Source: Ruditapes philippinarum
Lineage: Eukaryota
DNA: 64,000 nucleotides
Assembly: GCF_026571515.1 (NCBI RefSeq)
Contig: NW_026856125.1
Coordinates: 496,001-560,000, forward strand
Direction of reading: 5' to 3'
Shown here: positions 1 to 64,000 of the stretch, in pieces
Layout: every line of letters begins with the position of its first letter
Numbering within the stretch: position 1 is the stretch's first letter
Notes under the pieces: model-generated
Database searches by the model: none
What the model was told of the DNA's origin: nothing
What the model saw: the letters and a program-made list of their open reading frames with translations, nothing else
Translations under genes and position numbers: made by a program

Positions 1-69
1 ACATCTTATTATATTTTTCTCAAGTTTGATTTTATTGAAATATTTTGACTTATCTGGAGGCGTACAGCT
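1..69. mobile_element. End of a TTAA-flanked Kolobok-like MITE
   Basis: Ends ATCTGGAGGCGTACAGCT-TTAA; the paralog has an empty TTAA at ~19995. Confidence 0.65.
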
Positions 70-987
70 TTAACCTTCACTCATATTTGACATTGGCTTT
101 GAAGGTCAAATAATTGATTTTATCATTTTTTTGTGCTGTAATTGGCTATTACTTTGCTATTTATAAATGGATTAACTTCATATTTAGACATAGCATATTT
201 TAAGTTAGGACCTTCATGTATATCAAAATCAAATTGACCTCGACTCATGTTTGTCCTTGACGTTGCAGGTTAAACTATTAATTTTCACTGGTTTTTGCTA
301 TAAATGACTGTAACTTGGTAATCAATGATTGGATTATCTTCATACGTTGAGAAAACAACATTTTGGACAAGACCTTTTAAATGGTTTCATTGATCTTGAC
401 CTTGAGCTTTAAATAACATCGACCCTCAAGGCCAAATAATTGAATTATGGTTAAATTGTCATAATTTTGTTATTTATTTACTGATTTTAGTTAAACTTGG
501 ACAGAACAAGACTAACTTACCAAAGAAATATATTGAATAATTTAGATGAGACCTTGACCTTTAATTTTACACAATTAAAGAAATTCTCTTTTTTCTGTAA
601 CTGACTATACCTGTTATTTATAAATGAAATTTATAAATGACATTGACCGTCAAGGTCAAACTATTGTATTTTAGTTAATTTGTCATAAGTTTCTTATTTA
701 TGTACGGATTAGAATCATATGTGGAACTTTGATTATATTCTTTTCTTTAGTTTGTCCTTTATTCACAATGGAACAAAACAACAAATGTGACTAGACTAAA
801 ACTTATTTTTTCTTAAATGTCTTGTTAAAGATTTGTTTGAACAATGTATTTGTTTGCATTCAGAAAAAGCAAACAAGTCAAGCGTTGTCCATGACCGGCG
901 GTGGCTCTTGTTTGTTTAAAATTGAAAATAAATATATGTATGGTGTTTTGTATATCATATATACCGGTACGAGATATTTGATCTTAA

Positions 988-1294
988 AGCAGCATTCAGG
1001 CTAATTTTCATGAAAATTTTGAAACTGTATGAATGTGTATTATTGTGAAACAATGGCACTTACTAACACGTAAATTACCAAAAGGTGGTATAAATATGCA
1101 TAAGAAGTCTTTACTGCCTTAGTAACGCAGTAGAAATATAGTTTTCAATACTGAAAAATCAGTAATTAATCGTATATAATGTGTTTAATATTACTTGAAT
1201 TTTGAAACGTTTTTACTTTTTCATTACATCTTAGTACATTTGTATCAAGTTTGATTTTATTGAAATATTTTGTGTACTCTGGATGCATCTAGCT
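988..1294. mobile_element. Kolobok-like MITE
   Basis: TTAA-AG...CT-TTAA; empty site 'gattttaagtgaat' at ~20790; 3' part similar to 1-69. Confidence 0.7.
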
Positions 1295-2701
1295 TTAAGT
1301 GAATATTGCATATATTAATAAATAACCTGTCAAGATTACTTTCACCACAATTTTAATGTTTTCATGTTTCCTCCAACAGTTCGAAGCTGATAAAATTCAT
1401 TTTTAAAACAACTATTAAACATCTAGTCTTACTTTTATTTGCAATTCATTTCATGTTAGTGCAGTTATTAAAAATCAAAGCACAGAAGGCGCTGAATTTG
1501 TTTGGGTCTCAGAATGTCAGAAAGGTGAATGTTGTGAGATTTTAAACCGATTGTTTTTTGCATAGTGTCATAAATGCTGTTTCCAGTGTTATAACTGTAG
1601 TAAATTGGCTATAAGACTAATTGATTTATTTGACTTAAACAAATATAAAAAAAGATGCCTTAGCTGGAATTTGAACTCCAACCCCTCGCTTCCAAAGCAA
1701 GCGTGCAAACCCCTCGACAACGGGGAAGTTAACAGATAACAGTCTGGAGAGAACCATATTATTCTAAGTTTCGATATATTTTGTACACGGTAAACCTGTT
1801 GTTTAACACTGATGTAAATAATCACGGAGCTTCATATTTATAAGCATGTATATCTATAAAGAATAACGTTATATAAGGAATTTTCGACCAATCGGGAACT
1901 ATTTTTTCTTTATCGAGAAGGCTTGAAAATTAATGCGCCTGTCATTTGACAATCTTTACGCTGTGATCTCCCTTTAAATTTTTCGGCGTTAGTTAGCATA
2001 TAAAGGGAAATATTCACTTCGAGGAGTTTGGACTACTTTCGGTATTTGCACATAAGCACATCAGGGTCTGAAAAACTACCATTATTTGTTTGGTCTGACG
2101 ACCAAAACAAATTAAAAGTACGTTAAAAGAAAAACACACATTTGTTTAATCTATTTGAGACGTTATTTATGCGACGTCATCACAGCAATCGTTTTCTGTC
2201 AGGTTCGTGACGTTGCTTATCCAAAAATTTGAAATAGGGGAGATCCTCCGAAATAAATAAGATGTAAAAGTTCAACATCTTTTACGTCCCTCAGCACTGG
2301 CGCTAAAGCGGTAATCAATCTTCAACAGAAAATGTGCTTGAATCCATGATCAAGAAGGACCAGAGAAATGTAATAATACTGAATTGAAGAAGAGATGAGA
2401 GTAATGAATGTTAAAGAAATCATTATCATTCATAAAAATTAAACATTGTTTTTAGTTTTGTTATAACGTAATAATTACATCATAAAATGATAGGGTTTTT
2501 ATCTATGTATTGATTAAGCTGAAATGAGTTTTTTTGCGGTATAGTATATATTAACAAAAATGAGAGTTGAAAATTAGTTTTCCCATGAAGCTATACCCTA
2601 CCCATGATTGCTATTTGGTAGAAAACGTTTATTTTTATCCAAAACATCATTAAGTTTTTTGTTTATTGCACATCTTTTGAGTTCTGCTTTTACTCTTTCA
2701 G

Positions 2702-2745
2702 AATATGTCTACGTACCAGAAGGAATGACATGGCATCAGGCACAG
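2702..2745 (+). CDS. C-type lectin gene copy 1, exon 2 (exon 1 is upstream of the window)
   Basis: tttcag|..|gtattt; 44 nt, phase 1-0; encodes YVYVPEGMTWHQAQ (CTLD beta1/alpha1 'TWxxA'); paralog at 21468-21511. Confidence 0.85.
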
Positions 2746-4348
2746 GTATTTATGATAAAAACATAGAAAACAGTAGAAAGTAGAAAATTCTAATTCCAGA
2801 TTTTAAAAGCATGTGAATTTAAGATAAAAATGACATGAATTAATGTGACAGGTAGACCATGCGATCAACAGGAGATTACTTATTTTTGTTTTGGGTAAAC
2901 ACTCATGGGAGACACAGGCAATATTTTTATTTCTTCCTTTTGTTTTTTTCCATTTATTATCTGTAAATGTCCTCAAATGAATAAACTAGGCAGTCATAGG
3001 AACAAAACTTTTCACCTTAAATAAATAAATGGTGGTTTCCTAAATAGACCCACGTGGATCAGGTTAGAGCGTTAAGATTTCACAAATAGGTGTCACAGTG
3101 AACTCTGAAAACGTTTAGGAACATGTCAAATGAATACAATCATACAATATCCACAATATATGTTATTGTAACATCAAGAGTTTGTTAAAGTCGCTTTGTT
3201 TTAAACCTACTCAGTGATTCTGTCGGTATCTAAATTTTGTTCAGCATGGATATTTTAACGCTTCAAACTCAAAATATATTTAATTTATGCCGAAATGCAT
3301 GCTAGGACTTAAAAATGTTATTTTAGCATGATAAGGAGTACATAAGATCAATTTAAATATTTCTGTCATTTATTTTCCTGAGTATCTTGTTTTTCTTTGA
3401 TACGACTAACAAGACAAATATTTAAATAGCTAAATTTAGCATTGACGTACAGTGCAGTAAAACAAATAAGCATTCTAATGATTAAATGCTGTCTTTGGAA
3501 CTCATTAATTTAATTGTCTGATATCAAAAGTATTTCTTTAGAAGCAGACTGGATTTTTAAGTGTTTGAACCGTTGCCGTCTGTTTTAGATGGTTTGCAAT
3601 ATTTAAATGTTGCCGACAATGCCTATATTCTGGTCTTTAATATAGCGCAAAACAGAAATTGTCCTAACCTATTCGTTTTGACAGTTTGCATTGAAACAAG
3701 AATATAGTTAATCGAAGCCGTTGGATTTCCGGATTTCCAATAATTTTATTTTCCTAGCACGTCTGTCGATATTTTCATTATGATTATGATTGAAACAATA
3801 TTTATTATTGTTTCTGTCTATTGACGCTGTTTCGTTAAAGGCTATAACGCTTTCCGTAACGAAATATTATCTAAGTTAGGTAATTTGTAAATGCTTAAAT
3901 GAATTATGTCGTTTCCTTACAGAATGATCAATTCTCAGAGGAATTGAAACGTAAAATGTCTCTGTTATATATGAAAACATGAAAACTGTACTTAAACAGA
4001 ATGAAATGTTCAAGAACAGTATTTATATATNNNNNNNNNNNNNNNNNNNNNNNNNNNNNNNNNNNNNNNNNNNNNNNNNNNNNNNNNNNNNNNNNNNNNN
4101 NNNNNNNNNNNNNNNNNNNNNNNNNNNNNNNNNNNNNNNNNNNNNNNNNNNNNNNNNNNNNNNNNNNNNNNNNNNNNNNTTATAGCCTTATAAATGTATA
4201 ATAAAGCTATTAATCTGCTGCCTAAAGATTTCAAAACTATTGTTTGAAAAAAAAATGTAAATACCGGTATGAAAGAAATGTGTAACACTTTCTATATTTC
4301 CGATATAATATAATTTTGATAAAAAATGTATGTTTAATGAAATCACAG

Positions 4349-4433
4349 GACAATTGCAAAGCTAAAGGGGGATCGTTGGTGGAGTTTGGTTCAAATGAAG
4401 AAAGGGAGCTTGTGGAAACGAACATCTTACAGG
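4349..4433 (+). CDS. C-type lectin gene copy 1, exon 3
   Basis: cacag|..|gtttgt; 85 nt; DNCKAKGGSLVEFGSNEERELVETNILQ (CTLD C-x3-GG-x-L..EE motif). Confidence 0.85.
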
Positions 4434-4722
4434 GTTTGTCTATATTGTTTTTCAGGTAAAAGGCGGATTAAGGTTAAATAGTTGTTTGAAAAGATTAATG
4501 AATACAAAATAAGGATGTATACATATAACTTTTTCTTACGATGTTTTAATTAACCAAGTTAATAAAAATTTCTGTTACACTTGAAATTGTGAACTTGCGT
4601 TTGCTTCTATCTAAGATGCTGAAAATTTTAAATCATGTTCAATTTCAATCTGCTTAGTTTTCTCTTGGTCGACACCGATGTCTGCTAGTCCCATTGCTAT
4701 ATATTATGTTTTTTTTCTTCAG

Positions 4723-4958
4723 GTTTTGGTCATGGTGCAGGGGTATGGATAGGTGCATATGATGACAATATGGACGAGATTTTTCTCTGGTCTGACGGTA
4801 CCGTTGTCAATGACATTTTCATAAAATGGGGACCTACTGATCCAGACCTTCACGATCATACTGAACATTGTGTATTATTTGCAAACACAAATGGTATCTG
4901 GGCTTCGCATGATGTTTTGTGTAGTAGAGCTCCATCAAGCGTATGCCAACTGGACTAA
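4723..4958 (+). CDS. C-type lectin gene copy 1, last coding exon
   Basis: ttcttcag acceptor; GFGHGAGVWIGAYDD..FLWSDGT..KWGPTDPDLHDHTEHCV..WASHDVLC..VCQLD*; WIG, WSDG and the three C-terminal Cys of a CTLD; AATAAA overlaps the stop. Confidence 0.9.
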
Positions 4959-7900
4959 TAAACTAGTTGACATTACGGACATTTATTCATTTTTAACTTG
5001 CTTGACATTATTGTTGATGTAAAAAGATAAAAGATAACAATTGTGTGTCAGAGTAATACCATCTCCTTTAATGCTGTAGATTGAACCTCTGTATAAAACA
5101 TTCATAGAATATTCAATTTGATAGATTTGTCTAGAATCGAAGCAGATTAAGGCATAGACATGAATATGAATTGACCTATAAAGGATGAAACCACTTCTCA
5201 AAAAAAAAAAATAGATAAAAATGCATGGATTGAATTTTGTTGTAGATATTGTCTTACATTCTTTCAGCATCCAACACTTTTTGAACTCCTAAAACATATA
5301 TCCGTAGTTTTATAATGATGATGAATTTTCGTTTACTAATGCTCTAATTCATGTGCACTGGCTTGCGTCAATTTGTACAACACCAATAAATACCCTTCTC
5401 TCTGCATCGGCTACACTTGTATTATTATTTCTTTAGCCAATGTAATTTGATAAATAGATTAATGTTCATCATGCGTTTAATTAACTTATTATAAAGAAAT
5501 AATGAACGAATTCAGCATGTGTCACATTACAATGATTGGTTTTAATGAAATGTCACTGTGTGAGAAACCATGGACTCTCGGAATACTGTTTCGCGGTTCA
5601 ACCGACTGAGCTATCCTACCGCATACACATTATCTCCCCTAAATAGTGAACAGTATAAATATAACTTACGACCCCTCGTACATATCAGATAGCCTCGTGT
5701 TTCGATGATCATTAAATATGAAACCCCAGAAAAAGGTAATCAATGAACGAGCATCTGAAAATGTTATTTCTATCGCTTTCCCATTCTCTGCCGGCACAAA
5801 AAGTAAACCCCAGCAAAAATGAGTCAATCAATGGGCATGCTCTAGAGTGCGGGTCTCCAGTTTTTGTACTGTGCATGTACAGGTATTCGATTTCACTATG
5901 CCACATTATCAACAGCACTATGCCACATTATCAACAGAAAGGTCCCCAAACTATTATGCAAATATAACTTACTAGGCATTAACATTCCTTGGCTCTTTAC
6001 CTGCAGGTTTATCATTTAAATGAATTCAATGTATATATTAGTCAAAGACATGAAGAACATTTTAAGTATGAACAATTTTGTAATTAAAACAAATTCATTC
6101 CGCATTGACTTAGATGTAACTTGAAGTTGCATTTTCATAGTGATTAAGAAGATTTACAAAAATTGTTGTAAATTGCCTTGGCAGTAAATAAAAGTTTTTG
6201 AATTCTATTTATAATTCTGACACTTTCGGGATTTACCGATGACCACAATAAGGTCACAAAATATAATAAGGGATCTAAATAATAAATACGCTTACACATT
6301 ATTTGAATTAATTTTAAAAGTAAAACTAGTCAAATGGTTATGCAACTATTAAGTGTGACAAAAATGCGGATCGCTTGTCAAAAAAAACAAACAAACCAAA
6401 AAAAAAAAAAAAAAAAAAAAAGGAAAGAAAAATGAAAACTATTTCTCTACTATTCTAGTATTGACAATGAAAATGATATAAAAACACTTACTGAATAAAT
6501 ATATAATTATACAGACATAAATATGTGAACAAAAATTCATGTTAGCCCTTCTTTTTGTCATCGCCTATCAATGCACAAGTTCTAATATATAAGTGCATGA
6601 ATATCTAACCTTATCGTATGTACACATTTAATATAATGTATGTACCTCCCAAATGGCAGAATGACTTTATCTGCCTTGGTTCATGCAAAGTTTTGAACAA
6701 TCAAAGATTGAAAAATTGTAAGTTAACAGGTCAAAAGATACTACCCTCAACTCTGTATTGAGTATAAGCATAGGATAAAAATGTCACCGTACGCGTGATA
6801 CTGATGCCATAAAACAGGAACGACTATTTTAAAAACTCCGATACACTTAATGACGAATTCAGAGAAAGTGCATTTAGTTTAAACATATTTATTTCAANNN
6901 NNNNNNNNNNNNNNNNNNNNNNNNNNNNNNNNNNNNNNNNNNNNNNNNNNNNNNNNNNNNNNNNNNNNNNNNNNNNNNNNNNNNNNNNNNNNNNNNNNNN
7001 NNNNNNNNNNNNNNNNNNNNNNNNNNNNNNNNNNNNNNNNNNNNNNNNNNNNNNNNNNNNNNNGATTAGAACGAAAGAAAATTATATAGTTCCTCTCCCT
7101 AAGTGCATTTGTTAAATTTATTTTCAAATTTTCTAAACACTTATTAAAATCTATAAACAGCAAATTTTATATTATTCAAGAGCAATGACATTGGTTAAGG
7201 CACCGGCTGAATACTTTTTGCATTATAAATAAGAACCAATACAGGAATAGTGTAATGAAACAAAATAAAGTGTTCTGGAACATTATATGGCTATTTCAAG
7301 AATGGTTATAACCGTTTAGCAATGGTATTAATGGTATCTTGCATGCGCCATTCTCTTTTGAGGCAATTTACTATCATATTTCTTGTATATAGGCATTTGC
7401 AAGTATTTGAAAACTGAAACAATAATCTTTAAAACAGATAAATAGCTTAGTACACTGTTAAACCCTATTTTATCGAAATCAGCTTGTATAGACTGATAAG
7501 AAATCTTTATAAGATATATTAGTCTATTTTTGTAAAATTAGTATGCCTATGATATTTGGAAATTCCAAACTTCCTCTACTTATGTCTACTTACGTTATAC
7601 AAATAATTCAGATGTGAAGAAATCATAAATAAGTCAATTTTCTGATTAAAATCTAATTTAAAGATTATTATTGATTACTCAAAATTGCATTCGGTGTATG
7701 TTGCATCGTCTTTGCAAACTGGTTGTTGTGGAGGGGCAAATTACAATCCTTAGGGTATTTTTCAGTGAAACAACATGCAAAATATCTATGAAATGGGAGA
7801 ATATTTCTATAATATTGTTGACATGCAAGTCTTAGACATTTGACCATATGGACATATCTTATTTATTTTTGGTAAAGATAGACTAGGCAATAATACATTC

Positions 7901-8721
7901 AAATAGCTAAGTATAAAACATTTAACGTCGTCTGAAGAACGTGTTCTGCAGATAGTGTCTGAAGAAGTCTAAATCTCTGTTCTGCAGATAGTGTCAAAAG
8001 CTTTTTATTTCATTTGATTGGTTTAAAAGATACAGAGCAGGGACAAAATTGATTACAAACCGACATATTTTAAATACATAAATTCTAAGAAACAGGTATT
8101 TTACAACATGTATAATTTACTTTGCCATGAACTTAATGAAGCATTTTTAAATCTCAATTGTATCCAGAGTTTATCATCGCATCAAATTATCTATGTTTTT
8201 TCCCATTTAAATATAAGTAGACATATACATACATTTGTATTTATAAACAAAGTGCAATAAAACACAAATAGTTTTGCTTCGTGTATATTAACATTTCACA
8301 AATAAGAAAAACAGAAAGAAAATCGTATTTGAAATCGGTAGTATCCACTTGTGTCTTACTACAAAGAACCTAAAATAAAAATAAAAGACGGACATGAAAT
8401 AAAAGAAAATACGAAAAAAAGAATAATAATTCAGATATTGTATTCATTAACTAATCAAACTTACATTCTTACATTCGGTATGGTTCAAAAGTACACTTCT
8501 GGCGTTTTTTTTTTAAATATGATATTTAAAACTGATATATTACTTTCTGGATTTAAATAATTCGCTTGCTCAGAAAGAACTTTTAGAGACGTGAAATCTA
8601 GGATTATTGCCAGAAGGTTTCAGTCTGATCCGCTAACATATGTTGTTTTGAAAAAGAAATAAATGAAATTTATTTAAAAGCATATGATTATGTTTTTAAT
8701 ACCAATCAACACTGTTGTGTG

Positions 8722-8861
8722 TTAGCACGGAAATATTTGCATAGAATCTCCCATGCAATCGCTCTCACGCCCCGTACTACATCTTCTTATCCCAGCACGT
8801 GTTCCAGATCCGCATGTCACAGAACACGAGCCATAAAACCATTCTGACCAGCTTGGTGTTA
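8722..8861 (-). pseudogene. Orphan duplicate of the terminal TSP1 exon
   Basis: Intact acceptor; LTPSWSEW..CSVTCG..DCMGDSMQIFPC*; a 1-nt insertion creates TAA before the last Cys; upstream EGF exons deleted (junction ~9260-9300). Confidence 0.8.
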
Positions 8862-9299
8862 CTTTCAACAAGAAAAAGGCATTGAATATTAATAAAAAGA
8901 AAACACGTATAGTTATCGCATATATTAGGGAGCTGGAGTTCCTGAAACCATATATTTTTAAATTCTTGCAGAAATCTGGCCAAACACTTATACTGATCGT
9001 GTATTGTCATATTAAACATACACGTGCTTGTTTAAAAAAAGTGAACTAATTCGATACATTAATATGAATTTGTTGAATTCTAGGTATCTTATCACCTCGG
9101 GTTATTGAAACTCGTGTAATTCTAAGAGATATATTTTTGACATTTCTGTATGTTTCAATCTCAGTTAAGTGTATAAACCAATATATATTTTTTGGAAAAA
9201 ATATTGTCTGAATGTTAAAAAAATGATTTTTCCGAAATGCTGATATGAATTTAATATGGCATGAAAAGCAAAATCATTGTAAAATCAATGTTAAATAAC

Positions 9300-9953
9300 A
9301 GAGACATCCTCTATTACATCTCTTCCAAGGATTTGTCATACGATTATGGAACCAATATAAGTTTAAGATGGCCCCTACAAATGTGACATTTGAATAGGCA
9401 TTTTTTCTGAAACATGGGTTTCATCACTTCCATCCAGAATAAAAAAAACCCAGAGCATGCAGTAGAAGCACCCGGCTCATCCCTCCAAAGAAATTCAACA
9501 GGGTGCCATCAGCACTGACTAACTTCAGCAGGTCGTTCCATAAACGGTACATAATATGCAATCGAATTTAGACTTCTGCGTAAAAAATATCGCGCGTAAA
9601 AATAAGGACAAACTGACTCAAGGTGTTCTGCTCTTGCACGACAATACGATGACTGCTGCCACCGACTGCGGCTTAGAAATTCTTCCCCATCCCCCATGTT
9701 CTCCGGACTTTGCTTCCTCTGACTTCTGCCTGTTTACGACTGAAAACCATGTTTCGTGGTAGACGTTTTGGAAGAATGCAGTTGTCATGGAGGCGGCCAA
9801 AATATAGGTGACATTTTGAAGGGTATAACAAGTTGGAGCACAGGTGGGCAAAGTGCATTGATGTAGAGGGCGATTATATTGAAAGTAAGACTATAAGTTC
9901 GGTTCTCTTACTACGTAAGTACATCGGGCCAAGAACTTTTTGATCAATCCTCG
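9300..9953 (+). mobile_element. Mariner right half (duplicate of ~39945-40611)
   Basis: LLLHDN..ILPHPPCSPDFASSDF motif; right TIR ..TTTTTGATCAATCCTCG-TA. Confidence 0.85.
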
Positions 9954-10512
9954 TATCTACTCAAAACTTTGATATAAAACTTTCTTAGGCAGTTATTGGT
10001 CGGGGTTTTTGTGAATACTTGTAGTTAAATTATTGAAGAGCTTACCTATCTCACAATTATTTTCGTACCAACCGGAACAATAACATAAATAGCCCTGCTG
10101 GTTACTGACACAAAGTCAACCATTTTTTGCACAGACTGCTTGAACAGTGGTCAACTTGTGTTACCTCTGTATTATGACATAACAAGTTATTTATACGGTA
10201 TAAATCCATATTTAAGTCGAGATTGAGAGAGATTTTAATTTAATCATATTGAAATGTTTACCACCATGAGTAGCCGTGTCGTGCACATGAAACATGTCTC
10301 TAGGTCACAGGTCAGGGTCAATCTTAGAGGTCATTCCAAATGTTAGTAGGGAGCAAAAATTCTACATGTATAGAGGGATTTAAATATAACTTGGGACAAA
10401 TGTTAACCATAGTGTCGCGCAATAAATTTAGGTCCCTCCACCACACCAAAGAAACGTCACACATAGACATCAAAGGTCAGATAAAAATATGAAGATATAT
10501 GTAGGGACCATT

Positions 10513-10721
10513 GTTTGTTTGTTTCATTCTACGCCTATTCCCAACAGTATTTCAGTCATATAGGCGGACAGTTTCATAACCATCGTCTATGGAGAGTTAC
10601 ACCGGAATCAAACTACCTTCCTATGTGCTAAACTACCAAAGCATTTCCGGGGATCGAACCCACGCCAGAGAGGCAACTGGATAATAAGTCATCGACTCTA
10701 ACCCCTCGACCACGGAGGCGG
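10513..10721 (-). mobile_element. tRNA-derived SINE
   Basis: Minus-strand A box (GTGGTCGAGGGG) and B box (GGTTCGATCCC), (AAAC)n tail, TSD gtagg(g/c)accatt; empty site at ~41170; same family as 54656-54841. Confidence 0.8.
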
Positions 10722-11943
10722 TGTAGGCACCATTAAGTCATCACTAATTGTGTGAATGTAACACAAATGGTCATTATCATGACTAAGGCGGTACACGTAC
10801 TATTAAGGTCAATATATGCAAGGTCACGGTCACGGTCATAAAATATGATGAAATATACAGATTTCGTCAGGAGCATATATCCTACATGTAAAGCAGAATT
10901 TATATAATACTTTATATCAATGTTAAACACCATGAGAAGTATTGCTCTACACAAATCTGACTAAAGTTCAGATCAAGTCATTTCTTTTATGAAGATCTGA
11001 TGTCTCGCCTTCTTTATATTTCGAATTTTCTATTTTTATCAATGTAATAAATCGGTATTTACATAGGCATTAGAAGAAGTTTCAGAATACCGTTATCCGT
11101 AGAAGTTATACAAATTGATGATTTTTGTAATTGGTCAGTTTTTAATGGGCAAGATTGTTTTGACAGTTTACCTGTCGGCTATATAGACAACAGAAATGTT
11201 TGTTCTCGTTATCGTGAAAATTAACAACTAAGTATTGGTTATCTCAGAATTTAACTTAAAAACCACATCGCTTTCAAAATCACGAAAGCGCGCCGATGAT
11301 TCGCTGTGAGAAGGGTCACCAAAATGATTTTCTATTTGGACACGGTCAGATCTAAAAGAAGAGCGTTATTTAAATCTGGTTTTAATTAGATAGTGCTCTT
11401 TGCATGATTAAGATATCTAGATAGAAACAAGGTAACATTAAGAGCTAATTTAAAAACGCTTGTTCGGAGCAAAACATATACATTCATAGAGGAATTTTGA
11501 TAAAAAAAGTAACTTGGGACAAATGTTCACCATTGTAAGGCCGAGTGCCGGGCGCGAAATTCGGTCCTAGCAATCAAAGTCAAGGTCACACATAGAAGTT
11601 TTGCAAGTCAAGATCATACGAGATGATTATATTGCCAGATATTGTGCAGAGCATATCTTCTACATACAAAGAGGAATTTTATTGTTATTTTACAGAATTG
11701 TTGACCGCTATTAGACGCAGTGTCTTGCTTACAAACAGGTCTCTAGATCAAAAGTCAAGGTCACAGTAAGATTTATTTTGTAATAAAACGCTTGTCTCGA
11801 GCAAGCCTTCTACAAGAATTAAGGGATTTTATATTTACTTGGCAAATGCAGAAAGTTTCACACACTCCCTAGTATCAGTGAAGTAACATAAGTTTTTGCA
11901 GAAATCATGCACACACAGTAACTGTAATTTTTTTGTCATTTAA

Positions 11944-12293
11944 AGCTGCACGCCTCCAGATGAGCCAAAAAAATCAAGAAATTCAAAATTGAGAAAAATG
12001 TACTATTATTTTAAGAAAAGTAAAAACATTCAAGATTCAATTTATATTTTACATTTTATATTCGGTCTTAGACTGATTTTCCCCAGTATTCAATCACCAT
12101 ATTTCTACTGCGTTACTATTGCAGTGGCTGTTTTTGCATATGTTGCTCACTTTGGGAAAATTTCTTGGATTGTAAGTGCCGATTGCAATATATACTGTAA
12201 ATTGCTTTATTTGTTCACCTCGAAATAATTTACTATTAAATTCATTTCAAAAATATTCATGAAAATTTACATGAATCTGAAGGCGTGTTGCTT
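11944..12293. mobile_element. Kolobok-like MITE
   Basis: TIRs AGCTGCACGCCTCCAGAT / ATCTGAAGGCGTGTTGCT, TTAA on both sides. Confidence 0.7.
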
Positions 12294-12469
12294 TTAAAGG
12301 ATCTGACATATACTGAGATAACATCAAATTCTTTATTTCTTATGTGTTACACATACCTTAAGATATGTTAATTTGTTTAGAACTTTATTTCTTAATGTGT
12401 TCAAAATACCTTAAGATAAAATTAAACTTTTATTTTTTTAATGTGTTTAACATAACTATAACAAAAACA

Positions 12470-14895
12470 ACATATTTATTTGATAATAAGGCCACCGGCC
12501 CATAATATACAAAGCAACATGGATAAACATTTTACGTCCCTCTAATTAATATCGTCAGCTTTACAAAGAATATGGTGTATATACATGTAAATACATATAT
12601 TACGTATTGTTGTATCACAACTCGAGTTCATTAATGAGTAGAAATCATTTAAATTTGTTCTTCCATCATACCAATTTAGTAAGAATAGTTGGCGTACTTC
12701 ATTATATTTATAGCAATGGAAAAAAACATGAAATTCACAATCTATAATTGAGATATTTCTATTATTTATACAATATGTACAAAAGCATTGTTCTCTTGGT
12801 ATATTTAAATGTTTGCCGATTTCTATTTTAAGTTTGTGGTTAGAACACCTAAACTTAGAAAAAGATTTTTTATAAATAAATGGTAAAGCCAATATTAAGT
12901 ATTTTTCAACATTTAAAAGTGATTTAAAATTTCTATAATGAAAGCATCGACTAGAAGTATTAATATCGTTATGCCAATTTTGAGTGTAGCAATCAACACA
13001 GTCTCTGTTTAAACAAATGAATAAACATGTCAGGATTACCTATTTCTTGCAAAATTCAGGCAAACCCAAAACCAAACTCGAATGATAATTTTTTTTATCT
13101 AAGTAGCCCAATTATATCTCCCACTATCATCATGATTTTTCAACATAAGATAACTTTGTCGCGAATATCTCGATTGTTGCATAGTCAATAACTTGCACCA
13201 ATATTTTATACAGTTTTATACAGTCATATAAAATATACATAATGGTAATCTGCCACATTCTCCTAGTGCCATTGCGTTATTTGTAGTTCTATTAACATTT
13301 AGGCACCTTTTACAAAAATCATTATGAACAGTTTCAATAGTATTTACATAACAATAACCCAATACTTGTGAGGCATAAGATAATATTGGTTTCACCAAAG
13401 CATCAAATAATTTAAAGTATTCTTTGACTGGAAAATATCCAAATGACTTTTGATACTGTTTGATGGCTAGAATAGATTTCTTGGCTTGAATAAACAAATT
13501 TATTGTGGGTTGATGACCAAGATATAGTAGGTGTAAGATAAACAACCATATATTTATAAATTGATACTACATTAACAGGAGATCCACGATAGAGCCAAGA
13601 TTCATAATTTCAAAGACCACCTCCATTACGGAATACCATAATCTCTGTTTTATTTAAATTCAATTCCATACCCGTATCTTGACAAAATACGTCTATTATA
13701 TTAATTTGTTGCTGTAATTTGACAGCGGTTTCTGCGCAATTAGGAATGTCGTTCGCAAACATAAGACAGCTAATGTCATGTATGTCGTTAGTTATAAAAA
13801 TTCATGTTCCACACGAGAGACGTAGTAACTCTGCTAATTCATTAATAAAAAGTATGAATATAGTTGTGCTGCTTACGTCTCCCTGTTTTGTTCCAGCATT
13901 AAAGGGGAAATAAACAGTAGATTAATAACAGCAAATGTTAGCATTAAAATTTGGTCTTTTTTAGCATGATTACAGTAGAGTTTAACACACGATAATAGAT
14001 CGGTATACATAGTCTTGAGCACGCGTAAAAAATTGCCGCGGAGACCTCTACGATATAATATTTCAAAAAGCTTCCCGTGATTTAATTTGTCGAATGCTTA
14101 CTTAAAATCAACATAAATACAATAGAATCTACCACCTTTTCTTGTTAAATATTTCTGAGCCATTGCTTGTAAACAAAATATTTTATCTACCGTTGAGTAC
14201 CCGTGTCGGAAGCCGGCTTGTGACTCGTCGATTTTATTATTATTTTCGGCCCAATTATAAACTAGAAAATACTTTATACAGAGTATTCTATACAGAAATC
14301 CCTATAAAGTTACTAGGGTCATTAATCGACCCGCTTTTATGGATTGCCGTTACCACGCTTTTACCCCAAATTTTAGGAAAGACGCCCGTGTTAAGTATTC
14401 TGTTAAACAACGCTTCAGTAACGTTAGTACTGTCATTTAATGTATATTTATAAAACTCTGATGGTATGCCATCAGGTCCGGGACTTTTGTCATTAGACAA
14501 ATTATTAATGGCTGATTCGATTTCAGCACGAGTAAACGGTTGATCTAGCTCAACACACTGTCCATTATTTATTTCAGTCAAATTATCCGTGTTAAGTGAT
14601 ATGGCGGAATCATCGAACAAAAGATCTTTAAAATACGCATACCATTGATTGGCTGAAATATTACAAAGTGTCTTTTTCGGAGGACGTGAACGCTTAATAA
14701 GTGACCACATATCCTTAGGATTATTACTAACATTAATGAGTTTTTGTCTTTGGTCGCGCTGAAAAAGTAGCTGTTTTCTACGACAATACGCCTTAAACAT
14801 ATAACGTTTTACCTTATATACTCTTAAATCATGTATTAAGTTTGATGTTCTAAACCTACGTAGCGCGTTATATTTCTCGCGTTTATGCACCGTTT
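12470..14895 (-). mobile_element. 5'-truncated degenerate non-LTR retrotransposon (RT + C-terminal CCHC; RTE-X/CR1-group, clade unresolved)
   Basis: KSPGPDGIPSEFYK, FVDFK.AFD, GTKQGD, LMFANDI, FRCSNHKLKIEIG..CTYC..EFHVFFHC; frameshifts and stops. Confidence 0.9.
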
Positions 14896-16603
14896 AAATC
14901 TTTATGCGTTTAACATGTATTTAAAGTTAATTAAATTCCTTCTTATTGTTGTTACATATATTTAGTTTAAATTAACTATTTTTACATGTGGAGAGAACCG
15001 GCCATGGAATACACAAATGCTTTGATTGTTTTTCACACAGCAATAGATAAATAAATGTTAGTTCTAGTATGTGTACAAAATATCATGAATTTCAAATATC
15101 TTATAACAAGAAACTGCACTCGAAATAGTATACAGTATATTTTAACTTTACTTTGACCATATTAAATCTACTTGGATATTTTATCCTAATAAGTCTTGAA
15201 TTCTAAAACGGAAATTAGTCACGCTTGGATCGACAACTTAAAAAGGTGCCTATCGGTAACAAAAGTCACTTAGATTCGAACCCATCCAAGAATATCAGTG
15301 ACCATTTATGAATTTCTTGATTATTTAAATACGTTATTTGCACATTCCTGTGTTACTGTATATGCACAGTGATCATAGTTATTATTGTTATTATCTATAC
15401 TACATCTGTTGTTGCTGTTGCTGATGTTCTTGTTGTTGTTGATTTTGTTGTTGTTGTTGTTAGTATTATTTATTTAATCATAGTTGATTGGTGACGATAC
15501 TATAAAAGTCTTATTAACAGAATTTATCATTTTAAGCTAATTCAAGTCTTGCACGTTTTACAAGAACGATTGAACATATCCTCTTTAATCCTTTAAGATA
15601 CAAGTTCTGTATAAATTCAGAATACAATCTGGTCATTTCAAGACGGCACCAAGACATACTGGTAATACAAGTTCTATACAAGTATGGATCAAATCACATC
15701 AACAAACAATTGCTACCATAGTTACAAGGCGAAGTATGCTGAAAATGGCCGCCATAGTAGCAACATCTATGTAATGCATGACAGGATCAGACCATTTAAA
15801 GGAAATGATTTAATATCAAAATGAACTTGTTACTTACATATTTTTAATTTGCTAAAATTCATTTCCATGTCATCTGAGTATTTTTCCTTGAAAATGTAAA
15901 ATTTCATCTAAAATCATTGATTATTTATTGTTATATCATGCAAACTATAAACTAAATGACCCCAATTAAGGATTCATTGGAACAAGTTTTTACCCAAGGA
16001 GCATGACTTATGTAAATTCAATAGCGCATAAATTCGCCTTTCCTTTTATTAGTTTGTGTTCAAATGCTCTTTTTAAAACAGAGTAAAGATGATAAATAAT
16101 ATATGAGCATACCTAAGATTCCACAGAAATGATAACAAACTGCTATCATGCCAAAAGTATACACGTCTATTGAAAATTGCGCATGCGTTAACACTTTTAA
16201 TTAGAATTTAAAGGATCAACAGTCGTAGTAAACGGGTACGAATTCAACACACTATATTATGATTTACAATGTCATTGATGAACAAACACGTGTCAATAAT
16301 TCAAAATTTATACATCCCGGCCATCTTTTGAAAACCTGATGTAGTTATTTATGTGTAAGAATAATTATGATTGTATGACAATCTTAAAGGCTTGTTCATA
16401 CTGTTTTGGTGACACTTTTGCTTGTGTCCCTTGTTGTTTTCTCGTCTACGGTTAGTTTCTTCCCCTTTGCCCCTGGTTTTTGTTTCTTTTATTACCCCCC
16501 CCCCTTCCCCCGGTCTCCTGTCCCCTACCCTGTGTCCTTTGACACAGTTAAAAATAAACAAGTTAAAAAAAGTTAAAAATAAACAAGAAAAAGTAAAATG
16601 ACG

Positions 16604-16946
16604 TTAATAGAGGACATTGAGTGAGTGTAAGTTCAACACTGAATTTATTGCACATTTTGAATAAAATTATATTATCGAGCCTCTGGCGAGCATAATATTA
16701 TTTTATTCAACGAGTGCAATAAATTCAATAATGAACTTACACGAATTTAATATTCTATTTATCAAATACCCAAAATAAAGACCGTTTAAAGTTAAATAAG
16801 AGTCATTTTTCGTCTATAGTATAACGCTAACATTTAGCGCGTCTTTACACTATGTTTGTATAGTGCTAATGACGTCACGTAAAAATGTATTCACGGCCGT
16901 GCAATTTTTTTTTCGGAGTCGCAAAATTGGCACGGGTTTGTGATAA
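16604..16946. mobile_element. Palindrome-headed element (Crypton-like, tentative)
   Basis: ~70-bp imperfect arms 16604-16761 around CGAGCCTCTGGCGAG; no TSD seen; right end approximate. Confidence 0.4.
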
Positions 16947-18977
16947 GTTTTTTTATGTTACGGTCGATATTTCGACGTTACGTCATGTGACTGTCACCAT
17001 CATGTGACGTCTGCGAAGTCAATGGTTGCAATCTTCAAAGGGAGGTTATCACTGTGAGGAGTTTAAACCAGACAGTTAAGTATTTTAATTGACGTCATAT
17101 ACGATGTAATATGACGTTTAAGTATACATTTTATATGTTGTGAATATATCGTATAATATAGCACTTGATTGCATTTTCTCACTAATCAGATAGAAAAATC
17201 CGTAAATGTTACTGAAAATAGCGGTGTTGGAAAATATTATCTCACATGGGATTATCTCACACTTAACATGTAGCACTTCTAAAAACGTATTCCTACACAT
17301 TCGCGATTCACTCCTATTTTAACAAAAGTGAAACGCAAAAGGTCAAAATGTGCTTATCTATTTAATTGTCCGCGGAATCAAAAAAGATTGGTATTAACTT
17401 TCACACTGCAATGAGTCCTACTCTACCTTGGTCCGCCCGTTTCAATATCGTTCGGTTACTAAAAATAGCACACTTTAAAACATGCAAAATTCTTCGTCAA
17501 ATCGGATATGATGACATTTTGCCTGAAAAACATCCATGTTTTCTGTTATGATAACGATGCATCTTGATGACGAATCTCATTTTGATATATTTTAATTGAA
17601 TATTCGGCCAAAATAACCGAATAAAGTAGAAAAATCATTGCAAACGGTAAACGCTTTTTGTCAACCATAAAAGTATAGACTGAAATCCTTATAAACACTT
17701 ATATAATGACACTTTTCGAATTTAATATTAATGTGTTTTGTCATGATCACCTTGCTTTTTGATGAGGGATCTTATTTGAATTTACTTTCATTGAATTTTT
17801 CACAGAAGAAAATTTTGCGGACGTACTTAATGCTTTTTGTCAGACGCCTAAGCCCCGCCCCGCTTTTCATAACTAGGTACGTTGTAATGCGCGTAGCAAG
17901 TAGTTTCACTGATATTTTGTTTCTTGTGTGTCCAGGTGAGTGAGAAAAATAATCAATCATTGGGTTAGATAGAGGATCCTGTATCTAACCCAATGATAGA
18001 TTCTATTAATCTCATTGATTTTGGAATAGTGTGAAGTGTGTTATAATATATCACTATGAAAATTTGAAAATTTGAAAATTTAGTGAAAGTCAAGGGGGAG
18101 AATCACGCCGTTCATTACCCAAATAAGATGGCGGATGACGCCGAAAAGTAAGGTTTAACTTTTTTTTCTCTGTAATTCGTAATTTTCTCGTGTAAAGGTA
18201 CATATAATAACCTTCTTCACAATTTTCCGGGCTCATAGGATTTTATTTGATGATGTTTCGTCGCGTCCTTCATCTTAAATGCGCGTCACAAGTATCGAAG
18301 CGAGATAATATTCCACCGATTTGATCGTGATAACGTACTGCTTCCTCTTTCTCAAATTTACTGTTTCTTTTACATATATGCGTATTGACTGAAACCGCTG
18401 ACTTTAAAAAGTTGCAATATGTTGTCATCTAAGCATTCATGCCCATTCTGGCTAGAATTACGGCTGTAAATATTAATATCGGGGCATTTTCCGGAACTGA
18501 TAACGTATAGCGCACAAAAGATCAATGATAACATACGGTGCATTTTACTACTTGATAGATTTCCATTTCTCCAATCAGCTTTTAATGAATTATTTGTATG
18601 TCGGAAATGATAGATATCTGAAAGTGGTTTCTAGCAATGTTACAAAAATCCGTCTTTCAATATCAATTTGTAAAGGGAATGTTTATTATCATATCAAACT
18701 AAACGATCAACTAATTTGTTTTGTGTTTCTGAATGAAATTTGTTTTAAAGACAGCACAGGTAATGACTGATAGATAAGTGTTTCGGTTTTGTTAATCTGC
18801 TTTCTTTTATGGCACTACTTAAATTCTAATACATAGGGTTTCTACGGGGATTGTTTTAAATCGATATTGAGATTGCGCACGTGCTGGAAAAATAAAGCAA
18901 ACGTTGAATAAACAGACAAGGGGTGGATACACTATCAGTTTATGTACGAATTATTCATGCACACCTAATGTCAATAT

Positions 18978-19015
18978 TATAAAAAGAACGAATAGTCACA
19001 AGTTTTGTTTCAGTT
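18978..19015 (+). promoter_or_regulatory. Candidate core promoter of lectin copy 2 (TATA + Inr)
   Basis: TATAAAAAG at 18978 and TCAGTT initiator-like motif at 19010-19015, ~90 nt before the ATG at 19104. Confidence 0.45.
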
Positions 19016-19103
19016 AAGCGAAGCAAGTTACAGGCAAACAGTCTATGGTACTTTTTTAAAAAGATTTAATAAATATACATGTGTAACTTTAATGTGTGCC
19101 ATC

Positions 19104-19434
19104 ATGAAAAAAGCTCATCTTACCATTCTTTTTATTCATTTGATATTTTTCTGCCGGGAATTTGGATTTGCTTATGCTTTTCTGAAATTTTACAAAGACG
19201 TTGAACTGAGCGGGTATACTTGTCCGTCTGAGCACGTCCTTTTCCGTAATGGGAACGGAATAAGCTTATCGCAATGTTTATTTTTGTGTGTTGAAAGAGG
19301 TAATTGTTACGGATTTTTTCATCAAGACGCTGGACAATGTATCGGCTGTAGAGATAAGTTTCCGAAGAGCTCCAGCTATCCAACATCCAATGACACGCTT
19401 TTCTATAGAGCTCCTTTGGAATATATTATTTCAA
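19104..19434 (+). CDS. Lectin gene copy 2, exon 1: signal peptide + PAN/Apple-like domain
   Basis: MKKAHLTILFIHLIFF..AYA hydrophobic leader; TC..SQCLFLCVERGNCYGFF..QCIGC 6-Cys PAN-like pattern; A|gtaagt donor, phase 1, compatible with exon 2. Confidence 0.8.
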
Positions 19435-19526
19435 GTAAGTCTTTATTATTAGATTAAAAACATTATAATATGCAATGATTTTACCAGCAAAGATCGAGAA
19501 ATTTCTACTTACCATACAATAGTTAC

Positions 19527-20720
19527 CTTTTTAGCTCGATTTGTAACAGCTACGTTAGCGTTGTCGTTGTCTTATCGTCCGCAGACGTGTACCTTGATCA
19601 TAACTTTATAAGTTCTATGTGTATTGTCACCATATTTGGCCACAACAACCCTTCGGAAAGACCTTTTAGTAGACCCGACTAAACTGAACCTTCATCCATA
19701 AATGACCTTAAATAAATGTTTAAATTGTGCTTGTTTATCACTATGAGTGACTATAACTTGGTTATCTTTGAATGGATTGTCTTGAGCACAATGATTTTTT
19801 AGGATAGACCTTTAAGTTAACCAGATGGACCGTGATATTTATTCAGAAATGACTTGACCTTGTCAAATGTCTAAATTTGCTTTTTTTTCTTTTTTTTGCT
19901 GTGGCTATAACTTCGTTATTTATGAATTAATTGTCTTAAACTTGAGCATAATATTTGAGGAGAGACCTTTAGGTTAACCAGACAGATACAGACTTTAATC
20001 TTCACTCATAAGTGACATTGACCTTGAAGGTCAAATAATTGATTTTTCATTTTTTTTGGTGCTGTAATTGGCTATAACTTTGCTATTTATAAACGGATTA
20101 ACTTCATATTTAGGCATCTTTTAAGTTAGGACGTCCATGTTTATCAAAATCAAATTGACCTCGACTCATGTTGTCCTTGACGTTGCAGGTTAAACTATTG
20201 AATTTTCACTGGTTTATGCTATAATTGACTGTAACTTGGTAATCAATGATTGGATTATCTTCATACATTGACAAAACAACATTTTTGACAAGACCGTCTT
20301 AAAAGTTACATTAACCTTGACCTTGAGCTTTAATTAACATCGGAATTCAAGGCCAAATTATTGAATTTTGGTTAAATTGTTATAATTTTGTTATTTATTT
20401 ACTGATTTTAGATAAACTTTGGCAAAACAAGACTTGCTACTAAACAAGTATATTGACTAATTTAGATGAGATCTTGACCTTTACTTTGACACCCAAATTA
20501 GAAATTCTCTTTTTTCTGTTTATTATTTATGTACGGATTTGATTCTTTATTTTGTCCTTTATTTATTGAAAGGATTCACAATGGAACAAAACAACAAATG
20601 TGACTAGACTAAAAAGAGGAAAAACTTATTTTTTCTTAAATTTCTTGTTAAATATTTGTTTGAACAATTTAATTGTTTGCATTCAGTAAAGCAAACAAGT
20701 CGAGCGTTGTCCGTGACCCT
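19527..20720 (+). mobile_element. Helentron-associated (HINE-like) element in lectin intron 1; paralog ends at ~912
   Basis: 5' TTTTAGCTCGA, 3' GTCGAGCG sub-TIR; the paralog keeps the hairpin + CTCTTGTT end; degenerate 'tgaccttga' repeats. Confidence 0.55.
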
Positions 20721-21467
20721 AAAATTACAATGAAAAATAAAAATGATTATAGTGTTTTGTTTATTATATCTATACGGGATATTTGATTTTAAGTGAATAT
20801 TGCATATATTAATAAATCCCCAAATGTCAAGATTACTTTCACCACAATTTTACAATTTTCTTGTTTTCATATTTCCTCCAACAGTACGATCTGATAAAAT
20901 TCATTTTAAAAACAGCTAATGGTTATCTAGTCCTACTTTAATGTGCAATTCATTTCATGTTAATGCAGCTAAAAAAAGAAAAAAGAAAAAGCACATTAAA
21001 AGAAAAATGCGACGTCGTCACATCAATCGAAATAGGGGAGATCCCCCGAAAGTAAAAAAAAATGTGAAAGTTCAACATCTTTTACGTCCCTATCACCACC
21101 AGCTAAACGGTCAATGGTCAAGAAGGACCATAGAAATTTTATAACACTGAATTAAAGAACAGATGAGCGAAGTGAATGTTTAAAAAAATCATTATCATTC
21201 ATAAAAATTAAACATTGTGTTTAGTTTTGTTTTAACGTAATAATTACTTAATAAAATGATAGGGTTTGATCTATATATTGATTAAGCTAAAATGAGTTTT
21301 TTTGCGGTATAGAATATATAAACAAAAATTAGAGTTGAAAATTAGTTTCCATGAAGCTATACCCTACCCATGATTGCTATTGGGTAGAAAACGTTTATAT
21401 TTTTCCCAAAAATAATTAAGTTATTTGTTTATTACACATCTTTTGAGTTCTGTTTTTACTCTTTCAG

Positions 21468-21511
21468 AATATATCATCGTGCCAGAAGCATTGACATGGC
21501 ATCAGGCTCAG
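21468..21511 (+). CDS. Lectin gene copy 2, exon 2
   Basis: tttcag|..|gtattt; KYIIVPEALTWHQAQ. Confidence 0.85.
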
Positions 21512-22188
21512 GTATTTATGATAAAAACAAAGAAAACAGTGGAAAGTAGAAAACTCTTATTCCAGATTTTAAAAGCATGTGAATTTAAGATAAAAATGAC
21601 ATGAATTAATGTGACAGGCAGACCATGCGATCAACAGGAGATTACTTATTTTTGTTTTGGGTAAACGTTAATGGGAGACACAGGCAAAATTGTTATTTTT
21701 TCCTTTTGATTTTTTTATTTATTATCTGTAAATGTCCTCAAATGAATAAACTTATAATTGTTTCTGTCTTTTGACGCTGTTTCGTTAAATGCTATAACGC
21801 TTTCCGTAATGAAATATTATCTAAGTTAGGTAATTCGTAAATGCTTAAATGGATTATGTCGTTTCCATACTCATATGATCAATTCTCAAAAGAATTGAAA
21901 CATAAAATGTCTCTTTACATATAAAACATGAAAAATGTACGTAAACAGAATAAAATGTTCTGTAACAAATTTTTTTTATACATTTAGATTTTGACCATAA
22001 ATCAATCTTTTAGTGTCCGTGCCATTCGCTTTTTAAGGAAATATAGAAAGTTTTACATATTTCTTTCATACAGGTATTTACAATTTTTCATTTTTTCAAA
22101 CTATAGTTTTGTAAATTATAGCCAGCAAATTTATAGCTTTATACACTTTTAAGGCTTTCACGACTTATTTATATATATAAGTGATTAC

Positions 22189-23217
22189 TTATTATCCCGA
22201 GCCGAAAAAATTCGGCGGAGGATATAGAAATAGTCTCCGTCCGTCCGTCCGACCTTCCGTCCTTCCGTCCGTCCGTCCGTCCTTCCGTCCGACATTTTTG
22301 TCCGGAGCATATCTCTAAAAGTATTTGAGTTATCAACTTGAAACTTCATAGGTGGATAGACCTCATTGAGGAGGAGTGCAGTGCACAAGAATGATAACTC
22401 TACCTTTCATAATTTTTGAGTTATTGCCCTTTGTTATTTTCCATACCTAATTTTTCACCTGAGTGGAGCATAACTCAAAAAGTGTTTGAGATATCAACAT
22501 GAAATGACATAGGTGGATAGATCTTATTGAGGAGGAATGTTGTGCGCAAGAATGATAACTCTTCCCTATACAATTTTTGAGTTATTGCCCTTTTTTCATG
22601 CTATTTTGTCCAGAGCTTATCTCAAAAAGTATTTGAGGTATCAACTTTAAACTTCAAAGGTGGATGGATCTCATTGAGGAGAAGTGCAGTGCTTAAGAAT
22701 GATAACTCTACCCTGCATTATTTTTGAGTTATTGCCCTTTGTTATTTTTCAAAATTAATTTTTGTCCAGAGCATAACTCAAAAAGCCTTTGAGATATCAA
22801 AATGAAACTTCATAGGTGCATAGATCTCTGACTCAGGAGGTGTGCACTGCACAAGAATGATAAACTCTACCTTTTATAATTTTGAGTTATTGCCCTTTGT
22901 TCTTTTTCATACTTTAATTTTTTCTCAGAAAGTATTTGAGGTATCAACTTGAAACTTCATAGGTGGATAGATTTTAATGATGAGGGATGCAGCACACAAT
23001 AATGATAACTTACCCTGCATTATTTTTCAGTAATTGCCCTTTGTTATTTTCAGCCATCGGTATTCACATAGGTTTCAAATCTGTAATCACTATAGCCATC
23101 AGTTTTCATTACCAAAAGACCTCTTAAAATAGAATTATTCCGCTCTACTACATATACATTCTTCCAATGAGCAAACACATTCGGCGGGGGATGGCCATGT
23201 TGACATGGCTCTTGTTT
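22189..23217 (+). mobile_element. HINE/DINE-1-like element with internal ~150-160-bp tandem array
   Basis: 5' sub-TIR + inverted copy, (CCGT)n, ~5 repeats, 3' TTCGGCGGGGGAT + GCCATGTTGACATGGC hairpin + CTTGTT. Confidence 0.85.
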
Positions 23218-23275
23218 AGTATAATTTTACAAATATATAACTTTGATAAAAAATATATGTTTAATGAAATCACAG

Positions 23276-23360
23276 GACAATTGCAAAGCTAAAGGGGGAT
23301 CATTGGTGAAGTTTGATTCAAATGAAGAAAGGGAACTTGTGGAAACTAACATCTTACAGG
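23276..23360 (+). CDS. Lectin gene copy 2, exon 3
   Basis: cacag|..|gtttgt; DNCKAKGGSLVKFDSNEERELVETNILQ; 5 substitutions versus copy 1. Confidence 0.85.
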
Positions 23361-23674
23361 GTTTGTCTATATTGTTTCACATTTAAAAAGCGGATTAAGC
23401 TTAGTTGTTTGAAAAGATTAATGAATACAAAATAAGGATGCACATTTTAACATATAACTTTGTCCTGCTACACACACACACACACATATATATATATTTG
23501 TTTATAACCAAGTTAACACGATTATCTGTTACACTTAAAATTGAAAACTTACATGTGTTTGCTTCTATCTAAGACGTTGAAAGTTTTAAATCTTGTTCAT
23601 TTTCTCTTGGTCGATACCAATGTCTGCTAGTCACATCTAATGAATTAATTTGCTATAGATTATGTTTTTTCCAG

Positions 23675-23835
23675 GTTTTGTTGATGGTAGCGTGGTATGG
23701 ATAGGTGCACATTTTGAACTGAACCTTCATGATCAAACTCAGCAATGTTTTAAATTACACAAAAGTAATGGAATCTGGGTTTCGTATGATTATTCGTGTA
23801 GTAATACTCTCTTTAGCGTATGTCAACTTAACTAA
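23675..23835 (+). CDS. Lectin gene copy 2, last exon (long-loop-deleted CTLD)
   Basis: ccag acceptor; GFVDGSVVWIGAHFELNLHDQTQQCFKLHKSNGIWVSYDYSCSNTLFSVCQLN*; open frame, 25 codons shorter than copy 1. Confidence 0.8.
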
Positions 23836-24600
23836 TAAATTAGTTGACATTTCGGACATTTATTCATTTTGAACTTGCTTGATATTATTGTTGATGCATA
23901 TCATAACAGTAAGTTGTGTGACAGAGTGATACCATCTCCTTCCATGCTGTAGATTGAACCTCTGTATAGAAAAATTCATAGAACATTGATAGATTTGTCT
24001 AGAATCAAAGCAGATAAAGGCATATACATGAATTGGTCTATAAAGGATGAAACCATTTCTCCAAAAAAAGATAACAAAAAATTAATAAGCGCTTCTGGTA
24101 AAGCTGAATACAAACAAAAATGGAGATATTTGAATAATATTTTATTTGTAACCATTATATCTACAACATTTAATGGTTGGACTGCGCTATGAAAGCGTAA
24201 ACATATCATCTCTGTTTCCATAAATTTAATGAGTATTGACAAGTCATGGTAATTTATTAGCTAAGTATTATTACAGTCAACAAAAGATTAACAAATTATA
24301 AACGAAAAGAAAGAAATAGATGAAAATGCATTTTGTTGTAGATATAGTCTTACATTCTTTCAGCATCCAACTCTTTTTGAACTCCTTAAACATGTTTCCG
24401 TAGTTTTATATTGATGATGAATGTCCGTTTACTAATTCTCTATATTCATATGCACTTGCTTGCATCAATATGTACAACACCAATAAAAACCCTTCTCTCT
24501 GCATCGGCTACGCTATGTTTGTTTTATTTTATATTTATTTCTATAACCTATGTCATTTGATCAATATATTAATGTACATCATATGTTAAATTACCTTATT

Positions 24601-27600
24601 GTAGCTAGGCAAGAAAAATGATAACAAATCTAGGCCAAGTATTGCCAGGTTTAGTTCAAGATTAGTAAAAGACAAGATCATGCGTAACAGAAACTTGTTT
24701 CCAAAATCTGTATCTATCATTGATGATTTAACTTCTGAGAACTACGAGGCGCTCCAATCTATTAAATATAAAAAACCAGACACAGTCCAAGCTGCATGGT
24801 ATAGGAATGGTAGAATATTCATGAAGGACCATTATGAACAGATCCGTCACGTGCCATACAAGGATTTCACTTTCTTGACAAAACTTCCCTGGCCAGAAAA
24901 ACAGCAAAAAATATTTAAAAAATGTGAACTTGTTAACTGCTGGTCAAGCGAAAAGAAGAAAAAACACTAATTTATCTAAATGCAAGAGAAACATTTCATA
25001 AAACATGAAAATAAAGAGTATGCAAAATTACCTATTAACAGTTATTCTTTAATATATTAAAAAATATATGAACATTACTTTAAAAAAATTATATGAATAA
25101 TAAAATTATCTATTACATATATGAACATTGTGTATTATTTAATGTGACAAAAATTCTTTTGTAATTACTGAAAAAGAGATCAAAACTTATTGACCTAAAT
25201 GTACTTACTTTACAACCTAAAAGTGTGAAATCTTACACATTCACCTTTCATCATGACTTTTAAAACATCAGATTTGTAAAAACAACTGTACAGGTAAAAT
25301 ACCAATTCATTCTTAATTGGCGTCTTTACTTTCGATTTTTTGAGATGCCATCAAAAATATATTGGCTTTGGTATAAGTTCCCCGAAGCTCAATATGACAA
25401 TACAATAGTATTTGACATACAAATCATAATATTCTATGAATAAATATCAATGGAATGTTTGTAAACCTTCTCCAAATACACACTTTTAAAGGTATGACAT
25501 CTATTTTTAAAATGCGAATGCTAAACAAAGGAGAAGATTTAAAAAAAACAGCTCCATTCAATAAGCATGTGAGTTATTTAGCCATTTTGTTGTTTTTGCT
25601 TTTTTGTTCTTATTTTGTTTTGTTTTTTGAACTTTTTGAAAAAACCCAAAAAAACTGAGTAATATCAAAATGTCAGTGAATAATTATGGAGTATACAATG
25701 CAATGTAAAAGAGTCATACATCTTTAAAATTGGCCAGTGGCAAAAAAATACTGACAATGCTATTTATTATATTGTTGAATAACTGTATAAAATTAGAATG
25801 TAAACAACTGTTCAGCCTATTAATAACTACATGATGCATTGTATATCATATATGTGTACTATTATTGCCTAACCTTTGTAAACACTGCAAAACAGCTTTA
25901 CTTGCTTTTCATGTATACGCTTATTGTAAATATTGCACTTTTAAATATTTATAAAAATTTGAGAAATACAATTTTTGCCTATATGAGAGTAAAGCATTTG
26001 ATTATACATATTGTATTTACAGTAAACTTCTCTTATAGCAAACACGGATATAGCAAACTTCCGGTTATAAGGAACAATTTATTTTGGCCCGACTTTTGCC
26101 CTTCTTTATTTAATATAAACTTATACTGTTATAGAGAACACGGTTATACGGAATTATCGCTAATAAGGAACTCATTTCTTAGTCCCAATTTAATTAAAAG
26201 TAAAGAAAATTACACTTTGAGAACGAACTCCAAAATATCGGCTATCCGTAAATAGATCTTGCACTTTCAACTTTCATTTTCATTGGCACATATTAAAACT
26301 CGGTTTATTGTTGTATGTACTTCATTACATCTATGAAAATAAATTTGTAAAGCAGTACGTAATAGTTTTCTTTTTAAAACGGTTAATTCTTTTATTCTAT
26401 TATTTCTTTTTTTAAATAGTTTTTCTCGAGTAAAATAATTATGATCATTAATAATCGGTTATCAACATAATCACACATGCTTGCTAATCCATTGAAAACT
26501 ACAAAGTACGCTTGATTGAAATAAAAAGAAATATATATCTTTCATAAGGAAAAGTCATAGAAGATTTTCGATATAAAAGGAAGGAAAAATCGAAAATCTG
26601 GATTATTCTTAATCATGAAAGAAAACGAAAAGCACTGAATGTAGAAAGGAAATATGATATTTTATGAGAAATTGAGAAAGGAAGTAAAGCTAAAACTGAA
26701 ATAGCAAAGGATTTTCAAATTCCAAAAAGTACGGTCTCGAGTATTGTGTCTAAAAAAGAATAAATGACTTACCTTTTTTAATCAAATGATTTTCAAAATG
26801 GAGGACAATGATTTCGTGATATGTAAAACTGTTCGCTAAAAAAAACTACTGATACAAGGAACTAATTCGCTTTATGCTTACATATATGTTCCGGTTACAA
26901 GGAACAGATTTTAATGCCCCTATGAGTTCGTTATAAGCGAGTTTACTGTACTTTTCCTTATGAAGAGTTTCTCAGTTGAATTATGTTATAAAATATTGTT
27001 TTTTTTAAATAAAAGTGTTGATGTTTTTGTTTTGTTTTTTTTTTCGGGGGGGGGGATGTTAATGGTTTTTTTCTCCACTTTTTAGGTGAAGTTAAATCGT
27101 GTTTTCTCTCTTGTGTGTGTACTTTTCAGGTCATTTGTTTTGAGGGTTTTTTGTTGTTTGCTTTTTTAAAAATGATTTAGTTCGTCATTTTTTTATCTTT
27201 CATGTGATTTAATCTCCTTTTTTTAAAATTCAATTAAAGAATCTTTTTTACAATTACCTTTATATGCATCTCTCAACCAACACCCTTTCTTCACCTATTT
27301 TAAAAAGTCTGTTTGACTTAAAATACTTTCTGTAGTTTTTATTTTTTTTTACTATTACATATACTCAATACTCTAGAAATTAATTACTAAATTTCCCAAG
27401 GCCTTACCTTCATTAATGAATAATATTATCTTATTTCATAAATAATTATTAAGAACAATGATCGTTTCCTCTCTTAACAACATCTAAAATATCATCTATA
27501 ATTTTAATAATATATGGAATCAACAATAACCACAATGAATGTTAGGGGTTTAGGAAATGCAAGTAAAAGAAAACAAGTCTTTCAATGGCTGAAATCCTTG

Positions 27601-29676
27601 AGAACGTCCAGAAACTCACCTACCTGATAATAAAAGTTCATTTTGGAAATCTGATTGGAAGGGAGATTCTTAGACAGTGAAGGTGTTGCAATTCTGCTTA
27701 TTATAATAATATAGAAGTAACATATGATGTTATTAGCTTTAAAAAAATTGTAAAAGGACGTATTTAAGCATTAAAACTTACCTATAAAGATCAAGATATA
27801 ACAGTTATAAATATATATGGACCAAATAAAGATGATGATGCTTTTTCAAACTTCTTGAAAACTATATTCTTGAAAATAATGATAAAAATCTCATAATTGG
27901 GGCGATTTTAATAGAGTTCTTGATCCTACAAAGAATGAAAGAAATGGTCTTTTTGCTTCGCACCATAAATCAAGAAATAAACTCAAAGATATTATAAAAG
28001 ATTGTAACCTTATTGATATACAGAGAAAACTAAATGAAAATTCATATCAATATTCACGACGGTCAAATACCACACCAAAAATATACTGCAGAATTGACTA
28101 TTTTATTGTGTCTGAATATTTAACTAATTTAATATCTCAATATAATATCAAACCAGCCTTTAAATCTGACCACTAGTGCGTTACCTTAAATATTAAACTT
28201 TGAAATTGTAATAGTTGTCTTGAAGGTTGGAGCCCTCAAAAGAATAATTTAAAATATGCAGAAAATATGAATTTTACTTGGACTTCAAAACATGCGAGAA
28301 CTCTTGGCATAACGTTCTACACAATCTCCAAAATGAATATGCTTAACTTAGAACCTAAACTACTTGAATTTAAAACATATTTAAAACAGTGGCAACACCG
28401 TAAACTAAAATTCGTACATAAGCCTTTATAAATTTGAAATAGCAAAACAAATTATAAGTCATGATACACAAGATTATTTAAAATTTCATCAATTAATCTC
28501 AGCTATCCCAAAGAGCCGTAAAGAAATCATTTCAATGCATCATCTCTATAGGAATAAAGAAGATGTTCAAATAGAAAAAACAAAAAAAAACAGAGTCACC
28601 AAATCAGCTGTTGTATAAATTTCAAATGAATGCAATAACTATTTAAAAACCAACTGCATCCATAAAATGGGAAAACATATTTAATGACAATGAAATAGAT
28701 TGGAAACCAATATTTAATATACCTTTTAAGTCTACAATCGACACCAATCTTCGTAGTTTTCAATACAAATTTTAATGCAGTTAGTCCCAACAAATAAATA
28801 CCTTTTTAAATGCAAATTATCATCTAGCAATTTGTGTGATTTTTGTTCTATGGAGATAGAATCTTTTGAACATTTAATATGGGAATGTCAATTGACACAA
28901 GTTTTCTGGAACAAAATTTAAACAATCTTATTCTCTAAAGATTATGAAATACCTCTAAGCTTAAGACAGGTGTGTTCCGGTATATTAGGTAAACATAATT
29001 CTATAAATTGTATCATAGTTCTGTGTAAATACTTCATATTTCAAATGAAATATAGCAAAATATACCCACTTTTGAAAATTTATGCCATTTCTCTCCTACA
29101 GGATTAGAATTGAAAAAGAAATATCGTGAATACAAGACAATCTACAAAATTTTGAAGGAAAATGGTCAATTTTCAATGAAACTCAACTTTTACAGACCCA
29201 AAAAACCACACAATTTAGACATATAATTATGCCAATACACATAGAAAAGGAAACGAACTTGAACTCTTATCCCCTTTAGTCCATTCCTTATATTTTTTCA
29301 TTTATATATATATTTTACTGAGTATTAGCTTTGTCAAATATTATAATGAATGTAATTTTTTTAATACATAACTGTAGGGATATAACTGACTTTCATCTTT
29401 CCTCTCTCTCTCTCTTTTCTTCTCTCATTCTTCATTTATTTTTCCTTTTTTATACACTTTCTTTTCTCTTTGTTCATACTTATAATGCACTTTATAGTAC
29501 TATATGTTTAATTAGCACTCATTTTTTTGTCAAAAACTTTTGTAAAAGATCTTAAGATACAAATATTCTTTTCATAATCTGATAACATTGATTTGACATT
29601 ATTTTTATGTGTTTAATTACATGTACTATGATTTGAATGTTTGTATATTATGATTGAAAAATAAAAGAGAAAAAAA
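24601..29676 (+). mobile_element. Degenerate L1/Tx1-type LINE (ORF1 end, APE endonuclease, RT deleted, C-terminal zinc knuckle)
   Basis: ORF1-like SIIDDLT..AWYRNGRIF; NVRGL, NIYGPN, RIDYF, SDH at 27535-28175; LCDFC..EHLIWEC ~28830; AATAAA + A tail; TSD tacct(t/c)att; empty site ~5480. Confidence 0.85.
26020..26948 (+). mobile_element. pogo/Tigger-family deletion derivative nested in the LINE
   Basis: TA-CAGTAAAC..GTTTACTG-TA; HTH remnant RKRKALNVERKYDIL*EIEKG..EIAKDFQIPKSTVSSI at ~26620-26760. Confidence 0.85.
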
Positions 29677-29754
29677 TACCTCATTATTAAGAAGTAATGA
29701 ACGAATTCAGCAGGTGTCGCATAACAATGATTTGTTTTAATAAAATCTCACTGT

Positions 29755-29818
29755 GTGAGAAACCCTGGACCCTCGGAATACTGTTCCGCGGCTCTACCGA
29801 CTGAGCTATCCTGCCGCT
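29755..29818 (-). repeat. tRNA-like head remnant (SINE-derived); paralog 5560-5623
   Basis: GGATAGCTCAGTCGGTAGAGC D-arm/A box and a CGGAA..TTCCG stem, but no T arm. Confidence 0.5.
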
Positions 29819-32780
29819 TACACCTTATCTCCCCTAAATAGTGAACAGTATAGATATAACTTACGCCCCTCGTTCAAATCAGTTTGCCTCGTGTTTCGAT
29901 GTTCGTTCTCTTTTGTATCATAGTCCAACGTAAAACACGTTCCCTGTTGTCACAATATGAAACCCCAGAAAAAGGTAACCAATGAACAAGCATCTGAATA
30001 TAATATTTCTATCGCTTTCCCTTTCTCTGCCTTCACAATAGTTTAACCCCCGCAAAAATGTGTCAATCAATGGGCATGCTCTGGAGTGCGGGTAACTTAT
30101 ACCTGCTCTCCAGTTAATGCACTGTGCATGTACAGGTATACGATTTCACTTTGTCACATTTTCAAAAGAAAGGTCCTCAAACTATGATACACTTACTAGG
30201 CATTAACATTCCGGCTGTTTACCTGCAGTTTTATCATTCAAATGAATACAATGTATATATTAGTCAAAGACATGAAGAACATTTTAAGTAGAAACAACTT
30301 TGTAAATTCATTACGCATTGACTAAGATGTAACTTGAAGTTGCATTTTGATAGTGGTTTAGAAGATTAACAAAATTGTTGTAAATTGTCTAAGAAGTAAA
30401 TCAAAATTTTTGAATTCTATTTATAATTCTGACACTTTAGGGATTTACCGATGACCACAATAAGGTCACAAAATATATTAAGGGAGCTAAATAATAAATA
30501 CGCGTACACATTACAAATGTATTTGAATTAATAAATTTTAAAAGTAAAACTAGTCCAATGGTTATGCGTCTATATAGTGAGANNNNNNNNNNNNNNNNNN
30601 NNNNNNNNNNNNNNNNNNNNNNNNNNNNNNNNNNNNNNNNNNNNNNNNNNNNNNNNNNNNNNNNNNNNNNNNNNNNNNNNNNNNNNNNNNNNNNNNNNNN
30701 NNNNNNNNNNNNNNNNNNNNNNNTCTGAGTATTGACATTAAAAACACTTACGGAAATAAATATATTATATTTAAACAAAATTAAAGATGAAATAACTATA
30801 CAGATATAAATATGTGAACAAAAATTCATGATAGCCCTTCTTTTTGTCATTGCTTATCAATGCACAAGTTCTAATACATAAGTGCATGAATATCTAACTT
30901 CAATTTAATCGTATATACACATTTAATATAATGTATTTATCTCCCTAATTGAAGAATGATTTTATCTAGCCTGGTTCATGCAAATTTGTGAACAATCAAA
31001 GATAGAAAGATTGTAAGTTAAATGGTCAAAAGACACTACCCTTAACTCTGTATCGAGTATAAGCATAATAAAAAAATGCAACCGTACGCGTGATACTGAT
31101 GCCATAATAACAGAAACGACTATTTTTAAAAACTCCGATGCATGAAATGACGATCCAGAGTAAGTGCATTTGTTATATTTATTTTCAAATTTTTAAACAC
31201 TTATTGAAATCTATAAACAGCAAAATTTATATTATTCAAGAGCAATTAAATTGGTTAAGACTCATGTTACCAGTTTAATACTTTTTGCATTATAAATAAG
31301 TGATGAGAACCAATGCAGGAATAGTGTAATAAAACAAAATAAAGTGATCTGGAACATTATATGGCTATTTTAGGAATGGTTTTAACTGTTTAGCAATGGT
31401 ATAAATGGTATCTTGCATGCGCCATTCTCTTTTGAGGCAATTTACTATCATATTTTTTGTATATAGGCATTTGCAAGTATTTGAAAACTGAAACAATAAT
31501 CATCTTTATAGCAGATATATAGCTTGGTACACTGTTAAACCATATTTTAACGAAATCAGCATGCATAGACTGATAAGAAAACTTTATAAGATATATAAGT
31601 CTATTTTTGTAAAATTAGTATGCCTATGATATTTGGAATTTCCAAGCGTCCTCTACTTATGTCTACCTATGTTTTACAAATAATTCAGATGTAAATAAAT
31701 CATGGATAAGTCAATTTTCTGATTAAAATCTAATTTAAAGATTATTATTGATTGTTCTAAATTGCATTCGATGTATATTGCCTCGTCTTTGCAAACTGGT
31801 TGTTGTGGAGGGGCAAATTACAATCCTTGGGGTATTTTTCTAAAAAATCTAGTAGTGAAACAACATGCACAATATCTATGGAATGGGAGAATATTTCTAT
31901 TATATTGTTGCTATGCAATTCTTAGACATTTGACCATGTGGACATAACTTATTTATTTTTGGTTAAGATAGACTAGGCAATAATACATTCAAAATATAAG
32001 TATTAAACATTTAACGTCTATATAAATTTGATGTCTCAAAGAGTGATGTTGATCTTAATCTGAAGAAGTCTTAAACTGTGTCAGATAGTGTCAAATACTC
32101 TTAATTTCATTTGATTGGCTATAAAGATACAGAGTGGAGACAAAATTGATTACAAACCGACATATTTTACATACATTCTAAGATATATATATTATATAAT
32201 TTACTTTGTCATGATATAATGAAGCATTTTTTAATCTCAATTGTAGTCAGAGTTTATCATCCCATCAAATTATCTTGATTTTTTTCCTTAAAATATAAGT
32301 AGACATATACATGTATTTATAAACAAAGTGCAATAAAAAACACAAATAGTTTTGCTTTGTGTGTATTAATATTTCACAAATAAGAAAAAAACAGAAAGAT
32401 TTTATTTGAAATCGGTAGTATCCACTTGTGTCTTACTACAAAGAACCTACAATGAAATAAAAGACGGACATGAAATAAGAAAATATGCAAAAAGGATTAA
32501 TAAATTTAGATATTGTAATCATTAAGCTACATACTTTCATTTGGTATGGTTCAATAGTACACTTCTGTCGTTTTTAAAGTATGATATTTATAATGATATA
32601 CTACTATCTGGATTTAAATAATGCGCTTGCACAGAAAGAACTTTCAGAGACGAAAATTCTATGATTGTTTCCAGAAGGTGCCAGTCTGATCTACTAAAAT
32701 ATGTTGTATTGAAAAGGAAATAAATGAAATTTATTTATAAGCATCTGATGTTTAAACTTACGTTTTGTTTTGAGTACCAA

Positions 32781-32816
32781 TCAACATTGTTGTGTTTTAC
32801 ACGGAAATATTTGCAA
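32781..32816 (-). pseudogene. Terminal TSP1 exon, detached 3' part
   Basis: LQIFPCKTQQC* continues the frame once the insertion and one TSD copy are removed; matches the paralog at 8706-8742; AATAAA ~32730. Confidence 0.85.
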
Positions 32817-32820
32817 AGAA

Positions 32821-35800
32821 GGTCTCAACCCGGTACGGAATTAGACCCAGCCCATTGTAGTCTAGAAAGTAGTTCTTTAAAATTATGAAATGGCCCAATT
32901 TAAGTCATCTCTAGTTAGATTGTTCATAATTAAAGTGTATTTATTGCATGTGTGTAGTTTTTGTGTGTTATATGATGACTTTAAAAGTTGTTTTTTTGTG
33001 TATTCTCCAGGAACTCATTTGTTGGTGGAAGGATTAAAGATGTACTACCCACCAGCTGTCAGGAGTTTTTAAAGTGGTGAATTTAAACAGTGTTACAACA
33101 GAATGAAGATTTCTGAAAAAAGTAGATGGCTAACCTATTATATTTTGGGCATCATTTGACTTAGATAGTGTTAATGTTTAAAGTTGAAGACAGTATATAA
33201 TTCATCAAGAACATTGGAATCCAGAATTAAACCTCAAATTTGACTGATTTACTATAGAACTAATAGTACGAAAATTCACCGGGCCGAGTCCAAGATAAGA
33301 AATGTCAAAAATGGGAACTGGTTGATGGATATGGATGAAACTTTGCATCAGTGTTGTGTTCATGAATAGAAGTCAGGAAAAAAAGGATTACTGACAGCTA
33401 GGTTTGAAAATTTAAATTTTATTTCAAATTTTAAAATTTGACATTTTAAAATTGGGACATATGTTGTTGTTGTTATCTCCCTTCAAATGTAGATGTCTGC
33501 TACTGTGTCAGTAAGCAGGGAGAAGGGTACAGAGCTTTTGCATGAAAGATTAACCACATTTTATTGAATTAAAACTGTAAAAATAAATTTAGAATTAAAA
33601 AATGAAATTTAAATTTTGTAAAAAGCAGTTTATAAATTGATAAATTTTATTTTTGCACCCTGTGTTAAGCAATATGCTATAAATCTAGCTTATTTTTTAA
33701 GATTTATATAGAAAATGATAATTTTTAGAGAAATGCATCTTAAATTATGGATAATTATGCATTGAAGGAATTGGGAGTGTGTGGTTTCAGATTGGTTACA
33801 TTGGTAAAAAAAGTGATTGGCAAGCTCATTCCAGAGCTCTCTAAGGGGCCCAAAGATTCACCGGCCATGGGATTTGAAACAAGTACCATAGTAGCCTATT
33901 GCTCATAATGGACCACACATTATATGTTTGATGTTTCAGCAAAGGATTGATGCTGTAGTAATCAGTATGTAAATATTCACTATTGTCCTGTATTTAAATG
34001 AAGAAGAACTAACAATTGAACAGGACAAATGTGATTTATATTTGGAAATATAGGCATTTTCAGTGTAGTGAAACTTGATGTTTTGCTGTGTTGCAGAATG
34101 TATTTGCTAGTAAATAATACACATAAAAGATTTTCTAGTCATTAAACAGTGTATTTTATGGATAATTGGCTCATTTAGAATAACACAGTTGATATAATTG
34201 TTGTTGTTGTTGTTGTTGTAGCTGCTACAGCAGTTAAATTAGGTTAGGTTTATAATGTTCTAAACTGCTATTTTCATGCAGGCATGCATTTTTCAGAACA
34301 CAATATTTATATATGCTCTCCTGTGTGAATTTAAAATTAGCCATTTATTAATTTAAGACATTATTTTCTTTCTTTTTCAGATATTAGAATTTTACAGCAT
34401 AAATGCCCCTTATAATTTTCTTAAGCATTCCTTAGTGTTGCATATTTTTTAGACCATGCAGTTACCAAAGCCTGGGTTTGAGTATATGACCTTACCTTAT
34501 CCTGGTAAAGATCTATAGAAGGACTCCTTCACTCTGTTTGGCAGGGCAGCTTTGTTTCAGGCACATTGAAGAAGGTAATAACTTTTGTCTAGTTTGAAAC
34601 TTACTATTGGCGGTAGCGCCTACCCAATGCTCGGGAATATTTGGTCAAGTTATTTTTTGAATGTATTGGTCAGAGAAAATTTCTATAATTCTGACTATAT
34701 TAAGACTTCTCAATGATTTTAAAGTGGGACAGTATGTGTGTCATCTTTTAAAGCCTTATTTGTGGGAGAGTTGGCTAATCTTACTTTGTCAGAAGACAAT
34801 AGCCCATGGTGATATGGTAACCTCTTTGCTAACCTTTAAGATTACCTCTGTTTGTCTTTTATTGATATCTTAAGCAAACAATGTAGGGTGTGTATGTTGG
34901 TTCTTCTTTACTTTATTTACCATGGTATATAGGTAAAAATCATAATCAGTAAGTTTTTATTACAATATTGAAGGAAAAAAGATTTGAAAAAAGCACATTT
35001 AATTGTGATTACTTGTATTTTAACGCCAAAAATTTCAATGCTCTCATTTAAAGAAATTGAGTTCTATTACAATTTTTAAGCAATAAGTTCTTATTCTTTC
35101 AATAGAAGTAACTGTATGACATTAGCGGTAACATTTAAACTTTATTCAAAGAAAATCCATTTACAGAATCAAAAGATATTGACGAATTTGTAATATAAAT
35201 TTTGCGTAAATTCTATTGCCGAGCCTGACTTTTCGCATGAAGGTTCATATTTAAGAAATTGTACCACATTAATGTAATTTGTTAGAGACATGTCAAACCT
35301 ATATGACTGTATTTGTATAACACTAAATTACTAGGAAATGAGTATAAAGTTTGGCTTAACTTAAATTTTGGATTCATTTAGGTCTCAACCCGGTACGGAA
35401 TTAGACCCAGCCCATTGTAGTCTAGAAAGTAGTTCTTTAAATTATGAAATGGCCCAATTTAAGTCATCTCTAGTTAGATTGTTCATAATTAAAGTGTATT
35501 TATTGCATGTGTGTAGTTTTTGTGTGTTATATGATGACTTTAAAAAGTTGTTTTTTGTGTATTCTCCAGGAACTCATTTGTTGGTGGAAGGATTAAAGAT
35601 GTACTACCCACCAGCTGTCAGGAGTTTTTAAAGTGGTGAATTTAAACAGTGTTACAACAGAATGAAGATTTCTGAAAAAAGTAGATGGCTAACCTATTAT
35701 ATTTTGGGCATCATTTGACTTAGATAGTGTTAATGTTTAAAGTTGAAGACAGTATATAATTCATCAAGAACATTGGAATCCAGAATTAAACCTCAAATTT

Positions 35801-35850
35801 GACTGATTTACTATAGAACTAATAGTACGAAAATTCACCGGGCCGAGTCC
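32821..35850. mobile_element. Composite-type non-autonomous DNA element with long terminal direct repeats (KolobokP-like)
   Basis: Direct repeats 32821-33291 and 35381-35850 differ only in homopolymer lengths as far as I can see; ends GGTCTCAACCCGGT / ACCGGGCCGAGTCC are imperfect inverted repeats; TSD AGAA; empty site in the paralog (gcatagaatctccc ~8740). Confidence 0.85.
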
Positions 35851-35969
35851 AGAATATCCCGTGCAATCGCTCTCACGCCCCGTACTACATCTTCTTATCC
35901 CAGCACGTGTTCCAGATCCGCATGTCACAGAACACGAGCCATAAAACCATTCTGACCATCTTGGTGTTA
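35851..35969 (-). CDS. Terminal TSP1 exon, 5' part (interrupted by the element at 32821-35850)
   Basis: LTPRWSEWFYGSCSVTCGSGTRAGIRRCSTGRESDCTGYS; WSxW and CSVTCG motifs; reads into the element to a stop at 35764. Confidence 0.88.
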
Positions 35970-36942
35970 CTTTCAAAGAGAAAAAGCATTGAATATTAAA
36001 AATGAGATCACGTATATTAATCGCGTATATTAAGAAGTTGAACTGCCTGAAACCATATAATTTTAAATTCTTGCAGAAATCTGGTCAAACACTTATACTG
36101 ATTGTGTATTGTCATATTAAACATACACGTATTTGTTTAAAAAAGTGAACTAATTCTATATATTATGAATTTGTTTTCTAGGTATCTTATCACTTCGGGT
36201 TATTGAAACTTATGTAATTCTACGTGATATATTTTTGACATTTCTGTATGTTTTAATCTCAGTTAAGTGTATATCCACTTGTGTCTAAGTACAAAGAACC
36301 TAAAATAAAAATAAAAGACGGACATGAAATAAAAGAAAATTTAAAAAAGGAATAATAAATTCAGATATTGTACCAATATATCTTTTGAAAAAAATATTGT
36401 CTGAACTTTGAAAAGATGATTTTTCCGAAATGCTGATATGAAATAAATATGACAGTAAATTGCATGATAGGCAAAAGTGACCAAAAAAACCATTTTTAAT
36501 CAGTTTTAAAAAACGAACACCCTATTAAATTTTCCCAAGATATTCATAAGATAAAGGGGATAATTAATTTTAATATTGTTTTAATTTTATAAAAAAATTT
36601 TTAAGATAAGATCTTACCCTTTGTTTTACACGAATAAACAATACGTAAGACATTACTGATGTATTTTATGCAAAACTCTTTCATGACAGCTATAAGGTCA
36701 AAGTTCACTTGGATTTCTGATCTAAGTTCAAATATATTCAATAAGATTTGCCCTGTCATTCTAAAAACAATATAATAAAGTTTATAATCTGGATGAATGT
36801 TTAATTCATACACCATTTGTACACAACCACGTATTTAATTCAAAGAATAACTTGAACTTTACATAAATTATTTAATCTTTTACTTACACCCGGCTTTTTA
36901 TTTTGTAAACAGAAAAAGGTAAATGATAAAAGAAAATCTTAC

Positions 36943-37056
36943 AAGAACAAGTTTCGCCATAGAAGCCTTTTGGGCATACACAGCTGAAATATGGTGACGT
37001 GTTATTTGAAACGCAATGCCCGCCGTTTTGACATGGTTTTGTCTCACACACAGTTT
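36943..37056 (-). CDS. EGF exon
   Basis: 114 nt; QTVCETKPCQNGGHCVSNNTSPYFSCVCPKGFYGETCS|gtaag. Confidence 0.9.
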
Positions 37057-37111
37057 CTGGATAACGATGTATAAATATACATTGATTACGAAAGCACTCA
37101 CAAGGTAATGT

Positions 37112-37112
<1 letters not shown>

Positions 37113-37166
<54 letters not shown>

Positions 37167-37178
37167 GAATAATAATAA
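37113..37178. repeat. (AAT)n microsatellite
   Basis: ~20 near-perfect units. Confidence 0.95.
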
Positions 37179-37451
37179 AACATTACATAATAAGATATCA
37201 GAATTAACAGTCGTGGAACCTAAAAAGGTTTAGATAGTAAAACATTATGATTCCAGATGTCTTTATAGCCTAATTAAGACCGGCTTACACACGAACGTCG
37301 TATTGCCATTAGATATGAATAATTTTTAGATTTAAGAGAAGTTTAATTTTGCTAAGTAAAATTAGAATTTCGGTTTTGAAAACCATTTTTTCATTGAATA
37401 TGAGATTTTAATGTAAAAAAAAACAACCAAGATGTTAATAATTGTTTTTAC

Positions 37452-37562
37452 GTTCACAATGTTGTCCAGCATACCCCGCCGTGCAGTTACAATGGTAAAA
37501 GGGGAAGGTATCCTGGTGATGACATGTTCCATGTGGTCCACATTGCTTGACATGACACGCAT
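37452..37562 (-). CDS. EGF exon
   Basis: 111 nt, phase 1-1; DACHVKQCGPHGTCHHQDTFPFYHCNCTAGYAGQHCE. Confidence 0.9.
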
Positions 37563-38557
37563 CTAATATGATAAATAATTGTATGATAAATCTGACAATT
37601 GACAGGGTTGAATTGATAGTTCAAATGCGATAATATGTGCAAAAACAAAGCCAGGATGACCCTTATTCGCTCCCCTGATTGTTTATCACTCTAAATATAT
37701 AATTCGGCGCTTCCCGCCTGGTTGGATCCTTTCCTAATAGAACTACCCGAGTAAAACACTCTCCAGATCAACAAAATTATATACCTATAATCCTGTTAAT
37801 AATCGTGTTATATACATGAACTCATAAATAAAAATTAAACATCTCGATTGAAAATCCTTTAGCTGATGTTTAAAATATTTGTTACTTTCAATAATATGAA
37901 TGAAATTAATTTCAGACATATTTTTTGTATCTTAGATAATAATGCTGAAATGTTATGAAAATCGAAAATATTATATTAAATTGTTCATGCTTATATTTTA
38001 AATGGAAAGCGTAATAATACAAAAAGTGCACTTAGATGTTTCCTCTATTTCATACTTAAAGATTGTTTTTATAGTTTATGTACTATATTTCTGACATTAA
38101 GGTAAAATACATGTATTAAGATAACGTGACCTGCCTGATTATGTACTGTACAATCACGTGCAAGATTGCAAGGGATGTTATGGTTAATTCATGTTATGGT
38201 AAATTATGTAAAGTACCTAATTCACAAGTATCACCGGTCCAGCCAAGTTTACATTGACACGTGTAGTGACCTGGTGTATTCACGCATTGGCCTCCGTTTT
38301 GACATGGAGTACTTATTTTACACTCGTCAACGTCTAAAAGGAATAAAATAAGAACCGATTTTTCAAAAATGGTCGATTTAGGTCACTAACATTAAATTTT
38401 AAGTCAATCTACATCTATTCAATTTTTATTATTTATTATGGCTGCAAGTTTCTGTTGAAAACGTGCGTTTCCGTTATGGGATAAACATAAATAAGAAAAC
38501 TTCATTGCAACTCAACATCTGTGTAAGTGAATAAAAAAACAAACAAAATTTTTATTA

Positions 38558-40611
38558 CGAGGTATGATATAAAAGGTCTCGGCCCGATATACTTCTAGCC
38601 ACTACACTGACATTTACACACGATACGTCGATACAGATATCTTATTGAAGATTATTGCCAGAGTTACACGCGGTTTTACACAAATTAAGAAACATAAAAC
38701 ACACTTTTATCAGTAGAGGGGTGTGTCATTAAAACCAAATGGAGAGAGTTGAAATCAGAGCCTTCATTAAGTACTCCTATAAGAAAAGGGATGTCCCCCA
38801 AGGTCATGAAGACTTCATGGATACTATGGGAAGGAGTCCCTTTCCTACAGCACTGTGAAAAAAATAGGCTGCTGAATTTCAGAGGGGCAGAGAGAGCATT
38901 GGAAATGATAAAAAGACCAAAAGAGGCCACCAATGATGAAACTGTCGAAGCTGTGCACGATCTGGTCATGTGCGACCGGAGGCGAGACCTGCGAAGCAAA
39001 CCTAGGGAAGTGGATATAAGCTTTGGTTCAGTTCAGACAATTCTGACTGAGTCAATGGCATGTCAAAGGTTTTCGCTAGATAGGTCCCAGACAGTTGACT
39101 GACGACCAGAAACAGACCAGGCTTGGCATTTCAAGATATCTTTTGTCCTGCTACGAGGTTAAAATCTGATTTTATCTACTGGATCATAACTCAGGATGAA
39201 ACATGGGCAAGAGGGTCATACCATGCACGCGCATCCTCAACATTCTGATACAGCGACCACTTTTTCAACAAGTATTTTGAACAAAAACGAGTCATGTAAA
39301 GCAATCAGAATAGATTTGAATTTAATTTCTTTTGCATAGAAGATGTCCATACTTGTAGTTTTAATATTCCAAATGCCTTGACACAAGTGTTTCCTTTCTT
39401 GTCAATATTTCGCGTTGAATGCGATTTTGATTCCGGATACTCCGTACACCCGGAGTTGAAATGTTACAGAAATTGAACTGAAAGTTTCACACAACTGGAA
39501 GTGAGTTTATTGTAGAATCTATTTCACAAATATATTTTCAATCTTTGTTATTGTTCCTTTGTACGAACAATGTCTTAAAACGAACCTTTTTCAGGAAATA
39601 GACATTATGATAGTGCGTACACTCTTAAAAAATCAAGATACTGCGAACACATTTATATATTATTGATTCTGCCTACACTTTCTTCGAAGCAGTCTTAGAT
39701 CATAATAGGATCAAATGGATAACACTGGCGAACAAAAAATAAAAAAAGTGAATTAAAATAAAAAAAGGATTCAAATCCTGTGTTAAGTGCTTCCTTAAAA
39801 TGTTTAAACTGTACATCCTAAAAAATGATTTAAGTTTAATATTTTTCATTAAATTGTTTACTCATTTATGTAAAACTCTAAACTGATAATTTAAAATAAC
39901 TAACTTTTTATAGTCAAATTTATAGTTCATTGAAAGAAATAGATGCATGTCGATTATATCACGGATTCTTCTCCAGACAACATGAAGGCCAATCAACATG
40001 GTCCTTACAAATGTGACATTTGAATAGGCATTTTTTTCTGAAACATGGGTTTCATCACTTCGATCCAGAATCCAAAAAACAGAGCATGCAGTGGAAGCAC
40101 CCGGATCACCCCTCCAAAGAAATTCAACAGGGTGCCATCAGCAGGGAAGATGATGGCTTCAATTATTTTGGATAGTCAGGAGAAAATCATTATTGACTAT
40201 CTTCAGCAGGTCGTTCAATGAACGATACTTAATATGCAAACGTAAAAAATCGATCGTAAAAGGAGGAGCAAACTGACTCAAGGTGTTCAGCTCCTGCACG
40301 ACAATGCGATGGCTGCTGCCACTGACTGCGGCTTAGAAATTCTTCCCCATCCCCCATGTTCTACAGACATTGCTTCCTCTGACTTCTACCTGTTTACGAA
40401 ATTGAAAACCAAGCTTCGTTGTCGACGTTTTGGGAGAATGAAGGTTTCATGGAGGCGGCCAATGAGTACTTTGAGAACCAAACTAGAGAGTTCTATTTTG
40501 AAGGGTTAAACAAGTTGGAGTACAGGTGGGCAGAGTGCATTGATGTAGAGGGCGATTATATTAAAAAGTAACCGGAAGTACATCGGGCTAAGATTTTTTT
40601 GATAATCTTCG
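38558..40611 (+). mobile_element. Degenerate mariner (DD34D-type) with a nested ~0.83-kb insertion
   Basis: TA-CGAGG..CTTCG-TA ends; TQDETW, DPESKKQSMQW, LLHDN, HPPCSTDIASSDFYLF; insertion 39208-40038 between duplicated tgaaacatggg. Confidence 0.88.
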
Positions 40612-40879
40612 TATCTGCTCAAAACTGGTATAAAACTTAATTAGGTAGTTCACGGTTGTGGTTTATTTGAATATATGTAATTAAAATCATTGACCAGCCT
40701 ACCTATTTCACAATTATTTCCATACCAACCGGAACAATAACATGAATAGCCGTGCTGGTTACTGACACAAAGTCCACCATTTTTGCACGGACTGCTTGAA
40801 CAGTGGTCAACCTGTGTTGTTACCTCTGTATTATGACATAAGAAGTTATTTATACAGTATAAATCTATATTTAAGTCGA

Positions 40880-42123
40880 GATTAAGAAATATTTTAATTA
40901 AACTTCATTGAAATGTTTCCGCTATAAGAAGTCGTGTCACGCACATGAACCAGGTCTCTAAGTCACAGGTCAGGGTCACTCTTAGAGGTCATTCAAAATG
41001 TTTGTCGGGAGCAAAACTTCTACATTCATAGAGGGATTTCAATATAACTTTGGACTAATGTTCACCATAGTGAGGCGGAGTGTCGCGTACTAAATTCGGA
41101 TCCTTCCACCAGGGTAAACGTCACATATAGAAGTCTAAGATGGGTCAAATAAAAATATAAAGATGTATATAGGGACCATACAGTCATCACTTATTGCGTG
41201 ATTGTAAAAGAAATGTTCATTCTCATGACTGAAGTTGTGACACATGCAATTCAGTCAATATATGCAAGGTCAAGGCCAGTAAAGATGATAACAAATCCAG
41301 ATTGTGTCTAGAGCATATCTCCTACATGTATGTATTTTAACATCATGAGAGGTATTGCTCAAAAAATGATTTAGGTATATAGATAAAAACAAAGTAACAC
41401 TTAGAGCTAATTGTTCAACAGCTTGTCCGGAGCAAAATATCTACATTCAAAGGGGAATTTTGATATACTAGTAACTTAGGACAAATATTTACCATTGTAA
41501 GGCGGAGTGCCGGGCGCGAAATCCGGTCATAGCGATCAAAGTCAAGGTCACACATAGAGGTCAAAGTTCAGATAAAAATATGAAAACTGTGTAAGGACCA
41601 TTCAGTCATTATTAATGGATTGAAACACAAATGACAAATATCATGACAATGGCTTGGACACATGTAATTTATGTTAAAATTTGCAAATTCAAGGTCATTC
41701 GAGATGATTAAATAGTCCGATATTGTCCAATGCATACCTTCTACATATATGGAGGAATGTTATTTTACATTGTTGACCGTAATATGAGGCAGTGCCTTAC
41801 TTATTAACCAGGTCTCTAGGTCAAGAGGCAATGTGACTGTAAGGTCTTGTTTAAAAAAACAAAAAAACATAACGCTTGTCCCGAGCAAACATCTACATAT
41901 ATTGAGGGGATTTTAATTTTTACTTGCCACACTATTTCAAAATTGTCTCGCATAGAATTCAGGTGCCTGCAACCAAGGTCAAGGTCAAACATAGAGCTAA
42001 AATGTTCGATAAAAATACGAAAATATGTATAGGGATCCACTTGCTTGCCACACTTCTTATTGCCCATATCTACACATAAAGCTTTTGTGATGGGCGTTAT
42101 TTTAGTGACAATGCCATCCTTGT
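40880..42123 (+). repeat. Old tandem-repeat (HINE-like) element; paralog ~10220-11845
   Basis: Recurrent 'ggtcaaggtcac' and 'gtccggagca' units; 3' ..CCTTGTT end; limits approximate. Confidence 0.5.
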
Positions 42124-42725
42124 TGTATTTCGCATATTTATTATGGTCTTCAGTGATTAACGATTATCAAATAACAAGACTATGTTAAATGTTCTGTATA
42201 TGATTTGTAACCATATCAATTATTCAACACAGTTGATGTCAGTTTGCATATTTGAATGATTGCGTCATTTAATCATGAATATAAACGATCGTTCTATTAA
42301 CATATTACTTTTTAAATTTGGCACTAATCATGTAGAACAAAAATGCTTTGGAATTAGTATTTCTACACAAGTCATGTAAATTTGATAAATTAAAAACTGA
42401 CTGTTTTATTTGAATTGAATTATTGTAACATTTTCTTCCCTTTAACTTTCCTAGAAATAATAGACATTTAGAGTATTTGTGATTTTCCAGACCAAAGTCA
42501 TAGCATTACACACAATGCTTATTAAAGTAAATTCACGTGTCTCCGAATATACGGATGTACGGCAAAAATAAAAATATTAAAATGTTCTTTTTCACAAAAT
42601 AATTATATGCAATGAAATACTTTTTTTGTGTTCTTAAAATGCTACACATGCAACATATTATATTGAATAAAATCATGAATGAATTCCTTGTTATACAGTT
42701 AAAATGTTTTGAAATAGAAAGATAC

Positions 42726-42843
42726 TTGTACAGAAATGTCCCGTCCAGCCATTTGCGCCATTACATTTGTAGTCACCTAATAAATTTATACACGTTGCGT
42801 TGTTTTGACATAATAGTCCCCTTTTATGAGTTATCTTTATCAT
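42726..42843 (-). pseudogene. Decayed long-type EGF pseudo-exon
   Basis: 118 nt (not 3n); ..HKRGLLCQNNATCINLLGDYKCNGANGWTGHFCT; Cys1 lost, Cys5->Gly; resembles the 44620 exon. Confidence 0.7.
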
Positions 42844-42986
42844 CTTAAGCGTACTTTACAATTTTAGTGCCTTTATTGGTGTCCGTTAGAATTTCAATAT
42901 TTTTAGATATTTTGTTTACATTATTGGAGTTCCTTCATAATAAGTTTGTTTTAAATTCTAAAAGTTTTATAAATTAGGCATCTGAC

Positions 42987-43100
42987 CTGTCTGACAAAAC
43001 GCACCAGTCCAACCGGACCCACATTTGCAATTATAACCGCCATACGTGTTGCTACAGGCTGCATGATTTAAACAAGGGTTGTCCAAGCATTCATCCACAT
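42987..43100 (-). CDS. Calcium-binding EGF exon
   Basis: 114 nt; DVDECLDNPCLNHAACSNTYGGYNCKCGSGWTGAFCQT. Confidence 0.92.
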
Positions 43101-44619
43101 CTGAAAACATCAATAATAGTTATCACTCATCGTAAAAAAAATATAAAAAAGAAAAGATAAGTTAAATGTATGTACTTATTTTCAAGCTAAATCCTTGAAA
43201 GAAAGGAGAAATGTGGCTGTGTGTTTTCCACTTATCATCTGAATGTGACATGCAGCTGCTGACATGTGGGCAAAATTTTAACTCTTATTATATCGCGGTG
43301 ATCAGATAAATAAAAAGACAATAAATCGCTCGGGGCTAGAATATCATCTGGAGCCACGGGGAATCTTTGCATGACCAGGATTATGACAAATCTCATAAAT
43401 AATTCATATGTCACATAAGCTCTTTTATGTAATTTCTTATGATAAAATTAACTTTAACTTGAAATAAGAATGCAGTAGGCGCGAAAGTGTGTAAACAAAA
43501 TCTGTTATCTTGACCCTAGTGAACCATAGTTAGATAGTCTACCTATATCGATTTTTTTATCAGTCAATAAATCAGGGCAGCATGAACTGTGTAAAAATCT
43601 AAATGCATCAGAGTAGGAACCTTGATCCAAGTAACTTCTTCTTTCAAAATGAAAGGAACCCACGAGATATTAACCTACGAAATAACTATGAAAGACATAA
43701 GTTATTAAATTAAAGCTGTATAAGCAAAAGTGTATTAAAATGTTATCAAGTATCAGTGACTTTTATCGTAGTGTCCGCTTACTCCTCACAAAGTAAAAGC
43801 ACCATGACCTTGATCCAAGTGATCCTATCTACACCTATATTAATAAGACTACCAAAAAAAAAATTCAACATTAATATGAAAGAACACTGTCAATAAATAA
43901 AGACTATTTTAGCAGAAGATGAAACTTGCATGATGAAGAGTTTTACAGGGAGACTATTCAAAATTCAAGCAATGTATCATTATGTTTCTTTGACAATGTA
44001 CCCACTCTCTCTAGAAAAACTTGAAACACGTTTCAAAACAATTTCCAGCCGAGCATAATAATTATGTATCAAATTGGGAGATAAATAAAAAAGTATGTAA
44101 AGAGGAATATTGCACTTCTTCTCACTAGTCTTTATAATTATTTGGAGTTTCAATGACTTTATAGTTTTTAGGCAATGCACTTTCTCTAAAACACTACATT
44201 TTCTCTAACTGGTCGAAGATTCTGTCAAATTACAACCATATGTATTAAGTTATTGTCTAAACAAGAGGATGATGGAAACACGGACAATGCTCCGAAAATA
44301 TGATTTCCCTTTCGAAAACATGTAAATACGACGCAAGGGTCACATATATGTTGCAAAAATATCAGAAAGTTTACGAAGCTTTACACGCTAACTGAAGCGC
44401 TACCTATCATTTAAATTTGCTTATAAAATATATAAAATGGAGTCAGAATTGTGACATCTATCCGAAAATTTTTTTTTTGTTTCCGCCAAATTGTTCGAGA
44501 CATGTTACAAATATCGGAAATAAGCAAATTATGATAAATGTTAGGCCGTTGTAAGTATTGAGAATATATATTAGTCAAAGATGATTATAAAAACTGATTT
44601 AAACAAACCGAGTACATAC

Positions 44620-44748
44620 CTTCCGAGCAAAACCGTCCTGTCCATCCTTCACTACAGTTACATTTAAAGGAACCATTTTCGTTTATACAAGAAGCCCCAT
44701 TGCGACACAGAAACCCTCTAGAGTTAAATATCGCACACTCGTCTAAAT
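44620..44748 (-). CDS. Calcium-binding EGF exon (long type)
   Basis: 129 nt; DLDECAIFNSRGFLCRNGASCINENGSFKCNCSEGWTGRFCSE. Confidence 0.92.
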
Positions 44749-45516
44749 CTGGTTGATAAAAAGAATATTTAACAACACAACGCATCTTACATCGTATCTG
44801 GTACTGTAGTATAAGAAACGATTACACAATCATGTGTCACTCTTACAGCAAATAATATTTTTAGAAAATACCTTTGTGTTAATGTTTTAAACATCAAATA
44901 AGAGAATGCAAATATACACACGATAATGCATTGATATACGGTTTTAAGCCTATCAATTAGTCTTAACAGAAAACACTTATTGTAAATAATGCATGTACAA
45001 TTATGTAACATCGATTCTCATTGGTCGCCTAAAATATATACAATCATATAAGATAAACTCAACTTGCTTATGCACCAATATAATAAGCTAGATATACAAG
45101 TTTAAATAACATTGTTAGCAGAATATGTAGCTGTATATGTGTAGCATAACATCGGTCACATTTGCCTCGGGTTATATTTATATCTCAACACACTTTTTGT
45201 AGCAAAAATTTGTTGGTACTGGTAACTGTTTCAAAATATACATTATTTTATAAATGAATAAGTTTCCTATTTAGAATTAACTTGCTGAATTACATAGACT
45301 TTTCCAGCCTGTTTTTGCTTGTAACCGCATATTTCCAACTTTCAGACGTCAATATGAAAATTAACAGTAAACAATTTTTTTCAGACCACACGGAATTTAC
45401 TGGGTTTCCTTACAAATACTTGTCGGTTCCTGCAGGTTATAGTTTAATAACAACCTAACGTAAATGCATTTATCTTTAAGCGTTAAAAATAGGAGCAAGA
45501 GCAAAGATAGGGATAC

Positions 45517-45629
45517 CAGTATCACACATTTGCTCTGTCCAATGTGACGGATAATTACAGGTTTACCAGTCATGTTTGTTCCAACAGGTCCGATTGTTCG
45601 AGCACAGGTTTTGTAACATTCGTCAAAAT
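45517..45629 (-). pseudogene. Decayed cbEGF pseudo-exon
   Basis: 113 nt (frameshift after DFDEC), TAA at the conserved Tyr, Cys5->Tyr; still ends WTEQMCDT|gt. Confidence 0.75.
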
Positions 45630-45722
45630 CTTTAAAAAGTAGGATTGCCCCACTTTTCTTCAGAAAGATGAAGTTTAACTGATTATTATAGATTCAGAGG
45701 CAGAAAAAAGAAATAAAAGTAC

Positions 45723-45836
45723 CTATGTCACAGTTAATTCCGGTCCATCCTGATGTGCAGGAGCAGTTATATCTCCCAGGCAAGTTGGAACACGTGCCAT
45801 TATTCTTACATGGATTTGTTAAGCACTCATCTGCAT
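45723..45836 (-). CDS. Calcium-binding EGF exon (tandem duplicate of 46899-47012)
   Basis: 114 nt; [38 protein letters not shown]; upstream intron also duplicated. Confidence 0.88.
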
Positions 45837-46898
45837 CTATATTCAATCGTATAAAATAGATTTTGTGTCATGAACTTGTTCGGCTGTTAAACAGTTTTTT
45901 TCATAGATTAAAATTTGAATCTGTCAATAAGCCTTGTGTGATCTTGGTAACACTTAACATGACAATTAATGTTTAAAACTCACAGTTTTCTTGAAAAAAA
46001 AAATTTCCTCATATGTATATGGAATACATATATTTCATATAATATATTAAGTGTTGCATACAACATCAACAGTAATTCTTACTTCTTTATTTTCTTCATG
46101 TAACATCAAACTGCAAAATTTTTTGCAGGTATTCACTTATAACTTTATACAAGATCGATATTTTGATCCAAGAACCATAAACTAATTTTAGGGAATATAG
46201 AAATTAAAACTTTTCGTTGAAATTAAGCATGCGATATCAATTTTCAAAACAACATAATTTATTTACTTGAAACTTAATACATGTCGGCTGAATAATAATC
46301 GTAGGTTACTGTCAATGGCCCCATCTGACGTAAATTTATGCTGAATTAAAGCGCTTTGGGAAGTCAGCAGAAAAAAAGTCTGGTTGTAATATTGATCTTT
46401 CAGAAGGAAAACCTACCAGATGTATTCTGTGACATTTAATTCATGCTGTCGGAAATCAATTCATTTTTTGCATATATTTTGAATGAAATAAGGCCCTTTG
46501 CGAACTTGACAAATAGCCAGGACTCATGACAATGTCTTGAATGGTGAACTCCAATTATGATATCATCCTGTCCACTTGAATGATGTTTCAAATAATTACC
46601 TTGAGTAATTTTGCAGATTGAAGTTACACGAAAAACTTCAACCAATAGTTTTCTGTTGATTTTGCAACATCACAAATGGTCATGAATATAGAATTATTTT
46701 ACAGTTTCTTCCTATTATGCCCTTAAGTAAGTGTGTAAATTAACAAGCAAATTTGAAAATACATTTAAAATTATACCAAAGTGTAATGCCAAAGCCAACG
46801 CCTTCGCCAGGATAAGTAGGATTGTCCAACTATTTTTCGAAAAATCGAGATTAACTTAATAATTATAGATTTGCAGCAGCATAAACCAATGAAAGTAC

Positions 46899-47012
46899 CT
46901 GTGTCACAGTTACTTCCTGTCCATCCAGTTGAGCATGCGCAGTTATATCCCCCATGCAAGTTGGAACACGTGCCATTATTCTTACACGGATTTGTTAAGC
47001 ACTCATCTACAT
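46899..47012 (-). CDS. Calcium-binding EGF exon
   Basis: 114 nt; [38 protein letters not shown]. Confidence 0.92.
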
Positions 47013-47237
47013 CTATACTCAATCAAATACAAGAGATTTTGGATGATGAAAATTTGTTTAGCTGTAAACCAAAATTTCGTTTTTGTAATTTAAAATCTGA
47101 ATCTGTCAGTAAACTTTTAGTGATCTTGGTAGCAATTGACAAGACAATATTTTTTTTTAAAATTACTGTTTTTTTTGTAAAAAAGAATTTCCTCATCTTA
47201 AGGAATTCACAATATATAGGCTTTTATGAACTCAAAC

Positions 47238-47288
47238 CTTTTAAACAGATAGGACCTGTCCATGTGTCAGTGCACGAACAGCTATACC
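47238..47288 (-). pseudogene. Half-EGF exon remnant (5' half replaced by a hAT fragment)
   Basis: GYSCSCTDTWTGPICLK|gtttga; only Cys4-6 remain; abuts the transposase remnant at ~47290. Confidence 0.7.
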
Positions 47289-47290
47289 CT

Positions 47291-48700
47291 ATGCAGAACA
47301 AGAAAACCCAATTGAATCATTATGTGAATGCCCAAACGACTGAGGAATCCCAGCAAAATTTTAATGCTTTGAAATAAAGACAATCCACTCACATCGGGTT
47401 GCACAAACTTCAGATTTTCGGAATTTGAAAGGCATGTTACATCATATCAGCATAAAACTGCACTGAAGTCACAATCTCTTAGGAGTAAAATAAACAGACA
47501 CTCTTAAGCACTTCTTGAATCTAAAACTGAAGGTGCTATATGTGCCATGCGATTTATCTACTGGTAAGCTAAAGAACAGTTGCCAACTTCATAGTATAAG
47601 TTCTTTCTTAAATTACAAAAAATACAGGGATGTTCATTTCCTGATGAATTGTAAGTAAAATATCAATGGGAAGCATGTTTAAAAATGTGCAGTTTTTCAA
47701 ATCTATCAATTATGTAATATTTGTAAGTATGACTAGGAACAATGTCAACTTATACATTTATTAATTTAATTCGATACATAGTTGATGTTTAAAATTCAGG
47801 ATTCAGTAGTTTCAGTTTTAGGAATATTTAAAAGTGTTGAACCTAATAAAGTTAATCGCTTATTTATTATTAAACAGAATAACGATTATATATAAATTTA
47901 TGATGTTTAAGGTTTGCACTAGTACATCTTATACGTCTCATATAATACACAAATATACGTCTCATATCAAGTTTCCTTCAGGAAGAGACATATATTAGTC
48001 TGAGATCTAGTCAATTTATTTCTATTCTAGTATTTGAGACCTGTGACATTTCAATTACTAAAACACTGAAAGAACTGTTAACACCTACTTTTGATGTAAA
48101 AACTCATCATATATCTAATATTACCAATGTTAATGGGACATCAAAGACTATTTACACAGCTGTAAATCAAACTCTGGCTTCTCCCAATATCACATTATTG
48201 TTGCTGTTGAATCAGATGGTGCATGACTGGTCATAAAAATGGGGTTGTTGCATTATAATATCTTATGATTCCCCATATGTATTTGTTGTACATTGATCTG
48301 CTCATAGATTAGCTTTATGCTCTAGTCAAGCTACCGAAAAGGTACCCTACATAATAATACAACAGCAAATTTTATCTGATGTAATTTATTATTTTAAAAG
48401 ACCAGCAGTCAGGAGGGAAGGACTGAAATTTATTCAAACAATTTCGGAAGATCCTTGATAACAATATAAAGAGTTAAATAGTGTAGTGTCAGATGATGGT
48501 TTTCGAATTAAGCATTCGTATGACATTAAAGTAGCTTCTCGTAACAGGATATCTGGAGAAAGGCTGAATGGATTAATGAAAATATCACTGGGACCAGCTG
48601 TGGAACATTTTGACTTTAATAAAGCAATGTGCAAGTGAAAGTCTAACCATACAAACAATTAGAATTTGTCCAATAAGGCAGACATAATTATAGCTTATAC
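47291..48700 (+). mobile_element. hAT (ZNF862-like) transposase remnant
   Basis: ESDGA..TGHKNGV, VH*SAHRLALCSSQA, RNRISGERLNGLMKISLGP; many stops; termini not found. Confidence 0.75.
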
Positions 48701-49068
48701 TTGAATATACTGAAAAATATGGAAAAACAAACAAAACAAGATTAACAAGAAGGGAGACATTTAATGAACGCAACCCCAACACGACCTACCACCGGCAAGG
48801 AGCCCAGCAAGACAGCAAACAAATACAAGCCAGGGCACAAGGACCTGTTAAGTGCCATGACATTCTTCCCCTTTGTCTTTTTTGTTGATAGACAAATTCT
48901 TCTTTCGATAAAACCATTTCTTTGAAACTTTGAAAATCTTTTATAATAAAGATTTCGTTCAACCATCATTTATTTATGTTAATGCGTTTAAAAGAAAAGT
49001 GTTTGAACGAAACATTATGTTTGCAGATATGGAAATAAAAGAAAAAAATGCCACTACTTAGTGATTAC

Positions 49069-49185
49069 CAGTCTGACATTGTGTTCCTTTCCATCCACTG
49101 AGACACGTGCAAGTAAAATGGCCTGGAGTGTTTACACACGTGGCCCCGTTCTGACAAAATCTGTACCTTGTGCATTCATCTATAT
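49069..49185 (-). CDS. Calcium-binding EGF exon
   Basis: 117 nt; DIDECTRYRFCQNGATCVNTPGHFTCTCLSGWKGTQCQT. Confidence 0.92.
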
Positions 49186-49636
49186 CTAAATGAAAAGGGT
49201 CAATGTAATATCCAAATACATTTTTGTTTTCATTATAACAAACAGTTATAACGATGAAACTCCTTACTTACTTATATATGGTGACAGATGAGCTGATTAA
49301 GGATAACATATTATATACAACCCGTTTATGTTAATACAGTTGTGTACGAGAATTTGAAAAAGCAATTAATGAAAGCAATTGTATAATGTTCACAAATAAA
49401 AAACTCGCTATCCTCAGTCCTAATGTTTTGTATTTTTACGTTGATGATACTATAGTGAAATGTAATAAAGTTTAAATAAACCGTTAATGTAATAATCAAT
49501 TTGGCATCTTAAGCATGTCTTCAGGCACATTCATTGAATAATTCACTTTAAAATTCAATAAATTAGATATTCCATGAGAGACAGTGCAAACTTGTTATAT
49601 AATTTGATTATTTAAAGTACGAGTAAATCACATTAC

Positions 49637-49750
49637 CGAGGTCACAATTTTTTCCCTCCCAACCACTCTGACATGAACAAACATAGGTTCCGTCTGTATT
49701 TGTGCACTGTCCGTTGTGATTACATGGTTGTTGAGTGCATTCATTTATAT
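49637..49750 (-). CDS. Calcium-binding EGF exon
   Basis: 114 nt, phase 1-1; DINECTQQPCNHNGQCTNTDGTYVCSCQSGWEGKNCDL. Confidence 0.92.
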
Positions 49751-50729
49751 CTAAAATGGCATCGAAATAAGGAATGACGTTTGACATTTCTAAGCTTAAA
49801 TTTATTCGAAGTACAATCTTAATCGTTTACAAATTCCATTTTAATCAGGTGTTTTTATATCTAATAAGTTAATGTTTCCAATTTTTTGTCACTTTAAATG
49901 CTTTTTTATTAAAATTAAATTGTGCATTTATTTAGATCTAAAACGTTCTACAAATTGTGGACATTCATTCAATTCATACATTATGATCTAATATGGTTGT
50001 TGAAAACATTTAATATATACTATAATAAATGAAATACAGACTACATTTTGTTTATTGCATCATTTATTTATAAAAGTCGCATTTTGTTCTACAGTCAATT
50101 ATACTACAAGTTTGTCTGCTTTGACTTCTATATCTGAATACAATTTTTTTTAAATGCACTGATTGAAATCACCTGTGAATGAAATGATAAACATACCACA
50201 AGCAGACTCACAGACAGATTCAGTAGAAAGCAGATATATAATGCAAAAAATGATTTATAAAGGATAACTATTATACAGTTGTTAGAAAAAACAAAACATT
50301 TAAAGCCCATTATTCCCCAGAAAAATCATTTTATTTCTGAAAAAAACCTATTCATTTTGGTACATTGTAATCTTATTATTTCTTCCAAAAAGTAATTTAT
50401 TCGCCATATAGATGAACAATATTTTCTCCTTTGTTCTACTGACAAGTGGTATATTTGAAGTGAATTAATAAGTATTTTGTATGGAAGTTAAATACTACTT
50501 ATTTTACATTTTGTTACCTTTACAACATAACTGCACGCTCAGCACTACTTTCTGCAGTTGGTTAACATCTAACACGCTCTTTATTCTTTACTTAAACATG
50601 AAACAAGTGCTTAACATTTCTAACAAATTAAAGCAATGTGGATTTCGAAGGCATAATGTGCCTTAAACTATTAATCTTTAAAGTATATAGTTACGCAAGT
50701 CTTCTTTGTTTGAAAATATATAATGATAC

Positions 50730-50849
50730 CCGTCTCACATTGGTTGCCCATCCAGCCTTGGTTACAGGCGCAACTAGCTACGCCATTGGTTACTGAACAT
50801 GTTCCATGTACGCAATTCAAATTTGAACACGGACTTTGTGGTTGAACCC
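50730..50849 (-). CDS. EGF exon 1
   Basis: phase 1-1; GVQPQSPCSNLNCVHGTCSVTNGVASCACNQGWMGNQCET. Confidence 0.88.
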
Positions 50850-51500
50850 CTAAAAGCCATTGTGAAAAACTAGTATATATACATGTATTTATTTGTATTG
50901 AAAAAAAATGTTCCAGAAAAAAATATTTTGTTGCTATTTAAGTAGGGGTTTATTTGTTAAGCAATGATTTCGTGCATTTGGCATTTGCTAATCAGACAAT
51001 TGATACCATACTTATTTTACACACGGATTTTGGAAGTATTCATTTTTGAAATATAAACACTTATTTTCGTAGCAGATATATAGCTTCTACACTTAAAAAC
51101 AGTTGTAATCAAATGTTTCTGTTATGTACCACAGATAAATTTTTGATATTGATAATGCTCCGGAAAAAATACCGGTATTATGCTACTATTTTAAGTAGGG
51201 CAGTTAAGCGATGCTTACGTGAATGTCCATTCACTTTAAATAAAATATACAATCATATTTCTTTCTAAGATATATTTTGGAATTATTCTTTTATGTATTC
51301 AACCAACAATTTGTAGACAAGAGAAAGTAGATTTAGCTTTATACACATTTTAATGTTTAAAAATTGCACTTTTATCAAATAAAGCATACACATAAATTTT
51401 AATAGCCTTCTAATATACTTATACTGAGAATGTGCAATTCAAATATCTACATGCTGACCTAACAAGACGAATATCTTAATAAAAACCTGATTCATATATT

Positions 51501-51625
51501 TGAGCCGAGTTACGACAAAACCAACATAGTTCGTTTGCATCCGCGCAGTCTGATCAGGATCCATGCTGTTCGTTATTAGTTTCTCTACTTGTCATAGGGC
51601 TGGTAAGCGACTGGTCGCAAACCCA
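51501..51625. mobile_element. Short MITE remnant
   Basis: GAGCCG..AAAACCAACATAGT..GCATCCGCGCAGTCTGATCAGGATCCATGCTGTTCG; resembles an abundant clam repeat (from recall, unverified). Confidence 0.45.
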
Positions 51626-52164
51626 TTTGATGAATTAAAATTGAAGTTGCATTTTGCATAGATGTAATCAAACATTAATGACCGAGTAACATACTTCGAG
51701 CTTAGCATATTTGATAACAAAACAGATAACCTACGAGCCATTCATAATATATTTCTTGTCTAAATACGAAACAGATATAAATACACATGCAGTTTTATTA
51801 CACACCCCTGCTCCGTATAAATGTATTTTGACCTGATGTCATTTGCGTTATATACAAATATAGCGTTAAAGCGCATTGAATGTTAGCGTTACAACATTTA
51901 TGCATCAATGTAAAACGATTTTTTCTACTGTTAACTGTTCTTATTTTGCGTATGTAATATGTATGTAATATGAAGAATATTATATTTGCGTAGCTTCAAT
52001 ACTAAATTTATTGAGCACGTGTAGGATCGCATGATATATTTTTGTTCAACTCGTTCAATGAAGTCCTTATTGAACCTACAGTTATTCAGTATACAATGTC
52101 TCGTATGCATGTTTATTTTGAACAAACATAGAGTTTTTAAATTTGAAAATTCGAAAAGGTATAC

Positions 52165-52209
52165 CTGTGCATGAAATGTTATTCCAAAAACCAGCGCAAA
52201 TGTCCGACT
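52165..52209 (-). CDS. EGF/TSP1 protein: 45-nt micro-exon
   Basis: tttacag|..|gtatac; phase 1-1; ESDICAGFWNNISCT (brings the N-terminal module to 6 Cys). Confidence 0.6.
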
Positions 52210-52554
52210 CTGTAAAAGGTAATTGGCATAAAAATAAACATATTAAATATATATTTCGAAAACAAAGCTTTTTTGTAGAAAAAAAGTAAAAAGTAACTTT
52301 TAAATTTTTACTAAAGCTTATTGATGACTTAATTAGGTACCAAATATATACTAATAAAATATAATTCTAATACTTTTAAACTCAAACATCGATTATCAAA
52401 CCATTCATTCATATTACTTACGATACTATTTTATAGTTTTTCTTTCCTAAACATCCAAGTAAAACAGTTTCAATTGAATGTAAAAGGACGTTTTAGGTGC
52501 TATATTAAAAAGCAAATTCGTTGAATTTATATCCCTCGCCCAGTACTAGTTTAT

Positions 52555-54247
52555 ATTATTACCCCTCACTTTTTTCGTAATTCTAATTTCCCATAGGCCT
52601 CTGGAAGATATTTTTACTGTTAATGCAAGTGTACCACGTGACTAAGAAATTTGTACTGTTACATAGGTGACAGTATATAAATAACACATGGGTTTGTGGG
52701 TAACAGTAAAAATATCCTCCCGAGGAAAATACTGTTACTCGAGGCGTAGCCGAGGGTAACAGTATTTTTACGACGGGTGATATTTCTACCGTTTCTCACA
52801 AACTCATGTGTTATTTATTTTATTACCCCGAACAAAAATACTGTGATGATCTGAAATTGTCAACTGAATCTAACTGTAACAAAAATAAACCAAGAGTAAC
52901 AATAACTAAACTGTCCTTAAGTTACCTTTTAAGTTTTAAGTGTACTTTAGGGCTACTCGTGAAGTTTTGTTTTTCTTTTATTCTTTAAGCAAGTGATGAT
53001 ATCTACAAATCATAAACATACAATAAGCTAGGTTTTTATTTAGAAAACAAAACACTAACCCATTTACACGGTTATGATCTGTGAAATCTGATCCTTCTGT
53101 TTTCAGAATATTCTTAGCATATAACGATGATATCCTATGTCTGTCCACCATATCTGTAACGTTTCACTGATTAAAATTGTTAAATAATCCTTTGTTGCAT
53201 GCTTAAATCGTCTGCATGTTTCAATTTGACACATAATTATTTACATTGCAATTACTTCCGTTGAAAACGGATGTTCACTTAAATTTGACTATTCAGCAAA
53301 AAGTTAAAAACTGTTAAAAAATACTGTTACCTTAGTGACAGTACAAAATTCTTAGTCACGTGGTTGTAAAAATAACTCCCAGAGGCCTATGGGAAATTAG
53401 CATTACGAAAAAAAATGAGGGGTAATAATATATTTTTAACAGTATAAAAACTGATCACATGGTCTATTTTCTAAATAAAATGAAATAAAATGGCCGCCAT
53501 TATTTTCTCGATTCATTCTTATTTTCGACGTTAAACCCCGATAGGACATCATTTTCTTCTCAGGAGTAACTATGACACTCATAAAATTTAGTTGTTCGCA
53601 CCCTGGTGTGCTTTTCGCGTAAAAATATCTTTTTGTTAAATAATAAAAAAGTAAACATCCTTTTTCAACGAAAGTAATTGCAATGTAAATAATTATGCGT
53701 CAAACTAAAACATGCAGACGATTTAAGCATGCAACCAAGGATTATTTAACAATTTTAATCAAATATGGTGGACAGACATAGGATATCATCGTTATTTTGT
53801 CAAAAACCATGCTAAGAATATTCTGGAAACAGAAGGATCAGATTTAACAGATCATAACCGTGTAAATGGGTTAGTGTTTTGTTTTCTAAATAAAACCTAG
53901 CTTATTGTATGTTTATGATTTGAAGATATCACCACTTGCTTAAAGAATGAAAGAAAAACAAAACTTCTCAAGTAGGCCTAAAGTAAACTTAAAACTTAAA
54001 AGGTAAGGACAGTTTAGTTATTGTTACTCTTGGTTTTTTGTTACATTTAGATTAAGTTGACAATTTCAGATCATCACAGTATTTTAGTTCGGGGTCATAA
54101 AACAAATAACACATGGGTTTGTGAGTTACAGTAAAAATATCATCCCTCGTAAAAATACTGTTACCCTCGGCTACGCCTCGTGTAACAGTATTTTCCTCGG
54201 GAGGATATTTTTACTTTTACCCACAAACCCATGTGTTACTTATATAC
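52555..54247. mobile_element. Two nested, oppositely oriented copies of one palindrome-headed (Crypton-like) element
   Basis: 52672-53280 is the reverse complement of ~53650-54247; 52555-52670 is the reverse complement of ~53320-53432; hairpin CTCGAGGCGTAGCCGAG. Confidence 0.7.
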
Positions 54248-54329
54248 TAACACAACAAATGAAGACATAATTTATTTATATATTTATCATGGCATTAACA
54301 GTAATACTTTTTCTATATGATAAATATTC

Positions 54330-55816
54330 AGGGCAATTACAGAGCCATAACTCTGTGTAAAATAGTAATATCTGAACATGCCAATGAGATGTAAATTGCC
54401 TTTTTGTATCCATGGTTGTCATCAAGTTTGGTTGAAATCAATAAAGCAGTTGCAAAGAAATAGCAACATTGCTCTATATGCATACTACATAACTAATTAA
54501 GGGCCAGAACTCTGCAATGAAGGATCTGGTCTGAACAAGGCAACAATATGCACATTTCCTCTAAGTATTAATGGTTCCAATAAAGTTTAATTGAATTCCA
54601 GCCAGTAGTTGCAGAGAAGTAGCGTGTAATCAATTATTGCTCTATATGCATACTGGACCGCCTCGATGACTTTCTACTCCAGTTACCTCTCTGGCTTGCG
54701 TGCGATCCCGGGAGATGCTTTGGTAGATAAGCGCGGAGGAAGAAAGTCTAGTGCTGGTGTAACTTTCCAGGAACGATGCTTAGGACTGAAATACTGTTGG
54801 GAAAAGGCGTACAATGATACAAAGAAACAAAACAAAACAAAATATGCATACTGCATAACTAAACAAGGGCCATAAGTATGACTTTAAGTGACTGACCTGA
54901 ACAAGCCGATGATATGTGCATCTCCGCTTGATATTGAACGTTCCCATAAAGTTTGCTGTATATGCATACAGCATAACTTACCAAGGACCATAACTCTGAG
55001 TTAATGTGTCTGACCGAAACAAACCAACAATATGAGCATCACCTCTTGATTCTGTCGATTCCCATGAAGTTCCGATGAATTCCAGCCAGTAGTTGCAGAG
55101 AAGTAGCGCGGAAACGATGTTTGCTCTATATACATACTGCATAACTAATCAATGGTCAAAACTATGAGTGAAAGGGTCTAACCGAAACAAGCCGAAGATA
55201 TGTGCATCTCCTCTAGATATTTAAGATCCCAATAAAGTTTTGTTGAATTCAAGCCAGAAGTTGCCGAGAAGTAGCGCGGAAACGATTATTGTTAAATATG
55301 CATACTGCATAACTATTCAAGGGCCATAACTCTGAGTTAAAGTGTCCGACCCAAACAAGGCGATGATATGCGCATCTCCTCTTGGTATTAAAGGTTCCCA
55401 TAAAGTTTTGTTGAATTCCAGCAATTTGTTGCAGAGATGTAGCGCTGAAACGATTTTGCTCTATATGCATACTGCATAACTAATCAAGTGCCATAACTCT
55501 GAGTTAAAGTGTCTGAACGGAACAAGGCGACGGTATGCGCATCTCCTCTTGGTATAAAGTTTCGTTGAATTCAAGCCAGTAAGTGCAGTTGCAGAGAAGT
55601 AGCGCGAAAACCATTTTTGCTCTATATGCATGTTGCATAACTAATCAAGTACAATAACACCGGGTTAAAGAGTCTGACTTGAACTTAGTTCCGTTGAATT
55701 GCAAGCAGTAGTTGCAGAGAACTGGTGCGGAAACGAAATTCGGACGGACGGATGGGCAGACGGACGGACAACGCAAAAACAATATCCACCTCCCGAGTCC
55801 ATCGGCAGGGGATAAC
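54330..55816 (-). mobile_element. HINE-like element with ~168-bp tandem array
   Basis: (GGAC)n and sub-TIR pair at 55741-55815; ~7-8 units containing gttgcagagaagtagcgcggaaacga. Confidence 0.85.
54656..54841 (+). mobile_element. tRNA-derived SINE nested in a tandem-repeat element
   Basis: 12-bp TSD ATATGCATACTG, (AAAAC)n tail, homologous to 10513-10721. Confidence 0.8.
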
Positions 55817-56073
55817 AACATCACGTCGTAACCTTAAGAAAATTTCATTTATTGCATATATGAGAATGTAGCACCAAGGGAATCAATAAATGATTTGGTT
55901 GTTCAGGTATATTTTCAATTGTTACTAGGTTTCCAGAATAATAAGTCTCTAAACCATGTTTCCTTAAAGACAACAGTACTAGTTAGCCAGTGTGACAGGC
56001 TCATTATAATCACATCCTATACATAATTCTATTACAATAAAGCAAAAGTAATGCAAAACGTCTATCTGTTCAT

Positions 56074-56394
56074 TATGGTGGCTGATTTGTAACGCTTTTG
56101 TGCGTCATGCTTTCGCTAGCGGCAAGACGCGTTGTCGACTTTCGTCTTGTGGTCCTGTCATTGACGATGCACGCCAAACCGCGCGTTGTCGTGCAAAGTG
56201 TAATGTCACATTGTCACTCGGCTCAAATCAAAGGATTTGCTTTTTAGACAAGCGACATTCTGACAATGCGACAACGCGCCGTATTTCGCGTTTCGCTAGC
56301 AAGAACACGTCAAGACGAAAAGGCGATATCGATATAGGTTATGTTGTCGCTATCGACAACGCAATACGCAAAGTGTACCAAGTCAGCTACCATA
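56074..56394. mobile_element. Non-autonomous TIR element with 6-bp TSD (IS3EU-like)
   Basis: TIRs TATGGTGGCTGATTTG / CAAGTCAGCTACCATA; perfect TSD GTTCAT; GC-rich body with TGTCG/CGACA repeats. Confidence 0.75.
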
Positions 56395-56476
56395 GTTCAT
56401 TCTAAACAAAATCGCATATTTCATCTACCTTGGAAAACAAAACATTAATATTACTTGGTAGAAATTTCAACCTTAC

Positions 56477-56617
56477 CTTTTAAATCAAAATCTTGTGCAT
56501 GACATTGAAGATCACATTTACATTTTGTACACTCTGTTCGCTTTAAAAAGTCTGGCATTTTATCTAAGTCAGCCGTATTTAAATGTAGACCATCTAAGAG
56601 AAAACGTCTCGATTTTC
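56477..56617 (-). CDS. EGF/TSP1 protein: pro-region + Cys-rich exon
   Basis: gtag|..|gtaagg; 141 nt, phase 1-1; GKSRRFLLDGLHLNTADLDKMPDFLKRTECTKCKCDLQCHAQDFDLK. Confidence 0.7.
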
Positions 56618-56915
56618 CTACAACAGCACAAGAGAAAAAACATGTGTAAGTATTTGTCATGTTAAAATAAAACATAAAATTGAATCGAAACTATCCCCCA
56701 TTCTTTTTATGACTTTAAGCGGTCAGTTTATGTTTATACTGCATGATAAAGTTTTGTCGGATGTATGTCCGATTGTCATGACACGTTCATGTATATATTT
56801 CAGGAATAGATAGCTTGTAGCATTTTTCATTGCCTGTTGTGTAAGTTTATCTTACATTGAAATTGCTATTCGAACGAATAATACTGCGACAGAATATCAC
56901 AAACTTAAATTAATA

Positions 56916-58342
56916 CGAGGGGTGATCCAAAAATTCGTGGACAATGTGTGCATCTCCATAACGTGACGTCCTACCGGGGTGAACTCTTTGGATATTATTA
57001 ATCAATGCTTTTTAATAAATTGACCAAATTTTAAAACACCATTTGTAATTTATCTATATATGACAACATCAAAACATTAAGTATCAAAATCGCGGCGCAG
57101 CTACATTTTCTCTGTGATGTAAACGCTTTCATCTCATCTCATAAACACATGTTAAACCTGTGCAAACAAAGAAAATTGCGGTAAAACGTTATAATAACGT
57201 TGTTTTGATGTTTATGACATCATTCTGTCAGTATCAGAAGACATTTTGAAGTTGTGGTTATTTTACGCTCGTGCTTTAAAGAACAGGTGCTAAAAGCAGC
57301 TTTATCAAAAATGGACGTCACAGATCCAGCAAAACTTCGGACAGTTATACAGTTCTGTGTAAATCTTGTAAAGACGCTTGGCGAGACAAAAACAATGATC
57401 GAAAGTGTGACAAATAAACCGTCAGTGTGTCGTTCTCTAGTGTATAAGTGGCATCGCCGATTTTCGGATAGAAGGGAAAGTGTTGGGGATGATTTGCAGA
57501 CTGGTCGACCTGTCGAGGTAAGAGACAAAGAAACTGTTGAAAGTGTGCTTGCGAAGATTAATGAAGACAGACGGATAAGTTTAAGGCAGATCAGTGATTC
57601 TTTAATCGTATCGAACTGTTCAGAGAATTGTTACTGAAGAGCTAGAAATGCGTCGTTTGAGTGCTCGATGGGTCCCTCGACTGCTGTCAGCGGATGAAAA
57701 ACAACAACGAGTTCAGGCGTCAAAAAATTTCTTGCAACAATTTCAGAAAGAGGGACAACAGTTTTTAAATCGCATTGTCACTGTTGACGAAACATGGCTA
57801 TTTTTCTTTGATCCTGAATCCAAACAACAATCTATGCAATAAAAACACAAATCCAGCTTGGAACAGAAGTACTCAGTCATCCACCATTTTCGTCTGATCT
57901 TTCCACGCATGACTTCGCCTTGTTTCCCTAGTGTTGAGAGGGAGACGTTTTGACAATCTGGGCGAGTTGAGAGGAGCCACCCAATGCATACTGCCACCAT
58001 TCAGCCAGGAATGGTATGCGAGTACATTTAGAGACTGGGTCCGCCGCCATAAAAAATGTGTGCGGGTTAAAGGGGAATACTTTGAAAAGTTATAAGGCAA
58101 AACGGTAACGTAGATTACTACCTATGAAAGCAAAACGTCGTTTGTGACGTCTTGATCTGCTCCGCGTTTTGTCATGTCTATGTAAAAAACTGGTGCAGAA
58201 TCGTTTATTCTTGTACAATCTTTACAATATTTGAGAATTTGCCGACATATGCTCACTTAATAAGATACTAGAATTGCATGTGATTTGCTTCATTACTTTT
58301 TGTTTTATGCAGGGTGTCCACGAATTTTTGAATCACCTCTCG
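56916..58342 (+). mobile_element. Mariner element with pseudogenised, internally deleted transposase
   Basis: 28-bp TIRs CGAGGGGTGATCCAAAAATTCGTGGACA (2 mismatches); WVPRLLS, IVTVDETW, HPPFSSDL; frameshift ~57610, stop ~57840. Confidence 0.92.
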
Positions 58343-58473
58343 TTATGTTCAACACACGGTAGTCCAGATAGTTTACCATATAATTAACTGGAGTCAAGAA
58401 TGAGTTAATATTCTGTACATTAATTCTAAAGATTTTCAATACCAGCATATTTGACACCTATGTTAATAAAAGA

Positions 58474-59112
58474 TTAATATACGGCAGAGTAGTACCGGAA
58501 GGTGATAATCGGCCTGCATCAGCCCGAGGGCATTATTGATTTCAGGGCCGATTATTCCTGTCCGGCCGTCTTTGACGTGCATTATTAATTAACTTTGCAA
58601 TACAAGGCACGGTTTCACTACAAATGTAAGGTAAATATGACGATCAACCCGTCATTATGAACATAAAACAAGGCCATTAGCAAAAAGAACGGCCTCAAGC
58701 TAATATGACAGTCGTCAGCCCAATAACAAGGTCATTAAAAAACACTTAATTTTTAACTTTATATTAATGTTTGAAATACATTTGACAGATCTAATAGAAC
58801 TATTTTTTAAAATCACTTCTATATTTCTATAGCTGAAATTCCTACCTCTGTATGAAATTGTCGTATTTGTTTTCTTTAAAATTTCATTAAGACTGTATAC
58901 AAATTACGCTAAAGTTTTTATAAAATCAAGCGATTCGTGCTTAAACACACTTTTATAATGACGTTAAATGTGACGTCATTGTTTAAGTTTGTGCACGTAC
59001 TTATGTTCAGCAGGCCGATTATGATTATTAGTTTTCGGCCTTGATCAGCATTTCATAATCAACTCATAATCGGTCATGTGACACTCATAAATCAGATGGA
59101 ATCGTAGTAAAT
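58474..59112. mobile_element. Palindrome-headed element (Crypton-like, tentative)
   Basis: Imperfect hairpin 58474-58590 around GCCCGAGGGC; right end approximate. Confidence 0.35.
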
Positions 59113-59225
59113 GTTTTTGCTATATATAGTTACAGGTGTATTTATTAACATTTTGTCAGCTTACGGCAACAAATTCTTCCAATGTGACAAAGATCGGCTG
59201 TCATATCCGTACAAAATGCACTTAC

Positions 59226-59295
59226 CGTCTGTGTGCTGTGATGCTGTTAAGGAAATAATAGAAGAAATAGCAAAGGTTAATGCAAAAGGTCCCAT
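59226..59295 (-). CDS. EGF/TSP1 secreted protein: signal-peptide exon
   Basis: ttttcag|GAAAATGG; MGPFALTFAISSIISLTASQHTD; G|gtaagt donor, phase 1. Confidence 0.7.
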
Positions 59296-59856
59296 TTTCC
59301 TGAAAAAGACAAAATAAAGTACACAATAATAAAGAATCACTCACTGATTAACGAAGTAAAAAACATATGTTCTTATTAACTTAAACGGACACATAACCAG
59401 AAATACAAACATGTAGCTTATATCTATGACTAATTCAATTTTCTTACAAACCATTGAAGCAAAAAAGTTCATATGATTACAAAAATGTGTCATGTGTTTT
59501 CTAAATGTATTTTATTCTTTCTCAAGCGGGGACATGCAAACGTAGAACAATTTGTGAACAACTTTTCCTTATGAAAACATACATTATTTTAGTTTAGATA
59601 CGCGTATCACGGAAACATATGTAAACATAAGTAACTCAAATGTATTCACACGTATTTTGAGCTTGGAAACACAATAAATGGGCACACTGGCTACCTACAC
59701 TTTATAATCTAAAGGAATATTTGATTATTTGCCAAAAACTTAAGATTGACATGCGAATATGACAATATACCTTCCATACAGTTAGATCATTTAATGTTTT
59801 CTTAATTTTATAGCATCAATAATTTTGAAAAAAATTAGACAATAAAACAAAATTAC

Positions 59857-59900
59857 CTTTGCGTTCCATGTAAATCAAGTTTCCTGAGAATTATCAAGCT
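59857..59900 (-). other. Probable 5' (non-coding/uORF) exon of the EGF-TSP1 gene; 5' limit approximate
   Basis: Strong donor AAAG|gtaatt at 59857; weak TATA-like TTTATAAT ~59925; contains an ATG out of frame with the main CDS. Confidence 0.4.
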
Positions 59901-61912
59901 CTAAAGTTTATCTGTCTGCTATTATAAATTAGCTAATATGTAGATATGCATTTAGATTAAGATATTGACTGGCATCAAAGTGGTGAACTAACAGAATAAA
60001 AATTGTTCTCTTATATATTCCTCTTATCACCGATAGATAAACATTCACTTCTTAATATGGATCTGTGAAATGTAGATAAGATAACGGATAAATTCGGACT
60101 TAGCGACAGTCGAAAACAGAAACGTTTTGCCAGTCCGCCACTATATGATTTAATTTGAATCTAAAAACAGTTTAACCAACGCAAAAGCCTGGTCTCACAA
60201 GCATTTTCGATTCGGTTAGCAAAATACGAAAATTAGATTGAAACATATACAAGAAAAGAAAACTCACAAATATTTTTAACATGTAAAGTATTATCAAATC
60301 GAAGAGGATCTTAGAATCATTGATATTTTTCTGTACACGGTGAATTCAATTTCCCTAACTGTGCAGAGGCAGAAATTTTCGCCTTAGGTGCAGGTAGTTT
60401 TTGGTTCTAGTCTCAGGCAGAGCCCATGTCTCAATATAATGAAGTAATATATTATTATATAAGTTCGTTATGCAAAATTAACTGCTTTAATTTGCGTTTA
60501 ACAAGTAAGATTACGCTTACATAAGAGTTAACCAATTATTTCTTAACAAAAATAAACATGCGGCTACAATGTCAGTTGTTTGTTTAGATTAAAACTATCA
60601 AGGCATTTTCTATATTGTCTAAAAGTATCTTATATCTTATAAGTATATAAAAGTTGATGTTTGAACTTGCAATTTCTCGAAAGGAAAACAAAAACATGAA
60701 AAATGAAATTACATGAGTTTAATGTGATTATATAATAAATGTGTTTTGCTTTTTTCACGTAACGGAACTGGACAAAAATGACATAAAAAAATCGTTTAAA
60801 CTTTTTTTAAACAAATGAAATTGTACTAAATATCAAGTTTCAATTTAATTCCGGATATATTTCTTTAAAATAATTTCATATTTGTCCCGAAAAGTAGTGT
60901 GACTTATACGTAATAGTGTAAAGGAATGACTTGTACTTGAACATCTTTTATGTACTGTTATATATATATATTAAACTTATATACTGTTATATTTATTAAA
61001 CATCATAAGAGTTGTGTTTACTCTACAAGGTCGTGAAAATACGTGACAATTGTTAACAAATAATTTACCTTTAGTTCTGTCAGACTTATGCATAAGAAAA
61101 GAGATTGGCATTCAATGGCATGTTTAAATATCTGGTAAAACGTCATTTATTGACTGGCAACAACTTTGGAATACCAGCGAGAAGTTTTGCATTTTTCCTT
61201 TAAATTTATCACTATCAGCGGAAGCTTGAATGAGCAAATGAATCATAAAATTAACCTAAAGGTGTTATTTAACACCAAAACTAATGTTATTTATCAAACT
61301 GGACTTTATATGGATTACTCTGAATACGTAACCGGCTACAGAAAATATCTTTTGAAGCAGAGATTATTTGAAAAATAGCGCCGTAAAAACATGTACGACG
61401 TACGCCATTGAAGGTCAAACAAGTTCAACTTGATTTTGCAACGTAATTACGAAGAAACAAGAGCGAGAATTTGATGAAACAGTATAAATACCTTATTCCA
61501 TAACTTTTGAGTCAAGTTCACGATGAAACAAAATTGCTTTATGAATATTTGAACACATTACTTGGTTGACCTGCCGAACTTTCGCATTTACAAGGCAGAA
61601 CTTCTTAGCGCTTTGATACGGGGAATACGAAAGCTAAATATTTTATTTACTCAAAATTGGTCTTTTTATTAAATAATACCTCCGATAAGTATTGCATTTT
61701 TTATTCATTGAGGTTTATGTTTACAAGGAATATGAAATTTTCGCACGGACTTTTTGTTTATGCCTATCCATTGCGGAAGTCGGATGTAATGACGCAATCT
61801 GATTGGCTGGAAAAGTTTATAAATATAGCTGGCTACGTCATGTCGGGCAGTCGTGCTTTCGGAAGTACTAGGTTAACTTAACTAAATGAAACGGGTCTTG
61901 AGCAGTGAAACA

Positions 61913-62305
61913 CTATGATGTATGATGTATGTCTATATTGTTTCATACTGTTTTTGTGACACTTTTGCTTGTGTCCCTTTTTGTTTTCTCGTCTACGAAA
62001 AGTATCTTCCCCCATGCCCCTAGTTTTTCTTTCTTTTAATTTATCCCCCTTCACCCGGTCTCCTGTTCCCTTCCCCTGTGCCCTTTGACTTTCTGGGCCT
62101 ATGAATCAATCATTTATTTATTTTCTTTGAATTCCTTATCAGTTACAAATAGTTTACCGTTTTAGTGATTGGTATGTCCGTGCTCTGTCTTGTGCCCTTG
62201 TCCTGTTTTTGTTTGGGGTTCGCCTGGGCTCATTGCCGCTAGTTCTTGTTGCTGGGTCGTATGGGGGTTGGGTTTATTGAACTCTGCCTTGCTCATCTTG
62301 TTTAT
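61913..62305. repeat. Dispersed repeat; further fragments at 16366-16547 (same strand) and 48744-48845 (opposite strand)
   Basis: Shared gacacttttgcttgtgtccct..ccccggtctcctgt..ccctgtg and cttgtgccct..gttgctgggtcgt segments. Confidence 0.65.
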
Positions 62306-62324
62306 CATATTTTCTGAACATTAA

Positions 62325-62892
62325 CCCTTTACCTCATATATACGCGAAAAACCACACTTTCGACCTCTTTTAGGACTCAAATAGTGAAAAACTGTCTTAT
62401 TTGGGCCCAAACACTTTTCTTTTGAGAAACGTTGCTTAAAAAAGTGAGCACTTTTTCGTCGCCCACCGCAAATATAAACCAGGGGGTTGCCAGATGGGTA
62501 ATGTGCCCCCTTCTGTTTGGGAGAAATTTTGGATTTGTGATAGGCTAAAAATGACTCCAGGTCGATTATAAGGTAACGTGTAACCAACGCTGAAAGGCCT
62601 TTGACTCTATCTCAATGCCTTGAAAAGTTGCAGCACTTTGAAATAAATGTTGATGGAAAATAATTGGGGCAAATTAGTGATTTTAGGCAATTTTGAGACC
62701 TCCCTTCGTTACCATGGTAACAGGAAATTTAAGAATGAGCATGTCGTTACAAAGGCAATTGTCCAGTTAACATTTGTGCCAAGTTTGATTAGTATTGAAG
62801 CATTTTCATAGTTTCATAGCTGTTTGAACTTGTAACAAAAGGCTTTTCAATGACGACGGCCATTTTTCACAATATGCTCATGAGCGAAAGGG
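62325..62892. mobile_element. piggyBac-like MITE, copy 1
   Basis: TTAA-CCCTTTACCTCAT .. ATGAGCGAAAGGG-TTGA. Confidence 0.7.
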
Positions 62893-63024
62893 TTGACTAA
62901 AAAAACAAATAGAAATGTTACAAAACAACAATTTTTCATCAAAATTAGGTGAAAGAACACAAGGAATGTTTACATGGAAAAACTAAATTTCGGGTAATTC
63001 TAAAGTTTTCATCATTTTTGTTAA

Positions 63025-63409
63025 CCCTTTAATTCATATATACGCGAAACAACGCACTTTCGACCCTCCCCCTTCTTAAATCCTCAAATAGTGAAGAAAT
63101 GTCCTATTTAGGCCCCAAACACATGTTTTCGTTTAAAAAATGTTGCTAAAAAAAGTGAGCACTTTTTCGGCGCAGCCATCCATCCAAGATACATCAGGGG
63201 GTTGCCAGAAGGGGAATGTGCCCCCTTCCGTTTAGGAAATTTAAGAATGAGCATATGTCGTAACAAAGGCAATGGTCCAGTCAACATTTGTACCAAGTTT
63301 GATTAGTATTGAAGCATTTTCATAGTTTCATTGCAGTTTGAACTTGTAGCAAGAGGCTTTTCAATGAAAACGGCCATTTTTCACAATATGCTCATGAGGG
63401 AAAATGTTG
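63025..63409. mobile_element. piggyBac-like MITE, copy 2 (internally deleted)
   Basis: TTAA-CCCTTT start; collinear with 62325-62892 minus ~200 bp. Confidence 0.65.
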
Positions 63410-64000
63410 TTAACTCACTCTACTGATTTAGAATTACTCAACAATTATTGCACAAAAGACAACAATTACGTTACTGTAACAGTATATAGTATCAGTATGT
63501 TTTTTAAACAACGTTTGGTGAGCGTCTTTGTGGTTCGAAATTGATTCTTGCTTTCCATTTATAAAATTGGCTTATCATTTTTGTTGAAATGAAAGTGTTT
63601 ATGTTTTTACAATCTGATCTTTTTCTTGCATTGGTGTAAAATTCGTTTAATGACAATAAAATCATTTTAGAATAACTTAATAAATCAATCATTGTAAACA
63701 TTTTTTATTAAAGTATTCGCCTAACATTTTGTTCATATCTATAGGTTTTAAACAAAGTCATACATTTTTCACCTTTTAGTCTTGAAGCTTTAACAAATAA
63801 GCTGATAAATAGTGTGTGCTTTAACTTCCTTTACGAGAAAAAGAAAACACATTAGAACAACTGACTTTCAACAGTATCCATTACCCCAATTTGTTCTTAA
63901 GACGTAAAATATAGTCAAACAAAAGTTACAAAATTATTTTTTTATCTTTTTATCAATTATATTTGTCTAAGTTAGTAATCCAAACAATAAAATAATTTCC

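Follow-up and report, generated by a model that had tools for sequence, protein, structure and literature searches.

A probable non-autonomous KolobokP transposon with near-identical terminal direct repeats in a thrombospondin type 1 exon of Ruditapes philippinarum

Identification of the element

A repeat-bounded unit of 3,030 bp (32821-35850) was identified in the window, which is the whole 64,000-nt stretch of Ruditapes philippinarum DNA analysed here (contig NW_026856125.1, positions 496,001 to 560,000). With a probability that we put at about 0.95, it is a full-length LTDR-INT-LTDR monomer (a pair of long terminal direct repeats, or LTDRs, around an internal region, INT) of a non-autonomous KolobokP transposon, which is related to KolobokP-3_MeMe, lies on the minus strand, and was inserted as one unit. 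A sequence-only reading of this DNA had already suggested a non-autonomous KolobokP-like family that moved as one unit; that suggestion drew on layout alone and is now backed by sequence homology found by eye. Judged from its sequence, the element probably represents an undescribed KolobokP family, which would add one non-autonomous family to the KolobokP lineage while otherwise changing little.

Terminal repeats and target-site duplication

The two direct repeats, at 32821-33291 (471 bp, minus strand, which is the 3' LTDR when read in the orientation of the KolobokP consensus) and 35381-35850 (470 bp, the 5' LTDR, minus strand), flank a core of 2,089 bp. Global alignment of the repeats gave 469 matches, no substitutions, and three single-base gaps, all of which fall in homopolymer runs (32879/35438, 32982/35542, and 32991/35550), as had been described before. 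These three indels may themselves be errors, in which case the repeats would be fully identical. Both copies carry GG..CC termini with the same start and end motifs, and 11 of the first 14 bases of the repeat match the reverse complement of its last 14, a level reached by a fraction of 0.0002 of 200,000 random 471-bp window draws. The corresponding random fractions at 10, 16, 20, and 22 bases were 0.008, 0.001, 0.012, and 0.010. Each repeat is thus bounded by a TIR, in agreement with the earlier description, and this TIR is regarded as short and imperfect because longer spans score weaker against random draws.

AGAA is present at both outer edges of the 3,030-bp unit (32817-32820 on the left and 35851-35854 on the right) and is recognized as its TSD from the match of the two copies and from an empty site in a paralogous segment, where a single AGAA (8743-8746) is found and both flanks align across it. 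Against this segment, the left flank showed 671 matches, 69 substitutions, and 71 gap columns, and the right flank 393 matches, 30 substitutions, and 10 gap columns; by blastn, the segmental duplicate pairs 7100-9175 with 31161-36273 at 85-91% identity. One TSD around the whole unit, together with the empty site, indicates that the element was inserted as a monomer and after the segmental duplication. The restriction of AGAA to the outer ends, the empty site near 8740, and the dissimilar inner flanks of the repeats (AAGA and TTTA) had all been noted from the sequence, and all were reproduced here; AAGA and TTTA are the ends of the internal region and not leftover TSDs.

An assembly artefact would be another source of such repeats, if one repeat had been written twice and the homopolymer differences were read errors. 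The differences are indeed homopolymer indels only, as in long-read error, and the window contains runs of N (4031-4179, 6898-7063, and 30583-30723) as well as the large segmental duplication. However, the element and its surroundings are free of N, the two copies of the outer TSD agree exactly, the empty site exists, and the order and junctions of repeat, core, and repeat reproduce a known element of another species, which leaves an artefact very improbable. When the repeat and the core were compared with the rest of the 64-kb window, no further copy, solo LTDR, or autonomous partner was found; the sole core match elsewhere in the window, a 32-bp AT-rich stretch (E=0.03), was not counted as real.

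According to Kojima and Bao 2022 (PMC9587614), 228 KolobokP families carry short TIRs and RR..YY ends on LTDRs of close to 450 or 660 bp, and their TSDs of 3-5 bp show no strong target preference. Elements of this type have been described from clams and other marine animals. The present element agrees with this lineage in layout (LTDRs of ~450-480 or ~660 bp around an internal region, here 471/470 bp), in its termini (LTDRs that each have 5'-RR..YY-3' ends and a short TIR, perfect or not), and in its TSD (3-5 bp around the whole monomer, without a fixed target sequence). The non-TTAA target, which the sequence-only reading had pointed out, is not unusual in this lineage, since the TSDs recorded for KolobokP-3_MeMe include TGAA, GTAC, ATCT, ATTT, GAAT, TTTA, and CTAT.

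Near-identical direct repeats, a non-coding core, and a single outer TSD are also in keeping with a non-autonomous LTR retrotransposon (LARD/TRIM-like), the repeats of which would have been reset by reverse transcription. Such an element is contradicted by the GG..CC ends, which are not TG..CA, by the lack of a PBS or PPT by eye in the 20 bases inside each repeat on either strand, by the lack of any gag/pol frame (none in the core exceeds 70 codons), and by the by-eye homology of both termini and core to a DNA transposon family. For gag/pol remnants, the Pfam profile scan covered 33690-34171 of the core, and elsewhere they are excluded via the KolobokP homology. The earlier observation that TG..CA, a PBS-like start, PPT, and gag/pol are all missing was therefore borne out, and an LTR element appears extremely improbable.

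Homology to KolobokP-3_MeMe

KolobokP-3_MeMe from Mercenaria mercenaria has an LTDR of 470, a full length of 4,624 bp, a TSD of 4, and a TIR of 15 (PMC9587614 Table S1). The termini of our LTDRs were compared with those of 119 of the ~228 described entries, among which KolobokP-3_MeMe was the closest. All identities to published KolobokP families reported here are by-eye, ungapped counts on chosen blocks, to which no E-value is attached. Counted in this manner against KolobokP-3_MeMe, 34 of the first 50 nt and 44 of the last 60 nt of the LTDR are identical, as are 48 of the first 60 nt of INT (KolobokP-3_MeMe-I) and 92 of 120 nt across the repeat/core junction when the present element is read on the minus strand. 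Homology to KolobokP in both the LTDR and the internal region is thus indicated by these counts and by a motif match. The consensus file of 1.06 million characters contains two instances of a 10-mer taken from the beginning of the core; one stands at the matching offset of KolobokP-3_MeMe-I, the other within a coding stretch that is unrelated.

The likeness extends along the whole core. KolobokP-3_MeMe-I opens with TAAA, to which the TTTA inner flank is reverse complementary, the two internal regions have in common a 7-mer that begins at INT position 156, and a matching block lies at INT ~645 here and at ~661 in KolobokP-3_MeMe-I, just inside the transposase start. Further along, an AAC-rich tract is found at a similar distance from the INT 3' end in the two elements (0.91-0.93 kb here vs ~0.89 kb), and several short blocks within the last ~230 nt of INT are common to both. 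By eye, the spacing of these anchors is preserved along the core. In window coordinates, they mark out a 5' non-coding part of INT (34760-35380, minus strand; blocks to ~650), an (AAC/TTG)n tract between two former genes (34198-34219), and a 3' non-coding end (33292-33520, minus strand), the inner boundary of which is approximate.

A further proposal of the sequence-only reading was a new cargo-carrying composite. Under such a view, a piece of host DNA would have been captured as cargo between two solo TIR modules and moved with them. Each repeat does possess its own TIR, and the core has no ORF and, on its plus strand, a skew in G and T like that of an intron. Against this stand both core ends and the interior anchors, which are homologous by eye to KolobokP-3_MeMe-I in order and spacing, and the repeat/core junction, which is placed identically to that of KolobokP-3_MeMe, with the inner flanks being the INT ends. 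Since the core is colinear with the KolobokP-3_MeMe internal region, it is not cargo; the end-to-end homology rejects captured host DNA except possibly in the poorly anchored stretch 34240-34760, and we consider the composite highly unlikely.

Internal region and its eroded genes

The KolobokP monomer, in contrast to an autonomous one, has no intact coding capacity. Within the internal region (33292-35380, 2,089 bp, minus strand), the longest stop-free stretch in six frames is 70 codons; frames within a repeat do not exceed 63 codons, or 88 codons where the frame begins in the core. This, together with a length of 3,030 bp that falls within ~1.4-3.8 kb, is as found in non-autonomous KolobokP families, while autonomous KolobokP is characterized by an intact direct-strand DDD/E transposase, which is missing here; only short eroded stubs are seen by eye. 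No Rfam match was obtained for 32700-36000 at E<=1, and ARAGORN predicted no tRNA over the window. From its by-eye colinearity with KolobokP-3_MeMe-I (3,684 bp), the internal region would be an internal-deletion derivative of an autonomous KolobokP.

The former transposase gene is the weakest of the homology assignments. Putative eroded N- and C-terminal DDD/E transposase stubs are plausible at 34390-34760 (minus strand, boundaries approximate), where an 11-nt identical block near 34575 and an ENYKGHL-like end near 34420 were recognized by eye; these short anchors resemble both ends of the ORF in KolobokP-3_MeMe. About 0.37 kb is present here at the site of the ~2.0-kb transposase ORF of KolobokP-3_MeMe. 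Approximately 1.6 kb of that ORF, including the catalytic core, would be absent, which matches the overall INT deficit of 1,595 nt (3,684 - 2,089). The earlier statement that no transposase exists in the core thus stands in that no intact ORF is present, but has to be qualified in that decayed ends of the transposase gene and the remains of a His-Me nuclease apparently persist.

On the reverse strand of KolobokP-3_MeMe-I, by eye, is an ORF of ~135 codons that we take to be of the His-Me type from its SHLC..C.N..HL motif. Scattered fragments of this ORF were found by eye, with stops read through, over more than one frame at ~33740-34090 on the plus strand of the window. This region likely holds a putative remnant of an eroded His-Me finger nuclease gene, with stops, frameshifts, and approximate boundaries (33740-34090); its three frames contain 5 (the best frame), 6, and 8 stops per 84 codons, compared with 7.1% core-wide. 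Pfam searches with three stop-read-through frames of 33690-34171 returned 0, 0, and 1 families, none of them a nuclease; the single match, ATP11, was weak (E=0.14) and was dismissed. An alignment of the remnant (A1) matched nothing in Pfam and PDB sequence searches.

One relative of the remnant region was found outside the window. A full HMMER search over 1.84 billion representatives returned a single protein at E=2.2e-10. This unnamed sequence of 71 aa, P0004, is 55% identical to the nuclease-remnant region over 71 columns, and a word-indexed protein search with A1 recovered P0004 alone among 65 candidates. In the ESM Atlas, P0004 gave no usable match. At the level of sequence, P0004 demonstrates a diverged relative of the core in another record, without naming its function.

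Relationship to described elements

The present element is like KolobokP-3_MeMe in its 470-bp LTDR, GG..CC ends, short TIR, and 4-bp non-specific TSD, and by eye also in the order of its parts, namely 5' region, transposase position, AAC tract, opposite-strand nuclease position, and 3' region. The two differ in that KolobokP-3_MeMe is autonomous, with 4,624 bp and an intact ~2.0-kb transposase ORF, whereas the element described here has 3,030 bp, lacks ~1.6 kb of that ORF, and has both its transposase and nuclease genes eroded. With roughly 70-80% identity by eye in the best blocks, we treat it as a family separate from KolobokP-3_MeMe.

Non-autonomous KolobokP families are numerous and range from 1,421 to 3,784 bp, several of them being near 3.0 kb (PMC9587614 Table S1), and ones of similar size with non-TTAA 4-bp TSDs have already been described in the same source. 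Among the described families are KolobokP-4N1_CorFlu (2,637 bp, LTDR of 473 bp), KolobokP-N1_CGi (3,053/455), KolobokP-N4_PatPel (2,994/465), and KolobokP-3N1_DrPo (3,449/474), which share with our element the size class, the LTDR length class, the TSD length, and the LTDR-INT-LTDR monomer; in a comparison of termini only, those examined were less similar than KolobokP-3_MeMe. KolobokP-3, -4, and -5_GarTel from Gari tellinella have LTDRs of 466-468 bp with similar terminal and subterminal motifs, and KolobokP-3_GarTel has a 13-nt block in common with the present element at the same 5'-end offset. These families, compared by termini alone, differ in being of autonomous length (4.6-5.6 kb).

Twelve short terminal and subterminal motifs of the element were also searched by exact match in the PMC9587614 supplements, and none was found at a terminus. 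The two matches obtained both fell within the internal regions of families other than this one, which suggests that the present family is absent from that source. Line breaks in these files can hide matches; of two motifs used in a further search, one scored 0 though it was visible across line breaks.

Bacterial composite transposons, in which two IS copies surround a cargo, resemble this element in having two TIR-bounded modules in direct orientation that are mobile as one unit. Unlike them, the modules here encode no transposase, the core carries no cargo, and the host is an animal with spliced exons. A bacterial composite was rejected on these grounds and because the core is a KolobokP INT; the terminal 22-mer had no exact match in a bacterial and archaeal genome collection.

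Interrupted host exon

The element was found within a coding exon on the minus strand, a location that the sequence-only reading had missed. This exon seems to be the final coding one of an EGF-repeat gene. The 5' part of this exon (35851-35969) was identified by its AG acceptor, its translation, and a match to thrombospondin type 1 (Pfam TSP_1, E=1.1e-4, positions 3-36 of 49). The severed 3' end (32781-32816, minus strand) consists of 11 codons and a stop and includes a Cys that continues the TSP1 match, as judged from the paralogous uninterrupted exon (8722-8861, minus strand), which contains the empty site and matches further along TSP_1 (E=2e-6, positions 3-44 of 49). The uninterrupted exon is identical to the 5' part of the interrupted one at 116 of 119 nt. 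In the interrupted copy, the host frame runs 28 codons into the LTDR to a stop at ~35764, and the 11 codons plus stop (32816-32781) are cut off; according to the sequence, the insertion would swap the last 11 codons of the EGF-repeat/TSP1 gene for 28 LTDR-derived codons.

Upstream on the same strand, 12 candidate EGF-like exons were located at 36.9-50.8 kb, nine by motif scan and three by tblastn, and all three of the candidate frames scanned matched Pfam EGF. We infer that the EGF-like and TSP1 exons form one expressed gene. The paralogous copy has kept its TSP1 exon, but the single EGF exon that can be recognised in it, at 10.0-10.2 kb, is broken, suggesting that the insertion interrupted whichever gene copy is more complete, the one with the 12 candidates. 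The insertion into this exon looks recent and is well documented, with an empty paralog nearby, and it illustrates that KolobokP can alter the C-terminus of a host protein, in this case an extracellular one of the EGF-repeat/TSP1 kind.

Proposed mechanism, age, and repeat homogenisation

By analogy with the Kolobok superfamily, an autonomous relative elsewhere in the genome would supply the DDD/E transposase in trans. This enzyme would recognise the two outermost TIRs of the unit, and the whole unit would be inserted via a 4-bp staggered cut to give AGAA at both edges. The insertion came after the segment had been duplicated locally, and it hit what is apparently the final coding exon of the EGF-repeat/TSP1 gene. 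Identity between the repeats may then be kept by recombination or re-templating, either through unequal crossover or through a one-LTDR circle, as hypothesized in the models of PMC9587614.

The element had been called very young, a claim that holds in part. The perfect TSD and the otherwise intact host exon suggest a recent insertion, which also postdates the duplication, whereas the core itself is old. The repeats show no substitution in 469 bases (95% upper bound 0.64%), but a DNA transposon cannot be dated validly by the identity of its repeats. Stops in the former genes of the core have reached a nearly random density (5 stops per 84 codons vs 7.1% core-wide). Identical repeats combined with decayed core genes imply that the repeats were homogenised long after gene decay began, and we favour repeated homogenisation of the repeats around a long-eroded core.

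Both models of PMC9587614, unequal crossover and the single-LTDR circle, are compatible with this pattern. A role of the nuclease in crossover between repeats has been proposed and is still called unconfirmed in a later paper (PMC13565253). It is possible, although we are doubtful, that in each transposition cycle one copy serves, via a single-LTDR circle, as the template for re-making the KolobokP repeats, similar to the reset of LTR retrotransposons; sporadic gene conversion or unequal crossover accounts for the present locus equally well. If re-templating were true, the family of this element would allow the circle model of PMC9587614, which is unproven, to be tested cleanly in nature. The combination of an eroded core with identical flanking repeats could be followed in a genome-wide survey of copies, in which re-templating in every cycle would be weighed against sporadic conversion.

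Probable EGF/TSP1 gene with an interrupted exon, and segmental duplication

At least 12 EGF-like exon candidates were found on the minus strand of window positions 36887-50937, forming a series whose terminal member is the thrombospondin type 1 (TSP1) exon (35851-35969, minus strand), which is interrupted by the non-autonomous KolobokP element. The EGF-like exon candidates and the interrupted TSP1 exon probably make up a single extracellular EGF-repeat gene.

Positions 63-11844 and 19987-41929 are related by a patchwork segmental duplication, with identity mostly in the range of 73-91%. The 36.5-40 kb part of the window has no counterpart in the duplicate copy, and the EGF exon of that copy (9997-10239) is broken. 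The TSP1 exon of the duplicate (8722-8861, minus strand) is intact. It shares the orientation of the interrupted exon, is found 27 kb further downstream, and could be used as an alternative last exon. All three N gaps (4031-4179, 6898-7063, and 30583-30723) are inside duplicated blocks, two of them at roughly corresponding positions in both copies. A duplicated block also contains a C-type lectin domain exon (4689-4958, plus strand; Pfam Lectin_C, E=7.2e-5); the EGF gene is on the other strand.

Other coding-like frames and repeats

Within the core, the internal region of the KolobokP element between its two direct repeats, a stop-riddled frame (33825-34016, plus strand) is 55% identical to P0004, an unnamed database protein of 71 aa. 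P0004 is probably the product of a false gene prediction, made on an eroded KolobokP copy related to this one. In a 153-codon frame (18996-19457, plus strand), a Cys-rich segment comes after a hydrophobic stretch, as in an exon of a secreted protein; the frame obtained no Pfam match.

A large fold-back structure at 52570-54253, with arms of ~630 bp (88% complementary) and a middle of ~320 bp, is MITE- or foldback-like. Degenerate arrays with units of ~147-161 bp and 168 bp occupy 22294-23074 and 54341-55678. Broken frames at 12542-14893 (minus strand) resemble a LINE reverse-transcriptase ORF; a Pfam search with one of these frames yielded no match supporting a LINE reverse transcriptase. Fragments at 9509-9890, 38685-40571, and 57218-57842 resemble mariner-type transposase, and a Pfam match to HTH_32 (E=8.6e-5) was detected in 57218-57634.
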